Source of the DNA: Clostridium sp. | Lineage (GTDB): Bacteria > Bacillota > Clostridia > Clostridiales > Clostridiaceae | Direction: 5' to 3' | DNA: 64,000 nt | NCBI RefSeq assembly: GCF_047777555.1 | Contig: NZ_JBKEEV010000007.1 | Span: forward strand, 7,877 to 71,876 | Shown here: piece by piece, positions 1 through 64,000 of the stretch | Layout of the letters: every line of letters starts with the position of its first letter | How positions within the stretch are numbered: position 1 is the stretch's first letter | The notes under the pieces: generated by a model | Seen by the model: only the letters and a program-made list of their open reading frames with translations | What the model was told of the DNA's origin: nothing | Databases searched by the model: none | Made by a program: the position numbers and the translations under genes

Positions 1-474
1 ATGATATCCTGATGCCCAACCAATGCTCGGATTGATATTATATTTATCTTTTATATCTTTTAGTCTATTTGAAGCATTTAATATACTTTTTTCATCATTC
101 ATAATGGTTTCCTCTTCAACTACACTCTTCACTGCTTTACAGCTAACTACATCTTTGTCATGTATAGTCACTATATAGTGTTGATCTGTTTTAGGAACAG
201 CGAAATCTAAATTCCAAAATCTTCTTTTTCCGTCTACACCTTCATTCATATCTTTTAATTTTGGATCATCAACACTACTGATATAGCATACTTGAGCATT
301 TTTATTTAATTTTTTTACTGTCAATAATGATAATTTATAAGCCTCATACATATTTATTGGCTTGAAAGCTACAGCATGTACAGTTTTTGGGCTGCCAAAT
401 ATATTTTTATAGTTCATTGCTAATATAACTATTCCTAATAAGATTAATATACAAAAGGCGATCTTTTTAAACAT
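1..474 (-). CDS. Hypothetical membrane-anchored or secreted protein; the 3' end runs off the window
   Basis: Not in the ORF track. My reverse-complement translation from ATG (472-474 is cat) is open all the way to position 1: MFKKIAFCILILLGIVILAMNYKNIFGSPKTVHAVAFKPINMYEAYKLSLL... It has a hydrophobic N-terminus, and an AGGAAGTGA Shine-Dalgarno lies just upstream. Confidence 0.6.
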   Translation of the reverse strand, partial: MFKKIAFCILILLGIVILAMNYKNIFGSPKTVHAVAFKPINMYEAYKLSLLTVKKLNKNAQVCYISSVDDPKLKDMNEGVDGKRRFWNLDFAVPKTDQHYIVTIHDKDVVSCKAVKSVVEEETIMNDEKSILNASNRLKDIKDKYNINPSIGWASGYH

Positions 475-638
475 CAAATCACTTCCTCATACATTAATTA
501 TCGCAATTTATGTAACATTATATACTAATTTTACATTTATTTTCTACTTATGTAAATATATTTTATTATTACCATCTAATTTTTTATGCTATATAACAAA
601 AATAAGCCCACACTAAAAACACAGGCTTATTTCTATAT

Positions 639-1034
639 TTACTCTGATTTATGAATAAAATTAATTACTTTTGTACTTTCTGGACTAGTTTCTATAGTTA
701 TCGTATCCGTGCCTAGAGGTGGATTATGTGCTCCAGTAAAAGTATTTATCTGTATTATAACCCTATAAGTAAATGCTTCACTTGGCTTATCAATACTAAG
801 TATTTTAGCATCAAACAAATCAAACTGTTTATTAGTACCATAATAGTCATAAACTGCTTTAGTAATAAACGGATATGCAAATGACAATAAAGCTTCATTA
901 CAATAATTAGCAGCTACTTTCTCTAACTGAATTTCCTTTTTTTCGCTAAAGGCTTTTGTTTTTCCACTGCAACAAAGTGCACACATAGTAATAGTGATCA
1001 TAAAAACTACTACAGTATATACTATTTTTTTCAT
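639..1034 (-). CDS. Small secreted or lipoprotein-like protein (DUF3888-like, recalled from memory)
   Basis: 131-aa ORF with a signal-peptide-like N-terminus (MKKIVYTVVVFMITITMCALCCSGK). A GGAGGTG RBS lies upstream. The TFTGAHNPPLGTDTIT motif resembles DUF3888. A hairpin at ~603-631 follows the stop. Confidence 0.6.
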   Translation of the reverse strand: MKKIVYTVVVFMITITMCALCCSGKTKAFSEKKEIQLEKVAANYCNEALLSFAYPFITKAVYDYYGTNKQFDLFDAKILSIDKPSEAFTYRVIIQINTFTGAHNPPLGTDTITIETSPESTKVINFIHKSE

Positions 1035-1306
1035 TATAACTGCAACACCTCCTTTTACTTATAGTTATTATGTTATTATTTCACTGTAATATTCACATTA
1101 CTTTTAAATTTGAAAGGAGATTACTTTGTAGTACAACTTAATATTAAATTAAAAATGTATGCCTTATATTTTTTGCTTTTAAAGTTATATGTAGTATATA
1201 ATAGATATATCTGTATACTTTGTTTTACATTGTAAACCCTACTTATTTTCACATAATTATAAAGTGCTTGCTTTTTGCGTTTGAAATTTAATACTAAAAT
1301 CATCAA

Positions 1307-1919
1307 ATTTGACTTATCTCTGAAACTGACTAACTTGACGTCCTTAGTCCCGCTTTCATTATAAAAGCCTCATTACTACTGCGAATCCATCTGTACCTAT
1401 GCTAAATTCATGCCATCCTTTGCCGTTCATCATCTAGGCAGTAAACAGATTTCCTCTAGACTTGTCTCGAAAGCCACATAAAGTTTTGGTTTTGACTGCA
1501 CTTATGAGTCTTAACGAAGCTTCAACAGTTCTTCATTTTCGTTCAGCTTTACAATACATACCTTACTGTTTTATACCGCCTTTTCCTAATTGTGCTCAGT
1601 ACCACAACTTTTAATTATAGTACTCAATTGTGTTTTGTGGTCTGTACCTACATATCGACCACGGTAGGCCAACTATCATCTCTTAAAAAGCATTGTCTCA
1701 CTAAATACTTCTAGCATTCAGGGAACACTATGTGCTAAACTACTATTGTCTATTATTAACATACCTTCATTGTTGGTAACAATCGTTAAACTCACCACCA
1801 TTTTACATTAGAAGTATCTTTTTTCTATTCAACGTTAAAAGCCATTTAGGACCACAGGAAGAACCAGCAGTATTTATTAACCCAAAGATCAATAGCTTAA
1901 TAAATAGTGCTATCGACCT
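1307..1919 (-). ncRNA. Candidate large structured non-coding RNA (or decayed sequence) downstream of topB; class not recognised
   Basis: There is no ORF of 60 aa or more in any frame. By hand count, two 60-nt blocks give about 38% and 45% G+C, visibly above the flanks. The minus strand is purine/G-rich. Local hairpins: 1328-1349 and 1769-1783. Interleaved pseudoknot-type pairing: gtggtc 1637-1642 with gaccac 1657-1662, and cctac 1647-1651 with gtagg 1664-1668. Confidence 0.3.
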
Positions 1920-4088
1920 TTATATCGTGTTAATAAATTCCATTTTCCATCTATAATATCCAGTTTCTATATTTATTTCATATCTTAAATATGCTGAAAA
2001 AGAAGTTCCTTTCTTACTTTTTAGATTTCTAAAACCAACTTTTCCATTTTTTAATAATAACTCTACCATATCTTTACTTACAGTTTTACCTAAAGATTTA
2101 ATAAATTTATCATTTTTCCAAATAGTGTAGTCACATCCATTCTTCCAGTTAATACATCCGAACCCCTTATCGCTTTCAATTATGTCATTACCACACACAG
2201 GGCACTTACCAACACTCTGTACACCTTCTGGAATCTCCACCTTAAAGTGTTTAAGCATAGAGTTGTCTTTCTTAATATCATCAATTGCCTTAACTGTAAA
2301 TTCCTTAATCATATTTAAAAAATCATTTTTTCTAAATTTACCTTTTTCAATATCATATAATGTTTTTTCCAGTCTACCTGTATATTCTAAATCCAATAAT
2401 TCCTTAACTGGAAATATTTCTATCAAAGTCCTCCCCAGTTCTGTGCAAGTGAGACTTTTTCCTTTAGTCTTTATGTACCCAACATCTTTTAACTTTTTAA
2501 TAGTTTCAGCTCTTGTTGCTGGTGTCCCAATACTAAATCCACTTAATATTGATGACATCATTTCTTCTGTATCATCTTCATCTTCTTTATACCCCTTACC
2601 ACAAGTCTCCATAACTCTTAGAAGAGTTTTCTCTGTATGTAACTTAGGAGGTTTCAGAGTAACAGTATTAACTTTAGAATCAACAATATCAATAATTTCT
2701 TTTTCAACTACAGCAGGTAATATATTATCTTTACTTTCTATATTTTCAATTACACGCCATCCTTCAACTATTTGAACCTTTCCCTTAGAAATGAATACTC
2801 CATTTATATTTTCATCATATACTTTGGCAGTGATCTTAGTTTCTTCAAATTCTGCTATAGGCATAAATTGCATTAAAAATCTATTTTTTATAGCCTCATA
2901 GACTATACTTTCATCACCAGTTAATTTCGATGGTTTTATGTAAGTAGGTACTATAGCACTATGACTCTCTACCTTAGAATTATCAAATATTCTCTTACTT
3001 TCAATAAATTTAATTTCATTTTCATAAGGTAATCCTTTTTTTAATATATCTAATACTTTTTTTGTTCTATCCTTTAGGCTTTCCTCCAGTGCTATACTTC
3101 CTGTTCTTGGATATGTTATAAATTTCTTTTCATATAAAGACTGAGCTACTTTTAAAACTTTATCAGATGTCCATCCCTTATGCTTACTTGTTATATATCC
3201 TTGTAAATTAGATAAATTGAATAAATATGGTGCATAATCCTTTTTTCTTTCAACCTGTTTTTCTATGACTTCAGCATTTTTAGTTTTTATAATTTCTGAA
3301 TAACTTTTTAATTTCACCTCATCATCGAACTTTTCAGAGTTTTTCTCATAATAAGTTGATTCAAATTCAATGTTATCTTTTGTCTTGAAATTTACAATTA
3401 ATTTATAATATTTAGTAGCCTTGAAGTCCTCATTTTCTTTATCTCTGTCATATATTATTTTTAAAGTTGGTAACAAAACTCTACCTACGTTTAATATTTT
3501 CTTATTATTGGGACTATATCTTAATGTTGACACTGATGTTAAATTTATTCCTATTATCCAATCAGCCCATTGTCTACCTATACCTGCATCCGTAAGATGC
3601 TGCATCTCTTCATTTTGCTTAATAGATTTTAATCCATTTAAAACTTCATTTGGAGTCCATTCATTAAGTAATAGCCTATATACGGGCTTATTTGTACCTA
3701 TATACTTAACTAATATATCCCCAATAATTTGCCCCTCTCTATCAAAATCGCAGGCTGAAATTATACTATCTACATCTTCCCTGTTCGCTAGTGTACTTAT
3801 AATCGAAATCTGCTTTTCTGCCCCTTTATCATTTTTATTCTTATTAACAGGGTCACATTTAATTTTATATTTAAACTGCTTTGGTATAAAAGGAAATTTG
3901 CTCAATTGCCACCTTGCCATTTCTATATCATAATCTTTAGCATCATATAGCTGCAGCAAATGTCCAAAGGCCCAGGTAACAATAAAGTCGTTTCCTTCGT
4001 AGTATCCATCTTTTCTTATCTTTATCTTTAGAGCATCTGATATATTTTTTGCAACTGATGGTTTTTCTGCAATAATTACCTTAGCCAT
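1920..4088 (-). CDS. topB: DNA topoisomerase III (type IA)
   Basis: 722 aa. Toprim acidic motif CDFDREGQ, active-site region FITYPRTGS, and a C-terminal zinc-ribbon (CPVCGN...GCINWKNGCDYTIW). RBS AAGGTGGTGGA. Confidence 0.9.
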   Translation of the reverse strand: MAKVIIAEKPSVAKNISDALKIKIRKDGYYEGNDFIVTWAFGHLLQLYDAKDYDIEMARWQLSKFPFIPKQFKYKIKCDPVNKNKNDKGAEKQISIISTLANREDVDSIISACDFDREGQIIGDILVKYIGTNKPVYRLLLNEWTPNEVLNGLKSIKQNEEMQHLTDAGIGRQWADWIIGINLTSVSTLRYSPNNKKILNVGRVLLPTLKIIYDRDKENEDFKATKYYKLIVNFKTKDNIEFESTYYEKNSEKFDDEVKLKSYSEIIKTKNAEVIEKQVERKKDYAPYLFNLSNLQGYITSKHKGWTSDKVLKVAQSLYEKKFITYPRTGSIALEESLKDRTKKVLDILKKGLPYENEIKFIESKRIFDNSKVESHSAIVPTYIKPSKLTGDESIVYEAIKNRFLMQFMPIAEFEETKITAKVYDENINGVFISKGKVQIVEGWRVIENIESKDNILPAVVEKEIIDIVDSKVNTVTLKPPKLHTEKTLLRVMETCGKGYKEDEDDTEEMMSSILSGFSIGTPATRAETIKKLKDVGYIKTKGKSLTCTELGRTLIEIFPVKELLDLEYTGRLEKTLYDIEKGKFRKNDFLNMIKEFTVKAIDDIKKDNSMLKHFKVEIPEGVQSVGKCPVCGNDIIESDKGFGCINWKNGCDYTIWKNDKFIKSLGKTVSKDMVELLLKNGKVGFRNLKSKKGTSFSAYLRYEINIETGYYRWKMEFINTI

Positions 4089-4100
4089 ACTTCCACCACC

Positions 4101-4661
4101 TTACTTTTGCTTTTTATCCTTGGTAGGTAATATTTCAACATTTGTTATATTACTATCCTTCATTATATTTTTCAAGTTTTTAATTATTTTATCTTTTTCA
4201 TCTATAATACTCTGTATTTTTTCTTTATCCTCTGTTAGCCTTAATATTTCTTTTTTATAATTTTCAACTTCAACTCTCAGTACATTAACATAGATAATAT
4301 TATCAAGAACCTTATCATACTGTCCTTTTATTTCTTTTAACTCCATATGTAATTGCTCAACTTTTCTTTCAGTAAAATAATCATCTTCATCCTGAATGCA
4401 TTTTTCAATATACTGCTCTAATAACTTGTCATTATAAACAGTTTTTCTAGTAAAACTCGTATTTTTTGAATTAGCAATATAAGATTTACTTAATTTTAGC
4501 TTCTTTATTTCTACTATTAGTTTCTGAATTTCAGCATGAGAATTCATCACAAGATTTTCTATTTCAAATAACCTCTTCTGAGTCTTAGCGTCTAGTTTTT
4601 CGTATGATGGATAATTTATTGCGCTAAGCTTATCATTGATAATTTGCTCTATTCCATCCAT
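4101..4661 (-). CDS. Coiled-coil protein in the TnpC position of a Tn554-type module
   Basis: 186 aa, highly charged with heptad-like sequence. Its start overlaps the stop of the upstream recombinase by 13 nt, as tnpB-tnpC do in Tn554-type elements. No recognisable catalytic motif. Confidence 0.55.
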   Translation of the reverse strand: MDGIEQIINDKLSAINYPSYEKLDAKTQKRLFEIENLVMNSHAEIQKLIVEIKKLKLSKSYIANSKNTSFTRKTVYNDKLLEQYIEKCIQDEDDYFTERKVEQLHMELKEIKGQYDKVLDNIIYVNVLRVEVENYKKEILRLTEDKEKIQSIIDEKDKIIKNLKNIMKDSNITNVEILPTKDKKQK

Positions 4662-6688
4662 GGCCCTATTTCCTTTCTTATATTGTCTAAATTTAATAAT
4701 ACTTCACCTATTTGAGGATATTTGTGTAAAATTGGATTTTGTCCAATTTTATTAATATCTTTATTCAGAAGCACAATTTGCTCCATTAAATTATTTCTCA
4801 CAAATATCTTTAATGCTTTCTCTTCTCTCTCGAATTCTAACATATAACTTTCATCTTCTTCAGCAATTTTTCTATTATGATTTACAATTGAAACTTTTTG
4901 ATGGAATCTTTCATATGAAAAATGAATGTATCTATAAGTAGGCAATGTATTTTCTAAAAAGTAGCTATCTGAAATGGAACTAAAATACTTCCTTCTTTCA
5001 CATAATCCACTTATAGTGGATCTAATACATATTCCCAGTTCATTTTCTACAATAGACGAATCTGTCTTATCTAGTAATTTAATGATTTTCCCTAGATCAT
5101 CTCTTATATTTAGCTTGCTACTTTTTAAAAAGTCATTGATCTTTTCTATATTGATTTTAAATTCCTCATTTTTCATTTCATTTTGAAGAAATTTGTTATT
5201 TATTAAATCAGGATTTGTTTCTATTAAACCTTCTACATTAGCAATACTTGACAATATATTTGTACCTTCTTCTAAAGAATCTATAAAGTCTTCACTTTTA
5301 TTATAGTAAGCACTCATATCTTCACTAAGATGATTTAAATGTTTAACTATAAAATCTAAATGAACACCTTGCATAAATAATTTAGTGCACACGGTAACCC
5401 TGAACATATGTGGATTTACATAATAAAATCTTTTATTCTTCACTTCTTCGAAGGAGAGATGATTTCTCTTTTCCAGTGAGAAATACTTTTCATACTTTGA
5501 TTTACTTTGAATCTTCAGTATTTTAAGATTTTCTTTTTGATTGTAAGGCATTGTTTCTATACTAAAATCATTTTCATGTCTAATAAAAAAACGCTCTAAA
5601 TTTTCTCTTAAAGGTACAATCCCCTTTTTTTGTAAGCCAGTTTTAGCACTAGTAAATAAATATCTTGTACTCTCTAGTTCTAGTTCCTTTAGCCTATCAT
5701 CATCTATCTCTGATATCATTTTCCTGAGCTCTTCCAAAGTTATAGGTCTCTTTAAGTCTTTCTTTGTGTGTAGAGTTATTAGTAGCCTTAACTTTGTCTT
5801 TTCAGAAAGATTTTCAATTATATTCTTAACTAAATTTTCACAGGTTCTGTAAGCCTTTAATGCTTTATCACTTAATGCAGTATAAGTTTCTCGAGTTCCT
5901 GATTTAAAAGTTAAAAATTTCAAATAACACAACTCTGTACCATTTACTACTATAGTATCAAGCTTATTTGTTTCTAATAAGCTCACTTCTTCTGCCCTCA
6001 TTCCTGTCTCAGCTAATAAGATCATTAGGCAAGCCATTATCCTATCATCCAGCTTCAATTTTTCATTATCTACGTCTTTAATTGCTAATGAGACTACTTC
6101 ATTTAAAAATTGATCTGGGATGTATTGATTTGCTGATTTGCTTGATCTTTTTTTAGTGCATGAACTAATTACTTTGTTTAGATAATTAACTATGTTTTCT
6201 AAATTATATCCATTAATATCTATAATAGAGTTTATCAATTTTTTAATTGAAATCGCTAATCCTCCTACATGATAGTTACCGCAATTTTTAAGCTTTTTTT
6301 CTATATATAACTCAATGATAGCTTTATCAATTAATCTAACATCTTTAATATTATATTTATATAAATCTTTTGTTAATCTTTGCAAATGTTCTTTTAGTTT
6401 ACTTGTACTTGTATAGCTATTTTTCTTTTTATTTAGCTCTTCAAATATAACAACTTTTATATAAAATATAAATGGCTCAGGTATAAAATTAAAGTCAAAC
6501 TTATATTTATATCTTTGACGATTATTAACATTCATTTCACTAAAATCCCATACCATATCACTAAACCATGTATTATTATTAATTTTGAAATTTATCCATT
6601 TTTTCTTTGCTTTATATACTTTCTTTGAATAATTATATTGAACAATAGAATTGTTATTAAAGTTATAATTTATTGCCTCTCTACTCAT
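4649..6688 (-). CDS. Large tyrosine recombinase (TnpB-like)
   Basis: 679 aa. Catalytic Arg region LLAETGMRAEEVSLL, the HxxR box PHMFRVT, and C-terminal HLNHLSEDMSAYY carrying the nucleophile Tyr. Confidence 0.8.
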   Translation of the reverse strand: MSREAINYNFNNNSIVQYNYSKKVYKAKKKWINFKINNNTWFSDMVWDFSEMNVNNRQRYKYKFDFNFIPEPFIFYIKVVIFEELNKKKNSYTSTSKLKEHLQRLTKDLYKYNIKDVRLIDKAIIELYIEKKLKNCGNYHVGGLAISIKKLINSIIDINGYNLENIVNYLNKVISSCTKKRSSKSANQYIPDQFLNEVVSLAIKDVDNEKLKLDDRIMACLMILLAETGMRAEEVSLLETNKLDTIVVNGTELCYLKFLTFKSGTRETYTALSDKALKAYRTCENLVKNIIENLSEKTKLRLLITLHTKKDLKRPITLEELRKMISEIDDDRLKELELESTRYLFTSAKTGLQKKGIVPLRENLERFFIRHENDFSIETMPYNQKENLKILKIQSKSKYEKYFSLEKRNHLSFEEVKNKRFYYVNPHMFRVTVCTKLFMQGVHLDFIVKHLNHLSEDMSAYYNKSEDFIDSLEEGTNILSSIANVEGLIETNPDLINNKFLQNEMKNEEFKINIEKINDFLKSSKLNIRDDLGKIIKLLDKTDSSIVENELGICIRSTISGLCERRKYFSSISDSYFLENTLPTYRYIHFSYERFHQKVSIVNHNRKIAEEDESYMLEFEREEKALKIFVRNNLMEQIVLLNKDINKIGQNPILHKYPQIGEVLLNLDNIRKEIGPWME

Positions 6689-6695
6689 AGAAATA

Positions 6696-8443
6696 CTATC
6701 CTTTCAGTTTCTGCATTTTATACATTTCAGCCAGAAACTTACCTAGCAATTTTTTTTGAATACTTAACTCTTTAATTTCTATTGGATTAAAAGATTTTTC
6801 AATAATTTTATTATATTCCAATATTTGTTGCTCAAAGTACGGGATTCTATTGATAAAAGTTACAAAAGACCTACACATTAAACACTCAGCAACATCAAAA
6901 GTACAGTGACCATTTTTGCATTTTCCTAAGTTTTTCTTTACAACTTTATATTTATTCTCCTTCTCAACCTCTAATATATTTCCGTATATATCCACATCAG
7001 AAATAGTCACTTTAGCCATAGCTTCAACATATAATTCTATCTCACTGTATTTTCTATAATACATGTTAGCAGTCTTATAACTATTTCCTGTAATACTAGT
7101 AATTTTGTTTATTGATAAATTATTTTGTACACCCATTTTATATACTGAATTAATAAAAAGTATGTCGAATATTATAAGGAAAATAATCTTTTATCTCGAG
7201 CTTCTCCTCTGACAGCTTTCAATATTGCCTTAAAATACCTATAGAAATTAATTCTTTTAACTTTAGTAACATGTTTTGCTCTATAAGGCTCAACGAATAT
7301 ATATTGTGCCATTATATCATTTCCTGAAATATAGGGTTCAGTTAAATTAATTGCTTCATCTATTAAAGCTGCTACATTTTCTGATATATTCTGCATTACA
7401 AATTCTTTATTACTTGTTTTTGATAAATATTTTAATTTTACATGTTCTTTTTCTTTATTTAAACAATCTCTTCTTAAATTATATATTTCGCCAATACGCA
7501 AATTTGTTAACATAAATATTTCATAAAGAATAGTATATAATCTTCCATTTTGAACTATCGATTCTTGTTTTTCAAACTGCTTATAAATAATACTTGCATC
7601 TTTTTCACTAATTGGTGTACCACCATCAAATTTTCCAAGTCCCTTTAAATTTAAAATATCTAAATCATTCTCTGTAACATTATACTTATCTTTGAAACAT
7701 TTCATGTATTTTCTAACTATTTTAAGTATTCCCTTTAGATGTCCATTTGACTTTACTGTATTCTCTATTGTACTTCTAAAATCCCATAAAAAATCTTCAG
7801 AAAATTCCTTGTATGAATTATTTAAATCCAATGCTATATTTACATACAGTTGATCATGGTTAACCTTGAAGTTTAAAAATTCAATTAGTTTATACATGTA
7901 GGTATTTGTAGTTCTTATATCTCCATCAATTTTCCATATAAAGTTTTTTACATCATTCTTATACTTTTGCGGCACATTTTCAAGATTTATAGCAGCAATC
8001 CTATAATTATTTCCACTTGAATTTAATAGTGTTTGAATAGAAGGAAGTACACAATACTTATCAGATTCAGGTGGCAATTCTAATCTATTATGATAAACAA
8101 AACAAAATCCTTTCTCATAATATTTATAAAAACTTTTTGAATAGATTACCTGCTTAAAACTTTTGCAAAATACATTATTATAATCTAGTTCTTCTAGCCT
8201 ATTAATAAAGTATCTATAGAATGCTACAAGATTTTGCTGTAACTTTTTAACATTAATTATAAGTTTTTTCTTTCTGTAATCATTATCCATCTTCTGATAA
8301 AACTTATACTGCAAATTAAAAGTTTGCTCATCAATATCTTCATATCTCTCTAGACGCTTTTCCCCTAAGCTTTCTACAAAATAATAAATAAAAATTCTCA
8401 TTTCCTTTGACTGTAAGCGTTCAGATTTATTATAGGATAGCAA
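6696..8443 (-). pseudogene. Tyrosine recombinase disrupted by two frameshifts (ORFs 7172-8443 and 6696-7136)
   Basis: The 423-aa ORF has the Arg-I region (LTNLRIGEIYNL) but ends before box II. The next frame reads LSEEKLEIKDYFPYNIRHTFY*. The third frame continues INSVYKMGVQNNLSINKITSITGNSYKTANMYYRKY (the 146-aa ORF, which has no RBS). Read together the three pieces give a normal recombinase C-terminus. Confidence 0.7.
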
Positions 8444-8471
8444 GAAGTTAGTAAGTATATTTCTTATAAAT

Positions 8472-9134
8472 TTACAACCTGTTTCTTATATTAAAATTTG
8501 CGTTCAAAATAGAATCCTTATTCTTTGTTGAATAATATTCTACTTGAATTACTTCGTTATAGTTGGATTCTAGTGGAAAGTTGCTTAAAATATTTCTTTC
8601 TAAATTTAAATATTCATTATCTGTTTCAATAGTTAAACTTTCATAATTTGAGTAGTTTAATAGCAAATGCTTATATTCATTTACTTCTTTAATATTTTTC
8701 ATAGACTTATATCTTACATTATTGCAAAGTAATAAATAAAATTTATTAAGAATATCATAAAAGTCTAAATGCCCTACCATAAGCTTCTTTTTTTCATAAT
8801 ACTTAAATAATCGTTTTATAGATACACCTATTTCTTTCCTTTTATAATATCTTATTGCTTCACTTAATTTATCGTTAAAATTGCTATTATGTAATTCACA
8901 AATTACGTTCCAGTTAAGATCACTTATCTTATAGTTTTTCATATAATTAATTATATAAAACCATCCTACAATCCTTTTATACATTTGCATGCTATATAAA
9001 AATGTATTACCTTTATAAAAGTCATCATATAGAAATCTTGATAACTCTTTCTTCATATCTATATATTCTACTGTAGAATTGATACATTGTTGCAAATCAC
9101 TCATATACTTTTTTAAAGTATCTTTATCAATCAT
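8472..9134 (-). CDS. Hypothetical protein carried by the element
   Basis: 220-aa ORF with an AGGAGA RBS. No recognisable motif. Lies between two recombinase genes. Confidence 0.5.
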   Translation of the reverse strand: MIDKDTLKKYMSDLQQCINSTVEYIDMKKELSRFLYDDFYKGNTFLYSMQMYKRIVGWFYIINYMKNYKISDLNWNVICELHNSNFNDKLSEAIRYYKRKEIGVSIKRLFKYYEKKKLMVGHLDFYDILNKFYLLLCNNVRYKSMKNIKEVNEYKHLLLNYSNYESLTIETDNEYLNLERNILSNFPLESNYNEVIQVEYYSTKNKDSILNANFNIRNRL

Positions 9135-9191
9135 TTCTATTATCTCCTAGTGTTACCTTTTATTTTATCAAGTATCTCCTTTTGTATTTTT

Positions 9192-10265
9192 TCAGTTTTC
9201 CTTTAATTGATCCTCAGGTTTAGGATTATAATACTTCAATGTAGACTGTATACTTTTATGTCTCATTTCTTTTTGAACATAAGAGATATCTTTATTTAAT
9301 TCATCAATCAAATACATAGCATATCCATGTCTAAATCTATGATTTAAATTATCCTCCTTACTATTCTTATCTATCGAAATACCTATCTTAATAAAAATCT
9401 CTTTGAGAAAATTATTCCATCCTGAAGGTGATAATGGACTTCCATTCTTGTTTAAAAATAGGTAGTAATTTCTTCTTGTATTTTCTCCTACACAGTCTGC
9501 CTTCGCATATTTCATGATATTTTCCAATTTTCTTTCCGTTTGATTTAGAATATCTCTAGATATTTCTTGATATTTTCTGACTTCATCCATTAATTTTATT
9601 GGCAAAGCCACAACCTGATACCCACCTTCTCTTTCACTATTATAGATTTTTGTCTTATACATTTCTGAAGAAAAAACCTTCATGCACCCTTTTGCATGTT
9701 GATATTTCTTATCACTTACTCTATTTCTCAAGTAAAGTTGACCTGCTCTCTTATCATCGGGATGAGGAATAATGTCCTCTAATGTAATTCCTAATACTTC
9801 ACCAATCCTCAATCCTCTTAAAAACATTAGATCTATAATCAATTTATTCCTTAATTTAAACTCTGATCTGACATTTTCATCAATGTATTCCAAAACTCTA
9901 GTATATTCTTTAACTGAAATATACTTAGGAACATATTGATTAAAACCCTTATGCCTTGATTTATTTGTTGTATATTTGCTTGTCACAATTACTTTATTTG
10001 CACTATAGCTAATTTTATCAGTGACAAATTGTACCTTATCAAAAAATTCATTTTTATTAAATCTAGAAAACATTATATACTTTCTGATGTCATCAAAGTA
10101 TGTATTATGAGTTGTTATTGTCCTATTAGTCTTAAATATATACCTTTCAATATTTCCTTCTATATTATGGCCTAAAATAAAATGTGATAAATTAATAATA
10201 TCTGTCTTGTCAAGTTCCTGTATTTCCCTTCCAATAATTTCACTAAAAGAATATAATAACTTCAA
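9192..10265 (-). CDS. Tyrosine recombinase (TnpA-like); the true N-terminus probably extends upstream
   Basis: Motifs: LRGLRIGEVLGI (Arg I), HRFRHGYAMY (HxxR) and MRHKSIQSTLKYY (His/Tyr). The same frame stays open upstream to ~10517 and encodes a core-binding-like segment (FLLNSKGEVIEEVFNYLNYY...REQAASALKLLYSF) with no ATG, GTG or TTG. Confidence 0.8.
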   Translation of the reverse strand: MKLLYSFSEIIGREIQELDKTDIINLSHFILGHNIEGNIERYIFKTNRTITTHNTYFDDIRKYIMFSRFNKNEFFDKVQFVTDKISYSANKVIVTSKYTTNKSRHKGFNQYVPKYISVKEYTRVLEYIDENVRSEFKLRNKLIIDLMFLRGLRIGEVLGITLEDIIPHPDDKRAGQLYLRNRVSDKKYQHAKGCMKVFSSEMYKTKIYNSEREGGYQVVALPIKLMDEVRKYQEISRDILNQTERKLENIMKYAKADCVGENTRRNYYLFLNKNGSPLSPSGWNNFLKEIFIKIGISIDKNSKEDNLNHRFRHGYAMYLIDELNKDISYVQKEMRHKSIQSTLKYYNPKPEDQLKEN

Positions 10266-10438
10266 TGCACTTGCTGCTTGTTCTCTACCTGAAAGAACTA
10301 CGCTTGCACAATAATAATTTAAGTAATTAAATACTTCTTCGATTACTTCTCCTTTTGAATTAAGTAGAAATACATAATGGAAATTCTCATACTTCTTACT
10401 AACTCTTACAATGCTTACTTTTCTTACAAGTTCATCAT

Positions 10439-10498
10439 CTATATTAAATTTAATAATATGAATGCAATGCAGGAAATACCAAAATTTTTCAATTTCAT
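10439..10498 (-). pseudogene. 19-codon 5' remnant of a methyl-accepting chemotaxis protein paralog
   Basis: MKLKNFGISCIAFILLNLI* aligns with [21 protein letters not shown] of the intact MCP (16981-18879). The flanking DNA aligns too: the same RBS region and the same glpK terminator. Confidence 0.75.
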
Positions 10499-10520
10499 GG
10501 TAATTTGTCCCCTTTATTTA

Positions 10521-10563
10521 ATAATACAAGATGAACTTCTATAGCAATTCATAGAAGTTCATC
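10521..10563 (-). terminator. Intrinsic terminator of glpK copy 1
   Basis: Perfect 13-bp stem gatgaacttctat / atagaagttcatc, followed by a T-rich tract on the minus strand. The same hairpin recurs after glpK copy 2. Confidence 0.75.
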
Positions 10564-10587
10564 CATAGTATAATATAGTTTAATCAG

Positions 10588-12090
<1,503 letters not shown>

Positions 12091-12168
12091 CTAAGTTAAA
12101 CCTTAAAATTAAATTATTATATTCATAAAATCATTTAAAACTTAACTTATATAATATTTAAAAATTAA

Positions 12169-12873
12169 TTAAAATACACCTACAAATAAGAATGCCCCAA
12201 TTAATCCACCTATTATTGGTCCTATTACTGGTATCCATGCATATCCCCAGTCTGAATCTCCTTTTCCTGCTATTGGAAGTATTGCGTGAGCTATACGTGG
12301 TCCTAAGTCTCTTGCTGGGTTTATAGCATATCCTGTAGGTCCACCTAATGCAAGACCGATAATTAATATTACTAATCCTACTGCTAATGTTCCAAGTCCA
12401 TCTGTCATCTTAACTTGGCCAAGTCCTAAAATACTAAATACTAATACGAAAGTTCCCACAATTTCTGTAATAAGATTTGCTGCTGAATTTCTAATAGCTG
12501 GTGCTGTTGCAAATACTCCAAGCTTTGCTGCCTTGTCTTCTGTAGCTTCCCAGTGTGGCAAATATGCGATCCATACTAATGCTGCTCCAACAATAGCACC
12601 TAACATTTGAGCTACTATATATCCTGGAACTAGTGCCCAATCAAAGTTTCCAATTGCAGCTAATGCTATTGTAAGTGCTGGATTAAAGTGTGCTCCACTT
12701 GCTGCTCCAAAAATCCATGCTGGAACTGCTACTGCACATGCCCATGCTACAGTTATTACTATCCATCCTGCATTCTGCGCTTTACTCTTGTTAAGAGTTG
12801 TGGCTGCACACACTCCATCTCCTAGTAGAATTAACATCATTGTGCCTAAGAATTCTGCTAAATAACTTGACAT
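12169..12873 (-). CDS. glpF: Glycerol uptake facilitator, MIP family (copy 1)
   Basis: 234 aa with two NPA boxes (HFNPALT, INPARD) and hydrophobic repeats. Confidence 0.95.
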   Translation of the reverse strand: MSSYLAEFLGTMMLILLGDGVCAATTLNKSKAQNAGWIVITVAWACAVAVPAWIFGAASGAHFNPALTIALAAIGNFDWALVPGYIVAQMLGAIVGAALVWIAYLPHWEATEDKAAKLGVFATAPAIRNSAANLITEIVGTFVLVFSILGLGQVKMTDGLGTLAVGLVILIIGLALGGPTGYAINPARDLGPRIAHAILPIAGKGDSDWGYAWIPVIGPIIGGLIGAFLFVGVF

Positions 12874-12943
12874 AATAATTCCCCCTTAATTTAAAAAATT
12901 TATATATCATTTCACATTTATATAAATATGAAATGAACATAAC

Positions 12944-13026
12944 GAAATCGTTTACGCAGGTTAAAAAGAGCATTATCAAGAAAGAGTTTATTTCTCTCTC
13001 CTAATAATGGCTCTCATCTCTCCGCC
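12944..13026 (-). promoter_or_regulatory. glpF1 leader: terminator hairpin plus conserved 5' motif (GlpP-type antitermination target) and a cre-like site
   Basis: Stem agagcattat 12967-12976 with ataatggctct 13004-13014, followed by a U-run on the minus strand. Motif ggctctcatctctccgcc lies at 13009-13026. gaaatcgtttac at ~12945-12956 resembles cre. Confidence 0.5.
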
Positions 13027-13030
13027 AAGA

Positions 13031-13411
13031 TTATTCATCTTTATCTACGCACTTTACACTCTTTGTTGCTATAACATCTACACCAGTTCCTACTACATTT
13101 TGTATAATTACATCTCCTATATTTATAGGTGCCTTTACCTTTATCCCTTTAAGAGCTTTCATACATTCATATATCTTCTCTTTAGGGATATCCTTCTTCG
13201 TTTTTACTGAAACTACACCTAATTCTCCGTTCTCTATTTCAACAGTTGAAGTAACTATTCTCGTAGGATTAGTACATTCTTTCTCAGCATAAGCAACACC
13301 CTTAACACAGCTATTGCCTTTAACCTCTATAACCTTTTTATCTTCTAGTGTAACTTCTAAAGCACACCCCATAGGGCATCCTATGCATGTAAGTTCTATA
13401 TTTTCCCTCAT
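13031..13411 (-). CDS. DUF1667 domain protein (copy 1)
   Basis: 126 aa with the CIGCPMGC motif. Third gene of the dehydrogenase triad. Confidence 0.8.
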   Translation of the reverse strand: MRENIELTCIGCPMGCALEVTLEDKKVIEVKGNSCVKGVAYAEKECTNPTRIVTSTVEIENGELGVVSVKTKKDIPKEKIYECMKALKGIKVKAPINIGDVIIQNVVGTGVDVIATKSVKCVDKDE

Positions 13412-13415
13412 AATA

Positions 13416-14675
13416 CTACACTCCTTCCACCTTTACTATGATTTTCTTACAGTCAGGATAATTTTCAAACATACTCTTTGTAAGCTTTAAGGTTTGCATT
13501 TCTCCAGGAGTTAGTATTTTCTTATTTATATGCATAGTTCTTTCCCCATCAAAATAAAGAGAAATATATTTGTCTTTATATACGTTATTTACTCTGAATC
13601 TTAGGTCAACAAACTTATCCACATTGTTTATATTAATATATTTTGGAACTGTATAAGTTATTCCATCTAGTGGTAAAACTTCTATTCCTTTTTCATCGAA
13701 AGATTTTCCTTTCACATATCTTGCTGCATTTTTACCAGCATTTATACTTTCCTCAGTAACATTGTCTACTAAATCATGAACGTGAAGCACATTTCCACAA
13801 GCAAAAATTCCATCTATATTTGTCTGGAGACTTTCATTAACTTCTGGTCCTCCTGTAACGCTGGACATTTCAACCTGCGCCTTCCTTGAAAGCTCATTTT
13901 CTGGAATTAAGCCTACTGATAGCAATAGAGTATCACAAGGAATATATTCTTCTGTCCCTTTTATAGGCTTTCTATTTTCATCAACCTTTGCAATAGTAAC
14001 CCCTTCAACTCTATTCTTTCCTTTTATTGATACAACTGTATGAGATAATTTTAAAGGAATATTATAATCATCTAGACATTGAACTATATTTCTCTTAAGT
14101 CCACTAGAATAAGGCATAAGTTCTACAACAGCCTTAACCTTTGCTCCCTCTAAAGTCATTCTTCTTGCCATTATAAGTCCTATATCACCAGAGCCTAAAA
14201 CAACTACTTCTTTTCCTGGCATATATCCATCTATATTTACAAATTTCTGAGCTGTTCCTGCACAATATATACCAGCACATCTATCCCCTGGAATACCTAT
14301 AGCTCCTCTTGGCCTTTCACGACATCCCATAGCTAAGATTATAGCCTTAGCCTTAATTTCTAAAATTCCGTCCTCTTCATTTACTGCTGTTATAACTTTG
14401 TCTTTATTAATATCTATTACCATAGTATTCAATTTATGCTCTATTTTTAAATCCCTTATCTTATCTATAAATCTTGCAGCATACTCTGGTCCTGTTAGCT
14501 CTTCTTTAAAAATATGAAGACCAAAGCCGTTATGAATACACTGATTTAAGATTCCTCCTAGTTTATTATCTCTTTCTAATATTAGTATATTGTCTATGCC
14601 TTCTTCTTTAGCTCCTACAGCTGCTGCAAGCCCTGCAGGTCCAGCGCCTATTATTACCACATCATATTCTTTCAT
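13416..14675 (-). CDS. FAD/NAD(P)-dependent pyridine nucleotide-disulfide oxidoreductase (copy 1)
   Basis: Two dinucleotide-binding motifs (VVIIGAGPAGLAAA, VVVLGSGDIGLIMA). ATG at 14675 is preferred because it follows a GGAGGA RBS. Confidence 0.85.
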   Translation of the reverse strand: MKEYDVVIIGAGPAGLAAAVGAKEEGIDNILILERDNKLGGILNQCIHNGFGLHIFKEELTGPEYAARFIDKIRDLKIEHKLNTMVIDINKDKVITAVNEEDGILEIKAKAIILAMGCRERPRGAIGIPGDRCAGIYCAGTAQKFVNIDGYMPGKEVVVLGSGDIGLIMARRMTLEGAKVKAVVELMPYSSGLKRNIVQCLDDYNIPLKLSHTVVSIKGKNRVEGVTIAKVDENRKPIKGTEEYIPCDTLLLSVGLIPENELSRKAQVEMSSVTGGPEVNESLQTNIDGIFACGNVLHVHDLVDNVTEESINAGKNAARYVKGKSFDEKGIEVLPLDGITYTVPKYININNVDKFVDLRFRVNNVYKDKYISLYFDGERTMHINKKILTPGEMQTLKLTKSMFENYPDCKKIIVKVEGV

Positions 14676-14704
14676 TTTTCTATCCTCCAAAAAATTAATA
14701 TGGT

Positions 14705-16138
14705 TTATATTTCTTTGTTTTTACCTACAAGAAGGTTAGACTTTCCTCCAAATAAGGTTACATCCTCTGGACTTAGGTTTAGTTCCTCTGCCAAAATATG
14801 AAGCACCTTATTTGAGCAGAATCCACTTTGACATCTTCCCATACCAGCCCTTGTTCTTCTCTTAACTGCATCTATGTTTCTTGCACCAAGAGGTCTTCTT
14901 ATAGCCTCTACTATTTCTGCTTCTGTAACTGTTTCACATCTGCACACTACTCTTCCATACCTTGGATTTTTCTTTATTGCTTCTATTCTTTCTTCTTCAG
15001 TCATATCCCTAAACTTTGGTATTCCTTTTCTTATTGGATTAAACTTTTCATTTTTGCTTGGATGTAACTTTTCAACAACAATGCCTGCTATCATCTCTGC
15101 AATGGCAGGTGAACTTGAGAGCCCTGGCGATTCAATTCCTGCTGCATTTATAAATCCTTCTACATCCTCTGCTTCTCCTATTATAAAGTCTCCAGTATTT
15201 CCCCTTGCTCTATTTCCTGCAAAAGACTTTATAAGGTATTTCATAGGGATATTTTTAAAGGTTATTTTAGCCTTATCTATAACGTCATCCAATCCTTCTC
15301 TTGTATTTGATAAATCTCTTTTATCTTCAATATCATCTGCATTTGGTCCTATTAACAAGTTTCCATCTACTGTTGGGGTTACTAATATTCCTTTTCCAAG
15401 CTTGGTTGGTAATTGGAACAATGTCATCTTTGCCATATTGCCAACCACTTTATCAAATAAGCAGTATTCCCCTCTTCTTGGCATTATCTTTATCTTATTT
15501 TTACTTACCATATTATTTATATCATCTGAGAACAATCCTGCTGCGTTTATTACAAGCTTACTCTCTATTTCTTCTTTAGAAGTTTTGATTACAAACTTAT
15601 CCTCTATCTTATTTATTCCTATAACTTCTGTGTCAAGTTTAAATTCCACTCCATTTGTAGCTGCGTTTTCTGCAAGAGCAATGGTCATCTCATATGGACA
15701 CACAATTCCTCCTGTAGGTGCATATAATGCAGCATATACATTATCATTTATGTTTGGTTCTAATTCTAATATTTTTTCTTTGTATATTATTTGAAGATCT
15801 GGAACTCCATTTTTTTCTCCTCTTTCTTTTAGCTCTAATAAATTAGGCATTTCCTCTTCATTAAAGCATAAAACTAAAGACCCATTTCTCTTAAATGGAA
15901 AGTCAAGTTCCTCTACCAATTTGTCAAACATAGCGTTGCCTTTCGCATTCAATATTCCCTTTAGAGTACCAGGTTTAGCATCATAACCAGCATGAACTAT
16001 GGCACTATTGGCTTTTGTGGTTCCAACAGCCACATCTGACCCCTTTTCCACTACACAAACTTTTAAATTATATTTAGCAAGTTCTCTAGCAGTAGAGCAG
16101 CCTACAACTCCTGCTCCAATTATAGTTACATCAAACAT
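14705..16138 (-). CDS. FAD-dependent glycerol-3-phosphate dehydrogenase/oxidase-like protein with a BFD-like [2Fe-2S] domain (copy 1)
   Basis: 477 aa. N-terminal FAD-binding motif (VTIIGAGVVG) and C-terminal CRCETVTEAE...GRCQSGFC. Confidence 0.85.
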   Translation of the reverse strand: MFDVTIIGAGVVGCSTARELAKYNLKVCVVEKGSDVAVGTTKANSAIVHAGYDAKPGTLKGILNAKGNAMFDKLVEELDFPFKRNGSLVLCFNEEEMPNLLELKERGEKNGVPDLQIIYKEKILELEPNINDNVYAALYAPTGGIVCPYEMTIALAENAATNGVEFKLDTEVIGINKIEDKFVIKTSKEEIESKLVINAAGLFSDDINNMVSKNKIKIMPRRGEYCLFDKVVGNMAKMTLFQLPTKLGKGILVTPTVDGNLLIGPNADDIEDKRDLSNTREGLDDVIDKAKITFKNIPMKYLIKSFAGNRARGNTGDFIIGEAEDVEGFINAAGIESPGLSSSPAIAEMIAGIVVEKLHPSKNEKFNPIRKGIPKFRDMTEEERIEAIKKNPRYGRVVCRCETVTEAEIVEAIRRPLGARNIDAVKRRTRAGMGRCQSGFCSNKVLHILAEELNLSPEDVTLFGGKSNLLVGKNKEI

Positions 16139-16218
16139 AGCATAACCTCCTTTTATAAATCTAGTTCCTCATCTTAGTGGATTTTTTCCACCTTAATTTT
16201 AGAACTGGTTATCTAAAG

Positions 16219-16291
16219 AAAAAAGCAAAAAGAGCCACAATTAATTAAGAGATTCTACTCTCCTAAAATTGTGGCTCTCATTAACTCCGCC
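16219..16291 (-). promoter_or_regulatory. Leader terminator/antiterminator of dehydrogenase operon copy 1
   Basis: 11-bp stem gagccacaatt 16232-16242 with aattgtggctc 16267-16277, followed by a U-run (plus-strand A-run 16219-16231). Conserved motif ggctctcattaactccgcc at 16273-16291. Confidence 0.55.
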
Positions 16292-16387
16292 TTTCAATAT
16301 ATAATGTATACATTTTCTATACAATAATATATATGAGAAGAAGCCCTATATTAGTACAGAATGTAAGAAATATACGCAGCATTTTTC

Positions 16388-16954
16388 TTACATGTACCAA
16401 ATTTCTTCCTTGCTGGTTGATATAGCAATGGCTCCTGCTTTTAGGCTGTTCATTACGTCCTCTTTGTCCATTATAAGTCCTCCAGTTATGATTGGAACAT
16501 TGGTTTTATTAGTAAATATCTTTGTAACCTTTGGCATTATTCCTGGCAATATCTCTACCGCATTAGGTCTTATAGATTCTATAGAATGTATTCCTGTATC
16601 CAAAGATAAGTGGTCTAGTACAAAAAATCTTTGTATAACAAATATATTAAGACTTTTTGATGCTCTTACTAAACTAGTCTTAGTTGTAATTATTCCATCT
16701 GGATTTATATTTTCATGTATGTATTTTAATGCTAAGGCATCCTTTGCAAGTCCTTCTATCAAGTCTACATGTATATATACTCCTTTTCCTGAAACCCTAA
16801 TTTTATCTACAATGGACTTTATATTAAATATATCTGATTTTAAAACGAAGATAATTTCACATGGAGATTCAATAGCCCTTTGTAACTGATGCTCATCCTT
16901 TATAGCTGCTATTATAGGATTTATCTGTAACCTACGATAAAACTGATTTCCCAC
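16388..16954 (-). CDS. glpP: Glycerol uptake operon antiterminator GlpP (copy 1)
   Basis: 188 aa, GlpP family pattern (INPIIAAIKD...PGIMPK...GGLI..KEDV). GTG start after a GGGGAG RBS. Confidence 0.8.
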   Translation of the reverse strand: MGNQFYRRLQINPIIAAIKDEHQLQRAIESPCEIIFVLKSDIFNIKSIVDKIRVSGKGVYIHVDLIEGLAKDALALKYIHENINPDGIITTKTSLVRASKSLNIFVIQRFFVLDHLSLDTGIHSIESIRPNAVEILPGIMPKVTKIFTNKTNVPIITGGLIMDKEDVMNSLKAGAIAISTSKEEIWYM

Positions 16955-16980
16955 AATACTCCCCGCCTAACTTATATAAA

Positions 16981-18879
16981 CTATAATATCTTTCTAATTA
17001 CATCATATTTCTCATCACTGCTCTCTATGAATTCATCAATAGGTGTTTTAAACATTTTTAGATCCTTAGTATTTATAAAAGCTTCCTTAACTTTATTTAT
17101 AAGTTCTGGCTGCATTCTTGGATTTACGGCTATTGCATCTTTCGGTATATCTTCTGTTTCTTTAATTATAACAATATCCTCAACCCTTAACCCATTAATC
17201 CTTGCATTATCTATTGCTTCACTATAAGTAGCTCCTGCATCTATCTCTCCTGATAAAACTGCTTTAATAACATTATCATGACTTCCCATAAAATAAACTT
17301 TATTGAAAATTTTTTCAGGATTTAGGTTGTTAGATTTTAACATATGTTTAGCATACAAGTATCCAGAAGCACTATTTTGATCTACATATCCAAAATTCTT
17401 GCCTTTTAAGTCTTTTAAATTTTTTATATTGCTGTCTTTTCTAGTGATTATATATCCTTTATAGTATGCCTTTCCATTTACTTTAGGAGTAGCTATTGGC
17501 AGTACTCCTGCCTTTTCATGGGCATTCACATAGGCAAATGGAGAAAACCATCCTAGATCAATTATATCTTCCTTTATACTGCTGCTTAAAGCATCGTAGT
17601 CCTTTACAATTATAATTCTAGGTTTATATCCTATACACTTAAATATATGTTCTAATATAGGTACGTACATATTCTTTATATTTTCTGGAGATGTAAATGG
17701 ATTAATACCGATAATTATTTCATCACTTCTTTTTAATTTCACTGATATTTTTTGAAGTTTTTCCGATATCTCTCTCAATTGATTAAACTGTAAAGCTATT
17801 TCCTCATTTTTCGTTTTTTGATAGTTTATGCTTTCAATAGATTCATAGGATAGTTTATGAGTATCTTCTATAGCTTTTGACATACCTTCAACTGCCGCTT
17901 CGATTTCCGTGGATGTATATAATACCTGAGAAGACATAGACTGTAAATTTTTTATAGAATTATTGATATGTTCTACAATGACTTTTATCTCATCAATGGC
18001 ATTAGTCGACTGGTTTACTATTTCTTCTACTTCATTTATCTTTTCATTACATTTTTCTATTGCTTTATTTGAGTATACTACCTTTTCAGATGTATCGTCA
18101 ACTATCTCTTCTATCTGTGAAATATGAACATGAGTCTGTTCTGAAAGCTTCTTTATTTCATTTGCCACAACTGCAAACCCTCGTCCTACTTCTCCTGCTC
18201 TTGCAGCTTCAATAGCTGCATTTAAAGATAATAGATTGGTCTGATTAGATATTTGTTTTATATAATCCACTACTTTATATATATTATTAGAAGATTCTAT
18301 GAATTCTTCATTGCTTTTAGAAGCATTGCTAACTTCTTTTGCAAGCTCTTCTAAAAAAACGCTTATACCTTCTATAGTATCTCTATTTTTTTCTAACATT
18401 TCTACAGACCTTAATGAATAGTTCCGTATATCTTCAACGCTCTTATTTAAATCTCTAGAAAATGATACAAATTCATTAATACTAGCATTTATTTCTTCTG
18501 CAGCTGCTGCATTTTGCTGGCTATAATTCTCTACCTTATGAGATATATCATAAGATTTGTTAAAAATAGAAGTATTTTTATCTGCAACCCATAATAATTG
18601 CTGTACATTGAAGCCAATAGCTTCTGATGCAGAAAGTAATTCCTCTTTTATCCCATCATCGACTCCAATATCTTTATTATATGGTATATTATTACAAATG
18701 GTAGCATTAAAATCTAAACTTTTACTAAAAAGTTTAATAGATATAGCAAATATAGCTATGTCCCCCAAAAGCGATATTATAAAATATAGAATATTGTGAA
18801 AAATACAAAAATATAAAATTAAATTTAACAATATAAAGCCGCCGCAAGAAATGCTAAATTTTTTTAATTTCATGCTCAT
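16981..18879 (-). CDS. Methyl-accepting chemotaxis protein with a C-terminal PhnD-like substrate-binding domain
   Basis: 632 aa. N-terminal TM segments, MCP signalling hairpin ([35 protein letters not shown]), and a C-terminal ~250 aa resembling phosphonate-type periplasmic binding proteins. Confidence 0.8.
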
Positions 18880-18919
18880 TTATCCCCTTTAAATATTTAT
18901 CCTTATTATAATAATATAA

Positions 18920-18953
18920 GATGAACTTCTATAAAAATTCATAGAAGTTCATC
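18920..18953 (-). terminator. Intrinsic terminator of glpK copy 2
   Basis: Same 13-bp stem as at 10530-10563 (gatgaacttctat / atagaagttcatc). Confidence 0.75.
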
Positions 18954-18975
18954 TATAATAGTATAATTTACTCAG

Positions 18976-20472
<1,497 letters not shown>

Positions 20473-20545
20473 TTAATATTCCCCCCATAACTTATATTTG
20501 TAAATGTTTACACCATCTATATAAAAACTTCATTAGATATTTATA

Positions 20546-21250
20546 TTAAAATACACCTACAAATAAGAATGCTCCAATTAATGCACCTATTATTGGTCCT
20601 ATTACTGGTATCCATGCATATCCCCAGTCTGAATCTCCTTTTCCTGCTATTGGAAGTATTGCATGAGCTATACGTGGTCCTAAATCTCTTGCTGGATTTA
20701 TAGCATATCCTGTAGGTCCACCTAATGCAAGACCAATAACTAATATTACCAATCCTACTGCTAATGTTCCAAGTCCATCTACCATTTTAACTTGACCAAG
20801 TCCTAAAATACTAAATACTAATACGAAAGTTCCCACAATTTCTGTAATAAGGTTTGCTGCTGAATTCCTAATAGCTGGTGCTGTTGCAAATATTCCAAGC
20901 TTTGTTGCCTTATCTTCTGTAGCTTCCCAGTGTGGTAAGTATGTTATCCATACTAATGCTGCTCCAACTATAGCACCTAACATTTGAGCTATTATATATC
21001 CTGGAACTAGTGCCCAATCAAAGTTTCCAATTGCAGCTAATGCTATTGTAAGTGCTGGGTTAAAGTGAGCTCCACTTGCTGCTCCAAAAATCCATGCTGG
21101 AACTGCTACTGCACATGCCCATGCTACAGTTATTACTATCCATCCTCCACCCTGCGCTTTACTTTTGTTAAGAGATGTTGCTGCACATACCCCATCTCCT
21201 AGTAGAATTAACATCATTGTGCCTAAGAATTCTGCTAAATAACTTGACAT
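20546..21250 (-). CDS. glpF: Glycerol uptake facilitator (copy 2)
   Basis: 234 aa with NPA boxes, nearly identical to copy 1. Confidence 0.95.
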   Translation of the reverse strand: MSSYLAEFLGTMMLILLGDGVCAATSLNKSKAQGGGWIVITVAWACAVAVPAWIFGAASGAHFNPALTIALAAIGNFDWALVPGYIIAQMLGAIVGAALVWITYLPHWEATEDKATKLGIFATAPAIRNSAANLITEIVGTFVLVFSILGLGQVKMVDGLGTLAVGLVILVIGLALGGPTGYAINPARDLGPRIAHAILPIAGKGDSDWGYAWIPVIGPIIGALIGAFLFVGVF

Positions 21251-21402
21251 AATAATTCCCCCTTAACTATAAATAAATTAATATATCTTAAGTTTATGTT
21301 GGAAACATAAACTTAAATTCATTACATGTCCTCAAGGCTTGTCCTTTTTTTAAAATCTCCCTTTCTTTTGTTTTTTTAAATTCTTGAATTATTTTTCTTT
21401 AG

Positions 21403-21497
21403 GAAACGTTTACTTATGGCTTAATTAAATTAATAAACGCCATTATTATGAAAGGGATTAAATCCCTTTCTAATAATGGCGCTCTCTTCTCTCTGCC
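21403..21497 (-). promoter_or_regulatory. glpF2 leader: long terminator hairpin plus conserved motif and a cre-like site
   Basis: Stem cgccattatta 21438-21448 with taataatggcg 21471-21481, enclosing the inner perfect stem gaaagggat/atccctttc. Motif ggcgctctcttctctctgccg at 21478-21497. gaaacgtttac at ~21404-21414. Confidence 0.5.
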
Positions 21498-21583
21498 GTT
21501 GATATTTATTTGTAATTTATATTACAGCACTTGTAATCTTTCGCTATTTTTTCTAATTTTTCTTTAATATTATTTTACACCAT

Positions 21584-21955
21584 TTAATTGACCTTTGCAA
21601 TACTTTTAGTAGCAATAACATTAACTTTTGTTCCAGCTACATTTTTTACTATTACATCTCCTATATTTATAGGAGCTTCTACTACTAATCCTTTAAGATC
21701 TTTTATGCATTCAGCAATTTTCTCCTTTGGAATGTCTGCCTCTGTCTTTACAGAAACTGCATCAATCTCTCCATTCTTAACCTTAACAGAAGAAGTTACT
21801 ATTCTTGTAGGATTAGTACATTCCTTCTCCGCATAAGTTTTTCCCTTTAAACAAGTATTTCCTTTTACATCTGTTACTTTATTATCTTCTAGAGATACTT
21901 CTAACATGCATCCCATTGGACATCCTATACAAGTAAGCTCTCTATTTTCACTCAT
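21584..21955 (-). CDS. DUF1667 domain protein (copy 2)
   Basis: CIGCPMGC motif. ATG at 21955 is preceded by a GGGGGG RBS. Confidence 0.8.
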   Translation of the reverse strand: MSENRELTCIGCPMGCMLEVSLEDNKVTDVKGNTCLKGKTYAEKECTNPTRIVTSSVKVKNGEIDAVSVKTEADIPKEKIAECIKDLKGLVVEAPINIGDVIVKNVAGTKVNVIATKSIAKVN

Positions 21956-21988
21956 GATATTACCCCCCAACGTGTAAATTCTAACTTC

Positions 21989-23245
21989 CTAATTTTCTAT
22001 TTTAACAGTAATCTTCTTACAGTTAGGATGCTTTTCAAATAATGCTTTTGTAAGCTTCACTGTTTCCATTTCTCCTGGAGTTAATATTCTCTTCTTCATA
22101 TGCATTTCACGTACATCATCAAAGTAAACAGAAACATAGCTATCTTTATAAACATCTCCAACTCTAAATCTTACATCTACAAGTTTTTCTACATTTTCAG
22201 GATTTATAAACTTTGGAACTGTGTATCTTGGTCCATTTTCTGCAACTATCTCGATTCCATCCTTAGTGAAAGTTTGACCATTTATATATTTTGCAGCATT
22301 TTTTCCTGCATTTATACTTTCTTCTGTAACGAAGTCAACTAAATCATGAACGTGAAGAACGTTTCCGCAAGCAAACACTCCTTCTATATTAGTTTGAAGA
22401 CTTTCATTTACTATTGGTCCCCCTGTAATAGGAGATAACTCTACATCTGCTTTTGTAGATAATTCATTTTCTGGAACAAGACCTACAGATAAAAGTAAAG
22501 TATCACATGGTATATATTCTTCTGTTCCTTTTATAGGCTTTCTGTTTTCATCAACCTTTGCTATAGTAACTCCTTCTAATCTTTCTTTTCCTTTGATATT
22601 AGTAACAGTATGAGAAAGTTTTAGTGGAATTCCAAAGTCATCTAGGCATTGTACAATATTTCTCTTAAGTCCACCTGAGTAAGGCATAAGTTCTACAACT
22701 GCTTTAACCTTTGCTCCTTCTAAAGTCATTCTTCTTGCCATTATAAGTCCTATATCTCCAGAACCAAGGATAACAACTTCTTTACCTGGCATATATCCAT
22801 CTATATTAACAAACTTTTGTGCAGCTCCTGCTGAATATATACCTGCACATCTACTTCCTGGAATGTTTATAGCTCCTCTTGGCCTTTCGCGGCATCCCAT
22901 AGCTAAAATTATAGCTTTAGCTTTGATTTCTAAAATTCCATCTTCTTCATTAACTGCTGTTATAATCTTATCATTGTTTATATCTATAACCATAGTATTT
23001 AATTTGTATGGTATCTTCATATCTTGTACTTTATCAACGAACCTTTGTGCATATTCTGGTCCTGTGAGTTCTTCCTTAAAAGTGTGGAGTCCAAAACCAT
23101 TGTGGATGCATTGATTCAATATTCCACCAAGACGGTTGTCTCTTTCTAATATTAAAATATCTTGTATACCTTCTTCTCTCGCACCTATTGCAGCTGCAAG
23201 ACCTGCAGGGCCTCCCCCTATTATTACTACATCATGTTCTCTCAT
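21989..23245 (-). CDS. FAD/NAD(P)-dependent oxidoreductase (copy 2)
   Basis: 418 aa with the same motif set as 13416-14675. Confidence 0.85.
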   Translation of the reverse strand: MREHDVVIIGGGPAGLAAAIGAREEGIQDILILERDNRLGGILNQCIHNGFGLHTFKEELTGPEYAQRFVDKVQDMKIPYKLNTMVIDINNDKIITAVNEEDGILEIKAKAIILAMGCRERPRGAINIPGSRCAGIYSAGAAQKFVNIDGYMPGKEVVILGSGDIGLIMARRMTLEGAKVKAVVELMPYSGGLKRNIVQCLDDFGIPLKLSHTVTNIKGKERLEGVTIAKVDENRKPIKGTEEYIPCDTLLLSVGLVPENELSTKADVELSPITGGPIVNESLQTNIEGVFACGNVLHVHDLVDFVTEESINAGKNAAKYINGQTFTKDGIEIVAENGPRYTVPKFINPENVEKLVDVRFRVGDVYKDSYVSVYFDDVREMHMKKRILTPGEMETVKLTKALFEKHPNCKKITVKIEN

Positions 23246-23295
23246 TTTTCACTCCTCCAAACTCATAGATATATTAGCTATACTAACTTGAAGCA

Positions 23296-24729
23296 CTAAA
23301 TCTCCTTATTTTCTCCTATTAAAAGCTTAGAATTTCCACCAAACTTGGTAATTTCAGTTTCAGGTACTCCCAATTCTTTTGATAGAATTGCAACTACCTT
23401 AGTTGAGCAGAAACCTGATTGACATCTTCCCATACCTGCTCTTGTTCTTCTCTTAACCGCATCTAGGTTTCTTGCACCAAGAGGTCTTCTTATAGCATTT
23501 AAAATCTCGCCTTCTGTAACTGTTTCACATCTGCATACTATCTTTCCATAAGCTGAATCTTTAGCTATAAGCTCTTTTCTTTCCTCATTGCTCATTTCTC
23601 TAAATTTAGGAATTCCATGTCTTATAGGATTAAAGTTTTCATTTTTAGCTGGTGATAGCTTGTCTACTACTATACCTTCAACCATTTCTGCTATAGCTGG
23701 TGCACTTGAAAGTCCTGGTGACTCTATTCCAGCTACATTTATAAATCCTTCAACGTCTTCAGCTTCCCCAATTATAAAGTCATCTGCTGTACAATGAGCT
23801 CTAAGTCCTGAGAAAGAAGTTATTACTTGTTTCATTGGAATTTGCTTTAATGTTAACTTAGCTCTATCTAATACATCATCTAATCCTTCTTGAGTTGTAC
23901 TTAAGTCAGTTTTATCTTCTATATCTACTGCATTTGGTCCTATAAGCAAGTTTCCATCTACTGTTGGTGTTACTAATACCCCTTTACCCATCTTAGTTGG
24001 CAATTGGAAAAGAGTTCTTTCAGCCATTGAACCTGCTGCTTTGTCGAATAGACAATATTCCCCTTTTCTTGGTATTATCTTTATTTTATTCTTGCTAACC
24101 ATATTATTTAACTCATCAGAGAATAATCCTGCTGCATTTATAACTAATTTACTTTCAACATTTCCATTATTTGTTTCTAAAATAAATCCATTTTCAGTCT
24201 TTTTTATATTTTTAACTTCTGTATTAAGTTTAAATTCAACTCCATTTTCATATGCGTTTTCAGCATAAGCTATAGTCATTTCATAAGGACATACAATACC
24301 GCCTGTTGGTGCATATAGAGCGGCTGCTACATTTTCATTTAGACTTGGTTCTAATTCTAATAGCTTGTCCTTGCCTAATATTTGAATGTCAGGCACTCCG
24401 TTAGCTTCTCCCTTTTGTTTTAATTCATCTAATTTGTCAACTTCATTTTCATCAAAGCATAAAACCAAAGAACCATTTCTTTTAAATGGAAAGTCTAATT
24501 CTTTTGATAACTTATCAAACATAGCATTTCCTTTAGCATTCAATTTTCCCTTTAAAGTGTTTGGTTTTGCATCAAAACCAGCATGTACTATTGCACTATT
24601 TGCCTTTGATGTTCCTGTTGCCACATCAGAACCTTTTTCTAATACACAAGTCTTTAAATTGTACTTTGATAATTCCCTTGCAATACCGCTTCCAACAACT
24701 CCAGCTCCAACAATAACCACATCAAACAT
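23296..24729 (-). CDS. FAD-dependent glycerol-3-phosphate dehydrogenase/oxidase-like protein (copy 2)
   Basis: 477 aa, paralog of 14705-16138 with the same BFD-like Cys motif. Confidence 0.85.
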   Translation of the reverse strand: MFDVVIVGAGVVGSGIARELSKYNLKTCVLEKGSDVATGTSKANSAIVHAGFDAKPNTLKGKLNAKGNAMFDKLSKELDFPFKRNGSLVLCFDENEVDKLDELKQKGEANGVPDIQILGKDKLLELEPSLNENVAAALYAPTGGIVCPYEMTIAYAENAYENGVEFKLNTEVKNIKKTENGFILETNNGNVESKLVINAAGLFSDELNNMVSKNKIKIIPRKGEYCLFDKAAGSMAERTLFQLPTKMGKGVLVTPTVDGNLLIGPNAVDIEDKTDLSTTQEGLDDVLDRAKLTLKQIPMKQVITSFSGLRAHCTADDFIIGEAEDVEGFINVAGIESPGLSSAPAIAEMVEGIVVDKLSPAKNENFNPIRHGIPKFREMSNEERKELIAKDSAYGKIVCRCETVTEGEILNAIRRPLGARNLDAVKRRTRAGMGRCQSGFCSTKVVAILSKELGVPETEITKFGGNSKLLIGENKEI

Positions 24730-24747
24730 ATTATACCTCCTATCTTA

Positions 24748-24822
24748 AATAAAAAAGGCCATAATTCCAAAAGATATTCAAAGATAATATCTTTTAAAAT
24801 TATGGCTCTCTATACTCTGGCC
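24748..24822 (-). promoter_or_regulatory. Leader terminator/antiterminator of dehydrogenase operon copy 2
   Basis: Stem ggccataatt 24757-24766 with aattatggc 24798-24806, plus the inner stem aaaagatatt/aatatctttt. U-run follows. Motif ggctctctatactctggcc at 24804-24822. Confidence 0.5.
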
Positions 24823-24916
24823 TTTTCATATTATATTTTATGATTTTATTATATCATCATATATTTTTACAGTCAACACCTTATTTAAACCTTTTCATAC
24901 ATTTTTCTATAGTTTT

Positions 24917-25483
24917 TTACATTTCCCATATTTCTTCTCTACTTGTAGATATACCCATAGCACCAGCTTTAAGACTTTCAATAACATCCTCTTTATCTAT
25001 GATAAGTCCTCCTGCGATTATAGGAACCTTTGTTTGACCTTTTATTTTTCTTGTTATCTTTGGCATAATGCCCGGCATGATCTCTACCGCATCTGGTCTT
25101 ATGCTGTTTATAGAATTCACTCCAGTTTCTAGGGATAAGTTATCTATCATAAAGAGTCTCTGTATACAAAACATGTTCATTTCCTTAGATATCTTAACTA
25201 AATTTGATTTCGTTGTTATAATTCCACTGGGATTTACTTTTTCTTTCATATACTTTATAGCAAAAGCATCTTTTCCAAACCCATCCATTAAATCCATATG
25301 TACATATATATTTTTACCCTCTGCTTTCACTTTATTTACTATATTTTCAATATTGCATATGTTTCCTTTTAGAAGAAAAATAACCTCGCTTGGGGACTTA
25401 ATAGCTCTTTCTAAAGCCTTTTCATCTTTAACTGCGGCAATTATAGGATTAATACTCAGTTTGTCATAAAATTCACTTTTCAT
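24917..25483 (-). CDS. glpP: Glycerol uptake operon antiterminator GlpP (copy 2)
   Basis: Paralog of 16388-16954. ATG at 25483 follows a GGAGAAGGA RBS. Confidence 0.8.
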   Translation of the reverse strand: MKSEFYDKLSINPIIAAVKDEKALERAIKSPSEVIFLLKGNICNIENIVNKVKAEGKNIYVHMDLMDGFGKDAFAIKYMKEKVNPSGIITTKSNLVKISKEMNMFCIQRLFMIDNLSLETGVNSINSIRPDAVEIMPGIMPKITRKIKGQTKVPIIAGGLIIDKEDVIESLKAGAMGISTSREEIWEM

Positions 25484-25750
25484 ACTTTCCTTCTCCAATC
25501 TGTAAAAAAATATATAAAATCTTTATATTTTTTTATGTTTATAATTGATGTTATTATATCCCTATTTTACTTTCAGTTCAATAATATTCAACCATTACTA
25601 TATTGCCAAAAATTTTCATCATTCATTTTATTATTGATAAAACTGCACATACTTTATATTGTAACCATATTATATATAAAAACTTATTGATAATTACTAT
25701 TATTTAATATATACTATTAATAACAAATTTTACTTGCGGAGGTTGTTAAT

Positions 25751-26698
25751 ATGGCAATTAATAATGCAAAAATATCTGTAATAGGCGCTGGTTTTGTAGG
25801 TTCTACTACGGCTTATGCTTTAACACTACAAAATGCAGCTTCAGAAATAGTTTTAGTAGATATAAATGAGGATAAGTCAAAGGCTGAAGCTTTGGATATC
25901 GCCCATGCCACTTCTGCTTTAGGAGATATAGAGGTAAGGCCTGGTAACTATAAAGAAACTAAGGATTCTGACATTGTTATTATAACTGCTGGAGTTGGCC
26001 CAAAACTTGGGGAAACAAGACTTGACATTGTAAATAAGAATCTAAAAGTTTTTAAATCTATGATACCTGAGATTGTGAAATATAGTCCTAATGCCATACT
26101 TTTAGTAGTATCAAATCCAGTAGATATATTAACTTATATGACTTATAAGCTTTCTGGTTTTCCTAAGAATAGAGTTTTAGGTTCTGGCACAGTTCTTGAT
26201 ACCTTAAGGTTAAAATATACTATTGAAAAAAAATACGACATTGATTCTAAAGATATTGATACTTTAATAATTGGAGAACATGGCGATTCTCAAGTTGCTC
26301 TCTGGAGCCAAACTAATATTCATGGAATACCAATTGACTCATATTTTAAGGCTATAAATAGGGAGTTTCATAAAAATGTAAGAGAAGAGATTGCAGAAGC
26401 TGTTAAAGAGGCTGGATATCATATCATTCAAGGTAAGGGGTATACAAACTTTGGAGTTGCCATAGCTGTAACTAGAATAGTAAAAGCTATTCTTAATGAT
26501 GAAAATGCACTGCTCCCAGTTTCATCCCTATATACTGGAGAATATGGTATAGAAGATATCTATCTTGGAGCTCCATGCATGGTAGGTAGGATTGGAGTAA
26601 AAAGGATATTCCAGATACCTATAGATGAAGATGAACTTGCGCAGCTTAAGGCATCATCAGATAATCTAAAAACATTGACCAGAGACCTAAATATATAA
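25751..26698 (+). CDS. ldh: L-lactate dehydrogenase
   Basis: 315 aa with the NAD-binding motif ISVIGAGFVGS and the IGEHGDS catalytic loop. Confidence 0.9.
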   Translation: MAINNAKISVIGAGFVGSTTAYALTLQNAASEIVLVDINEDKSKAEALDIAHATSALGDIEVRPGNYKETKDSDIVIITAGVGPKLGETRLDIVNKNLKVFKSMIPEIVKYSPNAILLVVSNPVDILTYMTYKLSGFPKNRVLGSGTVLDTLRLKYTIEKKYDIDSKDIDTLIIGEHGDSQVALWSQTNIHGIPIDSYFKAINREFHKNVREEIAEAVKEAGYHIIQGKGYTNFGVAIAVTRIVKAILNDENALLPVSSLYTGEYGIEDIYLGAPCMVGRIGVKRIFQIPIDEDELAQLKASSDNLKTLTRDLNI

Positions 26699-26773
26699 TT
26701 AAGGTTGAGTTCTAAAAATCAAGAATAGGCTTTCAAATACAATATCTATCGGAAGTCTATTCTTAACTATATA

Positions 26774-27754
26774 TTATAGTATAACTTCCTCTATAAATAG
26801 AGTTAGACTTTGTAGTAGATTGTAAAAGTTAAACTTTCCATCTTTTTTTACCTGCACTATGGGTCTTGTAGAAGCATTTTTGTTTTGAGCTATAACTAAT
26901 CCATCTAGACCATTGTTTAGCTTCACATGAAGTCCATTAGGATAACAATAAACGGAGCTTGCAAAATCTCTATATACATCCTCATCATAAGAAGATATTG
27001 CTTCAGCACCTATTTTCTCCATAGCTTCATGAGGTAGTATACCTTCTTCATCATTCAAATACTTAATATATTGATTGCATATGCTAACTATTTTAGATAA
27101 TTCAAATATCTTATCTCCATTAATTCCTAATAATCCTGTTCCATCCTTCTTTTCATAAAGTTCATATACACACATATAAGAAAGTGGACTAAACAGAGTA
27201 TTTCTCTTTAACATTTTATATCCAATCTCTACATGTCTCTTTTCTTTAGTAAATAATTTTCCTATATCATGTAACAAGGCTCCTATGGCTAAGTTAACCA
27301 TTTTCTTTTCATTATATTTTCTCTTTGAACCAACCATAATTGACAACGCAGCTACATCTAGACTATGAACAGCTAATTTAGATATCTCATCTCTAGGAAC
27401 TAGATTATTTATAATTACAGCATTCTCTGATAAATTTATGTTTTCTATCAGTTCATTTACTATATTAACTACTTTGTTATAATCTACTTCCTTACTGCTT
27501 TTAACCTCATCAAACAGTGCTTTTAATGACTTTATAAGTCCCATTCTTATTTGAGTAGGTATTACTTCCTGTAGTGTTATACCGTCATTGCCATCATCTA
27601 TGTAAACAGTATTTATACCTATTCCTCTTAATCTTTTTATTATAGATTCCGAAAAAACACTACCTTTTCTTAAAAACATAACTCCATCTTCTGTGTAAAT
27701 ACTACTTCCTAATCTTTCTCCGACTAATTTAGTATTTAATATTACAAGTTTCAT
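26774..27754 (-). CDS. HD-domain protein, HD-GYP-like with a degenerate GYP region
   Basis: LLHDIGKLF HD motif. The region where HHExxDGxGYP is expected reads YELYEKKDGTGLLG. ATG at 27754 follows a GAAGGGGTG RBS. Confidence 0.7.
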   Translation of the reverse strand: MKLVILNTKLVGERLGSSIYTEDGVMFLRKGSVFSESIIKRLRGIGINTVYIDDGNDGITLQEVIPTQIRMGLIKSLKALFDEVKSSKEVDYNKVVNIVNELIENINLSENAVIINNLVPRDEISKLAVHSLDVAALSIMVGSKRKYNEKKMVNLAIGALLHDIGKLFTKEKRHVEIGYKMLKRNTLFSPLSYMCVYELYEKKDGTGLLGINGDKIFELSKIVSICNQYIKYLNDEEGILPHEAMEKIGAEAISSYDEDVYRDFASSVYCYPNGLHVKLNNGLDGLVIAQNKNASTRPIVQVKKDGKFNFYNLLQSLTLFIEEVIL

Positions 27755-27882
27755 TGGAACACCCCTTCTTAGTACGATGCATATATTCTTATATTTAGAC
27801 CTTTTAAATATTATAATATAGTCTTTACGGATTAAAAAGCCGCATATCAATTAATTATCGAAAAAAAATTTAATAAATTTAG

Positions 27883-29688
27883 TTACTCCTCTACATCTAT
27901 TCCTGCCATTTTTATAAGATATATGGCATTTCTTGTCGTAGAAACTCCTTTTTGAAGCTTATAATCAAAATATATCTTACCATCCTTATAATACTCTGTA
28001 AAATGATAATTTTTTATCCTTCCGCCGCTTTCTTTTTCTAATTCTTCCAACTCTAAATCATGAGTTGATACAAGTCCTAAAGCACCTTCTTTATTTAGTT
28101 TATTTATTAAGATTTTTGCACCTGTATGCCTATCCGTAGAATTAGTCCCCTTGAATATCTCATCAAGCAGAAAAAATATTTGTTTATCCCCCTTAGAAGC
28201 TTCTACTATTTTCTTTATCCTTAAAAGCTCTGCATAGAAAGAAGAAATATTTTTCTCCAAGTCATCACTCACCCTCATACATGTATAAATGTCCATTATA
28301 GAACATAGAAATTCTTTAGCACAAACAGATGCACCTGCATAAGCTAAAACCAAATTTATACCTGCTGTTCTAAGCAAAGTACTCTTACCAGACATGTTAG
28401 AACCTGTAATCAAAAGAATAGTTGAAGGTTTTTCAATTTTTAGATCGTTACATACTCTATCTTTAGTAAGCAGCGGGTGCCCCATTTCTTTAGCTGAAAG
28501 TAAAGGAGTATTTTCTATAAATTTAGGCAACACCCATTCTGGATTATCATGTTTTATAATAGCTAAGCTTCCTAGGGCCTCAATCTCTGCTATGCTATTG
28601 AGCCAACTTTTTATAAACTTACCAGAATTTCTTTTCCATGTTTCCAGAAGCCTCATATATCTATAATCAGAAAGGGTAAGTATATTTATTATAGAGTAAT
28701 AGGCATTTCTTCGACCTGACACCTTGTCTTCTATAATTGATAGTTTTCTTATCTGTCCTGAAGCTACTTCTCCCATGTCATTTATTAAATTACTCTTTAC
28801 ATTTTTTATATGAGTGGAATGGAATTGTTCTTTTTCTAATATCTTAAGCATACCATAGTAAGTTTTTATATTTTCCTTATACTTATCAACATTCCCAAGT
28901 GTTCTACTTCTATTTTCATTGTCCCACATAAGTATCCCTATATTAATGCTTATCATTAAAGCTGCTAAATAATAAGGGGCTTTAGTAATAAAGGGCAGTA
29001 GTACAATTGCCATAGTAACAAAAGGCCATATATATACCATAATTTTTACTAAAGAAGTGCAATAAAAATTATTTTTACTGATTCCCCAAGAAAATAAATC
29101 CTCTGGATTATGCATATCTTTTTGATTTATCATGCCGTTAGCTATAAAAGCCTGCCTAAAATCCAGTTTTTCCGCTAGCTCCTCTACAGCCTCCTGCCTT
29201 CTTTGAATATCATCTATTTCCATGCTTGGATTTTCAAGAAGTTTTCTTAACCTTTCTCTTCCTAAATAAGTTACTGTTGAATTAATCCATTGAAAAAGAG
29301 AGCCTTTGCCGAATATATCCAAGTCCTTTGAATATCTATGTTCATCACTTATAAATTCCTTCCCTATATCGCTGAATTCCTTCCATTCTCCATTTATTCT
29401 TTTTATCGACTTATCATTTATATGCCACAATGCATCCATAAGCCCTTTATTTTCTATTGCTCTGTTATGTATCTTTACCAATATGATAAAGCATATCAAA
29501 AATATAAAAAATGTAATTATAGCCAAATGGTAATTTTGAGTCAAGTAGTAAAATAAAGTACCCACAACACCTAGTAAAAAAAATATAAGCCTTAGATTAC
29601 TTATTAGAGTTATTTTAGTGCCCTCTTTCTTCAATAAATCTTCATAATATCTTCTTCTTTCCTCATATTTATCTTCTATAGTATTCAA
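27883..29688 (-). CDS. MutS-related ATPase with an N-terminal membrane domain
   Basis: 601 aa with hydrophobic N-terminal helices. MutS domain V motifs: ITGSNMSGKSTLLR, LLDEIFKGTNSTDR, STHDLEL. Confidence 0.8.
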   Translation of the reverse strand: MNTIEDKYEERRRYYEDLLKKEGTKITLISNLRLIFFLLGVVGTLFYYLTQNYHLAIITFFIFLICFIILVKIHNRAIENKGLMDALWHINDKSIKRINGEWKEFSDIGKEFISDEHRYSKDLDIFGKGSLFQWINSTVTYLGRERLRKLLENPSMEIDDIQRRQEAVEELAEKLDFRQAFIANGMINQKDMHNPEDLFSWGISKNNFYCTSLVKIMVYIWPFVTMAIVLLPFITKAPYYLAALMISINIGILMWDNENRSRTLGNVDKYKENIKTYYGMLKILEKEQFHSTHIKNVKSNLINDMGEVASGQIRKLSIIEDKVSGRRNAYYSIINILTLSDYRYMRLLETWKRNSGKFIKSWLNSIAEIEALGSLAIIKHDNPEWVLPKFIENTPLLSAKEMGHPLLTKDRVCNDLKIEKPSTILLITGSNMSGKSTLLRTAGINLVLAYAGASVCAKEFLCSIMDIYTCMRVSDDLEKNISSFYAELLRIKKIVEASKGDKQIFFLLDEIFKGTNSTDRHTGAKILINKLNKEGALGLVSTHDLELEELEKESGGRIKNYHFTEYYKDGKIYFDYKLQKGVSTTRNAIYLIKMAGIDVEE

Positions 29689-29936
29689 TAATTGATACCC
29701 CCCAACTATCAGTTTAACTTTAGGTTATCCTTGTTCTTATTTTAAGCTATTTCTAATAAAGCTCAATACCTTATCTCTGTAATTTAATTATATTATAATA
29801 TTTATCTCATTGTATATTTTTAACAAATACACAATAACCATCTTTAAATAAATTTATTTCGGCAGCTATTCTCTTCTTCAATAAATACTTGTCCAATATA
29901 AATTTATTAAGGTATAATTTAGACTGGTGATAGATT

Positions 29937-30209
29937 ATGTGTTATGTATACATACTTGAATGTTCTGATAAAACCTTATATACAGGCTGGACTAACAATC
30001 TTAATAAAAGAATAGAAACCCACTCTAAAGGAAAAGGTGCAAAATACACAAGGGCTAGACTTCCTGTTAAACTTGTGTATTTTGAAGAGTTTGAAGATAA
30101 AATCTCTGCTCAAAGGCGGGAATATGCTATAAAGCAATTAAGTAGGAAAAAAAAGCTAGAACTTATTGTAAATGGCTCACTAATATCTACAAATCAGTTT
30201 AAGAAATAG
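29937..30209 (+). CDS. GIY-YIG nuclease-family small protein
   Basis: 90 aa: YVYILECSDKTLYTGWTNNLNKRIETH...REYAIK. Confidence 0.8.
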   Translation: MCYVYILECSDKTLYTGWTNNLNKRIETHSKGKGAKYTRARLPVKLVYFEEFEDKISAQRREYAIKQLSRKKKLELIVNGSLISTNQFKK

Positions 30210-30356
30210 CCCAATTATCATCCTTATTAATTTGTTCAAGCTCCTTGAAAATAATTCTACCATCCTTAACAATAGTTCTAGGCAGGTCAAAGGATTCCAC
30301 TGATATTTGATAAGATGAAGGAGTAATAGGTTCATATTTTAGATATAAGCTGATTT

Positions 30357-30896
30357 TCACTTCATTTCCTCAGATTTCAAATACAACTCTTCAAGCTCAT
30401 TCTTTGGCATAAGCCATTGAACCAAGAACCCCATAATTATTATTCCTGGAAGATCTACAAGAAATCTTACTAATGTAAACTCATATCCTAAAGCCGAAAT
30501 TTCAAACATTAATGTAGTTATCTTTGTTACACACCAGGCATTCATAAATATTATTATGTTGCTGAATTTTACGCCCTTCCTTAGAAGCACTGGTATAAAA
30601 GGAAAAGCAGCATACATAGGTCCTGCCGCTATAGAGCCAATGAGTACAGCAAGACTTATTCCTAAAAGTCCAGATTCATCCCCCATATATTTCATCATAG
30701 ACTCCCTTGGAATCCATACATCCATAAGACCCAATAAAACCATAATTGGAGGAACTACAGATGCCATTTGCACAAAGCTAGAACCTGCTGTTTTAAAAGT
30801 CTTTAAGCCTATTTCCTTATCTATAGCCGTAGTAATAACCACTATAATGAAAAAAATTATAAAAAATCTGTATCTCCTTATTATCTTTTTAATCAT
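30357..30896 (-). CDS. Permease, DUF318/ArsP-like, C-terminal half of a two-gene pair
   Basis: 179 aa polytopic membrane protein. Its start overlaps the stop of the upstream half by 4 nt. Confidence 0.65.
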   Translation of the reverse strand: MIKKIIRRYRFFIIFFIIVVITTAIDKEIGLKTFKTAGSSFVQMASVVPPIMVLLGLMDVWIPRESMMKYMGDESGLLGISLAVLIGSIAAGPMYAAFPFIPVLLRKGVKFSNIIIFMNAWCVTKITTLMFEISALGYEFTLVRFLVDLPGIIIMGFLVQWLMPKNELEELYLKSEEMK

Positions 30897-31378
30897 AACA
30901 TTCCAGCCACCTTTCCAAAGACAAAAGCTACTACAAATGAAAATAAGAATGCTACAAAATTTCTATAAAATGCAGCCTTCTTCCCTATATATTGAGCTTC
31001 TAATGGAAAAGTTACTAAACCAACTAAAGTTAAAGCAGATACAAGAGCTCCAACTTGAGCATATCCTGCCCCATTTTTAAGAAGCATATCTGCTGTGGAA
31101 AAAGCTACAAAGGTAGGCATTAGAGTTATGCCTCCTATTACAGCTGAAATTGCCACTCCAAATATTCCAGATTCTTTTCCTATTATTTTAGATATTAACT
31201 CTGGATCAACAGCAGCTAAAATCAATCCAACTACAAGAATTATACATAAAAACTGAGGCATTATTCCTTCAAAAGACCTCCATGCCTTTCTTAAAGCTTC
31301 TTTAGTTTTATTCCTGTCCTCTATATATGAAATAAAAAGCAGTACCAAAGCAATACCATAAAGAATAAAAGCAGTCAC
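30893..31378 (-). CDS. Permease, DUF318/ArsP-like, N-terminal half of a two-gene pair
   Basis: 161 aa polytopic membrane protein. Confidence 0.65.
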   Translation of the reverse strand: MTAFILYGIALVLLFISYIEDRNKTKEALRKAWRSFEGIMPQFLCIILVVGLILAAVDPELISKIIGKESGIFGVAISAVIGGITLMPTFVAFSTADMLLKNGAGYAQVGALVSALTLVGLVTFPLEAQYIGKKAAFYRNFVAFLFSFVVAFVFGKVAGML

Positions 31379-31572
31379 ATTCTTCTCCCCTATACGATTG
31401 TTTCATTAATATTGTATGCTTAGTAAAAATAAATTGATAAAATATGAATAAAGTTATTATAATCTTTAAAGAAACTTATTAGAATGTTTTAATACACTTT
31501 ACATAATGGAATTATTGAGTTCATATTTGCTATTTATAATTTAAAACAAGCTCTTTAGGAACAGCAAAAATT

Positions 31573-31627
31573 AAAAAGGAAATTATATTAATTCCTTCCC
31601 CATCTCAATTAATATAATTTCCTTTTT
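31573..31627. repeat. Perfect 21-bp inverted repeat (bidirectional terminator-like hairpin)
   Basis: aaaaaggaaattatattaatt (31573-31593) and aattaatataatttccttttt (31607-31627), with a 13-nt C-rich loop. Confidence 0.7.
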
Positions 31628-31745
31628 TGCTAAATCTCAAAAGGTTTTTTAAACAGCTCTTGCTATAATATTTATTGCAGATTAATTATCAATAAAAAGC
31701 TGTTGTATCCCTTTCCCTAGGATATAACAGCCTTTTATTATATTT

Positions 31746-32372
31746 CTATTTCAAGTATAAGTTTACGTTAACTATATCTTTCCCTATTTGTATGAAGTTC
31801 TGCAGTGTAAGGTAAGCCTTTGCATCAAATTTAAGCCCTTTTTCTAACATACCTTTGGCCTCTTCTTGTGACACAAGCATAACTTCTATTTCCTCATCTT
31901 CTTCTAAATATTCACCAGATACTTCTCCTTCGCATAAGCAATACACTAAAGCCATAGACTCATCTGTCATTCCTCCAGATGCATATATAGGTGCTATTTT
32001 TTTTGTACTATCAATAGCTGCTAATTTTAATCCTGTCTCCTCCTTGAGTTCCCTTTCTGCAGCTGCGAGCACATCTTCGCCTTCATCTATAAGCCCTGCT
32101 GGCAGTTCATATATATAATCATTAACAGGCACTCTAAATTGTTTTAATAATACTAACTTATTCAAATCTTTATGAAGTGCCACTATCACTACTGCATCAG
32201 CCTTTTCTTTTTTATTATCAAATATTTGAGCCTCTAAAGTCTCTTTAGTCTTTCTAGAAGCCATAGTCCAATGGTTTACGTTACCCTTTTTATTTATATA
32301 TTCAGCATCATATAAACTTAAAAATTTAGTATTTGCTAATGTTTCTATTTTATTAATTTTTGTTCTTCCCAT
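31746..32372 (-). CDS. Nudix hydrolase (ADP-ribose pyrophosphatase-like)
   Basis: 208 aa with the Nudix box GLIDEGEDVLAAAERELKEETG. A terminator hairpin lies at ~31703-31742. Confidence 0.85.
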   Translation of the reverse strand: MGRTKINKIETLANTKFLSLYDAEYINKKGNVNHWTMASRKTKETLEAQIFDNKKEKADAVVIVALHKDLNKLVLLKQFRVPVNDYIYELPAGLIDEGEDVLAAAERELKEETGLKLAAIDSTKKIAPIYASGGMTDESMALVYCLCEGEVSGEYLEEDEEIEVMLVSQEEAKGMLEKGLKFDAKAYLTLQNFIQIGKDIVNVNLYLK

Positions 32373-32692
32373 TATCCAATTCTCCTATTATAAATTTTAT
32401 TTTATAAATATCTTTTCTCACGCCAATATTGTCTCCATATTTATATATTATACCACACAAAAAATATGGTTAAAATTAACCAGTACAAAAGGAATTTAAG
32501 ATTCTTAAATTGAGTTGTTTTGACTAAATTATACATAATACTACATCTTGAGGTATTGAAACATATTTTTAATTGTAGTAAAATTACTAAGGCTTTTGTT
32601 CTATATTTGTATAATTATGGCCCAAATGTCGAATCATATAGAATTATAAGCGATTATTATGTTCAACTTATTACATATAATGGGAGGAAAAA

Positions 32693-34216
32693 ATGGATAC
32701 TAATGAAAAACAAACTAAAAAACTAACTTTAACATCCTTAATTTTAATGATTTTCACTTCAGTATTTGGATTTGCAAATATGCCTAGATCATTTTATTTA
32801 ATGGGTTATGGAGCAATTCCATGGTTTATTTTATCGGGATTTACTTTCTTCATACCCTTTGCATTTATGATGTCAGAGTATGGATCAGCCTTTAAAACAG
32901 AAAAAGGTGGTATTTACTCTTGGATGAACCTATCTGTAGGTCCTAAGTATGCCTTTGTAGGAACATTTATGTGGTATGCGTCTTATATAATATGGATGGT
33001 TAATATAAGCTCTACTATATGGATCCCTTTATCTAACGCATTGTTTGGAAAAGATACTACTGCTAATTGGTCTATATTAGGGCTAAATTCAACTCAAACT
33101 TTAGGACTACTTGGAGTTATTTGGATTTTAGTAGTAACTTTTACAGCATCTAAAGGTCTAGAAAAAATCACAAAAGTAACCTCTGTAGGTGGAACTGCTG
33201 TTGCATTATTGAATATTGTATTGTTGATTGGAGCTATAATAGTTTTAATATTAAATGGTGGAAATTTAGCTCAACCAATTGTATCTGCTCAGTCTTTTAT
33301 AAAATCACCAAACCCTAGCTATCAATCTTCTATTTCTGTCTTATCCTTCTTGGTATTTGCTATATTTTCTTATGGAGGAATCGAAGTGCAGTTGGTGGTC
33401 TTGTAGACCAAACAGAAAATCCAGAAGTAACCTTCCCTAAGGGCTTAACTATTGCTGCATTCATTATCGCTATAGGCTATTCTGTAGGTATATTCTTAAC
33501 AGGAATATTCACTAATTGGAATAATGTATTATCTACAGAAGGAGTTCACATGGGTAATGTAGCATATGTAGTAATGCAAAACTTAGGTTATGAACTAGGT
33601 CATAGGCTTTGGATTGACTGAAGCTGCATCTTTAAGCCTAGGTGCTTGGGTAGCTAGATTTGTTGGATTATCTATGTTTCTAGCATTAAGCTGGAGCATT
33701 TTTCACTTTATCTTACTCTCCTTTGGAAACAACTTATTGAAGGAACTCCATCAGAATTATGGCCAAAAGAAAATGACAGTAATTGAAGATGGAATGCCAA
33801 AAAATGCTATGTGGATTCAATGTATTATAGTAGTTGTATTTATCTTACTTATATCCTTCGGCGGTGAGGGTGCCGCTCAATTTTTCACTAAGCTAGTATT
33901 AATGACAAATATAGCTATGACATTGCCTTACTTATTCTTATCAGGTGCTTTTGCATCTTTCAAAAAGAAGAAAGAAATAAAGAAGCCTTTTGAAATATTT
34001 AAAACCTATGGTTCTGCTTTAGCAGCTACAATTATAGTTACATTTACTGTAGGATTTGCGAATTTCTTTACAATAATAGAACCTGCACAAAACGGAGATA
34101 TATCATCTACAATATGGATGATTGTAGGACCTTTGTTCTTTACAATAGTATCATTGATACTGTATAAAAGATACGAAAATAAAATTGGAAATAAAGAGAT
34201 AAAAGAAACTGCATAA
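32693..34216 (+). pseudogene. APC-family amino-acid permease (YjeM-like) with multiple frameshifts
   Basis: ORFs 32693-33406 and 33614-34216 share one frame. The segment ~33390-33610 reads sensibly only in another frame (SAVGGLVDQTENPEVTFPKGLTIAAFIIAIGY...). Inside 33690-33790 three single-base insertions garble a stretch expected to read GAFFTLSYSPLKQLIEGTPSELWPKK. Confidence 0.75.
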
Positions 34217-34218
34217 AA

Positions 34219-34257
34219 AAAATTAAAACAGGGCATAACTCCCTGTTTTAATTTTTT
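34219..34257 (+). terminator. Intrinsic terminator after the permease
   Basis: aaaattaaaacaggg / ccctgttttaatttt stem followed by Ts. Confidence 0.8.
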
Positions 34258-34359
34258 ACTCGCATATCTTTTATACTATACTAGTCCAACAATTGGTATA
34301 ATAAATATATAAAAAGGTTTTATCAAAAACATTTCTATTATAAAAGTGGGGTAACAAAA

Positions 34360-35082
34360 ATGAAAATTGATATTATTATTTCAGCAAATGATATTAAGAA
34401 AGAAAAAATTAAAGATAAAACAGTAGTTATTATAGATATACTTAGAGCTACATCTGTAATAATTACTGCTCTTAATAATGGATGTAATGAAGTAATTCCT
34501 GTAGTAGATGTGGAGGATGCAAAAAACTTAGTTAAAGATAGCAGAGAGAAATATATTCTAGGTGGGGAAAGAAATGCATTAAAAATTGATGGCTTTGATT
34601 TCTCTAATTCACCATTAGAGTATACTGAAGATATTGTAAAAAATAGAACTTTAGTAATGACTACAACTAATGGTACAAAAGCAATACACGGCACCTTAGG
34701 TGCAAAACATATATTAATAGGCGCTTTTATAAATGCAAAAGCTGTGGCTCAAAAGGCTATTGAGTTAAATAATGATTTAGTTATAGTTAATGCTGGAACC
34801 CGCGGTGAATTTTCTATGGATGATTTTATATGCAGCGGATACATAATAGAATGTATTTTAAAAAATGCATGTGTAGATTTATCTGACATCGCTGCTACTG
34901 CTCACTACATTTATACTCAAAATACAGATATACTAGGATTTTTAAGTAAAGCAAGGCATTATAAAGTACTTATGAATCTGGGACTTCAAAAGGATATAGA
35001 ATATTGCTGCAAAACTGATATCATAGATATAGTTCCTAGCTGCGACCTCACTTCTTATGGAATAAGAATACAAAAAAAGTGA
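34360..35082 (+). CDS. comB: 2-phosphosulfolactate phosphatase family protein
   Basis: 240 aa with the family motifs [11 protein letters not shown] and [16 protein letters not shown]. Confidence 0.8.
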
Positions 35083-35140
35083 TATTCAAAAGAATATCAC
35101 TTTAATTAACCGTATTTAAAACAATCTATTTAAATACTAA

Positions 35141-35341
35141 TTATAGTTTAACTACGTTAGCAGCTTGAGGTCCTCTAGCTCCCTCAGTTACTTCGAATTC
35201 AACTTTTTGGCCTTCTTCTAAAGTCTTGAATCCGTCTCCTTGGATAGCTGAGAAATGAACGAATACGTCATCTTCTCCTTCTACAGATATGAACCCAAAT
35301 CCTTTTTCTGCGTTAAACCATTTAACTGTTCCTGTTTTCAT
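35141..35341 (-). CDS. cspA: Cold-shock protein
   Basis: 66 aa with RNP motifs KGFGFI and VFVHF. Confidence 0.95.
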
Positions 35342-35901
35342 TGAAAAAATTCCTCCTAAAAAATCTTAAAATATATGCACACAGATTTCTACTTTTATGC
35401 GGAAACCAGCGAACAAACTACTTCATATTGTTCTCATCTTTATAGAATGAATCGGCCAATATTTTTAGCTTACTCAGTACATTATACTAATGGTATCATA
35501 TATAAATTCCATTGTCAATAAATCTATTTGCCCATTCATTCTGTTTCCTTGTTCTCTATTAGTTTTCCCAAAGAAATTTTTTATATTCACAAAATAATAA
35601 AAATACGATGCAATTTTATTATGTATAACATCACACATGGGATTTGCATTTAGAAAAGCTTCACTTCTCAAATAAGCTAAAAGGCAGTGGAAAAAGTGTA
35701 GGGAATATAGACGCTAAAGCGCTGAGTTTAGAAAATACCGATAATCTTTTTAATAAAATACATAACCAATTCATGTAAAAAATTACAATTTAAAACCACA
35801 GGTTCTATTACGTTCATTGCAGCTTGTTAGCAATAGCAGCAAACTTATATTAGTAGATGAAAAATGCTGCTGATATATATGTTATCAGCAACATTTCTTT
35901 G

Positions 35902-36081
35902 TCAACCTCTATCTCTTTCTCCATTTCTAGTGGTTTTTCTTCTCCCAGTTATAGCATCAAAAATAAAAACTACAGCTGCTACTATTAATAATAAGTGTAT
36001 AAGCCTTCCACCTATTCTGAAGATAAGACCTAAAAGCCAAAAAAATACTACTATTCCACCTATCCAACGCAATAATCCCAT
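35902..36081 (-). CDS. Small membrane protein, lmo0937-like
   Basis: Not in the ORF track (59 aa): MGLLRWIGGIVVFFWLLGLIFRIGGRLIHLLLIVAAVVFIFDAITGRRKTTRNGERDRG. AGGAGG RBS and a terminator hairpin at ~35868-35900. It replaces the two track ORFs 35864-36097 and 35957-36151. Confidence 0.7.
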   Translation of the reverse strand: MGLLRWIGGIVVFFWLLGLIFRIGGRLIHLLLIVAAVVFIFDAITGRRKTTRNGERDRG

Positions 36082-36187
36082 TACAATATCCTCCTAATTC
36101 TATAGCATTAGACTTTTTCTTTTGATAGTAGTATCTCCAAAAAAACACCACTTATTACACAATTTCTTATGTTTAAACGGTGTCTTT

Positions 36188-36613
36188 TTATTCTGGAGAG
36201 TAAAGTTTTATAAGTTTTTCCCATATTTCCGGCCTTTTCTTTTTTAGATTTATAACTCTAAAGTTTTCGGAATCAACGAAAGCATGAGTTGTGGTTCCTT
36301 TAGCTAGAATTTTATTGTCTCTTTCTCTTATGACATTATAGCTAAATATAGCTTTAGCAGGAGTTAGCTTTTCTATAAAGGTTTCAATTATAAGCTCATC
36401 TTCGTATTTTGCACCTTCTATGTATTTGCAGCCGCTTTCTACTACAGGAAACATTATTTTTTCCTTTTCTATTTCTGTATAAGTCATTCCAGAGTCCTTT
36501 ATAAATTCTGTTCTTCCAACTTCAAACCAAGCATAGTAGTTTGAATGGTGAACAATACCCATTTGGTCTGTTTCTACATATCTAACACTTATATTAGTTC
36601 TATTTGTATACAT
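36188..36613 (-). CDS. Acyl-CoA thioesterase, YbgC/FadM (4HBT) family
   Basis: 141 aa with the VRYVETDQMGIVHHSNYYAWFEVGRTEF signature. Confidence 0.85.
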   Translation of the reverse strand: MYTNRTNISVRYVETDQMGIVHHSNYYAWFEVGRTEFIKDSGMTYTEIEKEKIMFPVVESGCKYIEGAKYEDELIIETFIEKLTPAKAIFSYNVIRERDNKILAKGTTTHAFVDSENFRVINLKKKRPEIWEKLIKLYSPE

Positions 36614-36667
36614 TATCAGTCAATCCTCTCTTAATAAGTTATTCATGTGTACAATACATGATGTTTA

Positions 36668-37026
36668 TTATAATACATTAGCTTTATTTAATATCTTTTC
36701 ATAGCAGTAAAATGACTTTTCCTTTCGTGGAAATCTTATTTCTCCAACTAAGTCGTAACCACATTTTTTCAATAACCCATTCATTTTTGTATTTATTGAA
36801 TAGGTATCTGTTTTCAAATATCTTATTTATTAACACATACGAAACCAGCTAATTTTCCTTCTCTCTCTGCCGCATATAGTTCTCCTCTTTGAATGTCATT
36901 CATAAAGTCTTTTTCCTGAGGGTAATTTTCGTCCCATTGAGTATTGTTGTAGGTTCGCATTTCTGCAATAGTTTCTTTTATAATTTGCATAATCTCTTTT
37001 ATATCTTCCTCAACTGCCTTTCTCAT
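36668..37026 (-). pseudogene. GNAT acetyltransferase remnant (internal deletion plus frame change)
   Basis: The N-terminal 67 aa are in one ORF. A C-terminal piece (IRYLKTDTYSINTKMNGLLKKCGYDLVGEIRFPRKEKSFYCYEKIL) is in another frame. The central acetyl-CoA-binding motif is absent. Confidence 0.6.
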
Positions 37027-37049
37027 CCTATTATCCTCCTAAAAATATT

Positions 37050-37616
37050 TCAACTGTGAATTTTTCTATATCCAAAAATTCCTCCGCAAAGTCCGCCAAT
37101 TATGTGAGTAATTTGAGATATGTTGTCCTGGATAAATATGCCGCTGACCACCTCTTTGCCCAAAAATATTATTACTACTATGACAAGAGTTAAAGGTATC
37201 TTCCCTGTTTCAGCATTAGCAAAGGAGCTTAGTAAAATCATCATAAATACAATTCCACTAGCGCCCAAGAGAGCTGAATCAAACAGCATAGTATTTAAAA
37301 TCCCTGTAACAAAAGCTGTTATCATGATCATCTCCACCATATTCTTTGAGCCATATTTTTCTTCTAGCATAGGTCCTAAAAGCAATATAATCAAAAAATT
37401 GCCGCTAAAATGTTCCCAGCTAATATGTCCTAAAATATGAGTAAATAAACGAATATATTGGAAAGGATCTAGAAACGAAGTTCTATAATTTGAAAATAAA
37501 AACTTAGTGCTTATATGATGTGTAGCCATTCCTAAAATTAAAACTCCTAAAGACATAAAGGTATATGTTAAAGTAACTGGAGCATTATATTGCAATCTTT
37601 TTGTTCGATTTTCCAT
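37050..37616 (-). CDS. Rhomboid-family intramembrane serine protease
   Basis: 188 aa polytopic protein with GASGIVF (catalytic Ser) and HIIGGLCGG (catalytic His). Confidence 0.8.
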   Translation of the reverse strand: MENRTKRLQYNAPVTLTYTFMSLGVLILGMATHHISTKFLFSNYRTSFLDPFQYIRLFTHILGHISWEHFSGNFLIILLLGPMLEEKYGSKNMVEMIMITAFVTGILNTMLFDSALLGASGIVFMMILLSSFANAETGKIPLTLVIVVIIFLGKEVVSGIFIQDNISQITHIIGGLCGGIFGYRKIHS

Positions 37617-37875
37617 ATGAAATACCTACTTTCTAGAAATATTTATAATCTATTTTATTATAATATAAAATCTACAAATTCAATTAACAATTTAGCTTCT
37701 GCAAATTCTGCTGCAGCTAAAGATATACCTATACCATAGAATTAATTTCCGAATAAATGTGTTTAAAAAGGTTAAACTACTTAAGGAAGCTTATGATTTA
37801 AAGGCAATATATTTTGCATGATTTTTAAATCATATTTTTTTAAAAATTTATTATTTCAAATAGGAGGGATTAATT

Positions 37876-38052
37876 ATGGAAGGAAGAGTAGAAAAAACTA
37901 ACAACCATATTTCTGGTGTTAAATGCGTTGTAAACACTTGTCACTATCATGAACAAGGCGACTACTGCAGTGCTGCTAAAATAGAAATTCAACCACGTAA
38001 CGCATCTAATACTCACGAAACTGACTGCGCAACTTTTACTCCACAATCATAG
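37876..38052 (+). CDS. DUF1540 small Cys-containing protein
   Basis: Not in the ORF track (58 aa): MEGRVEKTNNHISGVKCVVNTCHYHEQGDYCSAAKIEIQPRNASNTHETDCATFTPQS. GGAGGG RBS and a terminator hairpin at ~38057-38086. Confidence 0.75.
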   Translation: MEGRVEKTNNHISGVKCVVNTCHYHEQGDYCSAAKIEIQPRNASNTHETDCATFTPQS

Positions 38053-38143
38053 TTTAAAAGACATGCAGCCCCCTGCATGCCTTTTAACTTTAGAGATATA
38101 TATTATAAATTTATATACTTCAAATCTATTAGCTTATAATAAC

Positions 38144-38578
38144 CTAGCTGTTCTCACTATTATTGATTAATGCCATTATTCCCATAATATATCCATATAT
38201 TCCAAAACCACTTATTTGACCAATGCAAGCTGCCGCTGTAACAGACTTATGCCTAAATTCTTCTCTTTTGTGAATATTGCTTATATGTACTTCAACCGTA
38301 GGAATTTGTACCGCCATTAGTGCATCATATATTGCGATACTATAGTGTGTATAAGCACCTGGATTTATTACAATTCCATCATATTTTCCATAGGCTAATT
38401 GTATATAATTGATTATTTCTCCTTCAATATTGCTTTGAACTATTTCCACATCAGCCAAATTCTCACTTTTTTCTTTTATATACCTGCACATATCATCATA
38501 AGCAGTAGTGCCGTATATATGCTTTTCTCTTATTCCTAGCATGTTTATATTTGGACCGTTTATTATTAATATTTTCAC
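38144..38578 (-). CDS. aroQ: 3-dehydroquinate dehydratase, type II
   Basis: 144 aa with the INPGAYTHYSIAIYDAL and VEVHISNIHKREEFRH motifs. Confidence 0.9.
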   Translation of the reverse strand: MKILIINGPNINMLGIREKHIYGTTAYDDMCRYIKEKSENLADVEIVQSNIEGEIINYIQLAYGKYDGIVINPGAYTHYSIAIYDALMAVQIPTVEVHISNIHKREEFRHKSVTAAACIGQISGFGIYGYIMGIMALINNSENS

Positions 38579-38619
38579 TGTTTATACCTCCATTTAAAAA
38601 TTTTGCAAAGCAAAATTTT

Positions 38620-39111
38620 TTATATTAAAGAAATAATTTTACTAATACTTTTTTTAATATCAACATTAGTTACTTTATAATCACAATACTTATTATAAAG
38701 TGGATATCTTTCATAATAAAGCTGATATAGTTTTTCAATGCCATCCTTTAATAGAGGTCTGCTTTTTACGTCTACATCTTGAGCAATATCTTCTATAGGC
38801 CTATCTATAAAAAATATGATTCCATTCTCTTTTAAGACTTTTATGTTGTCAGACCTTTTTACTGCACCTCCACCTGTTGCTATGACTTTAGGATAGGTTT
38901 TGCATATTCTTTCTATTGCCATGCTCTCAATATCTCTAAAGTATTCTTCTCCGTTTTTAAATATTTCAGAAATACTATGCTTTTCGCTTTCTACTATATA
39001 TTCATCCACATCACAAAATTCTATATTTAATTCATGGGCTATCCTTTTCCCTATGGTAGTTTTCCCACAGCCAGGCATACCTATTAGAACTATATTTTTA
39101 TTTAATTTCAT
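38620..39111 (-). CDS. aroK: Shikimate kinase
   Basis: 163 aa with the P-loop GMPGCGKTT. Confidence 0.9.
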   Translation of the reverse strand: MKLNKNIVLIGMPGCGKTTIGKRIAHELNIEFCDVDEYIVESEKHSISEIFKNGEEYFRDIESMAIERICKTYPKVIATGGGAVKRSDNIKVLKENGIIFFIDRPIEDIAQDVDVKSRPLLKDGIEKLYQLYYERYPLYNKYCDYKVTNVDIKKSISKIISLI

Positions 39112-39126
39112 AAATTTCTTCCCCTT

Positions 39127-39939
39127 TTATAGCAAATCGAAAAGCTCCCTATAAATTTTATCCACAGTTTCATCATTAATTTTTACACTATTCCACAACT
39201 CTTCTGACTTTATTGCTTGACCGACTAACATATAAAGTCCGTTTATTCCCTGTAATCCTAACTCTTTAGCGTATTTTAATAAAAGTGTTTCCTGTGGATT
39301 ATAAATTACATCTACAACTACTTTAAACTTTGAAATCAATTCTTTTGTTAATGGTGAAGCTTCAACTTTAGGATACATTCCAACAGGAGTACAGTTAATT
39401 ACTATATCTTTATTACTTTTTTCTTTAAGCTGCGTATAATTTATTACCTCAAATCCATTAAATTTTCTTTTTCCCTCTTCTACACTTCTGCTTACAAAGG
39501 TAATTTCTCCAGCATCATTATCTAACAAGTATTGAAGTACTGCTCTAGATGCTCCTCCAGTACCTAAAATAACCGCTTCTCTTCCTTTAATATCCACATT
39601 AAATTTGTTTAGCATCATTCCAAAGCCATAGTAATCTGTATTATATCCAACAGCTTTTCCCTCTTTAAAGCAAATAGTGTTAACAGCTCCTATATCTTTT
39701 GCTTCTTTAGATACATCATCTAAATATTTTATTACATCAATCTTATATGGAATGGTTACATTTACTCCCCTTACCTTAAGAGCCTTAAATCCTAAGATTG
39801 CATTTTGAAGATCTTCCTTATTTACTTCAAATAAATGATAGTATCCATCTATGCCTAACTCTTTGAATATTAAAGAATGTATTTGTGGAGAAAAGCTGTG
39901 CGGCAGACTCTCTCCTAATAATCCATATAGGTTTTTCAA
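39127..39939 (-). CDS. aroE: Shikimate dehydrogenase
   Basis: SFSPQIH and GVNVTIPYK motifs. A TTG at 39939 follows a strong GGAGGAG RBS. The track ORF extends to 39963. Confidence 0.85.
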   Translation of the reverse strand: MKNLYGLLGESLPHSFSPQIHSLIFKELGIDGYYHLFEVNKEDLQNAILGFKALKVRGVNVTIPYKIDVIKYLDDVSKEAKDIGAVNTICFKEGKAVGYNTDYYGFGMMLNKFNVDIKGREAVILGTGGASRAVLQYLLDNDAGEITFVSRSVEEGKRKFNGFEVINYTQLKEKSNKDIVINCTPVGMYPKVEASPLTKELISKFKVVVDVIYNPQETLLLKYAKELGLQGINGLYMLVGQAIKSEELWNSVKINDETVDKIYRELFDLL

Positions 39940-40021
39940 AATATTAACTCCTCCTTTCCTCACTATTTAATCCTAAATACTTTATAGGATTTTCTAGGCA
40001 TTAAGATTAAAATTGTGCCCT

Positions 40022-41182
40022 TTATAATTTCCCAAAAGCTTGAAAGTCATAGCTGTTGTTTTTTATATCTGCTATGGCTTCCTTCACAGCTTTACCATGC
40101 AAGTTTCCTTCAAAATCAATATAAAAGAAGTATTCAAAGGGCTTGCCTATGATTGGTCTTGATTCTATCTTTAACAAACTTAAATTGTACTCTGCAAAAA
40201 TACTCAATATATTGTAAAGAGAACCAGGCTTATGTGGTAAAGTTAATATAATGCTTATTTTATTATAATCTTTTTCTAATTCCAAATTTTTACCTATAAC
40301 TATAAATCTAGTATAATTATTTTTATTATAATTTATGTCATGTTTTATTACATCTAACCCATATATTTCCCCAGCTTTTGTGCTGGCTATGGCCGCCTTT
40401 TCTTTCCTATTTTCATTTTTTACAAACTCAGCACTTGCTGCTGTATTTCTATAAGGAATACATTTCCATTCCGGATAATATTTTAAAAACTCACTGCTTT
40501 GTTGAAGAGCTTGAGAGTGAGAATACACCTCTTTTATATCTTCTATTTTCGCTCCTTTTACGCCTAACAAATTATGAGTTACCTTTATAGTTCTCTCTCC
40601 TACTATGAAAAATCCGTATTTTCTTAGAAGATCATATACTTCTATTATGCCTCCTGTAGATGAATTTTCTATAGGAAGTATTCCATAATCTATTTCATTA
40701 TTTCTTAGAGCCTTAAATACATCCTCAAACTCTGCTACATTATGTGAATCTACATTCTCGCCAAAATACTCTAACAAGGCTTCTTCACTAAAAGAACCTT
40801 TAACCCCTTGAAATCCAACTTTTATATTTTCCTTTTTAGGTGTGCAGGCTGCTTCATAGCTTACCATATACTCTAAATCATTTCTACTATTTTCTCCTTC
40901 ATCCATGTTATACTCGAAAATTTTCCTTGCCTGAGCCTTCTTGCTAATAGCCATAACACTCTTTAAAAATTCTGCTTCTTCTTTCTTAAAGCCTTTGTTC
41001 TTTAAATACTTTATGTTTTTCTCAATAACCTCTTCTTCACGACTTTTATTTAGTATAGGTATATTATTTTCCTTCTTATACTGAGCTACTTTTAATACAG
41101 TCTCCATCCTCTTTTCAAATAGCTCTGTAAGTTGCTTATCTATATCATCTATTTGATTTCTCAAAATTTCTAAAGTGTCCAA
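40022..41182 (-). CDS. pheA: Bifunctional chorismate mutase / prephenate dehydratase
   Basis: 386 aa: N-terminal CM helix (LRNQIDDIDKQL..), a PDT domain (VGFQGVKGSFSEEA) and a C-terminal ACT-like region (ESRP). Confidence 0.9.
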   Translation of the reverse strand: MDTLEILRNQIDDIDKQLTELFEKRMETVLKVAQYKKENNIPILNKSREEEVIEKNIKYLKNKGFKKEEAEFLKSVMAISKKAQARKIFEYNMDEGENSRNDLEYMVSYEAACTPKKENIKVGFQGVKGSFSEEALLEYFGENVDSHNVAEFEDVFKALRNNEIDYGILPIENSSTGGIIEVYDLLRKYGFFIVGERTIKVTHNLLGVKGAKIEDIKEVYSHSQALQQSSEFLKYYPEWKCIPYRNTAASAEFVKNENRKEKAAIASTKAGEIYGLDVIKHDINYNKNNYTRFIVIGKNLELEKDYNKISIILTLPHKPGSLYNILSIFAEYNLSLLKIESRPIIGKPFEYFFYIDFEGNLHGKAVKEAIADIKNNSYDFQAFGKL

Positions 41183-41234
41183 CTACTTAATGCCTCCCCA
41201 TTTTTTTAGTAATCAGCTTTCTTTTAAACCTTAT

Positions 41235-42317
41235 CTAACTTATTAGTTCTAATATTCCCATAGCCGCTGCTGCCTCAACCACTGGCACTGCCCTTTGAAC
41301 AATGCATGGGTCATGTCTTCCTTCAATTCTTATCATAGTATTTTCTCTAGTTACAATGTCAACTGTTCTCTGCTCTTTTGCAATAGACGCTGTGGGTTTA
41401 AATGCAACTCTGAATATTAGGGGCATTCCGTTTGTTATTCCCCCCAATATTCCTCCATTGTTATTTGTGTAGGTTTTTATGTTATCATTCTCAATAAAAA
41501 ATTCATCATTAGCTTGTGAACCCTTCATTCTAGATATATTAAAGCCTGCACCAAATTCTACTCCCTTTACTGCTGGAATAGAAAACATAAGACTGCTTAA
41601 AATGCTTTCTACAGAGTTAAAAAATGGTGAACCTATTCCTGCAGGTAGATTTAAAATTGCACACTCCACAATTCCACCTATAGAATCTAATTCTTCTTTG
41701 CACTTTAATATCTCTTCCTTCATTTTTAAAGCCTTTTCTTCATCTATTGTAGGAAACTCTTTTTTAGATAATTCCTCTAACAACTCTTTTTTTATATTCA
41801 CACTATCAAAGTAATTATCTTCAACAGTGCCTATACTTTTTATGTGGCTTCCGATTATTATTCCTTGTTTCTTTAAAATCTGTTTTGCCACAGCTCCAGC
41901 AAATACAATAGGAGCTGTAAGTCTTCCAGAAAAATGGCCTCCTCCTCTATAATCATTAAAACCTTCATACTTTATAAATCCAGTATAGTCAGCATGACTC
42001 GGTCTTAAAAGGCTCTTTGTTTTTTCATAATCCTTTGAGTGTTGATCACTGTTTTTTATAGTAATGCAAAGAGGAGTACCTGTAGTCCTATTATTAAAAT
42101 ATCCGCTCTGTATTTGGAATTCATCTTTTTCATTTCGTGCTGTAGAAAACTTATTCTTTCCTGGAGCACGTCTTCTCATTTCTCTATTTATTTCTTCTAT
42201 ATCAAGTTCTATTCCTGATGGTAAGCCATCTATAATTATTCCTATGGAATTCCCATGAGATTCTCCAAAAATAGAGTATTTTATTTTATTTCCCCATACT
42301 CCACTCATATACTGCAC
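41235..42317 (-). CDS. aroC: Chorismate synthase
   Basis: 360 aa with FGESHG and RPSHAD motifs. Confidence 0.9.
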
Positions 42318-43583
42318 CCCCTAGCTTTTTAAAATCTTCCCAAAAATGTGGATAAGATTTGTTAACAGCCCTGCTGTTTGTTATTATGAGCTCTTTTTCA
42401 CATTTTATGGATGCAACAGCCATAGCCATAGCTATTCTATGATCATTCCAGCTATCTACAACTCCACCCTTTAAAACTTTCTTTCCTTTTATTATAAGTC
42501 CATCTTTAAGTTCTTCTACTTCAGCCCCTATTTTATTAAGTTCTGTTGCCATAGCCTTTAATCTATCACATTCCTTAATTCTTACCCTTTCAGCATTTAT
42601 TATCTTTGTAGTTCCTTCGCTTACTGCCCCAAGAACAGATAAAATAGGTACAAGGTCTGGACATTCAGAAGCATCTATGGTGATTCCTTTAGTAGTTGAT
42701 TGTTTTACATCTATAGAGTCATCTCTTACCTCTATTTTCCCTCCCATTTCCTTTGCTATGTCCAGTATTACCTTATCTCCTTGAAGTGAATTTACATTCA
42801 AATCTTTGCATCTTATTTCTTTTCCTAAAATACCTGCAACTATCCAAAAGGCTGCTTGAGAAAAATCTCCTTCAACTCTATAATCCATAGCTTTGTACTT
42901 TTGATTTCCTTTAATATGAAACTCTTTATAGTCATTATTTTCTATTTCTATTCCAAACTTCTTCAAGCAATCTATGGTTAAATCTACATAACCTTTTGAT
43001 TCTAGTTCTGTAGTCATTATAATTTTAGAATCTCCCTCTAAAAGTGGAAGTGTAAACATAAGACCAGTTATAAACTGAGAACTTATATTTCCCTTAACAA
43101 AAAAGTCCCCTGACTTTAATTTACCTTTTACTTTTAAAGGAAGCTCACCTTTATTGGTTTCATATTTTATTCCCTGCTTTTCAAATATGTCATAATACAC
43201 ATTGAGAGGTCTTGATACTAATTTTCCTCTTCCTTGAAAGGTTATTTCTTCTCCGGTAAGCAATGCTATGGAATCAAAAACCTTAAAGTTGAACCTGATT
43301 CTATACAATCTATAGTATCTTTTATGAGTATAGGATATGACCTACCTCTTATGCTTAAATTATCGCTATAATTTTCAATTTCTACCCCAAGGCTCTTCAT
43401 GCCTTCTATAGTAGCCTTAATATCCTGTGAATATATAATATTACTTATGTTACTTACCCCTTCTGAAAGTCCAGCACATATAACAGCCCTATGTGCTAAG
43501 CTTTTAGATGGAGGAATATTTATCTCTCCTTTTAAGGAGCTTGGCATAATTCTTATGTTCTCCAATATATCATCTCCTCTCAT
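42286..43583 (-). pseudogene. aroA: EPSP synthase split by a single-base frameshift (or an assembly error)
   Basis: The 105-aa ORF ends ...GSTLRFLIP*. The overlapping 340-aa ORF continues [15 protein letters not shown]. One missing base near 43268-43270 would join them. Confidence 0.8.
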
Positions 43584-43585
43584 CT

Positions 43586-44644
43586 TTAAAGGAAATTAGC
43601 TATTTCTTCTCTTCTTATTTTGTGAATAAAAGCTTCTCCAATATCTTTTAAAAGAATTATATTTATAAATTCTCCCTTGTTTTTCTTATCTAGGGATATT
43701 GCATTTAATATACTTTCCTTATCTTCTAAATTAATCTCATTTTGAAGATTATACTTACTTAAAGTTTCAGCTATTAGAGAAGCTGTTCCTTCTTTAGTTA
43801 TCTTCATCTCTTCGCTCTTCTTAGTTATCATATACATTCCTAAAGCCACAGCTTCCCCATGAGTATACTTCTCAAAATTATAATATTTTTCAATAGCATG
43901 CCCTATAGTGTGTCCGAAATTTAAAATCATTCTTTCTCCAGTGTCCTTTTCATCCTTCTCCACTATTTCTTTCTTTATAGAACAGCAAGTGTAAATTATA
44001 TCCTCCATATTATCTAAAAGGCTTTTTTCATCATATTTCATGAGCTTATAAAATAAATCCTTATCCCTTATACAGCCATATTTTATTACCTCTCCCATAC
44101 CATCGCTAAAAAATCTCTTATCTAAAGTACTTAGTACATTTGGATCTATAAATACCGCTTCTGGATGATAAAAACTGCCTACTAAGTTCTTTCCCCTCGG
44201 TAAGTCTACAGCAACCTTCCCACCTATGCTGCTGTCTATCTGAGCTAAAAGAGAAGTCGGTATTTGTACATATGGGACTCCTCTAAAAAGAGTAGATGCT
44301 GCAAAGCCTGTTAAATCTCCTATAACGCCTCCTCCAAGGGCAACTATAAGTTCACCCCTTGTAATTCCTGTATCTAAAAGTTCATCATATAAATTTATAA
44401 GCTCCTCTATAGACTTACTCTTTTCTCCAGATTTCACTACAATCTTAAAGGTTTTAAACCCAGCATTCTCTAGGCTGGACTTTACCACATTTCCATAAAA
44501 CTTATCTACATTCTCATCCGTTACTATAACTACCTTCTTACCACTGTATATCTTATTTATTTCTTCCCCTATCACCTTTAAGATTCCTCTTTTTATATAT
44601 AAGGGGTAGCTCTTATCACTAAGTTTTACTTGAAGCAGCCTCAA
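43586..44644 (-). CDS. aroB: 3-dehydroquinate synthase
   Basis: 352 aa with GGGVIGDLTGFAAS and FGHTIGHAIE motifs. Confidence 0.9.
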   Translation of the reverse strand: MRLLQVKLSDKSYPLYIKRGILKVIGEEINKIYSGKKVVIVTDENVDKFYGNVVKSSLENAGFKTFKIVVKSGEKSKSIEELINLYDELLDTGITRGELIVALGGGVIGDLTGFAASTLFRGVPYVQIPTSLLAQIDSSIGGKVAVDLPRGKNLVGSFYHPEAVFIDPNVLSTLDKRFFSDGMGEVIKYGCIRDKDLFYKLMKYDEKSLLDNMEDIIYTCCSIKKEIVEKDEKDTGERMILNFGHTIGHAIEKYYNFEKYTHGEAVALGMYMITKKSEEMKITKEGTASLIAETLSKYNLQNEINLEDKESILNAISLDKKNKGEFINIILLKDIGEAFIHKIRREEIANFL

Positions 44645-45508
44645 CTAGGACATCTCCTCTCTCTTTTTACTAGCTCTATTTAATATATTACCTAAAGCTT
44701 CAGTATCCTCATTTATCAAAGCATGTTTTATATCTGCAATATTTTTTTCAAATTTCTCTATGTGATTAATCAAATTTTCCTTATTTCCTATAAAGAGTTC
44801 AGTCCATAATTTTGTATTGATTCTAGCTATTCTAGTAAGATCCATATAGCTATCTCCAGTAAATTTCCCAGTATCTATTTCAAGATTATCGCTATTAACT
44901 AAGGATACTGCTATAACATGAGGAAGTTGGCTTACAAAGCCTATAACTTCATCATGCTTTTCCACACTTATTTTTTCTACATGTTTAAATCCCATATCTT
45001 TTGCTATATTTTCTATAAGCCTTATATTTTTTTCTTTGTTTCTTTCAGTAGGAGTTATTATATAATTTGCTCCTTTGAATATTTCCTTAGAAGCATACCT
45101 TAATCCAGTAAACTCTCTTCCAGCCATAGGGTGCCCAAAGATAAAATCAATATCTTCTCTTAAAATAGAATTTATATCTTTAGCAAATTCCTTTTTTATT
45201 CCTACAACATCTGTTATTACCGCACCACTTTTAAAATTATCTATGTTATCTTTGATAAACTTTTTTATACTTTTAGGATATATACATATTATTACTAAAT
45301 CTGATTCTTTTAGAGGAATCTCAGGACCTAGAAAACCCTTATCAATGATTCCTCTTTTCTCCCCAAGTTTTATAGCTTCTTCATCTATGTCAACAGCATA
45401 AAGCCTTTTAGGATTTAACTCTCTCAAAGCCAAAGCATATGAGCCCCCTATAAGCCCTAATCCTACAATAGTTATATTTAAATCTAGCCCCATCATAGTT
45501 ACCCCCAT
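44645..45508 (-). CDS. tyrA: Prephenate dehydrogenase
   Basis: 287 aa with the NAD-binding motif IVGLGLIGGS. The true start may be the ATG at 45496. Confidence 0.85.
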   Translation of the reverse strand: MGVTMMGLDLNITIVGLGLIGGSYALALRELNPKRLYAVDIDEEAIKLGEKRGIIDKGFLGPEIPLKESDLVIICIYPKSIKKFIKDNIDNFKSGAVITDVVGIKKEFAKDINSILREDIDFIFGHPMAGREFTGLRYASKEIFKGANYIITPTERNKEKNIRLIENIAKDMGFKHVEKISVEKHDEVIGFVSQLPHVIAVSLVNSDNLEIDTGKFTGDSYMDLTRIARINTKLWTELFIGNKENLINHIEKFEKNIADIKHALINEDTEALGNILNRASKKREEMS

Positions 45509-45517
45509 ACAGCATTC

Positions 45518-46531
45518 TTAGATTTCTTTTCCAACCGCCTTTGCTATCACAGCTAATGTTTTCATAAGGTCTTCAAATTTTTCAGGTTTAAGTGATTGAG
45601 AACCATCACTTTTTGCCTTAGCTGGATTATTATGAACCTCTATCATAAGGCCGTCTGCCCCTGCTGCTACAGCAGCCTTAGCTAGTGGTTCTACAAGCCA
45701 CCAAATTCCTCCTGCATGGCTTGGGTCTACGATTATAGGTAAGTGACTATGTCTTTTTATTACTGGTACTGCACTTAAATCCAATGTATTTCTAGTGTAA
45801 TTTTCATAAGTTCTTATTCCTCTTTCACATAAAATTACATTCTCATTTCCCTCTGACATTATATATTCTGCTGACATTAAAAACTCTTCTATAGTTGCAG
45901 CCAATCCTCTTTTTAAAAGTATTGGTTTCCTTGTTTTTCCCAATTCTTTTAAGAGGTCAAAATTTTGCATGTTTCTTGCCCCTACCTGAATTACATCTAC
46001 ATCTTCTACGAATTTATCTATCATCTTAGGTGACATTATCTCTGTAACTATAGGCAATCCTGTTTCTTTTTTTGCTATTTTTAAAAGCTCCAGTCCTTCT
46101 AGCCCCATCCCTTGGAAGCTGTATGGAGAAGTCCTTGGCTTAAAAGCTCCACCTCTTAAAAAGTTAGCCCCTGATTTTTTTACTTGTTTTGCAAGCTCCA
46201 CTATCTGTTCTTCACTTTCTACTGAACAAGGTCCTGCCATTACGGCTAGCTTATTGCCCCCAATAAGCTCACTGCCTACAGGTATTATTGAATCTTCAGG
46301 ATGGAAAAGCCTATTTGCTTTTTTATATGGCTCCTGCACATGAACTATTTTTTCAACTTCTTCATATGCTTCTACTTGTTTTGGATCGATTATGGTTGTA
46401 TCTCCAACCAATCCAAGTATACAGTATTTCTCACCTTCTACCTCATGGACTTCAATTCCTTTTTCAATTATGTCCTGTTTAATTCTTTCAATACTTTCTC
46501 TTGTTGCGTTGTGTTTCATTACAATAATCAT
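45518..46531 (-). CDS. aroF: 3-deoxy-7-phosphoheptulonate (DAHP) synthase, type I-beta, with an N-terminal regulatory domain
   Basis: 337 aa with GPCSVES and [16 protein letters not shown] motifs. Confidence 0.9.
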
Positions 46532-46556
46532 AAAATAACCCCCCTATAAATTTTTA

Positions 46557-46586
46557 TAAAAAAAGAGACTCATTAATGAGTCTCTT
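46557..46586 (-). terminator. Attenuator terminator immediately upstream of aroF
   Basis: Perfect 11-bp stem aagagactcat / atgagtctctt (46563-46586), followed by a 7-U run on the minus strand and then GGGGGG-ATG of aroF. Confidence 0.8.
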
Positions 46587-46647
46587 ATATATCTACATTG
46601 ATACACTACTAATCTTGAACTATTCAAAGTGTCTTTTTATTTATAGA

Positions 46648-46773
46648 TTAACTCATTAGAATGGGAATTTTAAATTTTTTACAAGACAAATAACCAGCGT
46701 TAAAAAAATAACCCCAGTTTCTAAAGTAAAAGCTATATTGTCTTGCTATTCCTCTGCTAATAAGTCTTTTCAT
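46648..46773 (-). CDS. Aromatic-rich leader peptide of the aro operon (41 aa)
   Basis: Not in the ORF track: MKRLISRGIARQYSFYFRNWGYFFNAGYLSCKKFKIPILMS. It follows a GGAGGAAAAGTA RBS. 10 of 41 residues are F, Y or W. It sits between a consensus promoter and the attenuator terminator. Confidence 0.65.
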   Translation of the reverse strand: MKRLISRGIARQYSFYFRNWGYFFNAGYLSCKKFKIPILMS

Positions 46774-46819
46774 TACTTTTCCTCCAAATAGAAGATTTGT
46801 AGTTTAATTATTGTGTAGA

Positions 46820-46848
46820 ATTATACCACTCTCAAATTTTATGTCAAT
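46820..46848 (-). promoter_or_regulatory. SigA-type promoter of the aro leader
   Basis: On the minus strand: TTGACA (46848-46843), a 17-nt spacer, and TGgTATAAT (extended -10; TATAAT at 46825-46820). Confidence 0.7.
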
Positions 46849-47036
46849 ACTTTATAATAAAAATATTAACACTTTTTGATCCCATATAATATATTATATT
46901 AGGTCCACAATACCTTCAAAACTTTTAGACAAGCTACACAATCCTAACAATATATCTTAAATCTATGATTTAGTGATAGTCGTCACTCATATGAAAATAA
47001 TGAAAGAGTTTTACACTCAATGGAGGTGACTATAAT

Positions 47037-47309
47037 ATGCTAGGTTCATTTTTGTTTCCACTATTGTTCCTAGGCGGACTTGGCCGCGGCGGATGTGGTC
47101 ATGGTTACGGCGGATATGGTGGATGTAGTGGATGTGGATGTACTCCCCGCTGCTTTAATCCGTGTGATTGTTGTGATGATTGTCATCATAAACATCATAA
47201 ACACTGCAAACACCATAAACACGAAGAGTGCTGCTGCCAATGCTATCCTATGAATTCTTGTTGTCAACCTTATAATAAATGCGGATCATTCTTTGATTGG
47301 TTCTGCTGA
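47037..47309 (+). CDS. Cys/His/Gly-rich small protein with a hydrophobic N-terminus
   Basis: 90 aa with about two dozen Cys, including HHKHHKHCKHHKHEECCC. GGAGGTG RBS and a strong terminator hairpin at 47317-47349. Confidence 0.6.
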   Translation: MLGSFLFPLLFLGGLGRGGCGHGYGGYGGCSGCGCTPRCFNPCDCCDDCHHKHHKHCKHHKHEECCCQCYPMNSCCQPYNKCGSFFDWFC

Positions 47310-47316
47310 TAATTAT

Positions 47317-47349
47317 AAAACCCCTGAGGAAAATTTCCTCAGGGGTTTT
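47317..47349. terminator. Bidirectional terminator between convergent genes
   Basis: aaaacccctgagga / tcctcaggggtttt stem. Confidence 0.8.
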
Positions 47350-47353
47350 CTTA

Positions 47354-48947
47354 CTAAATAAGTCCCTTTTCTTTTAAAAACTCATCAGCTACAGTTCTTG
47401 GATCTTCCCCTAGTTTATCTACTTTATAATTAAGCTCTCTCATAGCTACCTCATCTATTTGTCCTGCTAACTTGTTTAAAATTCCTTTAATTCTGGATAC
47501 TTTTGAAGGGTATCTTTTCTAATTATAGGTGCTGCATGGTATGGTGGAAACAGATGTTTATCATCCTCTAGCGTTACAAGATTGTACGCCTTTAAAAGAC
47601 CATCTGTTAAAAATGCATCGGTTATATCTGACTCTTTATTGTTTATCGCCGTATACCTAAGTCCTCCATCAACAGGCTTTATCTTATGAAACTTAGTACC
47701 ATATAGTTTTTGCATTCCTATATATCCATCTTCTCTATCTGTAAACTCCATAGTAGGTCCAAAAACAAAGTTTTTTCTTTTCCCTTTAGGTCTGACATCT
47801 TTTTTAAATTATATTTTTTTGCCGTATCTTCTCTTACTGCGAGAACATAGGTATTGTTAAAGCCTAGTGGTTCTAACCAAGTAAGCCCATATTCTTTATC
47901 GAAATGCTCTTTTACTACTTTGTAGGCCTCCTGCGGATCATTTATACTTTCATGATTCATAATGTTTATAAGTCCAGTGCCTACATATTCAATATACATA
48001 TCTATGTCTCCAGCCTTTATAGCCTCAAAGGTTACACTAGATCCTCCCAGATTTAATCCAGTTCTCTTTACATTTAAGTCTGTATTTTTTTCTACTAAAG
48101 TTGCAAACATGTTTCCTAATATAAGTTGTTCTGTATAATTTTTAGAGCCTACTACAAATTCCTTACCTCCACTATATGCTTTGTAGCTTATACCTCCTAT
48201 AGCTATAATAATAACTAGAAGTGATGCCGTAATAACTATTGTCCTAGTTTGCTTATCTCTTTTTCTACTTCTACTTCTTCTTTTTATTTTTTTCTCTTTA
48301 CCTTCTTTATTTAACTTTATTCCTTCTGGAACTACAGAATTTTCTATCTTACCCACTATAAAATCCATTAAAAGAGCTAGTATACAAGCTGGCACAGCTC
48401 CTGATAAAATCATGTAATTATCTACTCTTTGAACTCCTGTAAACACCATGTATCCAAGGCCACCTGCTCCTATAAAAGCAGCAATAGTCATGAGTCCCAC
48501 GGCTGTAACAGCTGCAATTCTGATACCTGCCATTATAACAGGAAGTGCTAATGGAATCTGTACCATTTTAAGTTTTTGTCTTCCTGTAAGCCCTATACCA
48601 TCTGCAGCTTCAAGCATATCTGGATTTATGTTTTTAAGTCCAGTATACGTATTTTTAACTATAGGAAGTAATGAATATAAAAACACCATAACTATGGCTG
48701 GAGCACTTCCTATACCAAGTACTGGAATTAAAAATCCAAGTAATGCAATACTAGGTACGGCTTGAACTACATTAGCTAACCCAATTATGGGACCAGCTAA
48801 CCTTTTCTTTCGTGTAATCAATATTCCTAATGGAACTCCTATCAGTATAGCTGCGATAACAGCAGCAATAGTAAGTCCTATATGCTGTAACAGTAGTTGA
48901 ATAATTTGATCTTTTCTGTCTATAAGGTATGTTAAAAATTCTCTCAC
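47354..48947 (-). pseudogene. Osmoprotectant ABC transporter, fused permease and substrate-binding protein, at least two frameshifts
   Basis: The 409-aa ORF (permease plus the start of the SBP) derails at T-run 47771-47776. The 91-aa ORF continues the SBP (MEFTDREDGY...). A third frame after ~47480 reads [42 protein letters not shown]. Confidence 0.75.
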
Positions 48948-50082
48948 TATGCACCTACCTCCTCATCATCTAAGAATTGTCCGCTTAATACACTAATTAA
49001 GCTGCTCCTAGTAATAAGTCCATTCAATTTTTTATCGTCATCTACTACAGGTATATAGCCTATCTTTTTTTCCTTCATTACCTTCAATACATCTATTATA
49101 GAATCATCTTTATTGACTGATATTATTTCCTCCTCAATAATATCTCTGAGACTTGCATTTCTGCTGCCTTCTCTATGTTTTCTTATATCTTTTAAAGTAA
49201 CAATCCCCTCTAACTTACTATTTTCATCTATTACCAAAATACTATCTACATTTCTTTCATTCATTATCTCCGTTGCTTGAAGAAGGGTTCTGCTTCCTAC
49301 TGCTTTTACAGGATTTTTTATTACTATATCTTTAGCCTTTATAAATTCTGGCTGACTCCATATTCTATTTCTACCTACAAAATCTTCAACAAACTCATTT
49401 GCAGGATTTCTAAGTATATTTTCTGGAGTATCGTATTGAAGTACCATTCCATCCTTCATTATGCATATTCTATCTCCTAATTTTAAGGCTTCATCCATAT
49501 CGTGGGTAACAAAGACTATGGTCTTTTTAAGCTTTTCTTGAAGACTGAAAAGTTCATCTTGAAGTTGATTTCTAGTTATGGGATCAAGAGCTGAGAAAGG
49601 TTCGTCCATTAGTATTATATCCGGATCCGTAGCAAAGGCTCTGGCAACACCTATCCTCTGCTGCTGCCCTCCACTTAATTCCCTTGGGTATCTATCAATA
49701 TATTTTCTGGATCCATACCAACCATTTGAAGCAATTCCTCTATTCTCTTTCGTATATCCTCATCTGACCATCCCTTCAAGTAAGGTACTAGTCCTATATT
49801 ATCTCCTACAGTCATGTGAGGAAATAATCCTGTCTGTTGAATTACATATCCTATATTTCTTCTCAACTCAATAGTATCCTTTTTGCTTATATCTTCTCCA
49901 TTTATGAGGATTTGTCCTGACGTAGGTTTTATAAGCTTGTTTAGCATTTTTAAAGTTGTTGTCTTACCACACCCACTAGGACCTATAAGCACAACCAATT
50001 CACCTTTATTTATGGTTAGGTCAATTTCCTTTAAGATTTCAACATTTTTAAATGCCTTTTTCACTTTCCTTAGTTCTATCAT
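48947..50082 (-). pseudogene. Osmoprotectant ABC transporter ATPase with CBS domains, one frameshift
   Basis: The 135-aa ORF has Walker A (GPSGCGKTT). The signature motif is readable only after a 1-nt shift near T-run 49703-49706 (YIDRYPRELSGGQQQRIGVARAFATDPDIILMDEPF). The 220-aa ORF then continues with the CBS pair. Confidence 0.8.
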
Positions 50083-50327
50083 AACAATCCCCTCCTTTTA
50101 CGGCTTCTTGTCCATAAAATATGATTATATGCCGCTGCGTTTCTTTCATTTTTTACAAACAACTTATATCTAATATAAAATTGTATATTAGGTACAACTT
50201 TATTATATAATTAGAGTTGCTTCCTGTCAAAGTAACCTTTTCAAATATATGTAATAAAACTTGCCTTTTGCTTATAAAAAGATGGCTATACTTCATAAAA
50301 AAGCATAACCATCTTGTCTTATATTTC

Positions 50328-51242
50328 TTAGTTTTTCTTAGGAATCCAACTATTTACTAATTCTTCATTTTTATGCATCCATTCTTTTGCTACTTCTGAT
50401 GGATCTTTATCACTATCTTGTATATCTGCCATAAGACTTCCTAATTGATCATCATTCATTTTAAAGTTTTTCAAAAATTCAGCAACCTCAGGCATATCTT
50501 GTGAAAAACCTTTCCTTGCTATAGTATGAAGGTTTTCTGCTTTCCCATAAGTTCCCTTTGGATCATCTAAAAACTTTAAGTCCCAGCGAGAGAACTTCCA
50601 GTGAGGGCTCCATCCTGTTATAACTATAGGCTTTTTATCATCTATGGCCTTTTTTAGCATAGCTAACATTGTAGCTTCACTACCTTCAAGCAGCTCTAAA
50701 TCTAGTCCATACTCTTCTATTACACTTTTTGTAGATTTCATTATTCCAGCACCTGGATCTATTCCTATTATCTTTCCTTCTAGGTCATCCTTAATTCCAT
50801 TTAATTCTTCTATACTTTTTATATTCATGTAAGCTGGAACTACTAAACCTATTCTAGCATTCTCATAGTTATATCCTAGGTCTTCTAAATCTTCCTTATA
50901 TTTTTCCATATAATCCTTATGAGTAACAGGAAGCCATCCATCCATAAATACATCCATGTCTCCTCCAGCAAGGGAAGTAAACACCATTCCTGCCTCTCCT
51001 TGTTTCATATCCACTTCATAACCCATTTTTTCTTCTAAGACTACTTTAGCTAAGTTAGTCATTGCAATTCCTTCTGCCCAATTAACATACCCTATATTAA
51101 CTTTTTTATTTGACTTTTCCTGTGTTGAATTACTTGTATTTCCACTTCCTGTAGTTTTAGCGCTACCACATCCTGCTAAAACACCTACTGCTAACATTCC
51201 TGCAAAGGCTAAAGAAACAATTTTTTTTAATTTCTTATTCAT
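50328..51242 (-). CDS. opuAC: Glycine betaine/proline ABC transporter substrate-binding lipoprotein
   Basis: 304 aa with the lipobox LAGCGS. Confidence 0.85.
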   Translation of the reverse strand: MNKKLKKIVSLAFAGMLAVGVLAGCGSAKTTGSGNTSNSTQEKSNKKVNIGYVNWAEGIAMTNLAKVVLEEKMGYEVDMKQGEAGMVFTSLAGGDMDVFMDGWLPVTHKDYMEKYKEDLEDLGYNYENARIGLVVPAYMNIKSIEELNGIKDDLEGKIIGIDPGAGIMKSTKSVIEEYGLDLELLEGSEATMLAMLKKAIDDKKPIVITGWSPHWKFSRWDLKFLDDPKGTYGKAENLHTIARKGFSQDMPEVAEFLKNFKMNDDQLGSLMADIQDSDKDPSEVAKEWMHKNEELVNSWIPKKN

Positions 51243-52078
51243 TACATATCCTCCTTGCTTTTATTTTTCCCCAATGATTGAGTTATTCTATCTAATATCA
51301 TTGCTAAAATTACAACAGCAAGTCCACTTTCAAACCCTACTCCTACTTCCATTTGTTGAATACCTGACAGTACTTCTCTTCCAAGACCACCTGCTCCTAT
51401 CATAGCTGAAATAACAACCATAGAAAGGGATAGCATAATTGTCTGATTTATTCCCGCTAATATGGTTGGCAACGCAATAGGTAACTGCACCTTAAACAGC
51501 ATTTGGTTTTTTGTTGAACCGAATGACTTTGAAGCTTCTATTACATCTTCAGGTACTTGCCTAATTCCTAAGTTAGTAAGCCTTACTGCAGGTGGCATGG
51601 AGAAAATTATTGTAGCTATAGCTCCTGGAACTTTTCCCATTCCAAAAAACAGTACAGCTGGTATTAGATATACAAAAGCTGGCATAGTCTGCATAAAATC
51701 AAGTATAGGCCTTAAAACTTTATCTACCTTATTATGTCTTGATGCCCAAATTCCAAGAGGCACACCTATTAACAAGGAAATAAGTGCTGATACAGAGATT
51801 AGGGAAAGTGTTCCCATAGTCTGAGGCCATAGTTCTATAGAATCTATAAACAGCAGCCCTAAAAAAGTAAATATAGCTACTTTCTTTCCTGATAATTTCC
51901 ACGCAGTTGCTGTAAATATAAGTATCAATAATATGCTAGGAATAAATAAAAGGAAGCTTTCTAATCCACCGATAAGTGCTTCATTTATAAGCTTTATTAG
52001 ATCAAAAAAAGGTCCTAAATTATCTTTTAACCAATCTATAGCAACTTCAATATATGGTCCTATATGAAATTTAATCAT
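51242..52078 (-). CDS. opuAB: Glycine betaine/proline ABC transporter permease
   Basis: 278 aa polytopic protein with an EAA-like loop (EASKSFGSTKNQMLFKVQLP). Confidence 0.85.
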   Translation of the reverse strand: MIKFHIGPYIEVAIDWLKDNLGPFFDLIKLINEALIGGLESFLLFIPSILLILIFTATAWKLSGKKVAIFTFLGLLFIDSIELWPQTMGTLSLISVSALISLLIGVPLGIWASRHNKVDKVLRPILDFMQTMPAFVYLIPAVLFFGMGKVPGAIATIIFSMPPAVRLTNLGIRQVPEDVIEASKSFGSTKNQMLFKVQLPIALPTILAGINQTIMLSLSMVVISAMIGAGGLGREVLSGIQQMEVGVGFESGLAVVILAMILDRITQSLGKNKSKEDM

Positions 52079-52079
52079 T

Positions 52080-53264
52080 CTATACCCCCTCTCCAGCTAT
52101 CCCTGCAATTATAGTAGATCTTTTTATAATTCCAAGTAAGGTATTATCCTCATCTGTAACTGCAATTGGATATCTTGTGTTTGCAGCCACTGATAATAAC
52201 TCCGCAATAGGTACATCTGGTAAAGTTGTAGGGAAGTCATTTATCAATGCTTTATCTACACTTGAAATTCCTTGTTTTGAAAGTTCTATAGCATCTTCTA
52301 TGTTTATTATTCCTTTTAGCTTTCTTTCCTTATCTGTAACATATATACTTGCTATTCCCTCATCTTTCATAATTCTAACAGCTACTTTAGGTCCGTCCTT
52401 TACAAGATTAATAGCTTTAGATTTCTCCATAATAGTTGAGGCAGTAATAACCTTTGTCCTATCTACATCTTCAACAAATTTCTTTACATAATCACTAGCT
52501 GGATGTGTCAGTATATCCTCTGACGTACCGATTTGCTCTATTACACCATCTTTCATTATGGCTATTCTATCTCCTAATCTTAACGCCTCATCCAAGTCAT
52601 GGGTTATAAATATAATTGTTTTATGCATTTTAGATTGCAGTTGAAGCATTTCTTCCTGCATTTCCTTACGTATTAACGGATCTAATGCACTAAAAGCTTC
52701 ATCCATAAGCAATATTTCTGGGTCCGTAGCTAGTGCTCTAGCAATACCAACTCTCTGTTTCATTCCTCCACTTAATTGGTCTGGCATACTTTGTTCATAA
52801 CCCTTTAAGCCAACCAATTCTAAAGCCTTTTCAGCTTTTTCCCTTCTAATATTAGCATCTATTCCTTGCAACTCTAAACCATATTCAACATTGCTTATAA
52901 TATTTCTATGAGGAAGAAGCGCAAAATTCTGGAACACCATAGCTATCTTTTTTCTTCTAATTTCTCTTAATCTCTCATCGTTTACTTTTAAAATATCTTC
53001 TCCATCTATCAAAATCTCACCACTTGTAGCATCTATAAGACGATTTAAACATCTTATAAGAGTGGATTTACCACTGCCCGATAGACCCATTACTACAAAA
53101 AATTCTCCATCACCTACTTTAAAACTTGCATTATTAACTCCAACAGAATGTCCTGTCTTCTTATGAATTTCTTCTTTACTCATTCCTTTTTGCAAAAGCG
53201 GAATAATCTTCTTAGGGTTTCTTCCAAACACTTTATATAAATTTTTTATTTCTATTTGTGCCAT
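52080..53264 (-). CDS. opuAA: Glycine betaine/proline ABC transporter ATPase with tandem CBS domains
   Basis: 394 aa with GLSGSGKST, LSGGMKQRVGIARAL and LLMDEAFSALD. Confidence 0.9.
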   Translation of the reverse strand: MAQIEIKNLYKVFGRNPKKIIPLLQKGMSKEEIHKKTGHSVGVNNASFKVGDGEFFVVMGLSGSGKSTLIRCLNRLIDATSGEILIDGEDILKVNDERLREIRRKKIAMVFQNFALLPHRNIISNVEYGLELQGIDANIRREKAEKALELVGLKGYEQSMPDQLSGGMKQRVGIARALATDPEILLMDEAFSALDPLIRKEMQEEMLQLQSKMHKTIIFITHDLDEALRLGDRIAIMKDGVIEQIGTSEDILTHPASDYVKKFVEDVDRTKVITASTIMEKSKAINLVKDGPKVAVRIMKDEGIASIYVTDKERKLKGIINIEDAIELSKQGISSVDKALINDFPTTLPDVPIAELLSVAANTRYPIAVTDEDNTLLGIIKRSTIIAGIAGEGV

Positions 53265-53475
53265 ACTTACCCTCCTTTATCATTAAAATAACTAGGCTTA
53301 TTTCCATTATATAAACAAACAACTTTGTAATTTTATTAAGTTGTATGAATACAACAATTTTATACTATCATTAAAGTTGTTACTTGTCAAATTTTTGTGT
53401 AATGTATATCCAGTAACTAAAATAAATAAAAAGTGGTTTATTACAATTATGTAATCACCACTTTTTTATCATAAA

Positions 53476-54108
53476 CTATTTCATATTTTCATTTTCCAAA
53501 TATTTTTTTATCCTGTGAGATAAATTATCGTCTCCTACAACTAAAATTTTATCGCCTCTTTTAAATTCTAAATATGGACCTGGAGACACTAATATCTTAT
53601 CTTCTCTCTTTACTCCAACTATAGTTCCTCCTGTATTGTGCCAGAATTCACTCTCTCCTATAGTCTTTCCTATTATATGAGATTCCTCAGGGATTTCAAT
53701 TTCTATAGGTTCCACAAAATCTGTATTTCTAAATCTATATGAGTAATCTATAATTTTTTCATTTACATCCTGTATCTGTTTTTCTATCCTTTTTCTATCT
53801 TCGAGAAGCTTTTTCATTGTGCTTTTCAGCATTCCTATGCTTTCTTTTTCTTTGAAACTTTCAACAAACTGATAAGCTTTTTCAGAAGATTTTATTATTA
53901 TTCCACTTCCCTTATTTACTTCCACAACTCCCTTATCTTCTAAAAGCTTCATAGACTTCCTTATAGTCTCTGGGGAAACATTATATTCTCCTGCAAGAAC
54001 TGAACGTCCTCTCAGCTTTTCTCCTTCTACTAGTTCTCCTTTATAAATTCTAGCTGCCACATCTACTGATATTTTAATATATCTGGGCATTTCAATACGC
54101 TCACCCAT
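53476..54108 (-). CDS. GntR-family regulator with a C-terminal TrkA-C (RCK_C) domain
   Basis: wHTH segment LAGEYNVSPETIRKSMKLLEDKGVV. The C-terminus resembles TrkA-C (IGKTIGES...GDKILVVGD). ATG at 54108 follows a GGAGGG RBS. Confidence 0.75.
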   Translation of the reverse strand: MGERIEMPRYIKISVDVAARIYKGELVEGEKLRGRSVLAGEYNVSPETIRKSMKLLEDKGVVEVNKGSGIIIKSSEKAYQFVESFKEKESIGMLKSTMKKLLEDRKRIEKQIQDVNEKIIDYSYRFRNTDFVEPIEIEIPEESHIIGKTIGESEFWHNTGGTIVGVKREDKILVSPGPYLEFKRGDKILVVGDDNLSHRIKKYLENENMK

Positions 54109-54186
54109 GCTGTAACCCTCCAAAACTCTATTATAATCCTATTTGCAAGTTAGATTATAGCACAAACTTATTACATGGGGAAATAA

Positions 54187-55143
54187 TTATACAATCATTT
54201 TTTCACTCCACTTACCGCATCTATCTCCAAAGCATCCAACTACTTCTGTAGAGTTTTTTATATTTACAACTTCACACCTATTTGGACAGCCACTGCATTC
54301 AAAACTATTAGATACAAACCTTGCATCTCCAACTTCCAGCCCTTTAAAATTAGTAATTTTCTTCTTCTGAACCGATTCTGCACCTATAATTGCAGCACCT
54401 ATTGCTCCCATAACATCATGGTGCTCTGGTACATAAACTTTAAATCCTAAAGCATCTTCAAAAGCCTTTTTTATACCTTTATTTGCAGCAACTCCACCTT
54501 GAAAAAATACCTTTTGCTGAATATCTTTTCCCTTGGCCACATTGTTAAGATAATTTCTTACCATAGCTTCGCAAAGTCCTCTTATTATATCTGCTTCATT
54601 ATATCCCAGTTGCTGCTTATGTATCATGTCAGATTCTGCAAACACAGCACATCTACCTGCTATTCTAACAGGAACATTAGACATTAGAGCATAGTCACCA
54701 AACTTTTCTATTGGTATTTCTAATCTTTCCGCCTGCCTATCTAAAAAGGAGCCTGTTCCTGCTGCACACACCGTATTCATAGCAAAATCCGTGACAACTC
54801 CTCCTTTTAGAGTAATTATCTTTGAATCTTGCCCTCCTATTTCTATAATAGTACGAACCTCTTTATCCAAATGAAGAGCAGCAATAGCATGAGTAGTAAT
54901 CTCATTTTTTACAGCATCTCCTCCAATAAGGGCAGCTGCTATATGTCTTCCGCTTCCTGTTGTACCAACAGAAACAATTTCGTCACTGCTATACTTCTCT
55001 TGCAGCATTTTTAATCCCTTTTGTACTGCTTGTATTGGCCTTCCCTTTGTTCTCAAATATATCTTTTCTACCACATTCATGTCCTTATCTAAAAGTACAA
55101 AATCCGTGCTAACGGAACCTACATCAACACCCATATGATACAT
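54187..55143 (-). CDS. BadF/BadG/BcrA/BcrD-type ATPase (2-hydroxyacyl-CoA dehydratase activase-like)
   Basis: MGVDVGSVSTD and EIGGQDSK motifs, with a C-terminal Cys cluster (CSGCPNRC...GCFGDRCGKW). ATG at 55143 follows a GAGGAGG RBS. Confidence 0.8.
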   Translation of the reverse strand: MYHMGVDVGSVSTDFVLLDKDMNVVEKIYLRTKGRPIQAVQKGLKMLQEKYSSDEIVSVGTTGSGRHIAAALIGGDAVKNEITTHAIAALHLDKEVRTIIEIGGQDSKIITLKGGVVTDFAMNTVCAAGTGSFLDRQAERLEIPIEKFGDYALMSNVPVRIAGRCAVFAESDMIHKQQLGYNEADIIRGLCEAMVRNYLNNVAKGKDIQQKVFFQGGVAANKGIKKAFEDALGFKVYVPEHHDVMGAIGAAIIGAESVQKKKITNFKGLEVGDARFVSNSFECSGCPNRCEVVNIKNSTEVVGCFGDRCGKWSEKMIV

Positions 55144-56221
55144 TTTTATGCCTCCTCTCAATTAAATCTAAAAATGCTTCAATTCTAGTAACATATCCTC
55201 CCTCTCCAGTCATTTCATCAACTACTAAACTCATTATAGGAAAATCCTTATCTCTTGATATTGATGGAAGTATAGCTTTAGTTATAATCTCCGGCATACA
55301 TCCCATAGGGAATATTTGAATAGCTCCATCAAACTTATCTTTTTGAGCCATCATAGCCTCTCCTATACATTCTCTTGCATGCCCACCTATGTAATATGGT
55401 AAATACTCTTTTGATGCTCTCCTAAGATCAAGAGAGTTCAATTTCAATATTTTCAAAGCTGCATCCTTAACCCACCAGCTAGGAGTAAGCTTTCTTTTGC
55501 TGCACACACCATAATCCATAAGTTTATCTTCTATATTAAGGTTAGGAAATGGATCTATAACTGTATATATTTCTCCAATTATAGCCACCTTAAGAGGGTT
55601 CTTATTTTTATCAATAGGAATATTTTCTATGGCATTCTTATAGCTTTCTAAGATTTTTATTGCTTCGCTTGGATCATTAGTCTTAACTACATCTCTCTTA
55701 CATTGATTTAGAATTCTTTTACAATCTCCTTTATTCACTTCATATCCCGCTAAATAGTGAGCCTTTTCTTCAATTTTATCTATTAAATTTATTGCCTTTA
55801 ATGCCCTTAAAGCTGCTATAATCTTCTCTCTATTGCTCTTAGGACTTTCTGACACTAAATATTCTATTCTTTTTAATAGCTCCTTTTTTCCTATATCCTT
55901 AGGATAATCCATGACTATAAACTTCAAATTATATCCCAAATTTTCTAAAGCTTTCATTTGAAGTTCACAATATTCCCCAAACCTACAAGGTCCACAGCTT
56001 CCTACTAAAAGTATAGTATCAGCTCCCTGCTCAACGCTCTGAATATAATTCCCCATCATTATTTTGTAAGGAAGACACATCTCTTCTGGAGCGTAGGTTA
56101 CCCCAATCTCAAGAGCTGTTTTATTGTTTATTGGTGGAATAACATAGTCTATTCCTAAACCATCAAAGAGTACCTTAACTGCAATATATACGTTCCCCAT
56201 ATGTGGAAATGTTACCTTCAA
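55124..56221 (-). CDS. DUF2229 (activase-associated) protein B
   Basis: 365 aa, paralogous in style to the upstream gene. The start is uncertain: TTG at 56221 or a later ATG. Confidence 0.65.
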   Translation of the reverse strand: MKVTFPHMGNVYIAVKVLFDGLGIDYVIPPINNKTALEIGVTYAPEEMCLPYKIMMGNYIQSVEQGADTILLVGSCGPCRFGEYCELQMKALENLGYNLKFIVMDYPKDIGKKELLKRIEYLVSESPKSNREKIIAALRALKAINLIDKIEEKAHYLAGYEVNKGDCKRILNQCKRDVVKTNDPSEAIKILESYKNAIENIPIDKNKNPLKVAIIGEIYTVIDPFPNLNIEDKLMDYGVCSKRKLTPSWWVKDAALKILKLNSLDLRRASKEYLPYYIGGHARECIGEAMMAQKDKFDGAIQIFPMGCMPEIITKAILPSISRDKDFPIMSLVVDEMTGEGGYVTRIEAFLDLIERRHKNVSYGC

Positions 56222-57113
56222 CCATCTTCCCCCTTTCTATCATATCTATAAACGCCTCTATTCTTGTATTAAATCCAGCCTCCCCTGTCTGCTCATCTAC
56301 CTTTAAAACAAGAAAAGGAAAATCCCCAATTCTATTCTTTATAAGCTCTATTACTACGGAATCTATACCACAGGCAAAAGAAGATATGTATATAATCCCA
56401 TCTACTTTCTTCTTTGAAAAAAGAGTTGCTGCAGCTCCATATGAATTTCTAGCAAAACTCCAGAAAGGCCTTTTAAAAAGCTTATTTACTTCCCTATCTA
56501 TTTCTACTTCTGAAACAAATTCTTCTGTAATAACTCCAGCTCCAAATTTATGAAGCTTTTCTATTAAGTTCATATTTATAAAATTATCATATACATTATA
56601 TGGATGCCCAAGCAATGCCAATTTTATATCATAACCATCTTCATTTAACCCTTGCTTAAAATTTCCTTGTACCGCTAAGGCTTTTATATATGCTGTATCT
56701 ACTGCATATATATTTCTACATATCATAAGACCTAATTTTTTGCACCAACTATGAAGACTTTTTTCTGAATTTATATACAATGGTAACTCTGTAATATCAG
56801 GCATATCTGGAATGCTGTTTTTTATCATCTCAGGAAGTCCACAGAACTTTGGACATATATATTCCCTATCTCTAATGCACATGATTCTAGGTACGATTAT
56901 CAAATCGCATTTATCTTTTATATTATCCACATGACCGTGAAAAATTTTCATTGGAAGACATACTTCATCTACAGCGTATTTTACCCCTTTATCTAATATC
57001 CTTTTATTTGTGTCTTCAGAAACAATAATCTCTGCTCCTATTTCCTCTAAAAATGTATGAATAAAAGGATAATACTTGTAGTACAGTAATCCTTTTGGAA
57101 TCCCTACTTTCAT
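56175..57113 (-). CDS. DUF2229 (activase-associated) protein A
   Basis: 312 aa. The CLPMK...ICPKFCGLPE pattern is typical of this family as I recall it. Confidence 0.65.
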   Translation of the reverse strand: MKVGIPKGLLYYKYYPFIHTFLEEIGAEIIVSEDTNKRILDKGVKYAVDEVCLPMKIFHGHVDNIKDKCDLIIVPRIMCIRDREYICPKFCGLPEMIKNSIPDMPDITELPLYINSEKSLHSWCKKLGLMICRNIYAVDTAYIKALAVQGNFKQGLNEDGYDIKLALLGHPYNVYDNFINMNLIEKLHKFGAGVITEEFVSEVEIDREVNKLFKRPFWSFARNSYGAAATLFSKKKVDGIIYISSFACGIDSVVIELIKNRIGDFPFLVLKVDEQTGEAGFNTRIEAFIDMIERGKMVEGNISTYGERIYCS

Positions 57114-57317
57114 ATTTTTCCTCCCTTTTTACAGATATGAACCTACATTTTCCTATTATTGAACAAAATGTTCTAATTTATTCACAAAAATAGTATATTA
57201 GTAAAATTCATGTGCTTTTTAAATTTTGCATATAAATATTCCCTTATTAGATAAAATATAAAAACCTTAACAGGTATCCCTGCTAAGGTTTTTTATTATA
57301 ACTATTTTACTTATTTC

Positions 57318-58748
57318 TTATTTATCATAAGCTGGTACTGCTTGCGTATCTCTGCGCTTTGTTCTATATAAAAATACTCCAAATGTTATAGCCGCAGCTA
57401 ATAATCCTACTACATTTGACACTAATCCATTGATTCTAAATCCTTCCGGCGCCTGCATTATATAGCTTATACATACAGCTGTCATAAATATAGCCGGAAT
57501 AGTTGATATCCAATGATTCTTATTTGATTTAACTAAATATACAGAACATGCCCAAAGAGTTACCATTGCAAATGCTTGAGTTAACCATCCCATATATCTC
57601 CAAAGAATAGGGAATTGAACAAAAGTTAAGAATACAGATATAACAAACATTGGTACAGCAAGTATTAATCTATTTTTAATCTTATCCTGTGGGAAATGAA
57701 TTATATCTCCTAATGCAAGCCTTGCACTTCTAAAAGCAGTATCCCCTGTAGTTATTGGACATGCTACAACTCCAAGTATTGTAAGTACACTTCCAACTGG
57801 ACCTAACAATGTTTTAGTTATTTCAAATACTGCTCCAGAAGCACCGGACTTACCAAGTACTACCTTGCCAAGTTCAGGAACTCCATTATAGAATGCAAGT
57901 CCTGCTGCTATCCAGATAAGCGCAATAACCCCTTCTACAATCATAGCCCCGTAAAACGAATGTCTACCATACTTTTCAGATTTAAGGCATCTTGCCATCA
58001 AAGGTGATTGAGTAGCGTGGAATCCAGATATAGCACCACAAGCAATAGTAACAAACATCATAGGCCACATAGGTGTATTGTTAGGATGTAGATTAGAAAA
58101 GCTTAGCTCAGGAATATGGTAACTCTTAAAAATTATTCCTCCTCCAACACCTGCTGCCATTATCAACAAACAAGTGCCAAATATAGGATATATCTTCCCA
58201 ATAATTACATCAATAGGAAGAATAGTTGCTAAGAAATAATAGATAAATATAACTGCTATCCAAAAGTTTCTATCTAAATGTTCTGGAGTTAACTGTGCTA
58301 ATAAGTCTGCTGGGCCTGTAACAAATACAACTCCTACAATGATGCAAAAGAAAACTGTTATAACTCTCATTATACTTTGAACTTTTTTTCCAAGATACAT
58401 TCCATGTATTTCTGAAAGACTTGCCCCATCATGTCTTAATGAAATCATACCTGATAAATAATCATGAACAGCTCCTCCTAAAACACAACCTGCTATTACC
58501 CATAGAAATGCCACTGGTCCAAACAATGCCCCTTGTAATGCACCAAATATAGGTCCTAACCCCGCAATATTTAAAAGCTGGATTAAAAAAACCTTCCACG
58601 TGGGCATAGGAATATAATCGACTCCATCCTGCATTGAATAAGCTGGAGTTTCTTTAGGAAAATCTGCACTAAATTGTTTTTCAACATACTTAGAATAAAA
58701 CAAAAATCCTGATAAAAGAAGTAATAGCCCAATGATAAAAGTATACAT
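57318..58748 (-). CDS. cstA: CstA-family transporter (short form)
   Basis: 476 aa polytopic protein with the N-terminal CstA signature LNIAGLGPIFGALQGALFGP...GGAVHDYLSGM. Terminator hairpin at ~57268-57296. Confidence 0.85.
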   Translation of the reverse strand: MYTFIIGLLLLLSGFLFYSKYVEKQFSADFPKETPAYSMQDGVDYIPMPTWKVFLIQLLNIAGLGPIFGALQGALFGPVAFLWVIAGCVLGGAVHDYLSGMISLRHDGASLSEIHGMYLGKKVQSIMRVITVFFCIIVGVVFVTGPADLLAQLTPEHLDRNFWIAVIFIYYFLATILPIDVIIGKIYPIFGTCLLIMAAGVGGGIIFKSYHIPELSFSNLHPNNTPMWPMMFVTIACGAISGFHATQSPLMARCLKSEKYGRHSFYGAMIVEGVIALIWIAAGLAFYNGVPELGKVVLGKSGASGAVFEITKTLLGPVGSVLTILGVVACPITTGDTAFRSARLALGDIIHFPQDKIKNRLILAVPMFVISVFLTFVQFPILWRYMGWLTQAFAMVTLWACSVYLVKSNKNHWISTIPAIFMTAVCISYIMQAPEGFRINGLVSNVVGLLAAAITFGVFLYRTKRRDTQAVPAYDK

Positions 58749-58834
58749 GAAAAAGCCCCCTTTTTATTTATATATAATTATCTATGTGGCAGCTATTTTT
58801 ATAATAATTCCGGACTTATTATAAAAATAACTGC

Positions 58835-59055
58835 AAAAAGACCTACTTCTGCCCCAAAAAGGGGCGGAAAGTAGGTCCGCGGTACCACCCAAATTTATCA
58901 CTCATTTCACATAACGGCACAAGCCGGCTCAGCTTACTAAAACTTCAGCCTACGGCTCAAGGATGATTTTCAGCAACCTTAGTATGTGGGTTCTCACCTA
59001 TCTCCACTCTCTGTAAGACATATCTTTGCTTACTCTTTCCTATCATCGCTTTGAA
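58835..59055 (-). promoter_or_regulatory. T-box leader riboswitch, probable AUC (Ile) specifier
   Basis: On the minus strand: a stem I with GA/K-turn (GCGAUGAU...UGAGC), an AGAGAG box, a GGUGAGA distal loop, and a specifier loop GAAAAUCA before helix UCCU. The T-box motif AAAUUUGGGUGGUACCGCGG is at plus 58877-58896. A terminator follows (gacctacttctgcccc / ggggcggaaagtaggtc, 58840-58877) with a U-run. Confidence 0.85.
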
Positions 59056-59073
59056 TTTTTTAATTTTGAGAAA

Positions 59074-59102
59074 ATTATATTATTTTTAAAACCCTCTGTC
59101 AA
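59074..59102 (-). promoter_or_regulatory. Consensus SigA promoter of the T-box-cstA unit
   Basis: TTGACA (59102-59097), a 17-nt spacer, and TATAAT (59079-59074) on the minus strand. Confidence 0.75.
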
Positions 59103-59142
59103 CTCTTTTAACCAAATCTGTAAATGTTTACTATTATTTTTT

Positions 59143-59760
59143 CTAAACTATGTTTTTAAGTTCTTTCCACTTCCTTCGGTATCCCTCTTCTATAACCTTC
59201 CTTTTCACTTCCTTTTCAGATATATTATCGTAATCATCATTATCTAGCACTTCTTGAAGAGTTAAATAAATTATATCTTCCTTTAAATTCGGTTCATAGG
59301 TTACAAAGATTTCTTCTTCTATCCTCTCTTGTGTCTTTGATTTACTCTCATCAATTATATGCTCTACCTTAACTCCATTACTCTTTAAAGCATATCCTAA
59401 AAGAATGCTTCTATGACAGTTAAATGGATTTCTCTCTGAACACATAAGCACAATATTATGTCCTCGCCTAATTCCTTCTACTATTTTACGTATACCTTTC
59501 TTAAACATATCTTCCTTTATTATATTATCGAAATTTGACCTTTTCCTTCTATTACCTAATTCTTCTCCCATATACATATAGTTAATACCTGATTGCTTTA
59601 TAGCTTTTTCTAATATCTCTCTATCAAAAGCTCTTGTATAATTATTATTACTGTAAGGATTACTTCTAACATCCATTACACAATCAATTCCATAACTTCT
59701 TATTATTTCTATAAAATCTTCTAACTTTCTTGTTGAATGTCCAATAGTATAGCATGTCAT
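59143..59760 (-). CDS. DUF488 family protein
   Basis: MTCYTIGHSTRKLEDFIEIIRSYGIDCVMDVRSNPYS is the DUF488 N-terminal signature. ATG at 59760 follows a GGGGGA RBS, 30 nt after the helicase stop. Confidence 0.75.
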   Translation of the reverse strand: MTCYTIGHSTRKLEDFIEIIRSYGIDCVMDVRSNPYSNNNYTRAFDREILEKAIKQSGINYMYMGEELGNRRKRSNFDNIIKEDMFKKGIRKIVEGIRRGHNIVLMCSERNPFNCHRSILLGYALKSNGVKVEHIIDESKSKTQERIEEEIFVTYEPNLKEDIIYLTLQEVLDNDDYDNISEKEVKRKVIEEGYRRKWKELKNIV

Positions 59761-59789
59761 TTGTATATCCCCCATTTATGAACATATTT

Positions 59790-62700
59790 TTACGCAATTC
59801 TGTATACGTTATTCTTTATTAGCTTATTCTCTTTTTGATTAAACTTTATACAGTATTTTAATAGTTTTGCTCTTACACAATCCTGCTTTAAATCCTCCAG
59901 ATCTACAGAATGGAATAGCCACATTTGCTTTCTTGCTCTGCTTGCTGCTAAACTAAACCTTCTTACATCCCCTTCCTTAGTTAAAGCTGCAAATTTAACA
60001 TTGTTAGCAATAACCATAGATAAAAAAATTACATCTCTTTCATCTCCTTGAAATAAATAAGGACTGCCGCAAATAATTTTTCTACTTATAATTTCCTTTT
60101 CACTGATTCTCTGCTCTATTAATTTCCTTATTACCTCACTTTGAGCATCTCCTAAAAGAGAAATTACTCCCATAGTCATTCCATCATATTTTGGATTTTT
60201 ACAGCATTCTTCTATTTTATCTACCAGGCTTTCAGCCTCTTTTATATTTATATTTTTTATCTTATCCCTTTCCCCTTCAACCTTTACTGTCTTAACTGCA
60301 CCTCCTAGAAATTCATTTTTAAAGAAGTTTATTGGGGATAAGATTTGATCTGAGTAATACACCTTATTACTAAATCCTATTATCTCTGGTAAAGATCTAA
60401 AATTTTCTCTTAATACAACTCTTGATGGGAACACTCTAAATGCTGTACTGTGAATGCTTGTCCATATATCAAACCACTCTGAATGAGGTATTCCATGCAA
60501 ATATTTATCTATAAGCTGCTGAACTTCTTTTCTGATATTTTCTGAGGTTTCACGATTGATTTGTCTATTATCTCCAACTATTACTGCCTTTTTGGCTCTA
60601 ATCAATGCTGATATAGCAAAAATATTGCTTTCATTGCCATCTTCTATTATTACTACATCAAATGGTTCTTGGGATAGATCGAAATTTTCTATAACCTTAT
60701 TAATAGGCATAATCCATACAGACATGAAATTTTTAAAATTGTCTATTTCCTTTTTAGCTAGCTTTATATAATTACTTTTAGCTTTTCCAGAAGAAGTCTC
60801 AATCCTTCTTACAGCTTCTTTCCAAGCATACAAACTTCTTTTTTCGCTTTCTCCTATTTTACTTAAGGTATTAAACCATGCTTTTTTCTCTACTAAACCT
60901 TTTACTAAACAAGCTTCTTTCTTCTTTTCTAAGTTTATATTCTTTTTAATATTTTCAACTTGGAACTTTTTAAGTTCCTCTTCTAAAAGATTGGAAAGCT
61001 GCCTCCAGGACCAAGCTATGCTGAAATTTTTATATTTTGTGAGCATATTTAATCTATCTTCTTCATTCAATAGTCTTTGTACTAATTTTGGGCATCTTTT
61101 ATTTACTTTCTCTAATAAATACTCTAGCTCTCTAATGTTTGGCGCTATTTCCTTAAGCCTATGAATTTTCTTATAGGATTGTCTTAATAACAAAGTATCC
61201 ATATTGCGAAGAGCCTTTACTATTTCTTCAAAGCCTTTTACATTTGAAATAAGTTTTTCAATATTTCCTATATAGCTCTTTAAATTCTCATATTCGCTTA
61301 TATACCTTATACTTAAAACCCCATATTGTAACTTGAAGTAAGTATCTATGTTATACCAATCCACTTCATCCAAAAATACAATTTTGCCCATTAAATTCAC
61401 TATTTTTTCTTTAATCTTCTTATCCCAATTTATAATCACATCTATTTTATTTATATCATCTTCTAAGTTTGTTAAAACATTCAAATTTATATCCTCTATT
61501 TGTTCAGCTCCATACTCAGACATTGAATTATTCCATAGATTTTTCATGCTCTCTTCAACAGAACGCTGCTCTATATATAATTTAGCTATCTTAGCCTGCT
61601 CCTTAGACTCTATTTTCTTTCCGTCCACTCGGCACTTGTTCAAAATATCTTGACATTGACTGTGGAAAAGCTTAAATAACTTTCCTACTCTACCTTTTTG
61701 TTCATATTGATTATATATAACATTAAATTCATCAACTAATACATTAACATCCATATCTTTAGGAATTTCAACACTATGACCACTTATTTCTTTTGCAATA
61801 CTTCCTATTTTCTTTATATAATAATTAGTTTTTAATATTGTTTGCTGAAGAACCGTCTTAACTGTTTCACCTTTTTTTGTACATTCTAAAATATTTTGAA
61901 TCCAACTGTCTTTTATATCTTCTAAAAATCTCTGTGTACTTTCTAACAACCTAATAATGTAATCATAATCGTAGTCAGAATTATAAGATATACACCAGTT
62001 TTTTACAGCTTTCTTATAACCTATATAATTTCTTCGTATATCCATTATTCTTTGAATTTTAGCAACTAATTCATCGCAAGGAGGTATATTATAAAGAATA
62101 GGTCCCATCTCATTAAATTGATATATCTCTTCTTTGCTTATAGTGCTTATAAGATAAACTAATCTGGAAAACTTAGCATCTGTTAAAAGTGGTTTTTCAT
62201 TATAATTTATATTATCTTCTATCCAGGAGTATTGACTTTCATTTTCTTCAAGCCAAACCTTTACACCTAATAATTTATACTTCTTGCCGCAATATTGTAT
62301 CTCTTTATCCCAAATAGCCATTGCTTGTTCTAAATCCTGATTTAACAACTGATGTTTGCTTTTACATTCCATTAAACTTCTTACAGTGTTTTTTATATCC
62401 TTATCTAAGTTTTCTAAATCAGTATCTAATCTTTCTGTTACCTTATCTATTGAAGTATCAAGATCCTTTATACAATCTGTATCACCTTGAATTACACTTG
62501 CACATAAAGGTCTTATTTCTTTTGGTATTCTGTCAAGCAATATTCTAAGAGGCTTAGCTCTTTCACTTGTGACCAAAATCCTTTTATTATGAGCTAGCAG
62601 ATGACAAATTAAATTTATTATAGAATGTGTTTTTCCCGTTCCTGTGGGCCCTTCTACTACAACTCCAAAGCCTTCTGCTAATTTTCTTGCAATTTCTTTT

Positions 62701-62954
62701 TGTTCATCATTATGTTCAAGAGGATATAATATGTTCTGCGCTGTATTTTCCCATTCTTCTACATTCGTCATATCTTTATCTACATAACTCTCGTCAACTA
62801 AAGCTTGTATTGATGAAGGAATATACCCTCCTGTACTCATTTTATTTGAAATTCTTTTAAGCTCTTGGCTCCAAATTTTTTCATTTTTTTGAGTAAGTTT
62901 TCGTACACTCGTAAGATAGGAAACTAGCTTAAGTAGCTTTTCTTCAGTATCCAT
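59790..62954 (-). CDS. Large SF1 (Upf1/DNA2-like, AAA_11/AAA_12-type) helicase
   Basis: Motifs: Walker A VVVEGPTGTGKTH, VVIIEDGNES, VGDNRQ, LRENFRSLPEI, FQGDERDVIFLSMV and AASRARKQMWLF. About 550 aa of coiled-coil-like insertion lies between motifs I and II. ATG at 62954 follows a GGGAGG RBS. Confidence 0.8.
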   Translation of the reverse strand: MDTEEKLLKLVSYLTSVRKLTQKNEKIWSQELKRISNKMSTGGYIPSSIQALVDESYVDKDMTNVEEWENTAQNILYPLEHNDEQKEIARKLAEGFGVVVEGPTGTGKTHSIINLICHLLAHNKRILVTSERAKPLRILLDRIPKEIRPLCASVIQGDTDCIKDLDTSIDKVTERLDTDLENLDKDIKNTVRSLMECKSKHQLLNQDLEQAMAIWDKEIQYCGKKYKLLGVKVWLEENESQYSWIEDNINYNEKPLLTDAKFSRLVYLISTISKEEIYQFNEMGPILYNIPPCDELVAKIQRIMDIRRNYIGYKKAVKNWCISYNSDYDYDYIIRLLESTQRFLEDIKDSWIQNILECTKKGETVKTVLQQTILKTNYYIKKIGSIAKEISGHSVEIPKDMDVNVLVDEFNVIYNQYEQKGRVGKLFKLFHSQCQDILNKCRVDGKKIESKEQAKIAKLYIEQRSVEESMKNLWNNSMSEYGAEQIEDINLNVLTNLEDDINKIDVIINWDKKIKEKIVNLMGKIVFLDEVDWYNIDTYFKLQYGVLSIRYISEYENLKSYIGNIEKLISNVKGFEEIVKALRNMDTLLLRQSYKKIHRLKEIAPNIRELEYLLEKVNKRCPKLVQRLLNEEDRLNMLTKYKNFSIAWSWRQLSNLLEEELKKFQVENIKKNINLEKKKEACLVKGLVEKKAWFNTLSKIGESEKRSLYAWKEAVRRIETSSGKAKSNYIKLAKKEIDNFKNFMSVWIMPINKVIENFDLSQEPFDVVIIEDGNESNIFAISALIRAKKAVIVGDNRQINRETSENIRKEVQQLIDKYLHGIPHSEWFDIWTSIHSTAFRVFPSRVVLRENFRSLPEIIGFSNKVYYSDQILSPINFFKNEFLGGAVKTVKVEGERDKIKNINIKEAESLVDKIEECCKNPKYDGMTMGVISLLGDAQSEVIRKLIEQRISEKEIISRKIICGSPYLFQGDERDVIFLSMVIANNVKFAALTKEGDVRRFSLAASRARKQMWLFHSVDLEDLKQDCVRAKLLKYCIKFNQKENKLIKNNVYRIA

Positions 62955-63025
62955 AGGCACACCTCCCTACGTTAGCAGTTTACATTTGATTTTATTTTTT
63001 ACATTTTTTACCTTAAACACCTATG

Positions 63026-63034
63026 ATTATACCA
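63026..63034 (-). promoter_or_regulatory. Possible extended -10 promoter of the helicase-DUF488 unit
   Basis: TGgTATAAT on the minus strand. The -35 is weak. Confidence 0.35.
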
Positions 63035-63062
63035 TATAATTCCATAAATGGGTAGAAAAAAA

Positions 63063-63086
63063 ATGTATGCCTTTTCGACATACATT
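63063..63086 (-). terminator. Terminator of the LacI-family gene
   Basis: atgtatg / catacat stem flanked by A and T runs. Confidence 0.6.
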
Positions 63087-63091
63087 TTTAT

Positions 63092-64000
63092 CTACTTACA
63101 AGAATCTCTTTCAACTAATTTATATGGTAAAATAAATAATTTTTTATCAATAGGTTGATTATTTATTTTCTTTATGAGCATTCTAGTAGCTACAGAGCCC
63201 ATATCATATAGTGGTTGAGCTATTGTTGTAAGCCTTGGATAGAAAAATTCTGCACCATAAGTATCATTAAATCCAATAACATCAACATCTTCTGGAACCT
63301 TTATGCCATTATCTCTTAGGGAATTTATTGCTCCCATGGCAAGGTCATCATTTGCACAAAATAGCGCATCTATATCCTTAGTCTTACTTAATATAGAATT
63401 CATTGCCTTATATCCATCTTCCGCTTTTAATGAATACTTGCAAAAGTATACTATATCTTCATTATAAGAAATATTATTTTTCTCAAGAGCATCTTTATAT
63501 CCATAATATCTTATAGCACTAGCATTTACAGCATCCACATCTGTTCCTATATATGCTATCTTTTTATTTCCCTTTTCAATCAAATAATTTACTGCATCTA
63601 TGGCAGCCTGTTTATTATCTATTATTACACTTGGATATTCAGTCTCTCTTCCATTAGTTTCAATCAATACTATTGGCATATTACTGTCTTTTATAGTCTT
63701 CATTACTGTAGATTCTAAAGAGTTACTTATATATATAACTCCATCTACCATCTTTTCTCCTAGAACCCTAAAATACTCCAACTCCTTTTCAGGATCTAAA
63801 TCTGTATTGCAAAGTATTATATTATATTCATAAATATTGGATACATCCTCTGCTCCTCTAACTATCTCAGGATACATAGAATTTGAAATATCCGGTATTA
63901 TTATACCTATTGTTTTGGTTTTCTGCGTTTTTAAACTTCTTGCCACTATATTTGGTCTATAGTCTAACTTTTTTATAGCTTCTAAAACTTTTTTCTTAGT
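63092..64000 (-). CDS. LacI-family transcriptional regulator; the 5' end (HTH) lies beyond the window
   Basis: Periplasmic-binding-like core (IGIIIPDISN..., FCANDDLAMG). The frame stays open to position 64000 (..TKKKVLEAIKKLDYRPNIVARSLK). Confidence 0.85.
   Translation of the reverse strand, partial: TKKKVLEAIKKLDYRPNIVARSLKTQKTKTIGIIIPDISNSMYPEIVRGAEDVSNIYEYNIILCNTDLDPEKELEYFRVLGEKMVDGVIYISNSLESTVMKTIKDSNMPIVLIETNGRETEYPSVIIDNKQAAIDAVNYLIEKGNKKIAYIGTDVDAVNASAIRYYGYKDALEKNNISYNEDIVYFCKYSLKAEDGYKAMNSILSKTKDIDALFCANDDLAMGAINSLRDNGIKVPEDVDVIGFNDTYGAEFFYPRLTTIAQPLYDMGSVATRMLIKKINNQPIDKKLFILPYKLVERDSCK

Follow-up and report, generated by a model that had tools for sequence, protein, structure and literature searches.

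A probable non-mobile relic of a Tn554-related, topB-targeting integrative island in a Clostridium genome

The window, which is the whole 64-kb stretch of Clostridium sp. DNA analysed here, contains a co-directional series of genes on the minus strand (Table 1). In reading order these are three tyrosine recombinase genes (A', M and B), a small gene (C) and a topoisomerase gene (topB), which starts 12 nt past gene C and encodes Toprim, Topoisom_bac and Toprim_Crpt domains. An earlier reading made from the letters alone (the sequence-only reading) had placed this series, and the approximately 610 nt without an ORF that follow topB, correctly.

Table 1. Features of the gene series and its flanks (window coordinates)
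Feature	Position	Strand	Description
Chemoreceptor (MCP) paralog stub	10439..10498	-	ATG at 10498, 19 codons, stop
Gene A'	9192..10445	-	TnpA-like tyrosine recombinase, 5'-truncated
357-aa tyrosine recombinase ORF (gene A')	10265..9192	-	First usable start is the TTG at 10265
Gene M	6696..9134	-	Middle TnpB-like recombinase paralog, 811 aa when intact
Gene M pieces	9134..8472; 8443..7172; 7136..6696	-	220 aa; 423 aa; 146 aa
Gene B	4649..6688	-	Large TnpB-like tyrosine recombinase, intact, 679 aa
Gene C	4101..4661	-	Small 186-aa protein, overlaps gene B
Element-borne topB	1920..4088	-	Complete, 722 aa, type IA topoisomerase III
ORF-free tail	1375..1919	-	Contains a group II intron 5' fragment
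Flank	1..1374	not assigned	Contains a DUF3888 gene (639..1034)

Gene A' retains the catalytic R..K..HxxR..H..Y residues and still has everything that can be aligned to TnpA of Tn554. Its homologues have about 20 more N-terminal codons, and alignment to these proteins, which are 32 to 52% identical, would place a breakpoint inside gene A. The frame is open up to the junction with the upstream DNA, with no ATG, GTG or TTG before 10265 and no obvious ribosome-binding site ahead of it. Besides the approximately 20 N-terminal codons, A' is without its start codon and the entire left end upstream of it, and no relative close to the window element has retained a left end. Against NCBIfam, gene A gives only a weak, non-specific match to GmtY, which falls short of the cut-off (E 6.6e-15) and is similar in strength to its XerC/D matches.

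The middle recombinase had been described as disrupted and as preceded by a separate 220-aa gene. In the window, and in a JGI contig (L001/L011), it is disrupted by +1 insertions in homopolymers at three positions (8484, 7207 and 7159), but the gene is intact in five other samples (L002, L003/L012, L005, L013 and L015), in which the 220-, 423- and 146-aa pieces form a single 811-aa ORF. What had been read as a 220-aa "unknown" is the first third of M, at its N-terminus. Instead of decay, the frameshifts may represent homopolymer errors of long-read sequencing. Across the family M conserves R, K, R and Y, with His-I replaced by Y or N and His-II by N, and it has a C-terminal Cys cluster as in Tn554 TnpB. 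Gene B has the full R-K-H-R-H-Y set. Gene C has a conserved, HTH-like S-R-K-T-x-Y-N motif followed by a coiled coil, and occupies the TnpC/GinD/Srap position. All contigs but L013, in which topB is split, have B, C and topB intact.

A tblastn search with A, M, B, C and TopB was carried out on 18 genome loci, and the module order A-M-B-C was found in all 15+ loci. In the host topB, the insertion point of the family directly follows the codons for TOPRIM D-x-D-R-E (~117-118). Residues ~1-118 of topB are encoded by a fragment directly upstream of A in L016, L017, L021-L023, L025 and L026, and in L020-L022 the remainder (residues ~117 to the end) lies approximately 6 kb past C. A complete topB follows C in L017, L018, L023, L024 and L026. 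The topB of the series had been regarded as a carried gene, and the family does conserve, as part of the element, a complete topB directly behind the small gene; that topB is also the family's target is a point absent from the sequence-only reading. An own topB is frequent but not universal, and none was seen within the sequence fetched for L016, L019 and L025. Its place is just after C in Clostridia and just before A in Bacilli.

The ends of the family are short imperfect inverted repeats of about 25 nt, and insertion gives rise to an imperfect direct repeat of 5-8 bp. The left ends can be aligned on ..GA(A/G)G directly followed by WTATRCTTACTT..TGTGTAA, and the right ends in Bacilli are inverted copies abutting AGRGAAGGT. 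The most complete anatomy comes from C. perfringens (L034-L037), where a host fragment with only the Toprim domain is followed by A-M-B-C-topB-Mrr-CBASS and then by the host topB without Toprim. Both attL and attR can be read directly in this element, and 11 metagenome contigs contain the 38-mer reconstructed for the empty attB. In the empty-site contigs that were checked, positions 1-6713/6715 of L034 are joined to 21535-22034 with a 5-7 nt overlap. The element TopB and the host TopB of C. perfringens are 75.6% identical. The cargo includes Lamassu in L022, CBASS in L034 and type I restriction-modification (R-M) in E. faecium plasmids.

Profile comparisons support the proposed relationship of the recombinases to Tn554, as a distant homology. 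The A-family profile matches TnpA (L040:5953-7038) with an hhalign probability of 99.4% (E 6.4e-22) over 333 columns, which cover TnpA residues 3-347 of 361; the identity is 24.6% by tblastn. The B profile matches TnpB (96.5%, E 9.7e-10). So does the M profile (94.2%, E 1.1e-7), the C-terminal Cys cluster included; the extra recombinase paralog of the sequence-only reading is TnpB-like. The 186-aa gene does sit in the TnpC position, as had been suggested, but homology to TnpC or DUF6262 was not detected: the C profile gave no significant match to TnpC (probability 1.6%, E 0.03), and 0 of 14 C-family members match DUF6262 in Pfam at E<=1, with only weak HTH and coiled-coil matches.

A and B are homologous over their full length to TnpA and TnpB, respectively, although the proteins of Tn554 and the topB family are only ~22-25% identical. 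Both have a small protein gene behind that of the large recombinase, both insert site-specifically into a single conserved housekeeping gene, and both are bounded by imperfect inverted repeats. Upstream of the first gene, Tn554 and the C. perfringens element each have two direct repeats. However, Tn554 has the three genes tnpA-tnpB-tnpC whereas the topB family has four, with the TnpB-like M between A and B, and its C protein is 147-194 aa long compared with 125 aa for TnpC. The target is topB rather than radC (att554), which Tn554 itself was found to adjoin (radC/UPF0758). Unlike Tn554, the topB family brings a replacement copy of its target, and its cargo consists of defence systems instead of resistance genes. 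TnpA-type and TnpB-type features are present, and a detectable TnpC (DUF6262), the three-gene module and insertion at att554/radC are not. Members of the Tn554 family are hosted by Staphylococcus and Enterococcus.

In the window, gene A' adjoins one copy of a duplicated glycerol operon (10443..16160 versus 18818..24750). Homology between the copies stops at 10443, approximately 55 nt into the paralog of a 632-aa chemoreceptor ORF (16981..18879), so the series does lie where the second chemoreceptor copy should continue, as the sequence-only reading had it. The homology of the stub to the intact paralog and the second operon copy ends at ~10443-10446, which is the left breakpoint, and A' is fused there to codon ~18 of the paralog. 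Every contig that reaches this junction has it in the same form. Upstream of A' are the glpK terminator and the chemoreceptor start. No left- or right-end motif of the family occurs anywhere in the 64 kb, and no piece of a host topB is present in the window or in the 9.4 kb beyond it.

These boundaries bear on the original interpretation of 1284-10455 as a complete, possibly mobile Tn554-like transposon, bounded by the 10-nt direct repeat AAATTTAATA, inserted in the chemoreceptor paralog and carrying topB and a possible RNA as its sole cargo. The gene series and the Tn554 homology are real, the left boundary is where homology to the paralog is lost, and the repeat is present at both proposed ends. 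However, AAATTTAATA is at chance level and does not hold as a terminal repeat. It occurs 6 times in the window compared with 3.2 +/- 1.9 expected, 15 of 100 shuffles reach 6, and a third copy (4689) lies inside the element. The chemoreceptor gene does not resume past the right copy, and 1..1500 matches nowhere else in the window. The proposed right end (1284-1294) does not hold either, as the flank 1..1374 is common, at 99.9-100%, to contigs that run past that point, through 1295-1374, and then enter an IS3 instead of the gene series. Because it is common to IS3-bearing contigs, 1..1374 is not shown to be part of the element. The IS3 lies at 1374/1375 in other strains, and the contigs that end in it cover only up to the IS; no true empty site was found at this locus. 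The right boundary lies between 1920 and 1374 or further out. The "possible RNA" of the ORF-free tail is a dead 5' fragment of a group II intron, with a domain-I piece (Rfam RF01999, 71 bits, 1560-1677, minus strand) and neither D5/D6 nor a reverse-transcriptase ORF. Lacking the left end, the start and ~20 codons of A, the right end and any target remnant, the window copy is extremely improbable as a complete transposon.

A second possibility is that the island is complete and mobile but larger than the window, with the right end and the 3' part of topB more than 11 kb beyond position 1 and a working A translated from a non-canonical start. The right end was likewise not found within 7-10 kb in L017, L023 and L026, and it is more than 7-10 kb from C or topB in L016 and L025 as well. 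The open A frame, which keeps all that aligns to TnpA, and the intact B, C and topB are also consistent with it. However, the DNA upstream of A' consists of the glpK terminator and the chemoreceptor start and contains neither the left end, with its terminal motif and the second, subterminal copy of it, nor the 5' fragment of the host topB, and the A frame is preceded by neither a usable start nor an obvious ribosome-binding site. On the other side, the genes downstream in L001 are ordinary chromosomal ones without any topB piece. We consider a larger mobile island very unlikely.

We instead interpret window 1920-10445 as an internal, non-mobile relic of a topB-targeting, Tn554-related integrative island (probability about 0.85). 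Its recombination module consists of four genes: A (TnpA-like), M and B (TnpB-like) and C (small, HTH/coiled-coil). Intact members integrate site-specifically into the host topB after the codons (~117-118) of the TOPRIM motif D-x-D/G-R-E, where the topB core AGRGARG(G) would recombine with an attP that comprises the imperfect inverted ends, WTATRCTTACTT..TGTGTAA on the left and TTACACA..TATA on the right. Insertion splits topB, the complete topB that most members carry presumably substituting for the broken host gene, and variable cargo, mostly anti-phage defence, follows the element topB. In the window lineage, a deletion probably joined codon ~18 of the chemoreceptor paralog to codon ~20 of A and would have taken with it the left end, the 5' fragment of the host topB and the beginning of A. 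On the other side the cargo, the right end and the host topB 3' part appear to have gone, leaving a group II intron fragment and ordinary genes behind the element topB. The gene homologies, the ends and target of the family, its occupied and empty sites and the truncation are observed directly, and we infer the order of these deletions, the substitution of topB and the roles of A, M, B and C. Such a relic would be unable to transpose by itself, although expression of its intact topB, and perhaps of M-B-C, may persist.

A third possibility is that selection has kept the module (exaptation) and that it is not simply decaying, the host topB having been destroyed and the element topB serving as the cell's only topoisomerase III. 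M-B-C-topB would then be transcribed from the promoter of the chemoreceptor paralog and kept for a host function. The intact topB, B and C in all contigs but L013, the intact M in five samples, the chemoreceptor start and upstream region retained directly before the module, and the lack of another topB in 73 kb of sequence are consistent with this. However, the 73 kb searched leave room for a second topB elsewhere, recombinases without ends have no obvious host role, and the contigs are ~99.8-100% identical to one another, so that intactness may be no more than a sign of recency. Exaptation of the module seems unlikely.

The family to which the relic is assigned has counterparts in other multi-recombinase elements. 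GInts have three parts (2017, PMC5385486): a recombination operon of four genes makes up their 5' end, the cargo begins directly behind the small last gene of that operon, and the 3' end is short and AT-rich. They share with the topB family this tripartite structure, imperfect flanking direct repeats, insertion in the 5' part of a gene and, as reported for E. coli, defence cargo; the likeness is one of layout. The GInt layout is found at the family level (L034, L022) but not in the window copy, from which ends and cargo are absent. GInts are mostly proteobacterial, with one Firmicute example (Roseburia) that has a different target, and their catalytically degenerate protein is the third gene (GinC), whereas the deviant one of the topB family is the second (M) and still has R, K, R and Y. 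SEs (intA-tfp-intB-srap) are analogous in gene order and sizes, with an ordinary recombinase, a large middle recombinase-fold protein, a large recombinase and a small protein. They too are target-specific and without mobilization genes. However, SEs are reported only from Gammaproteobacteria, their Tfp has no RHRY motif whereas M keeps most of it (R, K, R, Y), and they have a 6-bp footprint and, after circularization, often no empty site, in contrast to the clean empty sites of the C. perfringens element. RIT elements, set apart by their described layout, have three ordinary-sized tyrosine recombinases, long inverted repeats and no fourth gene. In the topB family two of the three recombinases are 610-855 aa long, a fourth gene is conserved and the ends are short (~25 nt).

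A comparable published case comes from Group II Clostridium botulinum, in which a 34.4-kb insertion that splits topB carries the BoNT/F6 cluster (Carter et al. 2013, PMC3673618). The host topB is split near codon 109-118, and three contiguous integrase CDSs at the 5' end are followed by a 529-bp gap and an intact foreign topB, then by the cargo and finally by the topB 3' part (PMC3673618). In that report the integrases were not related to Tn554, the ends were not defined and the fourth gene was not recognised (PMC3673618). The layout is the same as that of the topB family, a likeness drawn from the published description, and the ~530-bp gap is the size of gene C. Three contiguous recombinases followed by an intact topB are present in the window (A'-M-B-C-topB), and the same A-M-B-C-topB order occurs in L018, L023, L024, L026 and L034. 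A host topB split around the element is found in L016, L017, L020-L023, L025, L026 and L034-L037; the window copy has no flanking topB fragment. The F6 island is complete with its neurotoxin cluster, whereas the window copy is without both ends and all cargo.

On this interpretation, the apparent compact, active transposon of the window, with its topoisomerase and RNA cargo, is a dead internal fragment. Its relatives precisely define the ends, the core, the target codons and the occupied and empty sites of an island type so far recorded only as an insertion of "three integrases + new topB" that had no explanation, the one that carries the botulinum F6 toxin genes, and they provide a sequence link between that type and Tn554. 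The same vehicle moves CBASS, Lamassu and R-M in Clostridia, Bacilli and enterococcal plasmids. There is perhaps an even chance that these elements constitute an unclassified Bacillota branch of the Tn554/SE/GInt-like multi-recombinase elements, one that recognises the topB DNA for the universally conserved TOPRIM D-x-D-R-E-G motif, destroys the gene and supplies a substitute. Host fitness would in this way be tied to keeping the island, which would ferry CBASS, Lamassu, R-M and, judging by the published layout, the botulinum F6 neurotoxin cluster; the topB of the window may now serve the cell as a domesticated topoisomerase III. The design of breaking the target and bringing a spare, which exists in two arrangements, presents a testable strategy of island retention.

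The gene series in the window reads in order as a TnpA-like tyrosine recombinase (A'), a TnpB-like large recombinase (M), a second TnpB-like recombinase (B), a small HTH/coiled-coil protein (C) and a topoisomerase III gene (topB), followed by an ORF-free tail of about 610 nt. In contigs from other samples that encode an identical B, a single 811-aa gene replaces the three M pieces, so the 220-aa ORF previously listed as an unknown is the N-terminus of M. Compared with intact M, the window copy has three single-base insertions (8484 AA>AAA, 7207 G>GG and 7159 TTTT>TTTTT). These are common only to the window and one JGI contig, and M is intact in five other samples. The disruption reflects either recent decay or an error of long reads at homopolymers. 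Other breaks in this lineage (topB in 485+230 aa and M broken near its end in contig L013, Logan SRR24201654; glpK in 116+308 aa in contig L011, JGI 3300072661) reflect independent decay or else indels from assembly, and call for caution with frameshifts seen in single contigs.

Coordinates of the recombinase-topB gene series and its tail in the window
Feature	Position	Strand	Profile match
A', tyrosine recombinase ORF, 357 aa	10265..9192	-	Pfam Phage_integrase
M, ORFs of 220, 423 and 146 aa	9134..6696	-	Pfam Phage_integrase (423-aa product)
B, 679 aa	6688..4649	-	Pfam Phage_integrase
C, 186 aa, overlaps B	4661..4101	-	
TopB, topoisomerase III, 722 aa	4088..1920	-	Pfam Toprim, Topoisom_bac, Toprim_Crpt; NCBIfam topoisomerase III
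Group II intron domain-I segment	1560-1677	-	RF01999, 71 bits

The reading frame of A is open to the junction at ~10445, yet there is no ATG, GTG or TTG ahead of 10265. Thirteen A homologues have ~20 extra N-terminal codons (M-K-x-I-K-E...Y-E-V-Y) and 100-300 nt of upstream element DNA; the window A is 5'-truncated. A start codon was also sought by joining ~1294 to ~10445 as a circular junction, which gives a stop and no in-frame ATG, GTG or TTG.

The B protein has 62 homologues by word index, all from Bacillota where named. An exhaustive search of 1.84 billion proteins returned only 272 representative clusters, which makes the B family rare. Scanning a single genome per species yielded 18 loci; the five window proteins were compared with each by tblastn, and the gene order A-M-B-C was kept. 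A topB fragment limited to residues ~1-118 lies directly upstream of A in Bacillus sp., C. magnum, Jeotgalibacillus, Virgibacillus, Terrisporobacter, Acidaminobacter and C. akagii. These host topB fragments all stop after the TOPRIM codons D-x-D/G-R-E, where a conserved left end (WTATRCTTACTT..TGTGTAA) follows. The Clostridia have a complete topB directly after C, which upholds the proposal that the gene is borne by the element. Three Bacilli have a divergent complete topB ahead of A, and the host topB is found from residue ~117 on, ~6 kb after C. The right end in Bacilli (TTACACA..AACTTGYTATA) is an imperfect inverted copy of the left end and abuts AGRGAAGGT, and the insertions have a 7-bp imperfect direct repeat.

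In Virgibacillus (locus L022) a GIY-YIG fragment (1250-1582), a stand-alone response-regulator receiver (3509-3868) and the divergent complete topB (3966-6128) lie between the left end and A; the TopB is 31% identical to that of the window. The element-borne topoisomerase is therefore on the opposite side of the module from that of the Clostridia. The cargo of the Virgibacillus element is Lamassu. The four-gene module is also carried on E. faecium plasmids, with a type I restriction-modification system. In the large enterococcal plasmid NZ_CP142416.1 (30710-43483) and eight others like it, A, M, B and C are 449, 855, 625 and 147 aa, type I restriction-modification is next and the module is not associated with topB; the annotation of all four genes says only integrase or hypothetical. 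A distant A-M-B(-C) clade (Bacillus sp. OK048, Psychrobacillus, Bacillus sp. Brlt_9 and Lysinibacillus; B identity 26-31%) has no topB fragment and no TGTGTAA-type left end upstream of A, and presumably uses targets other than topB.

An occupied and an empty site can be compared directly in C. perfringens. Four contigs share the order host flank, a 124-aa Toprim-only ORF, A (446 aa), M (610), B (677), C (173), a complete topB (721 aa), a 388-aa protein, an Mrr-like protein, a type II CBASS operon and a topB ORF without Toprim. The two element-host joins read GATAGAGAGG|TTATACTTACTTTAATATAATGTGTAA and TTACACATATATATAAATAAGTATA|AGAGAAGGACAA. A 38-mer joining the two host topB halves has exact matches in 11 metagenome contigs, and in the six that were checked positions 1-6713/6715 of the occupied contig L034 are contiguous with 21535-22034, with an overlap of 5-7 nt. 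Occupied and empty sites here differ cleanly by a 14.8-kb element, whose TopB is 75.6% identical to the host TopB. The attP junction is predicted to be ...AAGTATA-AGAGARG-TTATACTTAC....

In C. magnum (L017:5377-5691 vs 12744-13058) and C. akagii (L026:6249-6602 vs 12494-12847) the DNA of the host 5' fragment is 88-90% identical to codons 1-118 of the element topB, with the homology reaching 45-80 nt upstream of the ATG. Because of this closeness we considered a model in which the element brings only a topB promoter and codons 1-118, ends on the right at codon 118 and so restores the gene. The C. perfringens element rules this out, as it has a full topB of its own together with 6.8 kb of cargo and a right end, and the 3' part of the host topB is present separately. 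The same comparison is far lower in Terrisporobacter (48% DNA) and C. perfringens (81% aa). The sequences suggest that gene conversion or local capture of the host topB by the element may account for the closeness in C. magnum and C. akagii.

The Tn554 reference was a plasmid record with tnpA, tnpB, tnpC, ant(9)-Ia and ermA, adjoining radC. In hhalign profile comparisons A matches TnpA over nearly its full length (99.4%, E 6e-22), and both B (96.5%, E 1e-9) and M (94.2%, E 1e-7, C-terminal Cys cluster included) match TnpB; M and B match each other at 79.6% (E 1.5e-5). The relationship to Tn554 and the extra recombinase paralog, both proposed in the sequence-only reading, are thus borne out. 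The TnpC identity suggested for the 186-aa gene is not, since C against TnpC gives a non-significant 1.6% (E 0.03) and no member of the C family matches DUF6262. NCBIfam returns only sub-threshold Xer/GmtY matches for the window A. M keeps the catalytic box-I Arg, Lys, Arg-II and Tyr, with His-I changed to Y/N and His-II to N. Two direct repeats also precede the first gene in both Tn554 and the C. perfringens element. In the latter these are two copies of TTATACTTACTT(T/A)AATA(T)AATGTGTAA, ~77 nt apart (L034:6716-6830), and in Tn554 they are TAGTAGTTAAAGTA.. (L040:5835-5950). The right end of the C. perfringens element (L034:21334-21534) has three direct TGTGTAA copies and a terminal inverted TTACACA. 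The repeats at the C. perfringens ends and upstream of tnpA are likely recombinase arm sites.

The edges of the window copy differ from those of these elements. A glycerol operon (glpP-like antiterminator, two FAD oxidoreductases, DUF1667, glpF and glpK) is present twice in the window, at 10443..16160 and 18818..24750, in copies 75-91% identical, and an intact chemoreceptor follows the second copy only. The homology stops at 10443, ~55 nt inside a paralog of the 632-aa chemoreceptor ORF, in agreement with the proposal that the series sits where a second chemoreceptor copy should continue. The left junction appears to fall within gene A, as a deletion breakpoint and not an element end.

On the other side, contigs L004, L008, L009 and L010 match window positions 1..1374 at 99.9-100% and then enter IS3, which places the end proposed at 1284-1294 within shared sequence. 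Contig L006 matches 1..1186 and continues into an IS4-like element. The IS3-family insertions of other strains, at 1374/1375, are inside the intron remnant, and the IS4-like insertion of one strain is at 1186/1187; the intergenic stretch around 1186-1375 is an IS hotspot. Since IS insertions occupy this stretch, an empty site is not readable at the locus. An exact-match search with the flanking GlpK for an empty site returned no record, and among TopB homologues, searched for a topB from the same species but with another N-terminus, nothing exceeded 76% identity. The 10-mer AAATTTAATA, offered as a terminal repeat, occurs six times in the window against 3.2 +/- 1.9 expected, 15 of 100 shuffles reach six, and one copy falls inside the element. 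The stretch at ~1214-1236 (TTTACAATGTAAAACAAAGTATA) was also considered as a right end but does not keep the register of true right ends, and no topB follows it. The supposed RNA cargo in the tail proved to be a dead group II intron fragment; only domain I is matched, an Rfam search of the tail found no domain V/VI or other RNA, and there is no reverse-transcriptase ORF.

Scanning the whole 64-kb window for the left- and right-end motifs gave only chance-level matches (<=73%). No further topB piece was found in the window or 9.4 kb past its start, the downstream genes in sister contigs are ordinary chromosomal genes, and the fusion to the glpK/chemoreceptor stub is identical in all contigs reaching the left junction. 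Among the downstream genes is a third glpK fragment, 89.6% identical and ~3 kb past the window start (L001:13021-14047). The missing ends and topB piece, the ordinary flank and the common fusion, together with the cut 5' end of A, argue against a complete transposon and for an internal relic consisting of A' (without a start), M, B, C and topB, of which B, C and topB alone can be called intact with certainty. The left side may have been lost by deletion between the chemoreceptor paralog and A, perhaps via A/T-rich microhomology, and the cargo, the right end and the 3' part of the host topB would then have gone in a second event. The sequence-only reading is partly confirmed in its observation and partly supported in its interpretation.

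In layout the A-M-B-C family resembles two known element types. GInts have a 5' operon of three integrases and a small protein, cargo, an AT-rich 3' end and imperfect repeats (PMC5385486), and gammaproteobacterial SEs have the gene order intA-tfp-intB-srap (PMC10214605). A literature search on Firmicute SE/GInt elements or three tyrosine recombinases returned nothing relevant. A further parallel comes from Group II C. botulinum type F6, in which 34.4 kb of foreign DNA interrupts topB (Carter et al. 2013, PMC3673618). This DNA begins at its 5' end with three contiguous integrase CDSs, followed by 529 bp, by an intact foreign topB, 'presumably replacing' the one that was broken, and then by the F6 neurotoxin cluster (PMC3673618); a 2016 follow-up treats this insertion alongside those in rarA (PMC4824171). 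The layout equals that of the topB-splitting family, and the 529-bp gap is the size of gene C. The authors make no Tn554 connection, leave the ends undefined and do not see the fourth gene (PMC3673618), and we found no paper tying an F6-type island to Tn554, defining its ends or naming that gene. The object in the window is a decayed member of a type of island of which the literature already offers a glimpse, and its value is as a lead to a well-defined Bacillota family that targets topB, replaces it and carries defence genes.

Follow-up and report, generated by a model that had tools for sequence, protein, structure and literature searches.

A probable RF01999-lineage group II intron remnant downstream of topB in a Clostridium integrative element

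Location and composition of the segment

The segment at positions 1303–1728 of the Clostridium sp. DNA analyzed here (a stretch of 64,000 nucleotides, referred to as the window) is very probably what is left of a mobile group II intron belonging to the RF01999 lineage, a dead copy that sequence comparison shows to be both truncated and internally deleted. It lies among the cargo of an integrative element, immediately downstream of the element's topB gene, and five of seven features of a functional group II intron fail in it.

The topB gene (1920–4088, minus strand) belongs to the element and codes for a 722-residue type IA topoisomerase with Pfam matches to Topoisom_bac (7.9e-97), Toprim and Toprim_Crpt; it is directly upstream of, and on the same strand as, the interval 1307–1919, which a preliminary description had put forward as a candidate large structured RNA. 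Reading along the minus strand, the topB stop codon is followed by a 191 nt spacer (1729–1919) with an AT-rich imperfect hairpin at 1866–1911, seen both as a self-complementary blastn match and in the minimum free energy (MFE) fold, and then by the intron remnant (1303–1728), which is delimited by MAFFT alignment, an nhmmer family profile and Rfam. The remnant covers the greater part of domain I, followed by the domain III/IV junction and, beyond it, the 5' strand of domain IVa. A second AT-rich spacer (1035–1302, minus strand) has no intron homology and leads to a DUF3888 gene (639–1034). About 70% of the reported interval (1303–1728) is thus intron-derived, and 1729–1919 is something else.

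As described previously, 1307–1919 has no coding potential. No ORFs longer than 50 aa overlap it, each of the six frames has 10–20 stops, and no frame stays open for more than 68 codons. Its G+C content (36.2%) is indeed higher than in its surroundings (topB coding sequence, 29.4%; remaining genes of the element, 25.8%; downstream spacer, 22.0%), but the excess is confined to the remnant (38.0%), with just 31.9% in 1729–1919. We attribute both the higher G+C content and the absence of ORFs to the presence of ribozyme sequence in an AT-rich genome. The purine skew that had been regarded as distinctive does not set the interval apart, as 57.6% purine on the minus strand compares with 61.3% in topB, 59–61% in the flanking genes and 58.3% in the window as a whole. 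Predicted folding is similarly ordinary: the MFE of the whole 613 nt is not exceptional relative to shuffled sequences (z = -0.9, with 4 of 20 shuffles equally stable), and the 5' spacer gives the same value (z = -0.9). The earlier characterization as a large structured RNA is correct as to descent, and the signals on which it was based (G+C enrichment, lack of ORFs, hairpins) are real. A scan of the segment for promoter-like sites gives 12, compared to 8.9 +/- 2.7 in shuffles, and thus no enrichment. Because a terminator scan finds no terminator-like site between topB and the intron fragment, passive transcription of the remnant along with the 3' region of topB is probable.

Homology to group II introns

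Comparison of the whole window with all 4227 families of Rfam 15 identifies a match to the full RF01999 model (group-II-D1D4-2, positions 1–118) at 1677–1560 on the minus strand, with a score of 71.4 bits relative to a gathering score of 36 bits, and an E-value of 2.4e-12. This is the sole Rfam match at gathering in the interval, and it supersedes the previous statement that the sequence could not be matched to any RNA class. A permissive scan of 1000–2300 (E≤10) adds only snoRNA and miRNA noise with E-values of 7–9. Several other RNAs had been suggested as candidates (OLE, ROOL, GOLLD, HEARO, raiA, and the group I intron), and none of these is found in 1000–2300 either at gathering or at E≤10; tmRNA, RNase P and T-box matches are absent from the same region at both thresholds, in agreement with the preliminary description. 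Elsewhere in the window a T-box leader (58857–59055, minus strand; 119 bits) and a cspA thermoregulator (35073–35386, minus strand; 82 bits) score above Rfam gathering, and both are unrelated to the intron.

The proposed blastn search for homologues, when directed at plasmids, gives matches just upstream of annotated ltrA genes in two Clostridium plasmids, of C. estertheticum and C. tagluense, and in the C. estertheticum plasmid pDSM14864-244 the matching stretch stops 16 nt short of ltrA. The ltrA gene codes for the group II intron reverse transcriptase/maturase. MAFFT alignments, whether of 12 family copies or of all 36, show colinear homology from approximately 1728 to 1303. A DNA profile of 555 positions, constructed from the 5' parts of 10 intact copies and reaching from the intron start as far as the maturase ATG, was used with nhmmer and aligns in two parts. 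The first (1696–1396, minus strand) corresponds to the domain I body at profile positions 50–351 (125.3 bits, E 4.3e-38), with the envelope extending to 1717; the second (1402–1303, minus strand) corresponds to profile positions 438–537 (E 2.2e-13) and includes GCAGUAGUA at the domain III/IV junction together with the 5' strand of domain IVa. The window copy shares 55–65% identity with sampled relatives, and its RF01999 score of 71 bits compares with 93–119 bits for intact relatives. A phage collection that was also searched has no match to the segment. The segment derives from a large structured RNA of a known kind, and not from a new RNA class.

The individual structures that had been described can be placed in this context. 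The interleaved pseudoknot-type pairing at 1637–1668 is present in that CCUAC and GUAGG can form all five pairs, but the ten relatives compared keep just 2–4 of the five, whereas the nested hairpins of the RF01999 model are kept at 5/5 and 6/6 pairs (5/6 in one relative) with covariation, and the hairpin within 1637–1668 is the second hairpin of that model. The interleaved pairing is probably a chance occurrence. The GACUAA/UUAGUC hairpin at 1328–1349 is present and is located in the domain IVa strand, and the AUUGUU/AACAAU hairpin at 1769–1783 is also present, within the 1729–1919 spacer.

The preliminary description raised the prospect of a large structured non-coding RNA, of a class not seen before, working together with the tyrosine-recombinase/TopB element, to which we give virtually no credence. 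The interval is ORF-free and G+C-enriched, is on the sense strand of the element and has hairpins, but every one of these signals is explained by homology to the known intron family, no other Rfam family is present at gathering with matches at E≤10 being at chance level, the relatives do not conserve the pseudoknot, the MFE is unremarkable, and the fragment is missing from a related element (see below).

Relatives of the intron

Using the most conserved block of the family (CTAGAGGAAAYCTGTTTACTG) as a retrieval pattern, we identified 12 copies in a set of bacterial contigs with one genome per species, mostly in Clostridium, with others in Paenibacillus, Fonticella, Hathewaya and additional genera. 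From metagenome contigs the same pattern retrieves 24 family copies, none of which is closer to the window copy than ~70–86% in local blocks, and a metagenome scan with the window-specific pattern GTGGTCGNNNNGTAGNNNNAGACCACAAAACA gives zero closer relatives. Neither the genome nor the metagenome scans gave a full-length relative with more than ~85% identity, and we therefore can only infer the order of the decay events discussed below.

The genome copies score 93–119 bits with RF01999 and, where the contig allows, are followed by RF00029 (domain V/VI) at 50–60 bits. The C. estertheticum and C. tagluense plasmid loci have RF01999 scores of 111–112 bits with RF00029 after ltrA. The distance from RF01999 to RF00029 is ~1.7 kb in one locus (L001) and nearly 4 kb in another (L002), where ltrA is much further from the intron 5' part than in L001. 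The family maturase is 414 residues long and lacks an endonuclease domain. Its nearest solved relatives are of the IIC type (7uim, 7e-44; GsI-IIC, 2e-40) with IIB and IIA maturases not far behind, a difference that is not decisive as to the class of the intron. Domain V of L001 has an AGC triad.

In 23 of the 27 RF01999-type copies with enough flanking sequence for junction analysis, the intron is inserted exactly 1 nt downstream of R(Y/F)(A/V/C)DD codons in a second reverse transcriptase (RT) gene (the 5' junctions are from L001, L002, L008, L011–L014, L016, L023, L027, L028, L030–L033, L036–L040 and L044–L046). The host RT gene is usually the maturase gene of a different group II intron, and these arrangements are thus twintrons. 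The homing into intron ORFs that is reported in Methanosarcina is a parallel to this RYADD-site insertion (cited in PMC4424553).

One member of the family, in C. tetanomorphum (L012, 3294–3898), is a ~600 nt copy without a maturase gene that scores 118.6 bits with RF01999 and 41 bits with RF00029. In this copy domain III is followed by a domain V with a CGC triad, as opposed to the AGC triad of L001. Rather than being a true ORF-less intron it may result from a deletion fusing the 5' part of an inner intron to the 3' part of an outer intron. We considered it as a clean model of an ORF-less intron and dropped it, as its domain V is unlike that of L001 and may be that of the outer intron.

Defects of the window copy

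At its 5' end the window copy reads GUGUUCCCUGAAUGC in alignment with GUGCGCCACGAAUGC of L011. The first five bases are a degenerate GUGUU (1728–1724, minus strand), whereas every listed family copy with a full start has GTGCG or GTGTG. Position 1728 is probably the intron 5' boundary; the assignment is just probable because the first ~45 nt are variable within the family and are outside of the significant nhmmer alignment. Inspection by eye for EBS/IBS pairing revealed no complement of the putative EBS1 loop adjoining 1729, and the flank is without the RYADD target seen in 23/27 relatives. The preliminary description had reported neither a canonical GUGYG nor a domain V, and both absences are confirmed by the alignment and the RF00029 scan; the altered 5' pentamer and the missing domain V are the reasons why it had dismissed group II introns.

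A second defect is internal. A block of ~86 nt, corresponding to profile positions 352–437, is absent from the window copy as aligned by nhmmer, although it is kept in 36/36 other family copies, including ones that are cut elsewhere by contig ends. The two nhmmer alignments share a single GCAUAGG (GCATAGG in the DNA; 1402–1396, minus strand) at the deletion junction, where in intact copies the block is bounded by a pair of similar short repeats, suggesting that the loss occurred by deletion between short direct repeats. RNAalifold analysis of the intact copies shows that a 5' CCACG pairs with CGUGG in the missing block to form the closing helix of domain I, and that the block also carries the next helices, which by their position are predicted to be domains II–III.

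The third defect is the loss of the entire 3' part. Homology ends at 1303, which corresponds to position 537 of the 555 in the profile. Beyond this point relatives have AAAGGAGGAG, leading to the AUG of the maturase gene, and the window copy thus ends just before the maturase ribosome-binding site (Shine-Dalgarno sequence). A tblastn search of the 64-kb window with the L001 maturase identifies no significant remnant of that gene, the best match being 22 aa at 62.8 kb with an E-value of 0.06, and RF00029 is found neither in the 64-kb window at gathering nor in 1000–2300 at E≤10. A circularly permuted group II intron was also considered and rejected, since there is no RF00029 match in 1729–2300 and the hairpin at 1866–1911, with its 12 nt loop and no bulge, is not domain V-like.

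The base pairing of what remains records both descent and decay. The family consensus has 146 base pairs, of which 42 are lost with the deletion and 104 have both partners present. In the window copy 79 of these 104 (76%) are canonical, compared to 97–100% in the intact copies, from which the consensus structure was built, such that their own fit is partly by construction. There are 14 compensatory double changes (for example GUGGUC/GACCAC in place of the GAAAUC/GAUUUC of relatives), and 25 of the 104 pairs are broken. The compensatory changes indicate that the window copy comes from a once-functional, diverged sublineage, and the broken pairs together with the deletions indicate decay since then.

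We propose that a functional intron of a diverged sublineage would have inserted at, or been carried to, this site, and would then have lost everything from the maturase ribosome-binding site onward, as well as ~86 nt by deletion between short direct repeats. Point mutations would have accumulated, including the change of G5 to U in the 5' pentamer and those responsible for the 25 broken helix pairs. With the domain I closing strand, domains II–III, the maturase and domains V and VI all gone, the established architecture of group II introns leaves no catalytic core, and neither splicing nor retrohoming can occur.

The surviving structure raises the question as to whether the fragment has been co-opted, such as for stabilizing the topB mRNA as a 3' UTR, as a maturase decoy acting through domain IVa, or as the 5' half of a trans-splicing intron with its 3' half outside the window. 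Most of the domain I helices still pair (79/104, with 14 compensatory changes), the 5' strand of domain IVa is retained right up to the maturase ribosome-binding site, and the scan predicts no terminator separating the fragment from topB. However, the domain I closing strand and the domain II–III block are deleted, the 5' pentamer has changed, the 64 kb contain neither a maturase gene nor domain V, and the fold stability is unexceptional (z = -0.9). We consider co-option to be very improbable, and the distribution of the fragment among related elements also bears on it.

The fragment and the TopB element

The same 1.5 kb of sequence is 100% identical in four other assemblies carrying an identical TopB. 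This identity could be taken in support of co-option, but the four copies are the same element and not instances of independent conservation, so that selection is neither shown nor excluded by them. TopB homologues at 72–76% identity are common in Clostridium, and we examined three. Two of these are plain chromosomal topB genes. The third is on a related C. perfringens element with a TopB that is 74% identical and a gene order as in the window, with recombinases, a 677-residue protein, a 173-residue protein, and then TopB; the 677-residue protein is 40% identical to the 679-residue protein of the window. None of the three TopB loci examined has intron homology or an Rfam match after topB, and in the C. 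perfringens element topB is followed by an ordinary terminator and then by defence cargo. The lack of intron sequence after topB in the related element shows that the fragment is not a conserved component of this element type, which counts against co-option and removes the basis for the suggestion of an RNA partner of the tyrosine-recombinase/TopB element. Searches for repeats linking the segment to the element ends give only AT-rich matches at chance level.

A more specific form of retention can be imagined, in which the fossil is kept for a function, the likeliest being protection or regulation of the topB transcript by a structured 3' UTR, and the alternative a domain IVa strand that titrates the maturases of active introns in the same cell; we hold this to be a scarcely credible account of the segment. 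Our preferred interpretation is the dead, truncated intron copy. As such the finding is one more inactivated group II intron copy in mobile DNA, a kind that is already known and of little biological weight. Its value is in annotation, as it accounts for a puzzling ORF-free and G+C-richer block and removes the suggestion of an RNA partner for the element. It also illustrates that truncated introns escape a check based on GUGYG plus domain V but are found by covariance models of domain I.

Several features of the two elements are noted here in their own right. The insertion site of the three-recombinase/TopB element of the window appears to be within glpK. The final ~1030 nt of the intact glpK in the window (coordinates ~10588–11615, residues 155–496) recur in L003 (12075–13101) with 89.6% identity and in frameshifted form, and this second copy of the glpK 3' part lies ~13.6 kb downstream, beyond the left end of the window; it seems that glpK, on being split, receives a substitute 3' part from the element. 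Within 4649–10265 the 357-aa and 679-aa ORFs match Pfam Phage_integrase above the gathering score, a 423-aa ORF scores 23.9 bits, below the cut-off of 27.1, and small ORFs without Pfam matches are present between the recombinase ORFs, an arrangement that may resemble recombinase-trio or Tn554-like modules. The C. perfringens element (L020/L021, 801–16166) is inserted in a chromosomal topB gene, with a 124-residue Toprim fragment upstream and a 607-residue fragment downstream, and carries a full topB, an Mrr-like gene, and a CBASS set (SMODS, E1/E2, JAB and SAVED).

The spacer between topB and the remnant

The 1729–1919 spacer has no homology in the element relatives and no Rfam match at E≤10. 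At the corresponding site after topB the relatives have an ordinary terminator or unrelated sequence, compared to the hairpin in the window. This hairpin (1911–1866) has a 17 bp stem with two mismatches, a 12 nt loop, and no U tract after it, and a second copy was not found elsewhere in the element.

We note a possible, if somewhat doubtful, reading in which 1729–1919 is either a decayed piece of the RT gene that originally hosted the intron, or a site in the DNA of the element, for example a hairpin used in recombination or located at a cargo junction. Descent from an RT gene would accord with the location of 23/27 relatives right after the RYADD codons of another RT gene; in addition, the window flank AGT TTA GCA CAT A/GTGTT (with the slash marking the junction) loosely resembles AGA TAT GCA GAT GAT T/GTGCG, and one frame reads VVLNGF-stop-R-stop-IEKRY where RT genes have iyLdeLdkelekr. 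However, a protein HMM of the RT flank, for which 19 copies qualified and supplied 17 distinct upstream flanks, gives 1729–1919 a non-significant score of -1.2 bits (E 0.36, with three sequences searched), an nhmmer search with the DNA HMM of the RT flank has no match, a tblastn search with RT fragments of outer introns gives a best E-value of ~1, and a Pfam search of three frames with stops masked gives no match. For a DNA site the position of the 17 bp hairpin directly after the topB stop codon is suggestive, but the hairpin is repeated nowhere else in the element.

Comparison with known systems

An example of a full-length copy of the RF01999 lineage is that in C. estertheticum pDSM14864-244 (NZ_CP086250.1, ~116.57–118.45 kb; ltrA product WP_071612465.1). 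The window copy is colinear with it over domain I and the domain III/IV–IVa region and has the same Rfam motif, with helices largely kept, several of them through compensatory changes. It differs from the C. estertheticum copy in starting with GUGUU and in being without the ~86 nt core block, the 414-residue maturase gene and domains V and VI, and differs from most of its RF01999-lineage relatives in that it is not placed after RYADD codons.

Bacterial group II introns without an ORF are represented by C.te.I1 of Clostridium tetani (PMC4424553). The window copy is similar to such introns, and to L012, in its size (~600 nt) and its lack of a maturase gene, and L012 also shares the 5' part. The ORF-less introns nonetheless keep domains V and VI and an intact core, and the window copy is without either. 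There is also a parallel with truncated or inactivated copies, which are described as the majority state of group II introns in bacteria (Zimmerly & Semper 2015, PMC4424553). Like those, the window copy has no catalytic domains and no maturase and is located inside other mobile DNA; it differs from them in nothing of substance, and is a further instance of the same kind.

Follow-up and report, generated by a model that had tools for sequence, protein, structure and literature searches.

A leader peptide element before the aro operon of a Clostridium, a probable ribosome-mediated attenuator for aromatic amino-acid supply

In a 64-kb stretch of Clostridium DNA (the window), the aro operon is preceded by a leader which, judged from its sequence and from that of its relatives, is very probably a ribosome-mediated transcription attenuator sensing aromatic amino-acid supply through a leader peptide. 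Most likely it turns the operon on when Phe, Tyr or Trp is short. The weight of this sequence-derived argument is carried by the combination of the parts and by their conservation. The element also accounts for the ‘empty’ 500 nt 5' of aroF in the genome annotation.

Parts of the leader and the operon behind it

All parts of the attenuator lie on the minus strand, where an earlier note made from the letters of the window had placed them (Table 1). Its promoter stands as a consensus one with a TG-extended -10 (TTGACA at 46847-46842 and TATAAT at 46825-46820, minus strand), though the spacer given as 17 nt counts as 16 nt; transcription would start near 46813. A promoter resembling TTGACA / TGnTATAAT is visible at the equivalent relative position in the loci L001-L004, and GGAGG or GAGG is found at equal distance in nearly all homologous leaders. 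The Shine-Dalgarno-led, 41-codon frame rich in Phe, Tyr and Trp is present as described, with nine aromatics among the 16 residues 13-28 (Y13 F15 Y16 F17 W20 Y22 F23 F24 Y28) and ten in the whole peptide. The spacer which follows, put at ~60 nt in the note, measures 61 nt; here it folds no better than shuffles do (z = -0.9), and the spacers of certain other species have structure, with z as low as -4.3.

The terminator is a perfect 24-nt palindrome (46586-46563) with 7 T in a row after it, the last at 46558, as had been noticed, but its stem scores as 10 pairs with a 4-nt loop and not as 11 bp, and the aroF ATG (46531, minus strand) comes 26 nt past the T-run rather than the 25 nt first given. 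An equivalent hairpin and T-run are present in 19 Clostridium-type leaders and in most of 16 more distant leaders that were folded. A short ORF with a ribosome-binding site and then an intrinsic terminator stem, as in the class of Stav et al. 2019, is found at this locus.

The first gene, aroF, occupies 45518-46531 (minus strand), and the best relatives of its product are those of Clostridium spp., at 80% identity. Pfam confirms the presence in the operon of tyrA and pheA (CM-PDT-ACT), both of which the note had listed, and the gene content identified by Pfam gives chorismate, Tyr and Phe as the products.

Table 1. Features of the leader and of the operon that follows it, in coordinates of the window
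Feature	Position	Strand	Basis and remarks
-35 hexamer TTGACA	46842..46847	-	consensus scan, 12/12 jointly with the -10 hexamer, 16-nt spacer
extended -10 TGgTATAAT	46820..46828	-	consensus scan, TG ahead of the second hexamer; sequence reading
Shine-Dalgarno GGAGG	46781..46785	-	7 nt 5' of the mini-ORF ATG; sequence
leader ORF, 41 codons + TAA, peptide MKRLISRGIARQYSFYFRNWGYFFNAGYLSCKKFKIPILMS	46648..46773	-	ORF list and translation
region 1, codons 3-9, GACUUAUUAG..GGAAU	46748..46766	-	5' strand of the predicted anti-antiterminator helix 1:2; whole-leader MFE
putative sensing codons, 9 Phe/Tyr/Trp within codons 13-28	46690..46737	-	translation; loop closed by helix 1:2
inner hairpin AACUGG(G)GUU / AAC(G)CUGGUU, 8-nt U-rich loop	46692..46719	-	window fold and alignment
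region 2, AUUCC..UCUAAUGAGU	46650..46668	-	pairs with region 1 or region 3; ends at the stop codon
ORF-terminator spacer, 61 nt	46587..46647	-	small hairpin UUUGAA-UAG-UUCAAG at ~46628-46614; sequence unconserved
intrinsic terminator	46558..46586	-	hairpin 46586-46563, 10 bp, loop UUAA, -13.2 kcal/mol, and T-run
region 3, GACUCAUUA	46574..46582	-	terminator 5' arm and loop; partner of region 2 (antiterminator 2:3)
operon aroF-tyrA-aroB-aroA (split)-aroC-pheA-aroE-aroK-aroQ	38144..46531	-	Pfam scans, ORF list

Competing helices and a proposed switch

The pairing on which the earlier note had built its antiterminator, eight nucleotides between the end of the ORF and the terminator arm, is exact: TAATGAGT (46658-46651), which the stop TAA (46650-46648) abuts, is fully complementary to ACTCATTA (46581-46574), and the pairing AAUGAG / CUCAUUA is available in all 19 Clostridium-type leaders examined. 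As a duplex, 2:3 (UAAUGAGUU with GACUCAUUA) is worth -10.3 kcal/mol in the window (z = -3.45, 2/300 shuffles), with a mean z of -3.0 over the 19 leaders, and when region 2 through region 3 is folded without the terminator 3' arm it is helix 2:3 that closes the fold in 19 of 19. Its core is 90.8% paired as against 27-46% when slid, and within the terminator stem CUCAU is invariant in 17 of 17 aligned leaders while the remaining stem sequences differ. Region 2, for its part, holds to its nucleotides in the three leaders (the window, L013 and L014) whose frame over it is another, as befits an RNA strand. That antiterminator 2:3 and terminator 3:4 would be mutually exclusive is supported by these predicted energies together with the conservation. 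The distance between regions 2 and 3, 61 nt here and 51-85 nt in relatives, is unusually large.

What the note overlooked, having otherwise seized the antiterminator part of the switch, is a second use of region 2 and a further hairpin. As a whole the leader is more stably folded than its shuffles (z = -3.9, 0/200), and the minimum free energy structure in the window consists of helix 1:2 plus the terminator. Duplex 1:2 reaches -16.0 kcal/mol (z = -4.66, 0/300 shuffles), its mean z over the 19 leaders being -4.2. Such an anti-antiterminator would make termination the default, and this explains those species in which the stop codon falls up to 17 codons past region 2. Between its strands lies the inner hairpin, whose 5' strand contains the Trp codon (46716-46714) and which is followed by a U-rich tract. 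It is predicted in the other Clostridium-type leaders, in an Oscillospiraceae version with different stem sequences, and in Veillonella also; 84.8% of its cells are paired as against 20-46% when slid, and it is the only helix which RNAalifold recovers de novo from the alignment of the ORFs, helix 1:2 being absent from that prediction. Of what the note proposed to look for in orthologous aro leaders, aromatic mini-ORFs are indeed conserved, but the covarying alternative helices did not materialize: for none of 1:2, 2:3 and the inner hairpin does covariation exceed that of shuffle controls, the strands being mostly invariant.

How might these parts work together? Transcription would begin at the consensus promoter and the leader RNA would offer three competing helices: 1:2, between codons 3-9 and the last ~19 nt of the ORF; 2:3, between region 2 and CUCAUUA in the terminator 5' arm; and 3:4, the terminator. 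With no ribosome, or one which has run through and been released, 1:2 and 3:4 should form and transcription end 26 nt 5' of aroF, and a ribosome at the stop codon would mask region 2 directly, again with termination. When charged Phe-, Tyr- or Trp-tRNA is scarce the ribosome would stall at codons 13-28, within the loop of 1:2, and hold region 1 apart from region 2, with the probable help of another ribosome queued behind it over codons 1-10. Left free in this way, region 2 could pair with the newly emerging region 3, so that the terminator would be blocked and the operon read through. The conserved inner hairpin, which starts at the Trp codon, and the U-rich tract after it may pause RNA polymerase, letting translation keep pace.

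Two features of the geometry bear on this scheme. Since region 1 comprises codons 3-9 and the aromatic codons are 13-28, the regulatory codons are outside region 1; region 1 would be left uncovered by a ribosome that stalls towards the end of the cluster, so that the model needs either steric exclusion or the queued ribosome. Sensing of Trp would depend on one UGG codon, and since this codon also helps to form a conserved hairpin stem, that it is conserved need not be a sign of sensing.

Conservation among Firmicutes and other readings of the leader

Of 80 Firmicutes loci, 52 have an aromatic-rich mini-ORF 5' of aroF and none has one on the reverse complement, and a Shine-Dalgarno-led aromatic ORF followed by a terminator is a recurring arrangement at this place in the sample. 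AT-richness cannot explain these ORFs, since they are present in upstream regions of 40-64% GC as well. Homologous leader ORFs were recognized in 25 loci, always directly 5' of aroF and on the same strand, with the aromatic clusters equally placed in all relatives. The gap runs in the ORF body are, 50 out of 50, multiples of three, and Ala and Gly codons vary synonymously; the gradient of variability over the codon positions (entropy 0.56 / 0.69 / 0.74) is weak and not decisive. The strand asymmetry and the triplet indels, along with the published prediction of Stav et al. 2019, support ribosome-mediated attenuation, which is how the note had read the element.

A covariance model of 16 Clostridium aroF leaders, R1, from which the window was excluded, matches 46648-46787 (minus strand) over its full length at 99.5 bits (E ~1e-15) and nowhere else. 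The leader of C. massiliodielmoense (L001), which we take to be close to C. novyi, the type species of the Stav et al. 2019 motif, was among the 16. Four metagenome contigs with the same AroF have leaders that are 100% identical and so offer no microvariation. In near-identical metagenome contigs the leader ORF is without a gene call, and the gene-call index lacks the exact peptide, which indicates that gene callers do not call the leader ORF. Pfam and NCBIfam scans of the window peptide and of three homologues gave no match.

An aromatic ORF by itself is only suggestive, for such ORFs are not rare in an AT-rich window: 24 ATG-initiated ORFs with at least 7 aromatics in 16 residues, mostly antisense to genes, and 4 with at least 9, are present in the 64 kb. 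The 24 lend something to the idea of a chance ORF in AT-rich intergenic DNA beside an ordinary terminator-like palindrome. That idea nevertheless deserves next to no credence in the face of conservation over many species and families, the R1 match and the confinement of the mini-ORFs to one strand; and when the local 400 nt are shuffled, 0 of 200 sequences attain 9 of 16, the mean being 2.5.

Could the ORF instead be incidental, with the binding of a small molecule, protein or tRNA deciding between 1:2 or 2:3 and the terminator independently of translation? The good folding of the leader is as expected of such a switch, and so is conservation of region 1, the inner hairpin stems and region 2 at the level of nucleotides whatever the frame; in region 2 the nucleotides CUAAUGAG are kept although the window, L013 and L014 have another frame there (LMS in place of SNE). 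We nevertheless regard this as very unlikely. Shine-Dalgarno sequence and ATG are at a fixed, conserved distance, the indels of the ORF body respect the triplet, the aromatic enrichment is confined to the coding strand and extends to GC-rich relatives with quite different nucleotides, and the non-aromatic residues which are conserved are accounted for by the helix strands. Nor is there a T-box core, a TRAP-type triplet run or an Rfam leader family.

On that last point, Rfam was searched over the whole window at its gathering threshold and over 46450-47050 at E <= 10, and returned no leader or riboswitch family at the leader, the best matches there being unrelated and driven by the terminator; Phe_leader and Trp_leader are not listed even at E <= 10 in 46450-47050. 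T-box (RF00230) likewise has no match at E <= 10, and the closest approach to the GGGUGGUACCGCG core differs from it at 7 of 13 positions. A TRAP-binding attenuator of the Bacillus trp type was rejected, the 284-nt leader having no run of at least four (G/U)AG triplets at 2-3 nt spacing. Elsewhere in the window, at 58857-59055, there is a genuine T-box; as control of a trp operon it was rejected, the gene behind it being of the CstA family. A link of an opuB riboswitch to the neighbouring Opu transporter genes was set aside as that motif is mainly enterobacterial.

The nucleotide-level explanation of the conserved residues matters equally for another reading, in which the peptide core FYFSWGYFYFSAGYF arrests the ribosome on a free metabolite in the manner of TnaC and hungry codons play no part. 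In its favour the core, including the non-aromatic W-G and S-A-G, is kept from Clostridium to Oscillospiraceae (FGWARFMGTGYF), yet the codons for W-G and S-A-G lie in the two strands of the inner hairpin, so that their conservation is explained at the level of RNA. A biosynthetic operon needs induction by starvation, which hungry codons supply directly, and the distant leaders L010, L016, L021, L036-L041, L055 and L067 retain the aromatic richness and not the motif. We give metabolite-induced arrest a very small probability, and an equally small one to the proposal that the ORF specifies a functional, small hydrophobic protein with its own terminator, aroF relying on constitutive partial read-through or on another promoter and no amino acid being sensed. 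A strong promoter, a strong Shine-Dalgarno sequence and a conserved peptide core would suit such a protein. Its C-terminus, however, is variable and frame-shifted between species, the ORF never strays from its place directly 5' of aroF on the same strand, the conserved alternative pairing between ORF end and terminator arm would be left without a role, and the promoter scan of the 26 nt between terminator and aroF found no second strong promoter.

Relation to known attenuators

In the trpL, pheL and hisL leaders of proteobacteria a short ORF is rich in codons for the end product, helices 1:2, 2:3 and 3:4 provide the logic, and an intrinsic terminator lies just 5' of the first structural gene, with termination the default. 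The window leader resembles them in each respect: an ORF of end-product codons, a predicted four-segment logic, a terminator before the first structural gene and (as predicted) default termination. It differs in matching none of the Rfam leader families by sequence or structure, in its longer ORF (41 codons), its extra inner hairpin, the 61 nt between regions 2 and 3 and its three amino acids, and in the siting of its putative sensing codons, which are in a ~80-nt loop between regions 1 and 2 whereas those of classical trp, phe and his leaders are inside region 1. The trp/phe-type logic attributed to the element earlier holds for the codon enrichment and for 2:3 versus 3:4, and fails for regulatory codons within region 1.

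The note also took attenuation of this sort to be uncommon in Clostridia, a view that finds no support. An attenuator, uORF-13, had been predicted 5' of aroF with its type locus in C. novyi NT (NC_008593.1/2309418-2308872; Stav et al. 2019, BMC Microbiol 19:66, PMC6429828), and 336 examples are given from Clostridiales, Bacillales, Thermoanaerobacterales and Negativicutes (PMC6429828). It appeared there solely as a bioinformatic candidate, in the supplement (supplementary text / Table S1b, and Fig. 6b; PMC6429828). As there described, its context is that of the window, 3-deoxy-7-phosphoheptulonate synthase / aroF and then tyrA and other shikimate genes, and it has a conserved F-Y-F in the loop of stem P1; in the window residues 15-17 (codons 46731-46723) are FYF and are in the loop closed by helix 1:2, which is presumably P1 of Stav et al. 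In Veillonella leaders YFY is found, and in the outer loop only. The published text on uORF-13, so far as it describes the motif, makes no mention of the pairing of region 2 with the terminator arm, of the inner hairpin at the Trp codon or of the Trp codon. By that description and with R1 as a proxy model, no difference of kind between the window element and uORF-13 was found; on this comparison the element has been known since 2019, is not rare in Clostridia and has little novelty. The uORF-13 motif is not in Rfam 15, and the literature searched yielded neither an experimental test of it nor experimental evidence for the attenuator's regulation.

Three other elements invite comparison. uORFC-13-1, a uORF with Phe codons and a terminator, occurs exclusively 5' of aroF (Brewer et al. 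2021, RNA Biol 18:2417, PMC8632094); Brewer et al. propose control of the terminator by the rate at which Phe is incorporated, and its 24 examples are only from Acholeplasma and environmental sequences (PMC8632094). In the Acholeplasmatales locus examined (L035) R1 has no match, and uORFC-13-1 therefore looks like a separate or very divergent motif. The aroR attenuator of Corynebacterium glutamicum has an F-Y-F leader peptide 5' of aromatic biosynthesis genes (cited in PMC6429828) but is actinobacterial, and according to Stav et al. its remaining peptide and its RNA structure are distinct (PMC6429828). uORF-12 is a second F/Y-rich uORF attenuator of Firmicutes, sometimes before shikimate genes as given by its description; it differs in being mostly 5' of amino-acid transporters and in having its peptide encoded immediately before P1 and not in the loop (PMC6429828). 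A simple ORF scan recognized no uORF-12-like element in the window.

Reading raw sequence can thus recover a real regulatory element, here one missing from Rfam and from gene annotation, and the impression of Clostridia as being without leader-peptide attenuation is corrected. Most aroF operons of Clostridia, Oscillospiraceae and Negativicutes in the sample carry an aromatic-rich leader ORF. It is doubtful, though perhaps worth entertaining, that the geometry is distinct in kind, with hungry codons in the anti-antiterminator loop where a stalled ribosome acts as a ‘wedge’ (possibly with a queued ribosome over region 1), the inner hairpin serving as a dedicated RNA polymerase pause or coupling element, and Phe, Tyr and Trp integrated by one leader. 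If true, this family would represent a variant in its own right among leader-peptide attenuators, and in Clostridia and Negativicutes generally it would be what chiefly controls the common aromatic pathway.

The aro leader, its operon and surroundings

The anatomy that the earlier note had proposed ahead of aroF (promoter, Shine-Dalgarno-led ORF, spacer, terminator, aroF start) is all found on the minus strand, with counts slightly off: the promoter spacer is 16 nt and not 17, and the terminator has 10 bp plus a loop in place of an 11-bp stem. Translation bears out 9 aromatics among the 16 residues 13-28 of the mini-ORF, and Pfam likewise confirms tyrA and pheA in an operon ordered aroF, tyrA, aroB, aroA (split), aroC, pheA, aroE, aroK, aroQ, with pheA assigned as chorismate mutase / prephenate dehydratase / ACT. 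The 8-nt exact complementarity of ORF end to terminator 5' arm and loop also holds: TAATGAGT (46658-46651, stop codon adjoining) complements ACTCATTA (46581-46574).

Features of the window, with positions and strand
Feature	Position	Strand	Remark
-35 hexamer TTGACA	46847-46842	-	with -10 hexamer, 12/12 consensus match
-10 hexamer TATAAT	46825-46820	-	TGg just before; 16-nt spacer to -35
Shine-Dalgarno GGAGG	46785-46781	-	ATG 7 nt downstream
Mini-ORF	46773-46648	-	peptide MKRLISRGIARQYSFYFRNWGYFFNAGYLSCKKFKIPILMS
Inner hairpin	46719-46692	-	AACUGG(G)GUU / AAC(G)CUGGUU
Spacer, ORF to terminator	46647-46587	-	61 nt
Terminator hairpin	46586-46563	-	perfect 24-nt palindrome AAGAGACUCAUU/AAUGAGUCUCUU; 10 bp, 4-nt loop, computed -13.2 kcal/mol
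T-run	to 46558	-	7 T
aroF ATG	46531	-	26 nt past T-run
aroA (EPSP synthase)	42286-43583	-	105-aa ORF and overlapping 340-aa ORF
Permease-OpuAC fusion gene	47476-48947	-	upstream of aro promoter; ORFs of 409 aa and 91 aa
90-aa ORF	47037-47309	+	divergent from aro promoter; very Cys/His/Gly-rich (..GGCGHGYGGYGGCSGCGC..HHKHHKHCKHHKHEECCC..)
T-box leader	58857-59055	-	full length, 119 bits; ahead of CstA-family gene (57318-58748)
ACAACTT / AAGTTGT inverted repeats	53290-53400	-	promoter region of Opu-type ABC transporter operon (ATPase 52080-53264); just downstream of GntR-TrkA_C regulator gene (53476-54123)
cspA thermoregulator match	35073-35386	-	Rfam gathering level, 82 bits
Group II intron D1-D4 fragment match	1560-1677	-	Rfam gathering level, 71 bits

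The mid-operon break in aroA, whose shorter and longer pieces cover Pfam profile positions 4-99 and 103-416, reflects a frameshift, a pseudogene or faulty assembly. The permease-OpuAC fusion is a single 531-aa gene call in four metagenome contigs (L081-L084) with an identical aroF region; its split in the window is a second apparent frameshift and points to errors in the window's source sequence. The 90-aa ORF has no Pfam match and a gene call in two of those four contigs (L081, L083); it could be a metal-binding small protein. The gene behind the T-box belongs to a carbon starvation / peptide-pyruvate transporter family and is not an aminoacyl-tRNA synthetase or biosynthetic operon. The ACAACTT / AAGTTGT motifs are probably operator sites of the GntR-TrkA_C regulator.

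Aromatic mini-ORFs ahead of aroF

Shuffling the 400 nt upstream of aroF yielded no ATG-ORF with 9/16 aromatics in 200 trials (shuffle mean 2.5), the leader folds more stably than its shuffles (z = -3.9), and so does the duplex between region 2, the ORF 3' end, and region 3, the terminator 5' arm and loop (z = -3.45, 2/300). The window DNA is AT-rich and holds 24 ATG-ORFs with at least 7/16 aromatics, 4 with at least 9, mostly antisense to genes; since such ORFs recur across it, a single sequence can do no more than suggest, and the decision falls to conservation.

An AroF protein scan, one genome per species, gave 80 loci, the closest (Clostridium spp.) at 80% identity. The search of orthologous aro leaders that the earlier note had proposed was rewarded: an ATG-ORF of 15-70 codons with at least 7/16 aromatics lies upstream of aroF in 52/80 loci, as against 0/80 on the reverse complement, and in 40 loci the observed aromatic value was matched by at most 2/200 shuffles. 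Beyond AT-rich Clostridium, positive loci occur in Veillonella (KQYFYWFFIQ), Acidaminococcaceae, Sedimentibacter-like genomes (YFSYFISNYYYYFYFS) and Oscillospiraceae (SFSFYFGWARFMGTGYFG); with upstream GC of 43-64% in the non-Clostridium cases, base composition does not explain their enrichment. The Clostridium-type peptide runs M.N(L/I)I.KGI...(Y/F)YFYFSWG(Y/F)(F/Y)YFSAGYF.CKKI....SNE.

In a 17-sequence leader alignment (A1) all 50 gap runs from the ATG to region 2 are of length 3, 6 or 9, and synonymous variation is seen (Ala GCU/GCC/GCA, Gly GGU/GGC/GGA). Single-nucleotide gaps are confined to region 2, which in the window and two other loci (L013, L014) is read in another frame (..LMS, not ..SNE) with the nucleotides CUAAUGAG kept. 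With gaps in threes centrally and CUAAUGAG kept across frames, the ORF centre is under codon constraint and the 3' end under RNA constraint, so that both act, each on its own stretch of the leader. The gradient in variability by codon position (0.56 / 0.69 / 0.74) is weak and not relied on. A riboswitch or protein-binding RNA working without translation is contradicted by this frame constraint and by the strand-specific aromatic enrichment in GC-rich relatives. It is also highly improbable that the ORF is an independent small-protein gene, with a C-terminus that varies, is frame-shifted and pairs with the terminator.

Two other arrangements were seen among the loci. Leaders of the C. lacusfryxellense group (L018 ~2880-2960, L024 ~640-720) have two tandem terminator hairpins, the first bearing the ACUCAUUAUAAGGG arm and the second a near-copy (GACCCAUUAUAAAGGGUC). 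At L015 (1581-1721), a Phascolarctobacterium MAG locus, the leader model matches weakly (E 0.036), ~1.3 kb ahead of the aroF that the scan had matched. By eye, the DNA right upstream of that aroF resembles the 3' end of a further DAHP-synthase gene, and the attenuator may control a tandem pair.

Alternative helices and a proposed switch

The antiterminator of the earlier note, helix 2:3, joins AAUGAG at the ORF end to CUCAUUA in the terminator 5' arm and loop. CUCAU is unchanged in 17/17 aligned leaders while the remainder of the terminators varies; the core is 90.8% paired, against 27-46% with the partner slid, the duplexes are worth -6 to -12 kcal/mol (mean z -3.0), and folds from region 2 to 3 lacking the terminator 3' arm are closed by it in 19/19 leaders. 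Oscillospiraceae leaders also have AAUGAG/AAUGGG : CUCAUUG pairing. Absent from the earlier note was an anti-antiterminator, helix 1:2, between GACUUAUUAG..GGAAU (region 1, codons 3-9, 46766-46748) and AUUCC..CUAAUGAGU (46668-46650), of -16.0 kcal/mol in the window (z = -4.66, 0/300 shuffles) and mean z -4.2 over 19 leaders; the window MFE contains it together with the terminator. The inner hairpin, too, goes beyond that note: its 5' strand begins at the lone Trp codon (CUGG..), Phe/Tyr codons make up its loop, and downstream lies a U-rich tract. It is predicted in all Clostridium-type leaders and, with other stem sequences, in Oscillospiraceae (L043, L045-L048, L050, L053, L066, L077) and Veillonella (L038, L054), three clades distant from one another.

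Pairing in helix 1:2 could account for the conservation of 'KGI' and 'IP..SNE' in the peptide, and the inner hairpin for that of W-G and S-A-G. With conserved non-aromatic residues so explained by hairpin strands, and only aromatic richness kept in distant leaders, there is little to recommend a nascent-peptide sensor, which we consider very unlikely. The earlier note had looked to covarying alternative helices: pairing potential is indeed kept, but covariation counts in the three helices of the Clostridium set did not exceed shuffle controls since there is little variation in most paired columns. RNAalifold de novo predicted the inner hairpin as sole helix and did not recover 1:2. Support for all three thus comes from pairing-potential conservation and thermodynamics, not covariation.

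Without a ribosome, helix 1:2 and the terminator would form, making termination the default. A ribosome at the stop codon, which in the window abuts region 2, would shield that region, and after its release region 2 would re-pair with region 1, the terminator forming in either case. On shortage, with tRNA-Phe, -Tyr or -Trp uncharged, the ribosome would stall at codons 13-28, which helix 1:2 encloses as its loop; stalled at the first cluster, it would reach back with its 5' edge over the 3' half of region 1, and the strong Shine-Dalgarno would allow a second ribosome over codons 1-10. Free region 2 and emerging region 3 would then form 2:3, and RNA polymerase would continue into aroF. In the textbook attenuator of E. 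coli trp the 1:2 pause hairpin holds polymerase until the ribosome arrives; here the inner hairpin is possibly a polymerase pause or transcription-translation coupling element, and we conjecture that with its U-tract it would hold polymerase in the same way. Unlike the textbook case, region 1 does not contain the sensing codons, and a gap of 61 nt separates regions 2 and 3.

An already described class

A covariance model of helix 1:2 and the inner hairpin (R1, 141 positions), built from 16 Clostridium leaders with the window left out, matches the window over its full length at 46648-46787(-) with 99.5 bits (E ~1e-15; next best window match 19 bits). It matches 25 of the 80 loci, 9 of them outside the training set, all on the same strand and directly upstream of aroF, which leaves a chance ORF scarcely credible. 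For T-box control, the leader had no model match at E <= 10 and 7/13 mismatches to the core; for TRAP, it had no triplet run. Comparison across genomes backs the attenuator reading, and the leader is supported as a putative ribosome-mediated aromatic attenuator.

As to its being uncommon in Clostridia, as the earlier note had it, the element is common there: the class account in Stav et al. 2019 (uORF-13, PMC6429828) counts 336 unique examples from Clostridiales, Bacillales, Thermoanaerobacterales, Negativicutes and metagenomes; the genes that follow are 3-deoxy-7-phosphoheptulonate synthase (aroF), tyrA and others of the shikimate pathway. To judge by its sequence, the window element has every feature stated in that account, where uORF-12 is placed mostly before transporters and the aroR attenuator is noted as known from Corynebacterium (PMC6429828). 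In Acholeplasma, uORFC-13-1 precedes aroF (Brewer et al. 2021, PMC8632094). None of these is in Rfam 15, and the open-access literature yielded no experimental work on the element in Clostridia. The window element is another member of a class already described and known from prediction; the value left is an explicit switch model and an unusual geometry, both testable.

Follow-up and report, generated by a model that had tools for sequence, protein, structure and literature searches.

A helicase-DUF488 operon at one inherited site in a Clostridium clade, and its possible descent from defence-type helicase-nucleases

The window, i.e. the whole stretch of 64,000 nucleotides analysed here, contains two adjacent genes on the minus strand, a helicase gene followed by a DUF488 gene, both placed as in the first-pass annotation. 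The helicase gene (59790..62954) encodes 1054 amino acids from an ATG preceded by the ribosome-binding site GGGAGG (62962-62967); the mechanical start of this ORF is a GTG two codons upstream of the chosen ATG. The DUF488 gene (59143..59760) encodes 205 amino acids from the start position that is kept among relatives (M-x-CYTIGHS) and has a ribosome-binding site of its own, GGGGGA at 59768-59773. No DUF488 ORF was found in the window beyond 59143-59775. The operon neighbours are a LacI-family regulator gene on one side, of which the 3' part (302 codons; 63092..64000, minus strand) is an ORF with its 5' end outside the window, and a T-box-cstA unit on the other, where the T-box is supported by Rfam at 119 bits. 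The earlier LacI label is right for the family but can be made more exact: among 19 LacI-family models compared on the complete orthologue from L081, TIGR01481 ccpA gives the highest score, 358 bits (cut-off 442). This ccpA-like gene is the upstream neighbour of the helicase gene in every related locus and lies outside the operon.

The ccpA terminator (63055..63085, minus strand) consists of a GAAAA loop on a 9-bp stem (63063-63085) and, after it, eight T (63055-63062), and in a nine-locus alignment the stem shows compensatory changes (TGTATG/CATACA versus TACATG/CATGTA), with GTCGAAAAG constant. The promoter-like sequence noticed earlier, TGGTATAAT, is an extended -10 element at 63026..63034 (minus strand) and is invariant in 9 of 9 aligned loci. 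No acceptable -35 element was found for this promoter, which explains why the consensus scan did not list it. Between the -10 element and the ribosome-binding site lies an alignment-invariant box of 17 nt, AAGGTAAAAAATGTAAA (62998..63014, minus strand), a candidate operator or leader element; it occurs as one exact copy within the window, is present in the window and the 11 DUF488-linked loci compared, and was seen in 0 of 126 other loci. The gap from helicase to DUF488 is 29 nt (30 had been claimed) and no terminator was found in it. With this short terminator-free gap, a separate ribosome-binding site, and an invariant promoter and leader box, the helicase and DUF488 genes form one operon. 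The GC content of the pair is lower, 0.28-0.30 versus 0.33-0.37.

The helicase matches Pfam AAA_12 (54 bits) and AAA_11 (29.6 bits). A profile search of the PDB gave matches to Sen1, DNA2, IGHMBP2 and Upf1, and Foldseek gave SETX, Sen1, Upf1, DNA2 and ZNFX1 at E values of 7.6e-10 to 1e-6. The protein is thus an SF1B helicase of the Upf1/DNA2-like type, with two RecA folds like those of Upf1, Sen1 and DNA2, which agrees with the class and the size of about 1050 residues first proposed. In the AF2 model (pLDDT 81) an all-helical insertion of ~580 residues (~158-740; 60735..62483, minus strand) is placed by secondary structure within RecA1, from motif Ia to motif II, close to the about 550 residues expected. 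The statement that all core motifs are readable is correct for motif I (Walker A, GPTGTGKT, residues 102-109; 62628..62651, minus strand), which is intact and in which G102, G105, T106, G107 and K108 are invariant alignment columns, but motifs II and III are non-canonical. From the alignment columns, motif II (Walker B) is VVIIEDGNES, residues 767-776 (60627..60656, minus strand), where the window has IIEDGNES and relatives have IxDESSQS (D771E, E772D, Q775E); the Walker B codons are GAA GAT in the window and in the independent assembly L081, and GAT GAG in L082. Motif III is GDNRQINR in the window and GDDKQISP in relatives. Of the canonical SF1B set (Walker A GxGKT, Walker B DE(x)xQ, motif III GDxxQ(L/I)xP), only Walker A is therefore intact in the window protein. 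A Pfam search found no nuclease domain in the helicase, as had been stated, and the protein has neither the N-terminal domain of ~195 residues nor the C-terminal REase_MTES_1575/DUF559 nuclease that most relatives have. The missing nuclease is a secondary loss, as the C-terminal REase_MTES_1575/DUF559 domain is carried by most relatives.

Kinship with anti-phage helicases had been suggested, and it holds in homology though not in membership of ProA, Hhe or Mokosh. The anti-phage protein ProA (NCBIfam NF058533) and the PADLOC candidate PDC-S37 share the helicase class and also the long insertion that separates motif Ia from motif II; both are large single-gene SF1B helicase-nucleases, whereas only the window pair has a DUF488 partner. 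Alignment to both models spans the complete window protein. The window helicase matches ProA at 1.1e-37 and 129 bits over model positions 630-1572 of 1903, which is far below the curated cut-off of 1500 bits, and its full-length relatives score 193-230 bits. The window helicase has a non-canonical Walker B and no C-terminal nuclease, and nothing in it corresponds to the first ~600 residues of the ProA model. The match to PDC-S37 is 6.8e-25 and 85 bits over positions 297-1223 of 1550, with the C-terminal part missing, and relatives reach 167-203 bits; full-length Clostridium orthologues align to ProA and PDC-S37 through the C-terminal nuclease too. Hhe (a DUF4011 helicase with a Vsr-type endonuclease) has the SF1B core in common with the window helicase, whose relatives share the REase_MTES_1575/DUF559 nuclease, but against Hhe (NF042953 / PADLOC Hhe) the window protein scores 56.2 bits with a cut-off of 2000, over RecA2 only (residues 767-1025), and Pfam gave no DUF4011 or MTES_1575 match in it. 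The Upf1-like core is likewise common to Mokosh (MkoA with the PLD nuclease MkoB, or the fused MkoC), while the partner in the window is DUF488; the MkoA match is weak and partial (56 bits over RecA2), MkoC matches in the longer relatives are 78-120 bits, neither window protein has a PLD domain, and there is no PLD gene between ccpA and the T-box. HMM matches that run from end to end to PDC-S37, ProA, Hhe and MkoC, and that gain in strength in full-length relatives, indicate that the window helicase comes from a widespread helicase-nuclease family. A core DUF4011 helicase gene flanks the cDHS1 defence hotspot of Pseudomonas aeruginosa (PMC10250203). That gene, annotated with the domain that also names Hhe, is large and a fixed core gene rather than a mobile one; it comes from a different phylum with no DUF488 partner reported, and is likened to the window helicase by description only.

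The small protein scores 67.8 bits on DUF488 (PF04343; cut-off 22.2) and carries the TIGHS, DVR and CHR motifs, which place it in the family. Its AF2 model (pLDDT 89.9) has a Rossmann-like alpha/beta core (1-143) and a C-terminal helical hairpin (144-204). Across 49 DUF488 sequences T5, G7, S9, D30, R32, C115, R117 and H134 are invariant, all are present in the window protein, and the invariant Cys, His, Arg, Asp, Thr and Ser residues sit at strand ends in the model. The core of the motif, C115-H116-R117 (codons at 59410..59418, minus strand), lies at the N-terminus of helix 116-127 and provides a candidate catalytic Cys and Arg. Structure prediction, from which an active site had been hoped for, thus gave a candidate Cys/Arg site but weak fold matches (E of at least 0.0085): the best Foldseek E values are 0.0085-0.015, the leading matches have E 0.0085-0.05 and TM 0.3-0.48, and none is significant. 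These matches are mostly Cys-phosphatases, DUF442 phosphatase, PTS IIB and diphthine-type methylases, and a sequence search of PDB chains with DUF488 found no solved relative. We take DUF442 phosphatase, PTP/DSP, PTS IIB and the diphthine-type methylases to be members of the rhodanese-phosphatase superfamily, among which the weak matches fall (E of at least 0.0085). A likeness to this superfamily is the position of the conserved Cys and Arg at a strand-loop-helix junction; a difference is that the DUF488 loop, from the strand-end Cys107 to Arg117, exceeds the CX5R P-loop in length. We know of no activity for any DUF488 protein. DUF4326 has been assigned to the same superfamily and proposed to process ribose terminal phosphates (PMC9503650).

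Elsewhere the partner of DUF488 is usually DuOB and not a helicase, as in the triads of the PADLOC candidate PDC-M45 (DuOB, DUF488 and a short DUF488-N3a-like protein), some of them encoded on viral contigs from IMG/VR. The DUF488 protein of the window belongs to the M45B type, C-terminal helical extension included, and matches PDC-M45B at 9.6e-42 and 141 bits over model positions 4-165 of 204, below the 162-270 bits of true members. PDC-M45A was identified as DuOB via L092 (294 bits). Genes for DuOB (PDC-M45A) and for the second short DUF488 (PDC-M45C) are absent from the locus, which is therefore not the three-gene system, and a literature search found no mention of PDC-M45. In PDC-M19A, DuOB and DUF488 are fused. 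Judging from its OB fold, DuOB (Pfam 'Dual OB-containing domain') probably holds nucleic acid, and PDC-M45/M19A and the window alike would couple DUF488 to a presumed nucleic-acid holder. DUF488 proteins also exist without such partners: E. coli YeaO is a stand-alone DUF488 protein that appears to work alone, and P0160 in L089, a relative at 37% identity, is another solitary example.

The expected co-occurrence of helicase and DUF488 was found among close relatives but not further away. The DUF488 gene lies 3' of the helicase gene in 10/10 lineages with 46-95% helicase identity, and all 80 of the more distantly related helicase loci lacked DUF488 nearby; among 20 viral DUF488 loci none showed helicase linkage. 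No neighbour gene recurs across the 80 distant loci, as expected if helicase-nucleases are single-gene systems. The linked lineages have identical synteny, ileS-ccpA-helicase-DUF488-...-DUF2229x2-BcrAD, with ileS, ccpA, cstA, DUF2229/BcrAD and opuA as flanks (shared by the window, L081-L088, L090-L091, L093 and L158-L161). Relatives with 38-42% identity have a helicase-nuclease at the same ccpA site without DUF488, and the DUF488-linked helicases are monophyletic in the tree. As judged from these sequences, the linkage arose once, at one inherited site within a single clade of Clostridium, and is not recurrent. The C. aciditolerans orthologue has a DUF1156/HmaB-like DNA methyltransferase after it, an arrangement that resembles restriction-modification.

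The identities of helicase and DUF488 to the window proteins run in parallel (95/90, 74/75, 55/58, 52/52, 54/53 and 46/47%), while CcpA identity at the same loci is 95-73%, and the pair has diverged about twice as much as the flanking core genes. Comparison of the window with L081 and L082 gives dN/dS values of 0.14 (helicase) and 0.10-0.12 (DUF488), and every helicase sub-region, RecA regions included, has values of 0.09-0.29, indicating purifying selection. No frameshift or stop was found in the helicase in about ten lineages, and the helicase-DUF488 spacing stays at 27-86 nt though synonymous sites are saturated. These comparisons indicate a conserved, co-diverging operon. The two genes could be mere neighbours on one transcript with unrelated functions, given that the association arose once and is absent elsewhere in both families. 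We regard this as very improbable, as the close adjacency has survived synonymous saturation, the evolutionary rates are matched, the promoter and leader are common and conserved, and DUF488 is kept in L093, the one reduced form of which the locus was read.

Comparison of the loci shows the order of events. In part of Clostridium sensu stricto the ancestor already had this helicase-nuclease 3' of ileS-ccpA, and one sub-lineage then gained DUF488 immediately after the helicase gene and, with it, a novel promoter and leader. Erosion of the helicase has been stepwise, the nuclease being lost once and the N-terminal domain several times, with degeneration of motifs II and III within the nuclease-less branch and, twice independently, loss of all but the helical insertion. 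The window helicase is an intermediate form, free of nuclease and N-terminal domain, with Walker A intact and Walker B changed from DE to ED. Two lineages keep a protein of ~484 residues that is the helical insertion alone (L093; P0185). In L093 this is a 484-residue ORF with an intact DUF488 gene downstream; P0185 is placed in a different branch, with bootstrap support of 91/100 for the nuclease-less clade and 0/100 for a single origin of the short forms. Both insertion-only proteins are intact ORFs that have diverged to 45% identity. P0185 presumably adjoins the DUF488 gene P0136, judging only from the equal length, 7419 bp, of their contigs. The successive disappearance of the nuclease, the N-terminal domain, motifs II/III and, last, the entire ATPase, the ED of the window Walker B and the existence of solitary DUF488 genes such as P0160 would fit a helicase that is a decaying relic, kept for promoter and translation context, with DUF488 acting alone. 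Such a relic is improbable in our opinion, since the helicase is under purifying selection in all sub-regions, is free of frameshifts and stops, matches DUF488 in divergence rate, and in two independent reductions has kept the helical insertion as an intact ORF.

The surroundings bear on a defence role in both directions. A fixed chromosomal context, which had been set beforehand as one of the observations counting against a defence pair, was found in every lineage examined. The neighbours are metabolic, the vicinity of the locus holds neither a mobile element nor another defence gene, and in no DUF488-linked lineage was the context that of a defence island or mobile system, with variable surroundings and defence or mobility neighbours. 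What speaks for a candidate defence pair is the full-length homology of the helicase to helicase-nucleases that are anti-phage proteins or defence candidates, the PDC-M45B match and the co-diverging operon. A housekeeping pair for nucleic-acid repair or quality control, in which the helicase would be a resident chromosomal gene and DUF488 would process ends of host DNA or RNA together with it, with no anti-phage or anti-plasmid role, is consistent with the ileS-ccpA site fixed over deep divergence (CcpA to 64%, helicase to 38% identity), the metabolic neighbours, the purifying selection on the pair, and a conserved promoter and leader that suggest regulated expression. It has difficulty with the many ileS-ccpA loci in other Clostridium relatives that have no helicase (L095, L096, L106, L109, L111, L112, L120), with the roughly twofold faster divergence and lower GC of the pair, and with the restriction-modification-like layout in C. 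aciditolerans; moreover, the nearest named homologues are all defence proteins, and repeated loss of catalytic modules would be unusual in an essential repair enzyme. We consider a housekeeping role unlikely but worth keeping in mind.

On the best reading, a defence-type helicase-nuclease gave rise to this vertically inherited and shrinking form, which retains the helical domain and DUF488 as its lasting unit, and from sequence a defence role of the pair is plausible. Tentatively, at slightly less than even odds, we favour a co-evolving pair whose ancestry lies in a single-gene SF1B helicase with a Vsr-like endonuclease, of the type of ProA, PDC-S37 and Hhe, with the helicase-derived protein now a scaffold or sensor for DUF488 in nucleic-acid surveillance. 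The helicase-derived protein would serve mainly as scaffold or sensor, binding ATP and nucleic acid via the RecA core and above all the ~580-residue helical domain, and would position or regulate DUF488. DUF488, the only candidate catalyst left, may be a Cys-dependent enzyme of rhodanese/phosphatase-type fold whose targets would be nucleotides or the terminal phosphate or sugar groups of DNA or RNA. The role may be surveillance of foreign or aberrant nucleic acid, still anti-phage or anti-plasmid, or domesticated. Purifying selection on the RecA regions weakens the scaffold-only idea for the window protein, and as this selection persists the motor may still work despite the ED. A bolder version, quite doubtful at present, is that the lasting unit is not a helicase at all: the helical domain of ~480-580 residues would sense a nucleic-acid or phage cue and control DUF488 as a Cys-dependent end-modifying enzyme that has replaced the Vsr-type nuclease as effector.

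If this bolder version is right, it would provide a first functional handle on the very widespread DUF488 family, including E. coli YeaO, PDC-M45 and PDC-M19, and the Clostridium loci would be a natural deletion series showing which modules are required.

The helicase-derived gene and the DUF488 gene form one operon on the minus strand, and the anatomy described in the first-pass annotation (two ORFs, the second with its own ribosome binding site, an extended -10 element and a T-box-cstA flank) was found to be correct. The helicase ORF (59790-62954, minus) encodes 1054 aa from an ATG seven bases past a GGGAGG site, while the DUF488 ORF (59143-59760, minus) encodes 205 aa from an ATG preceded by GGGGGA, the start common to all relatives (M-x-CYTIGHS). 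The two are separated by 29 nt, and no terminator-like hairpin was found in this gap or from DUF488 to the next promoter, a perfect sigma-70-type TTGACA-17-TATAAT (59102-59074, minus) which drives a full-length T-box leader (58857-59055, minus; Rfam RF00230, 119 bits) and cstA. With no terminator between DUF488 and the cstA promoter, transcription of the helicase operon may read through.

The upstream gene, first described as a LacI regulator, is indeed of the LacI family but more exactly CcpA-like, and its 3' end carries a hairpin followed by a T-run. Past this terminator and ahead of the helicase lies the extended -10 element TGGTATAAT (63026-63034, minus). An alignment of nine loci showed a nearly invariant ccpA-helicase spacer. 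It keeps the TGGTATAAT element, a 17-nt box, AAGGTAAAAnATGTAAA, and the terminator, whose stem changes are compensatory. The box (62998-63014, minus) is situated between the -10 element and the helicase ribosome binding site and contains two GTAAAA half-sites 9 nt apart. It was found in the window and in 11 related loci with linked DUF488 (L081-L088, L090-L091 and L093), and was absent from the 126 other loci compared, including ccpA-helicase loci without DUF488. The box probably serves as an operator or leader element, and the near-invariant spacer together with the clade-specific box indicates specific, conserved control of the operon. No convincing cre (CcpA-binding) site was seen when the operon promoter was inspected by eye. 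The stem of the ccpA terminator hairpin (63063-63085, minus) co-varies among species, but the loop and closing bases, GTCGAAAAG, are unchanged; TGTCGAA within this stretch, which corresponds to the Spo0A '0A box' consensus, may be a regulatory site or a coincidence.

The assignment of the helicase as Upf1/DNA2-like is supported by the Pfam domains (AAA_11 and AAA_12), by matches of the family profile to the solved structures of Sen1, DNA2, IGHMBP2 and Upf1, and by the AF2 model (pLDDT 81), which superposes on SETX, Sen1, Upf1, DNA2 and ZNFX1 over approximately 350-390 columns. Residues ~158-740 form long helices in the model, so the proposed coiled-coil-like insertion is real and spans ~580 aa; its sole structural matches are of low probability, to SMC, MukB and Rad50 arms. 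The core motifs had all been considered readable. This holds for Walker A, which is intact, but motifs II and III are non-canonical, reading IIEDGNES and GDNRQINR in the window versus IxDESSQS and GDDKQISP in relatives. The same ED codons are present in an independent assembly, which excludes sequencing error as the origin of the Walker B swap.

The helicase gene descends from a helicase-nuclease family. Of the 296 homologues detected, the 120 listed typically measure 1330-1700 aa and have at least ~195 additional residues at the N-terminus and, at the C-terminus, a REase_MTES_1575/DUF559 (Vsr-like) nuclease. On this comparison both terminal domains have been lost from the window helicase; a fused nuclease is thus absent as originally noted, but by secondary loss, since most listed relatives carry one. 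Both the window protein and its longer relatives give end-to-end alignments with the PADLOC candidate defence system PDC-S37 and with the 'anti-phage protein ProA' of NCBIfam. Their alignments with Hhe, MkoC and MkoA are weaker, and the scores against the PADLOC and NCBIfam defence helicase models are always far under the curated cut-offs. The protein is therefore a homologue of defence-type helicase-nucleases and not a member. Membership of Hhe, ProA or Mokosh was rejected, as the defining domains are lacking and no score comes near its curated cut-off. No recurrent neighbour gene was found at 80 distant helicase loci (at most 41% identity, many phyla), which fits single-gene systems in variable contexts.

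In every relative of 46-95% identity that could be placed on a contig, DUF488 follows the helicase directly (27-86 nt). The DUF488-linked loci comprise a metagenomic near-twin of the window (L081), a 74%-identity relative (L082), C. botulinum (L083/L084), C. aestuarii (L085), C. ganghwense (L086), metagenomic contigs of 46% identity (L087/L088), Clostridium sp. MB40-C1 (L090/L091) and metagenomic contigs reached from the DUF488 side (L158-L161), and they share the synteny ileS-(DUF4363-DUF421)-ccpA-helicase-DUF488-(Fer4/EamA/cstA)-DUF2229-DUF2229-BcrAD-GntR-opuA. The co-occurrence of the two families is complete among these relatives, in contrast to the 80 distant helicase loci, at which an HMM validated on the window gene (4.5e-88) detected no DUF488 within 10 kb. 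No helicase was found next to DUF488 at 20 viral-contig loci, of which four have DuOB-like ORFs. Helicases of 38-42% identity also stand downstream of ileS-ccpA, without DUF488, in C. aciditolerans, C. liquoris, C. estertheticum and several metagenomic contigs, and at further ileS-ccpA loci a helicase is absent from the surrounding 9 kb. Small ORFs 3' of the helicase in the 38-42% clade were considered as divergent DUF488 genes and rejected, being a lipoprotein, a membrane protein and a nucleotidyl-transferase-like gene. In a neighbour-joining tree the DUF488-linked helicases form one clade, so the association has a single origin, within a helicase lineage that already resided beside ccpA. The linkage, as seen in the sequences compared, is conserved but not independently recurrent, is confined to one Clostridium lineage, and has been inherited vertically from a single origin.

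In C. aciditolerans (locus L001) a full-length helicase-nuclease orthologue (9395-13477) lies downstream of ccpA with a 201-aa UptA/DedA-like gene between, and is directly followed by a 729-aa DNA methyltransferase (13636-15825; DUF1156, HmaB, PglX-like). This arrangement is restriction-modification-like, the methyltransferase occupying the slot which DUF488 fills in the window's clade.

The pair's site is a fixed chromosomal position among metabolic genes. The first-pass annotation had named such a context as evidence against a defence pair, and the ileS-ccpA synteny of the DUF488-linked loci does speak against it on this point. The pair may have been domesticated for a housekeeping task, a reading favoured by the fixed site, by the conserved regulatory region and by a DUF4011-annotated helicase gene of P. 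aeruginosa, which is a core gene (PMC10250203).

Helicases of the DUF488-linked clade show stepwise reduction. Full-length proteins (1348-1365 aa) keep canonical motifs, and forms of 1160-1170 aa without the N-terminal domain arose more than once. The nuclease was lost in one subclade (C. botulinum, C. novyi; 1241-1246 aa), in which motifs II and III drift (DDASD, DNAND, DEGSE; the motif III Q is lost). The window group is nested in this nuclease-less subclade and is missing the N-terminal domain as well; the ED form of Walker B is that of the window itself. At the metagenomic locus L093 an ORF of 484 aa (10132-11586) corresponds only to the insertion (window residues ~208-673), with an intact DUF488 gene behind it (11615-12247). 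The homologue P0184 is 89% identical to this ORF, whereas a second short protein, P0185 (483 aa), is only 45% identical to it, is nearer to the window helicase, and retains the opening ~15 residues of a window-type N-terminus before passing straight to the helical insertion. A tree built from the insertion domain places P0185 inside the nuclease-less clade (91/100 bootstraps) and L093 and P0184 with the full-length P0007; the short forms are never monophyletic, so reduction to the helical domain alone occurred twice. P0185 and the DUF488 protein P0136 come from contigs of equal length (7419 bp) and the same source, which suggests that their genes are adjacent. Motor and nuclease modules have thus been repeatedly lost, while the helical domain and, wherever checkable, DUF488 have been kept.

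In the window the reduced helicase is not decaying. Identities to the window for helicase, DUF488 and CcpA are 95, 90 and 95% in L081, 74, 75 and 90% in L082, 55, 58 and 81% in L083, 52, 52 and 77% in L085, 54, 53 and 81% in L086, and 46, 47 and 73% in L087, with 94, 83, 68, 72 and 75% for the downstream DUF2229 gene over L081-L086. These matched series show that helicase and DUF488 diverge in step, about twice as fast as their flanks. For the helicase, dN/dS is 0.14 against L081 and 0.135 against L082; the corresponding DUF488 values are 0.12 and 0.10, compared with 0.06-0.10 for flanking genes. Every helicase region, both RecA halves included, is constrained (0.09-0.29), and a pseudogene reading was rejected on this ground; from these substitution patterns, neither gene is a pseudogene. 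The evolution of the pair is thus matched, fast and constrained. The overlapping DUF2229, DUF2229 and BcrAD/BadFG-type ATPase genes (54187-57113, minus), which served as a rate control unrelated to the helicase-DUF488 finding, form a conserved unit resembling a 2-hydroxyacyl-CoA-dehydratase activator and accompany the locus in all related genomes. Window ~61750-63000 and 54000-54750 have no differences to L081, a 94%-identical contig which elsewhere differs by ~6% (15-25 mismatches per 250 nt); these look like recent recombination tracts, and one spans the promoter and roughly the first 400 helicase codons.

The fast divergence of the pair and its lower GC, the patchy presence of the helicase at ccpA loci, its homologues being defence proteins, and the methyltransferase partner of the C. 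aciditolerans orthologue are in line with the other reading, that the pair may retain an anti-phage role. Taken together, the observation of a two-gene operon is confirmed, and the proposed defence interpretation is partly supported: the homology to defence-type helicase-nucleases stands, but the site among metabolic genes is fixed.

To our knowledge DUF488 is a large family, including E. coli YeaO, without known activity. Members occur in candidate defence systems, none of which is known to have been tested. Burroughs and Aravind (2023) reportedly grouped DUF488 with RapZ-C and DUF4326 in a rhodanese-phosphatase superfamily, and are said to predict phosphate or sugar chemistry with nucleotides as substrates, and the processing of DNA ends within conflict systems. 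The assignment of DUF4326 to this superfamily is given by the same group (PMC9503650). According to one preprint, yeaO lacks any published work and DUF488 is encountered in the vicinity of prophages and defence islands; our literature searches found no functional study of DUF488, ProA, PDC-named candidates or DuOB. The residues invariant in a 49-sequence alignment (T5, G7, S9, D30, R32, C115, R117 and H134) are all present in the window protein. The AF2 model (pLDDT 89.9) has a Rossmann-like alpha/beta core followed by a C-terminal helical hairpin and places these residues at C-terminal strand ends. No solved structure matched by sequence, and Foldseek gave weak hits (E >= 0.0085), mostly to cysteine phosphatases, a DUF442 phosphatase, PTS IIB domains and diphthine-type methylases.

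Comparison with PADLOC profiles classified the protein as PDC-M45B type. True PDC-M45 members (locus L092, 2167-3494) consist of DuOB (dual OB-fold, Pfam PF22557), a ~205-aa DUF488 and a DUF488-N3a-like protein of ~145 aa; IMG/VR viral or proviral contigs (L140-L143) carry complete triads, DuOB-DUF488 fusions exist (P0175), and a 37%-identity DUF488 relative stands alone. Membership of the window locus was rejected, as it has neither a DuOB gene nor a second DUF488 gene. In PDC-M45 the partner of DUF488 is DuOB, whose OB folds are expected to bind single-stranded nucleic acid, whereas in the window a helicase derivative holds this place. We infer that the locus is a helicase-derived scaffold plus DUF488, a new combination related to helicase-nuclease defence proteins and DUF488 candidate systems. 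The helical domain with the remaining RecA core would bind or sense nucleic acid and position or regulate DUF488, which would be a cysteine-dependent enzyme with nucleic-acid termini or nucleotides as its substrates, and the pair would serve in surveillance of foreign or aberrant nucleic acid.

The same DUF488 gene behind five helicase forms (the full helicase-nuclease, one without the N-terminal domain, one without the nuclease, the window form lacking both and with an altered ATPase site, and, twice independently, the bare helical domain) constitutes a natural experiment. This series points to the module on which DUF488 depends and provides ready constructs to distinguish DUF488 as effector, end-processing enzyme or regulator, and is the most informative part of the data because it offers a direct route to DUF488 function. 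The locus also cautions that homology to a defence protein is not equal to defence function, and shows that a defence-type helicase-nuclease can turn into a fixed, vertically inherited chromosomal gene.
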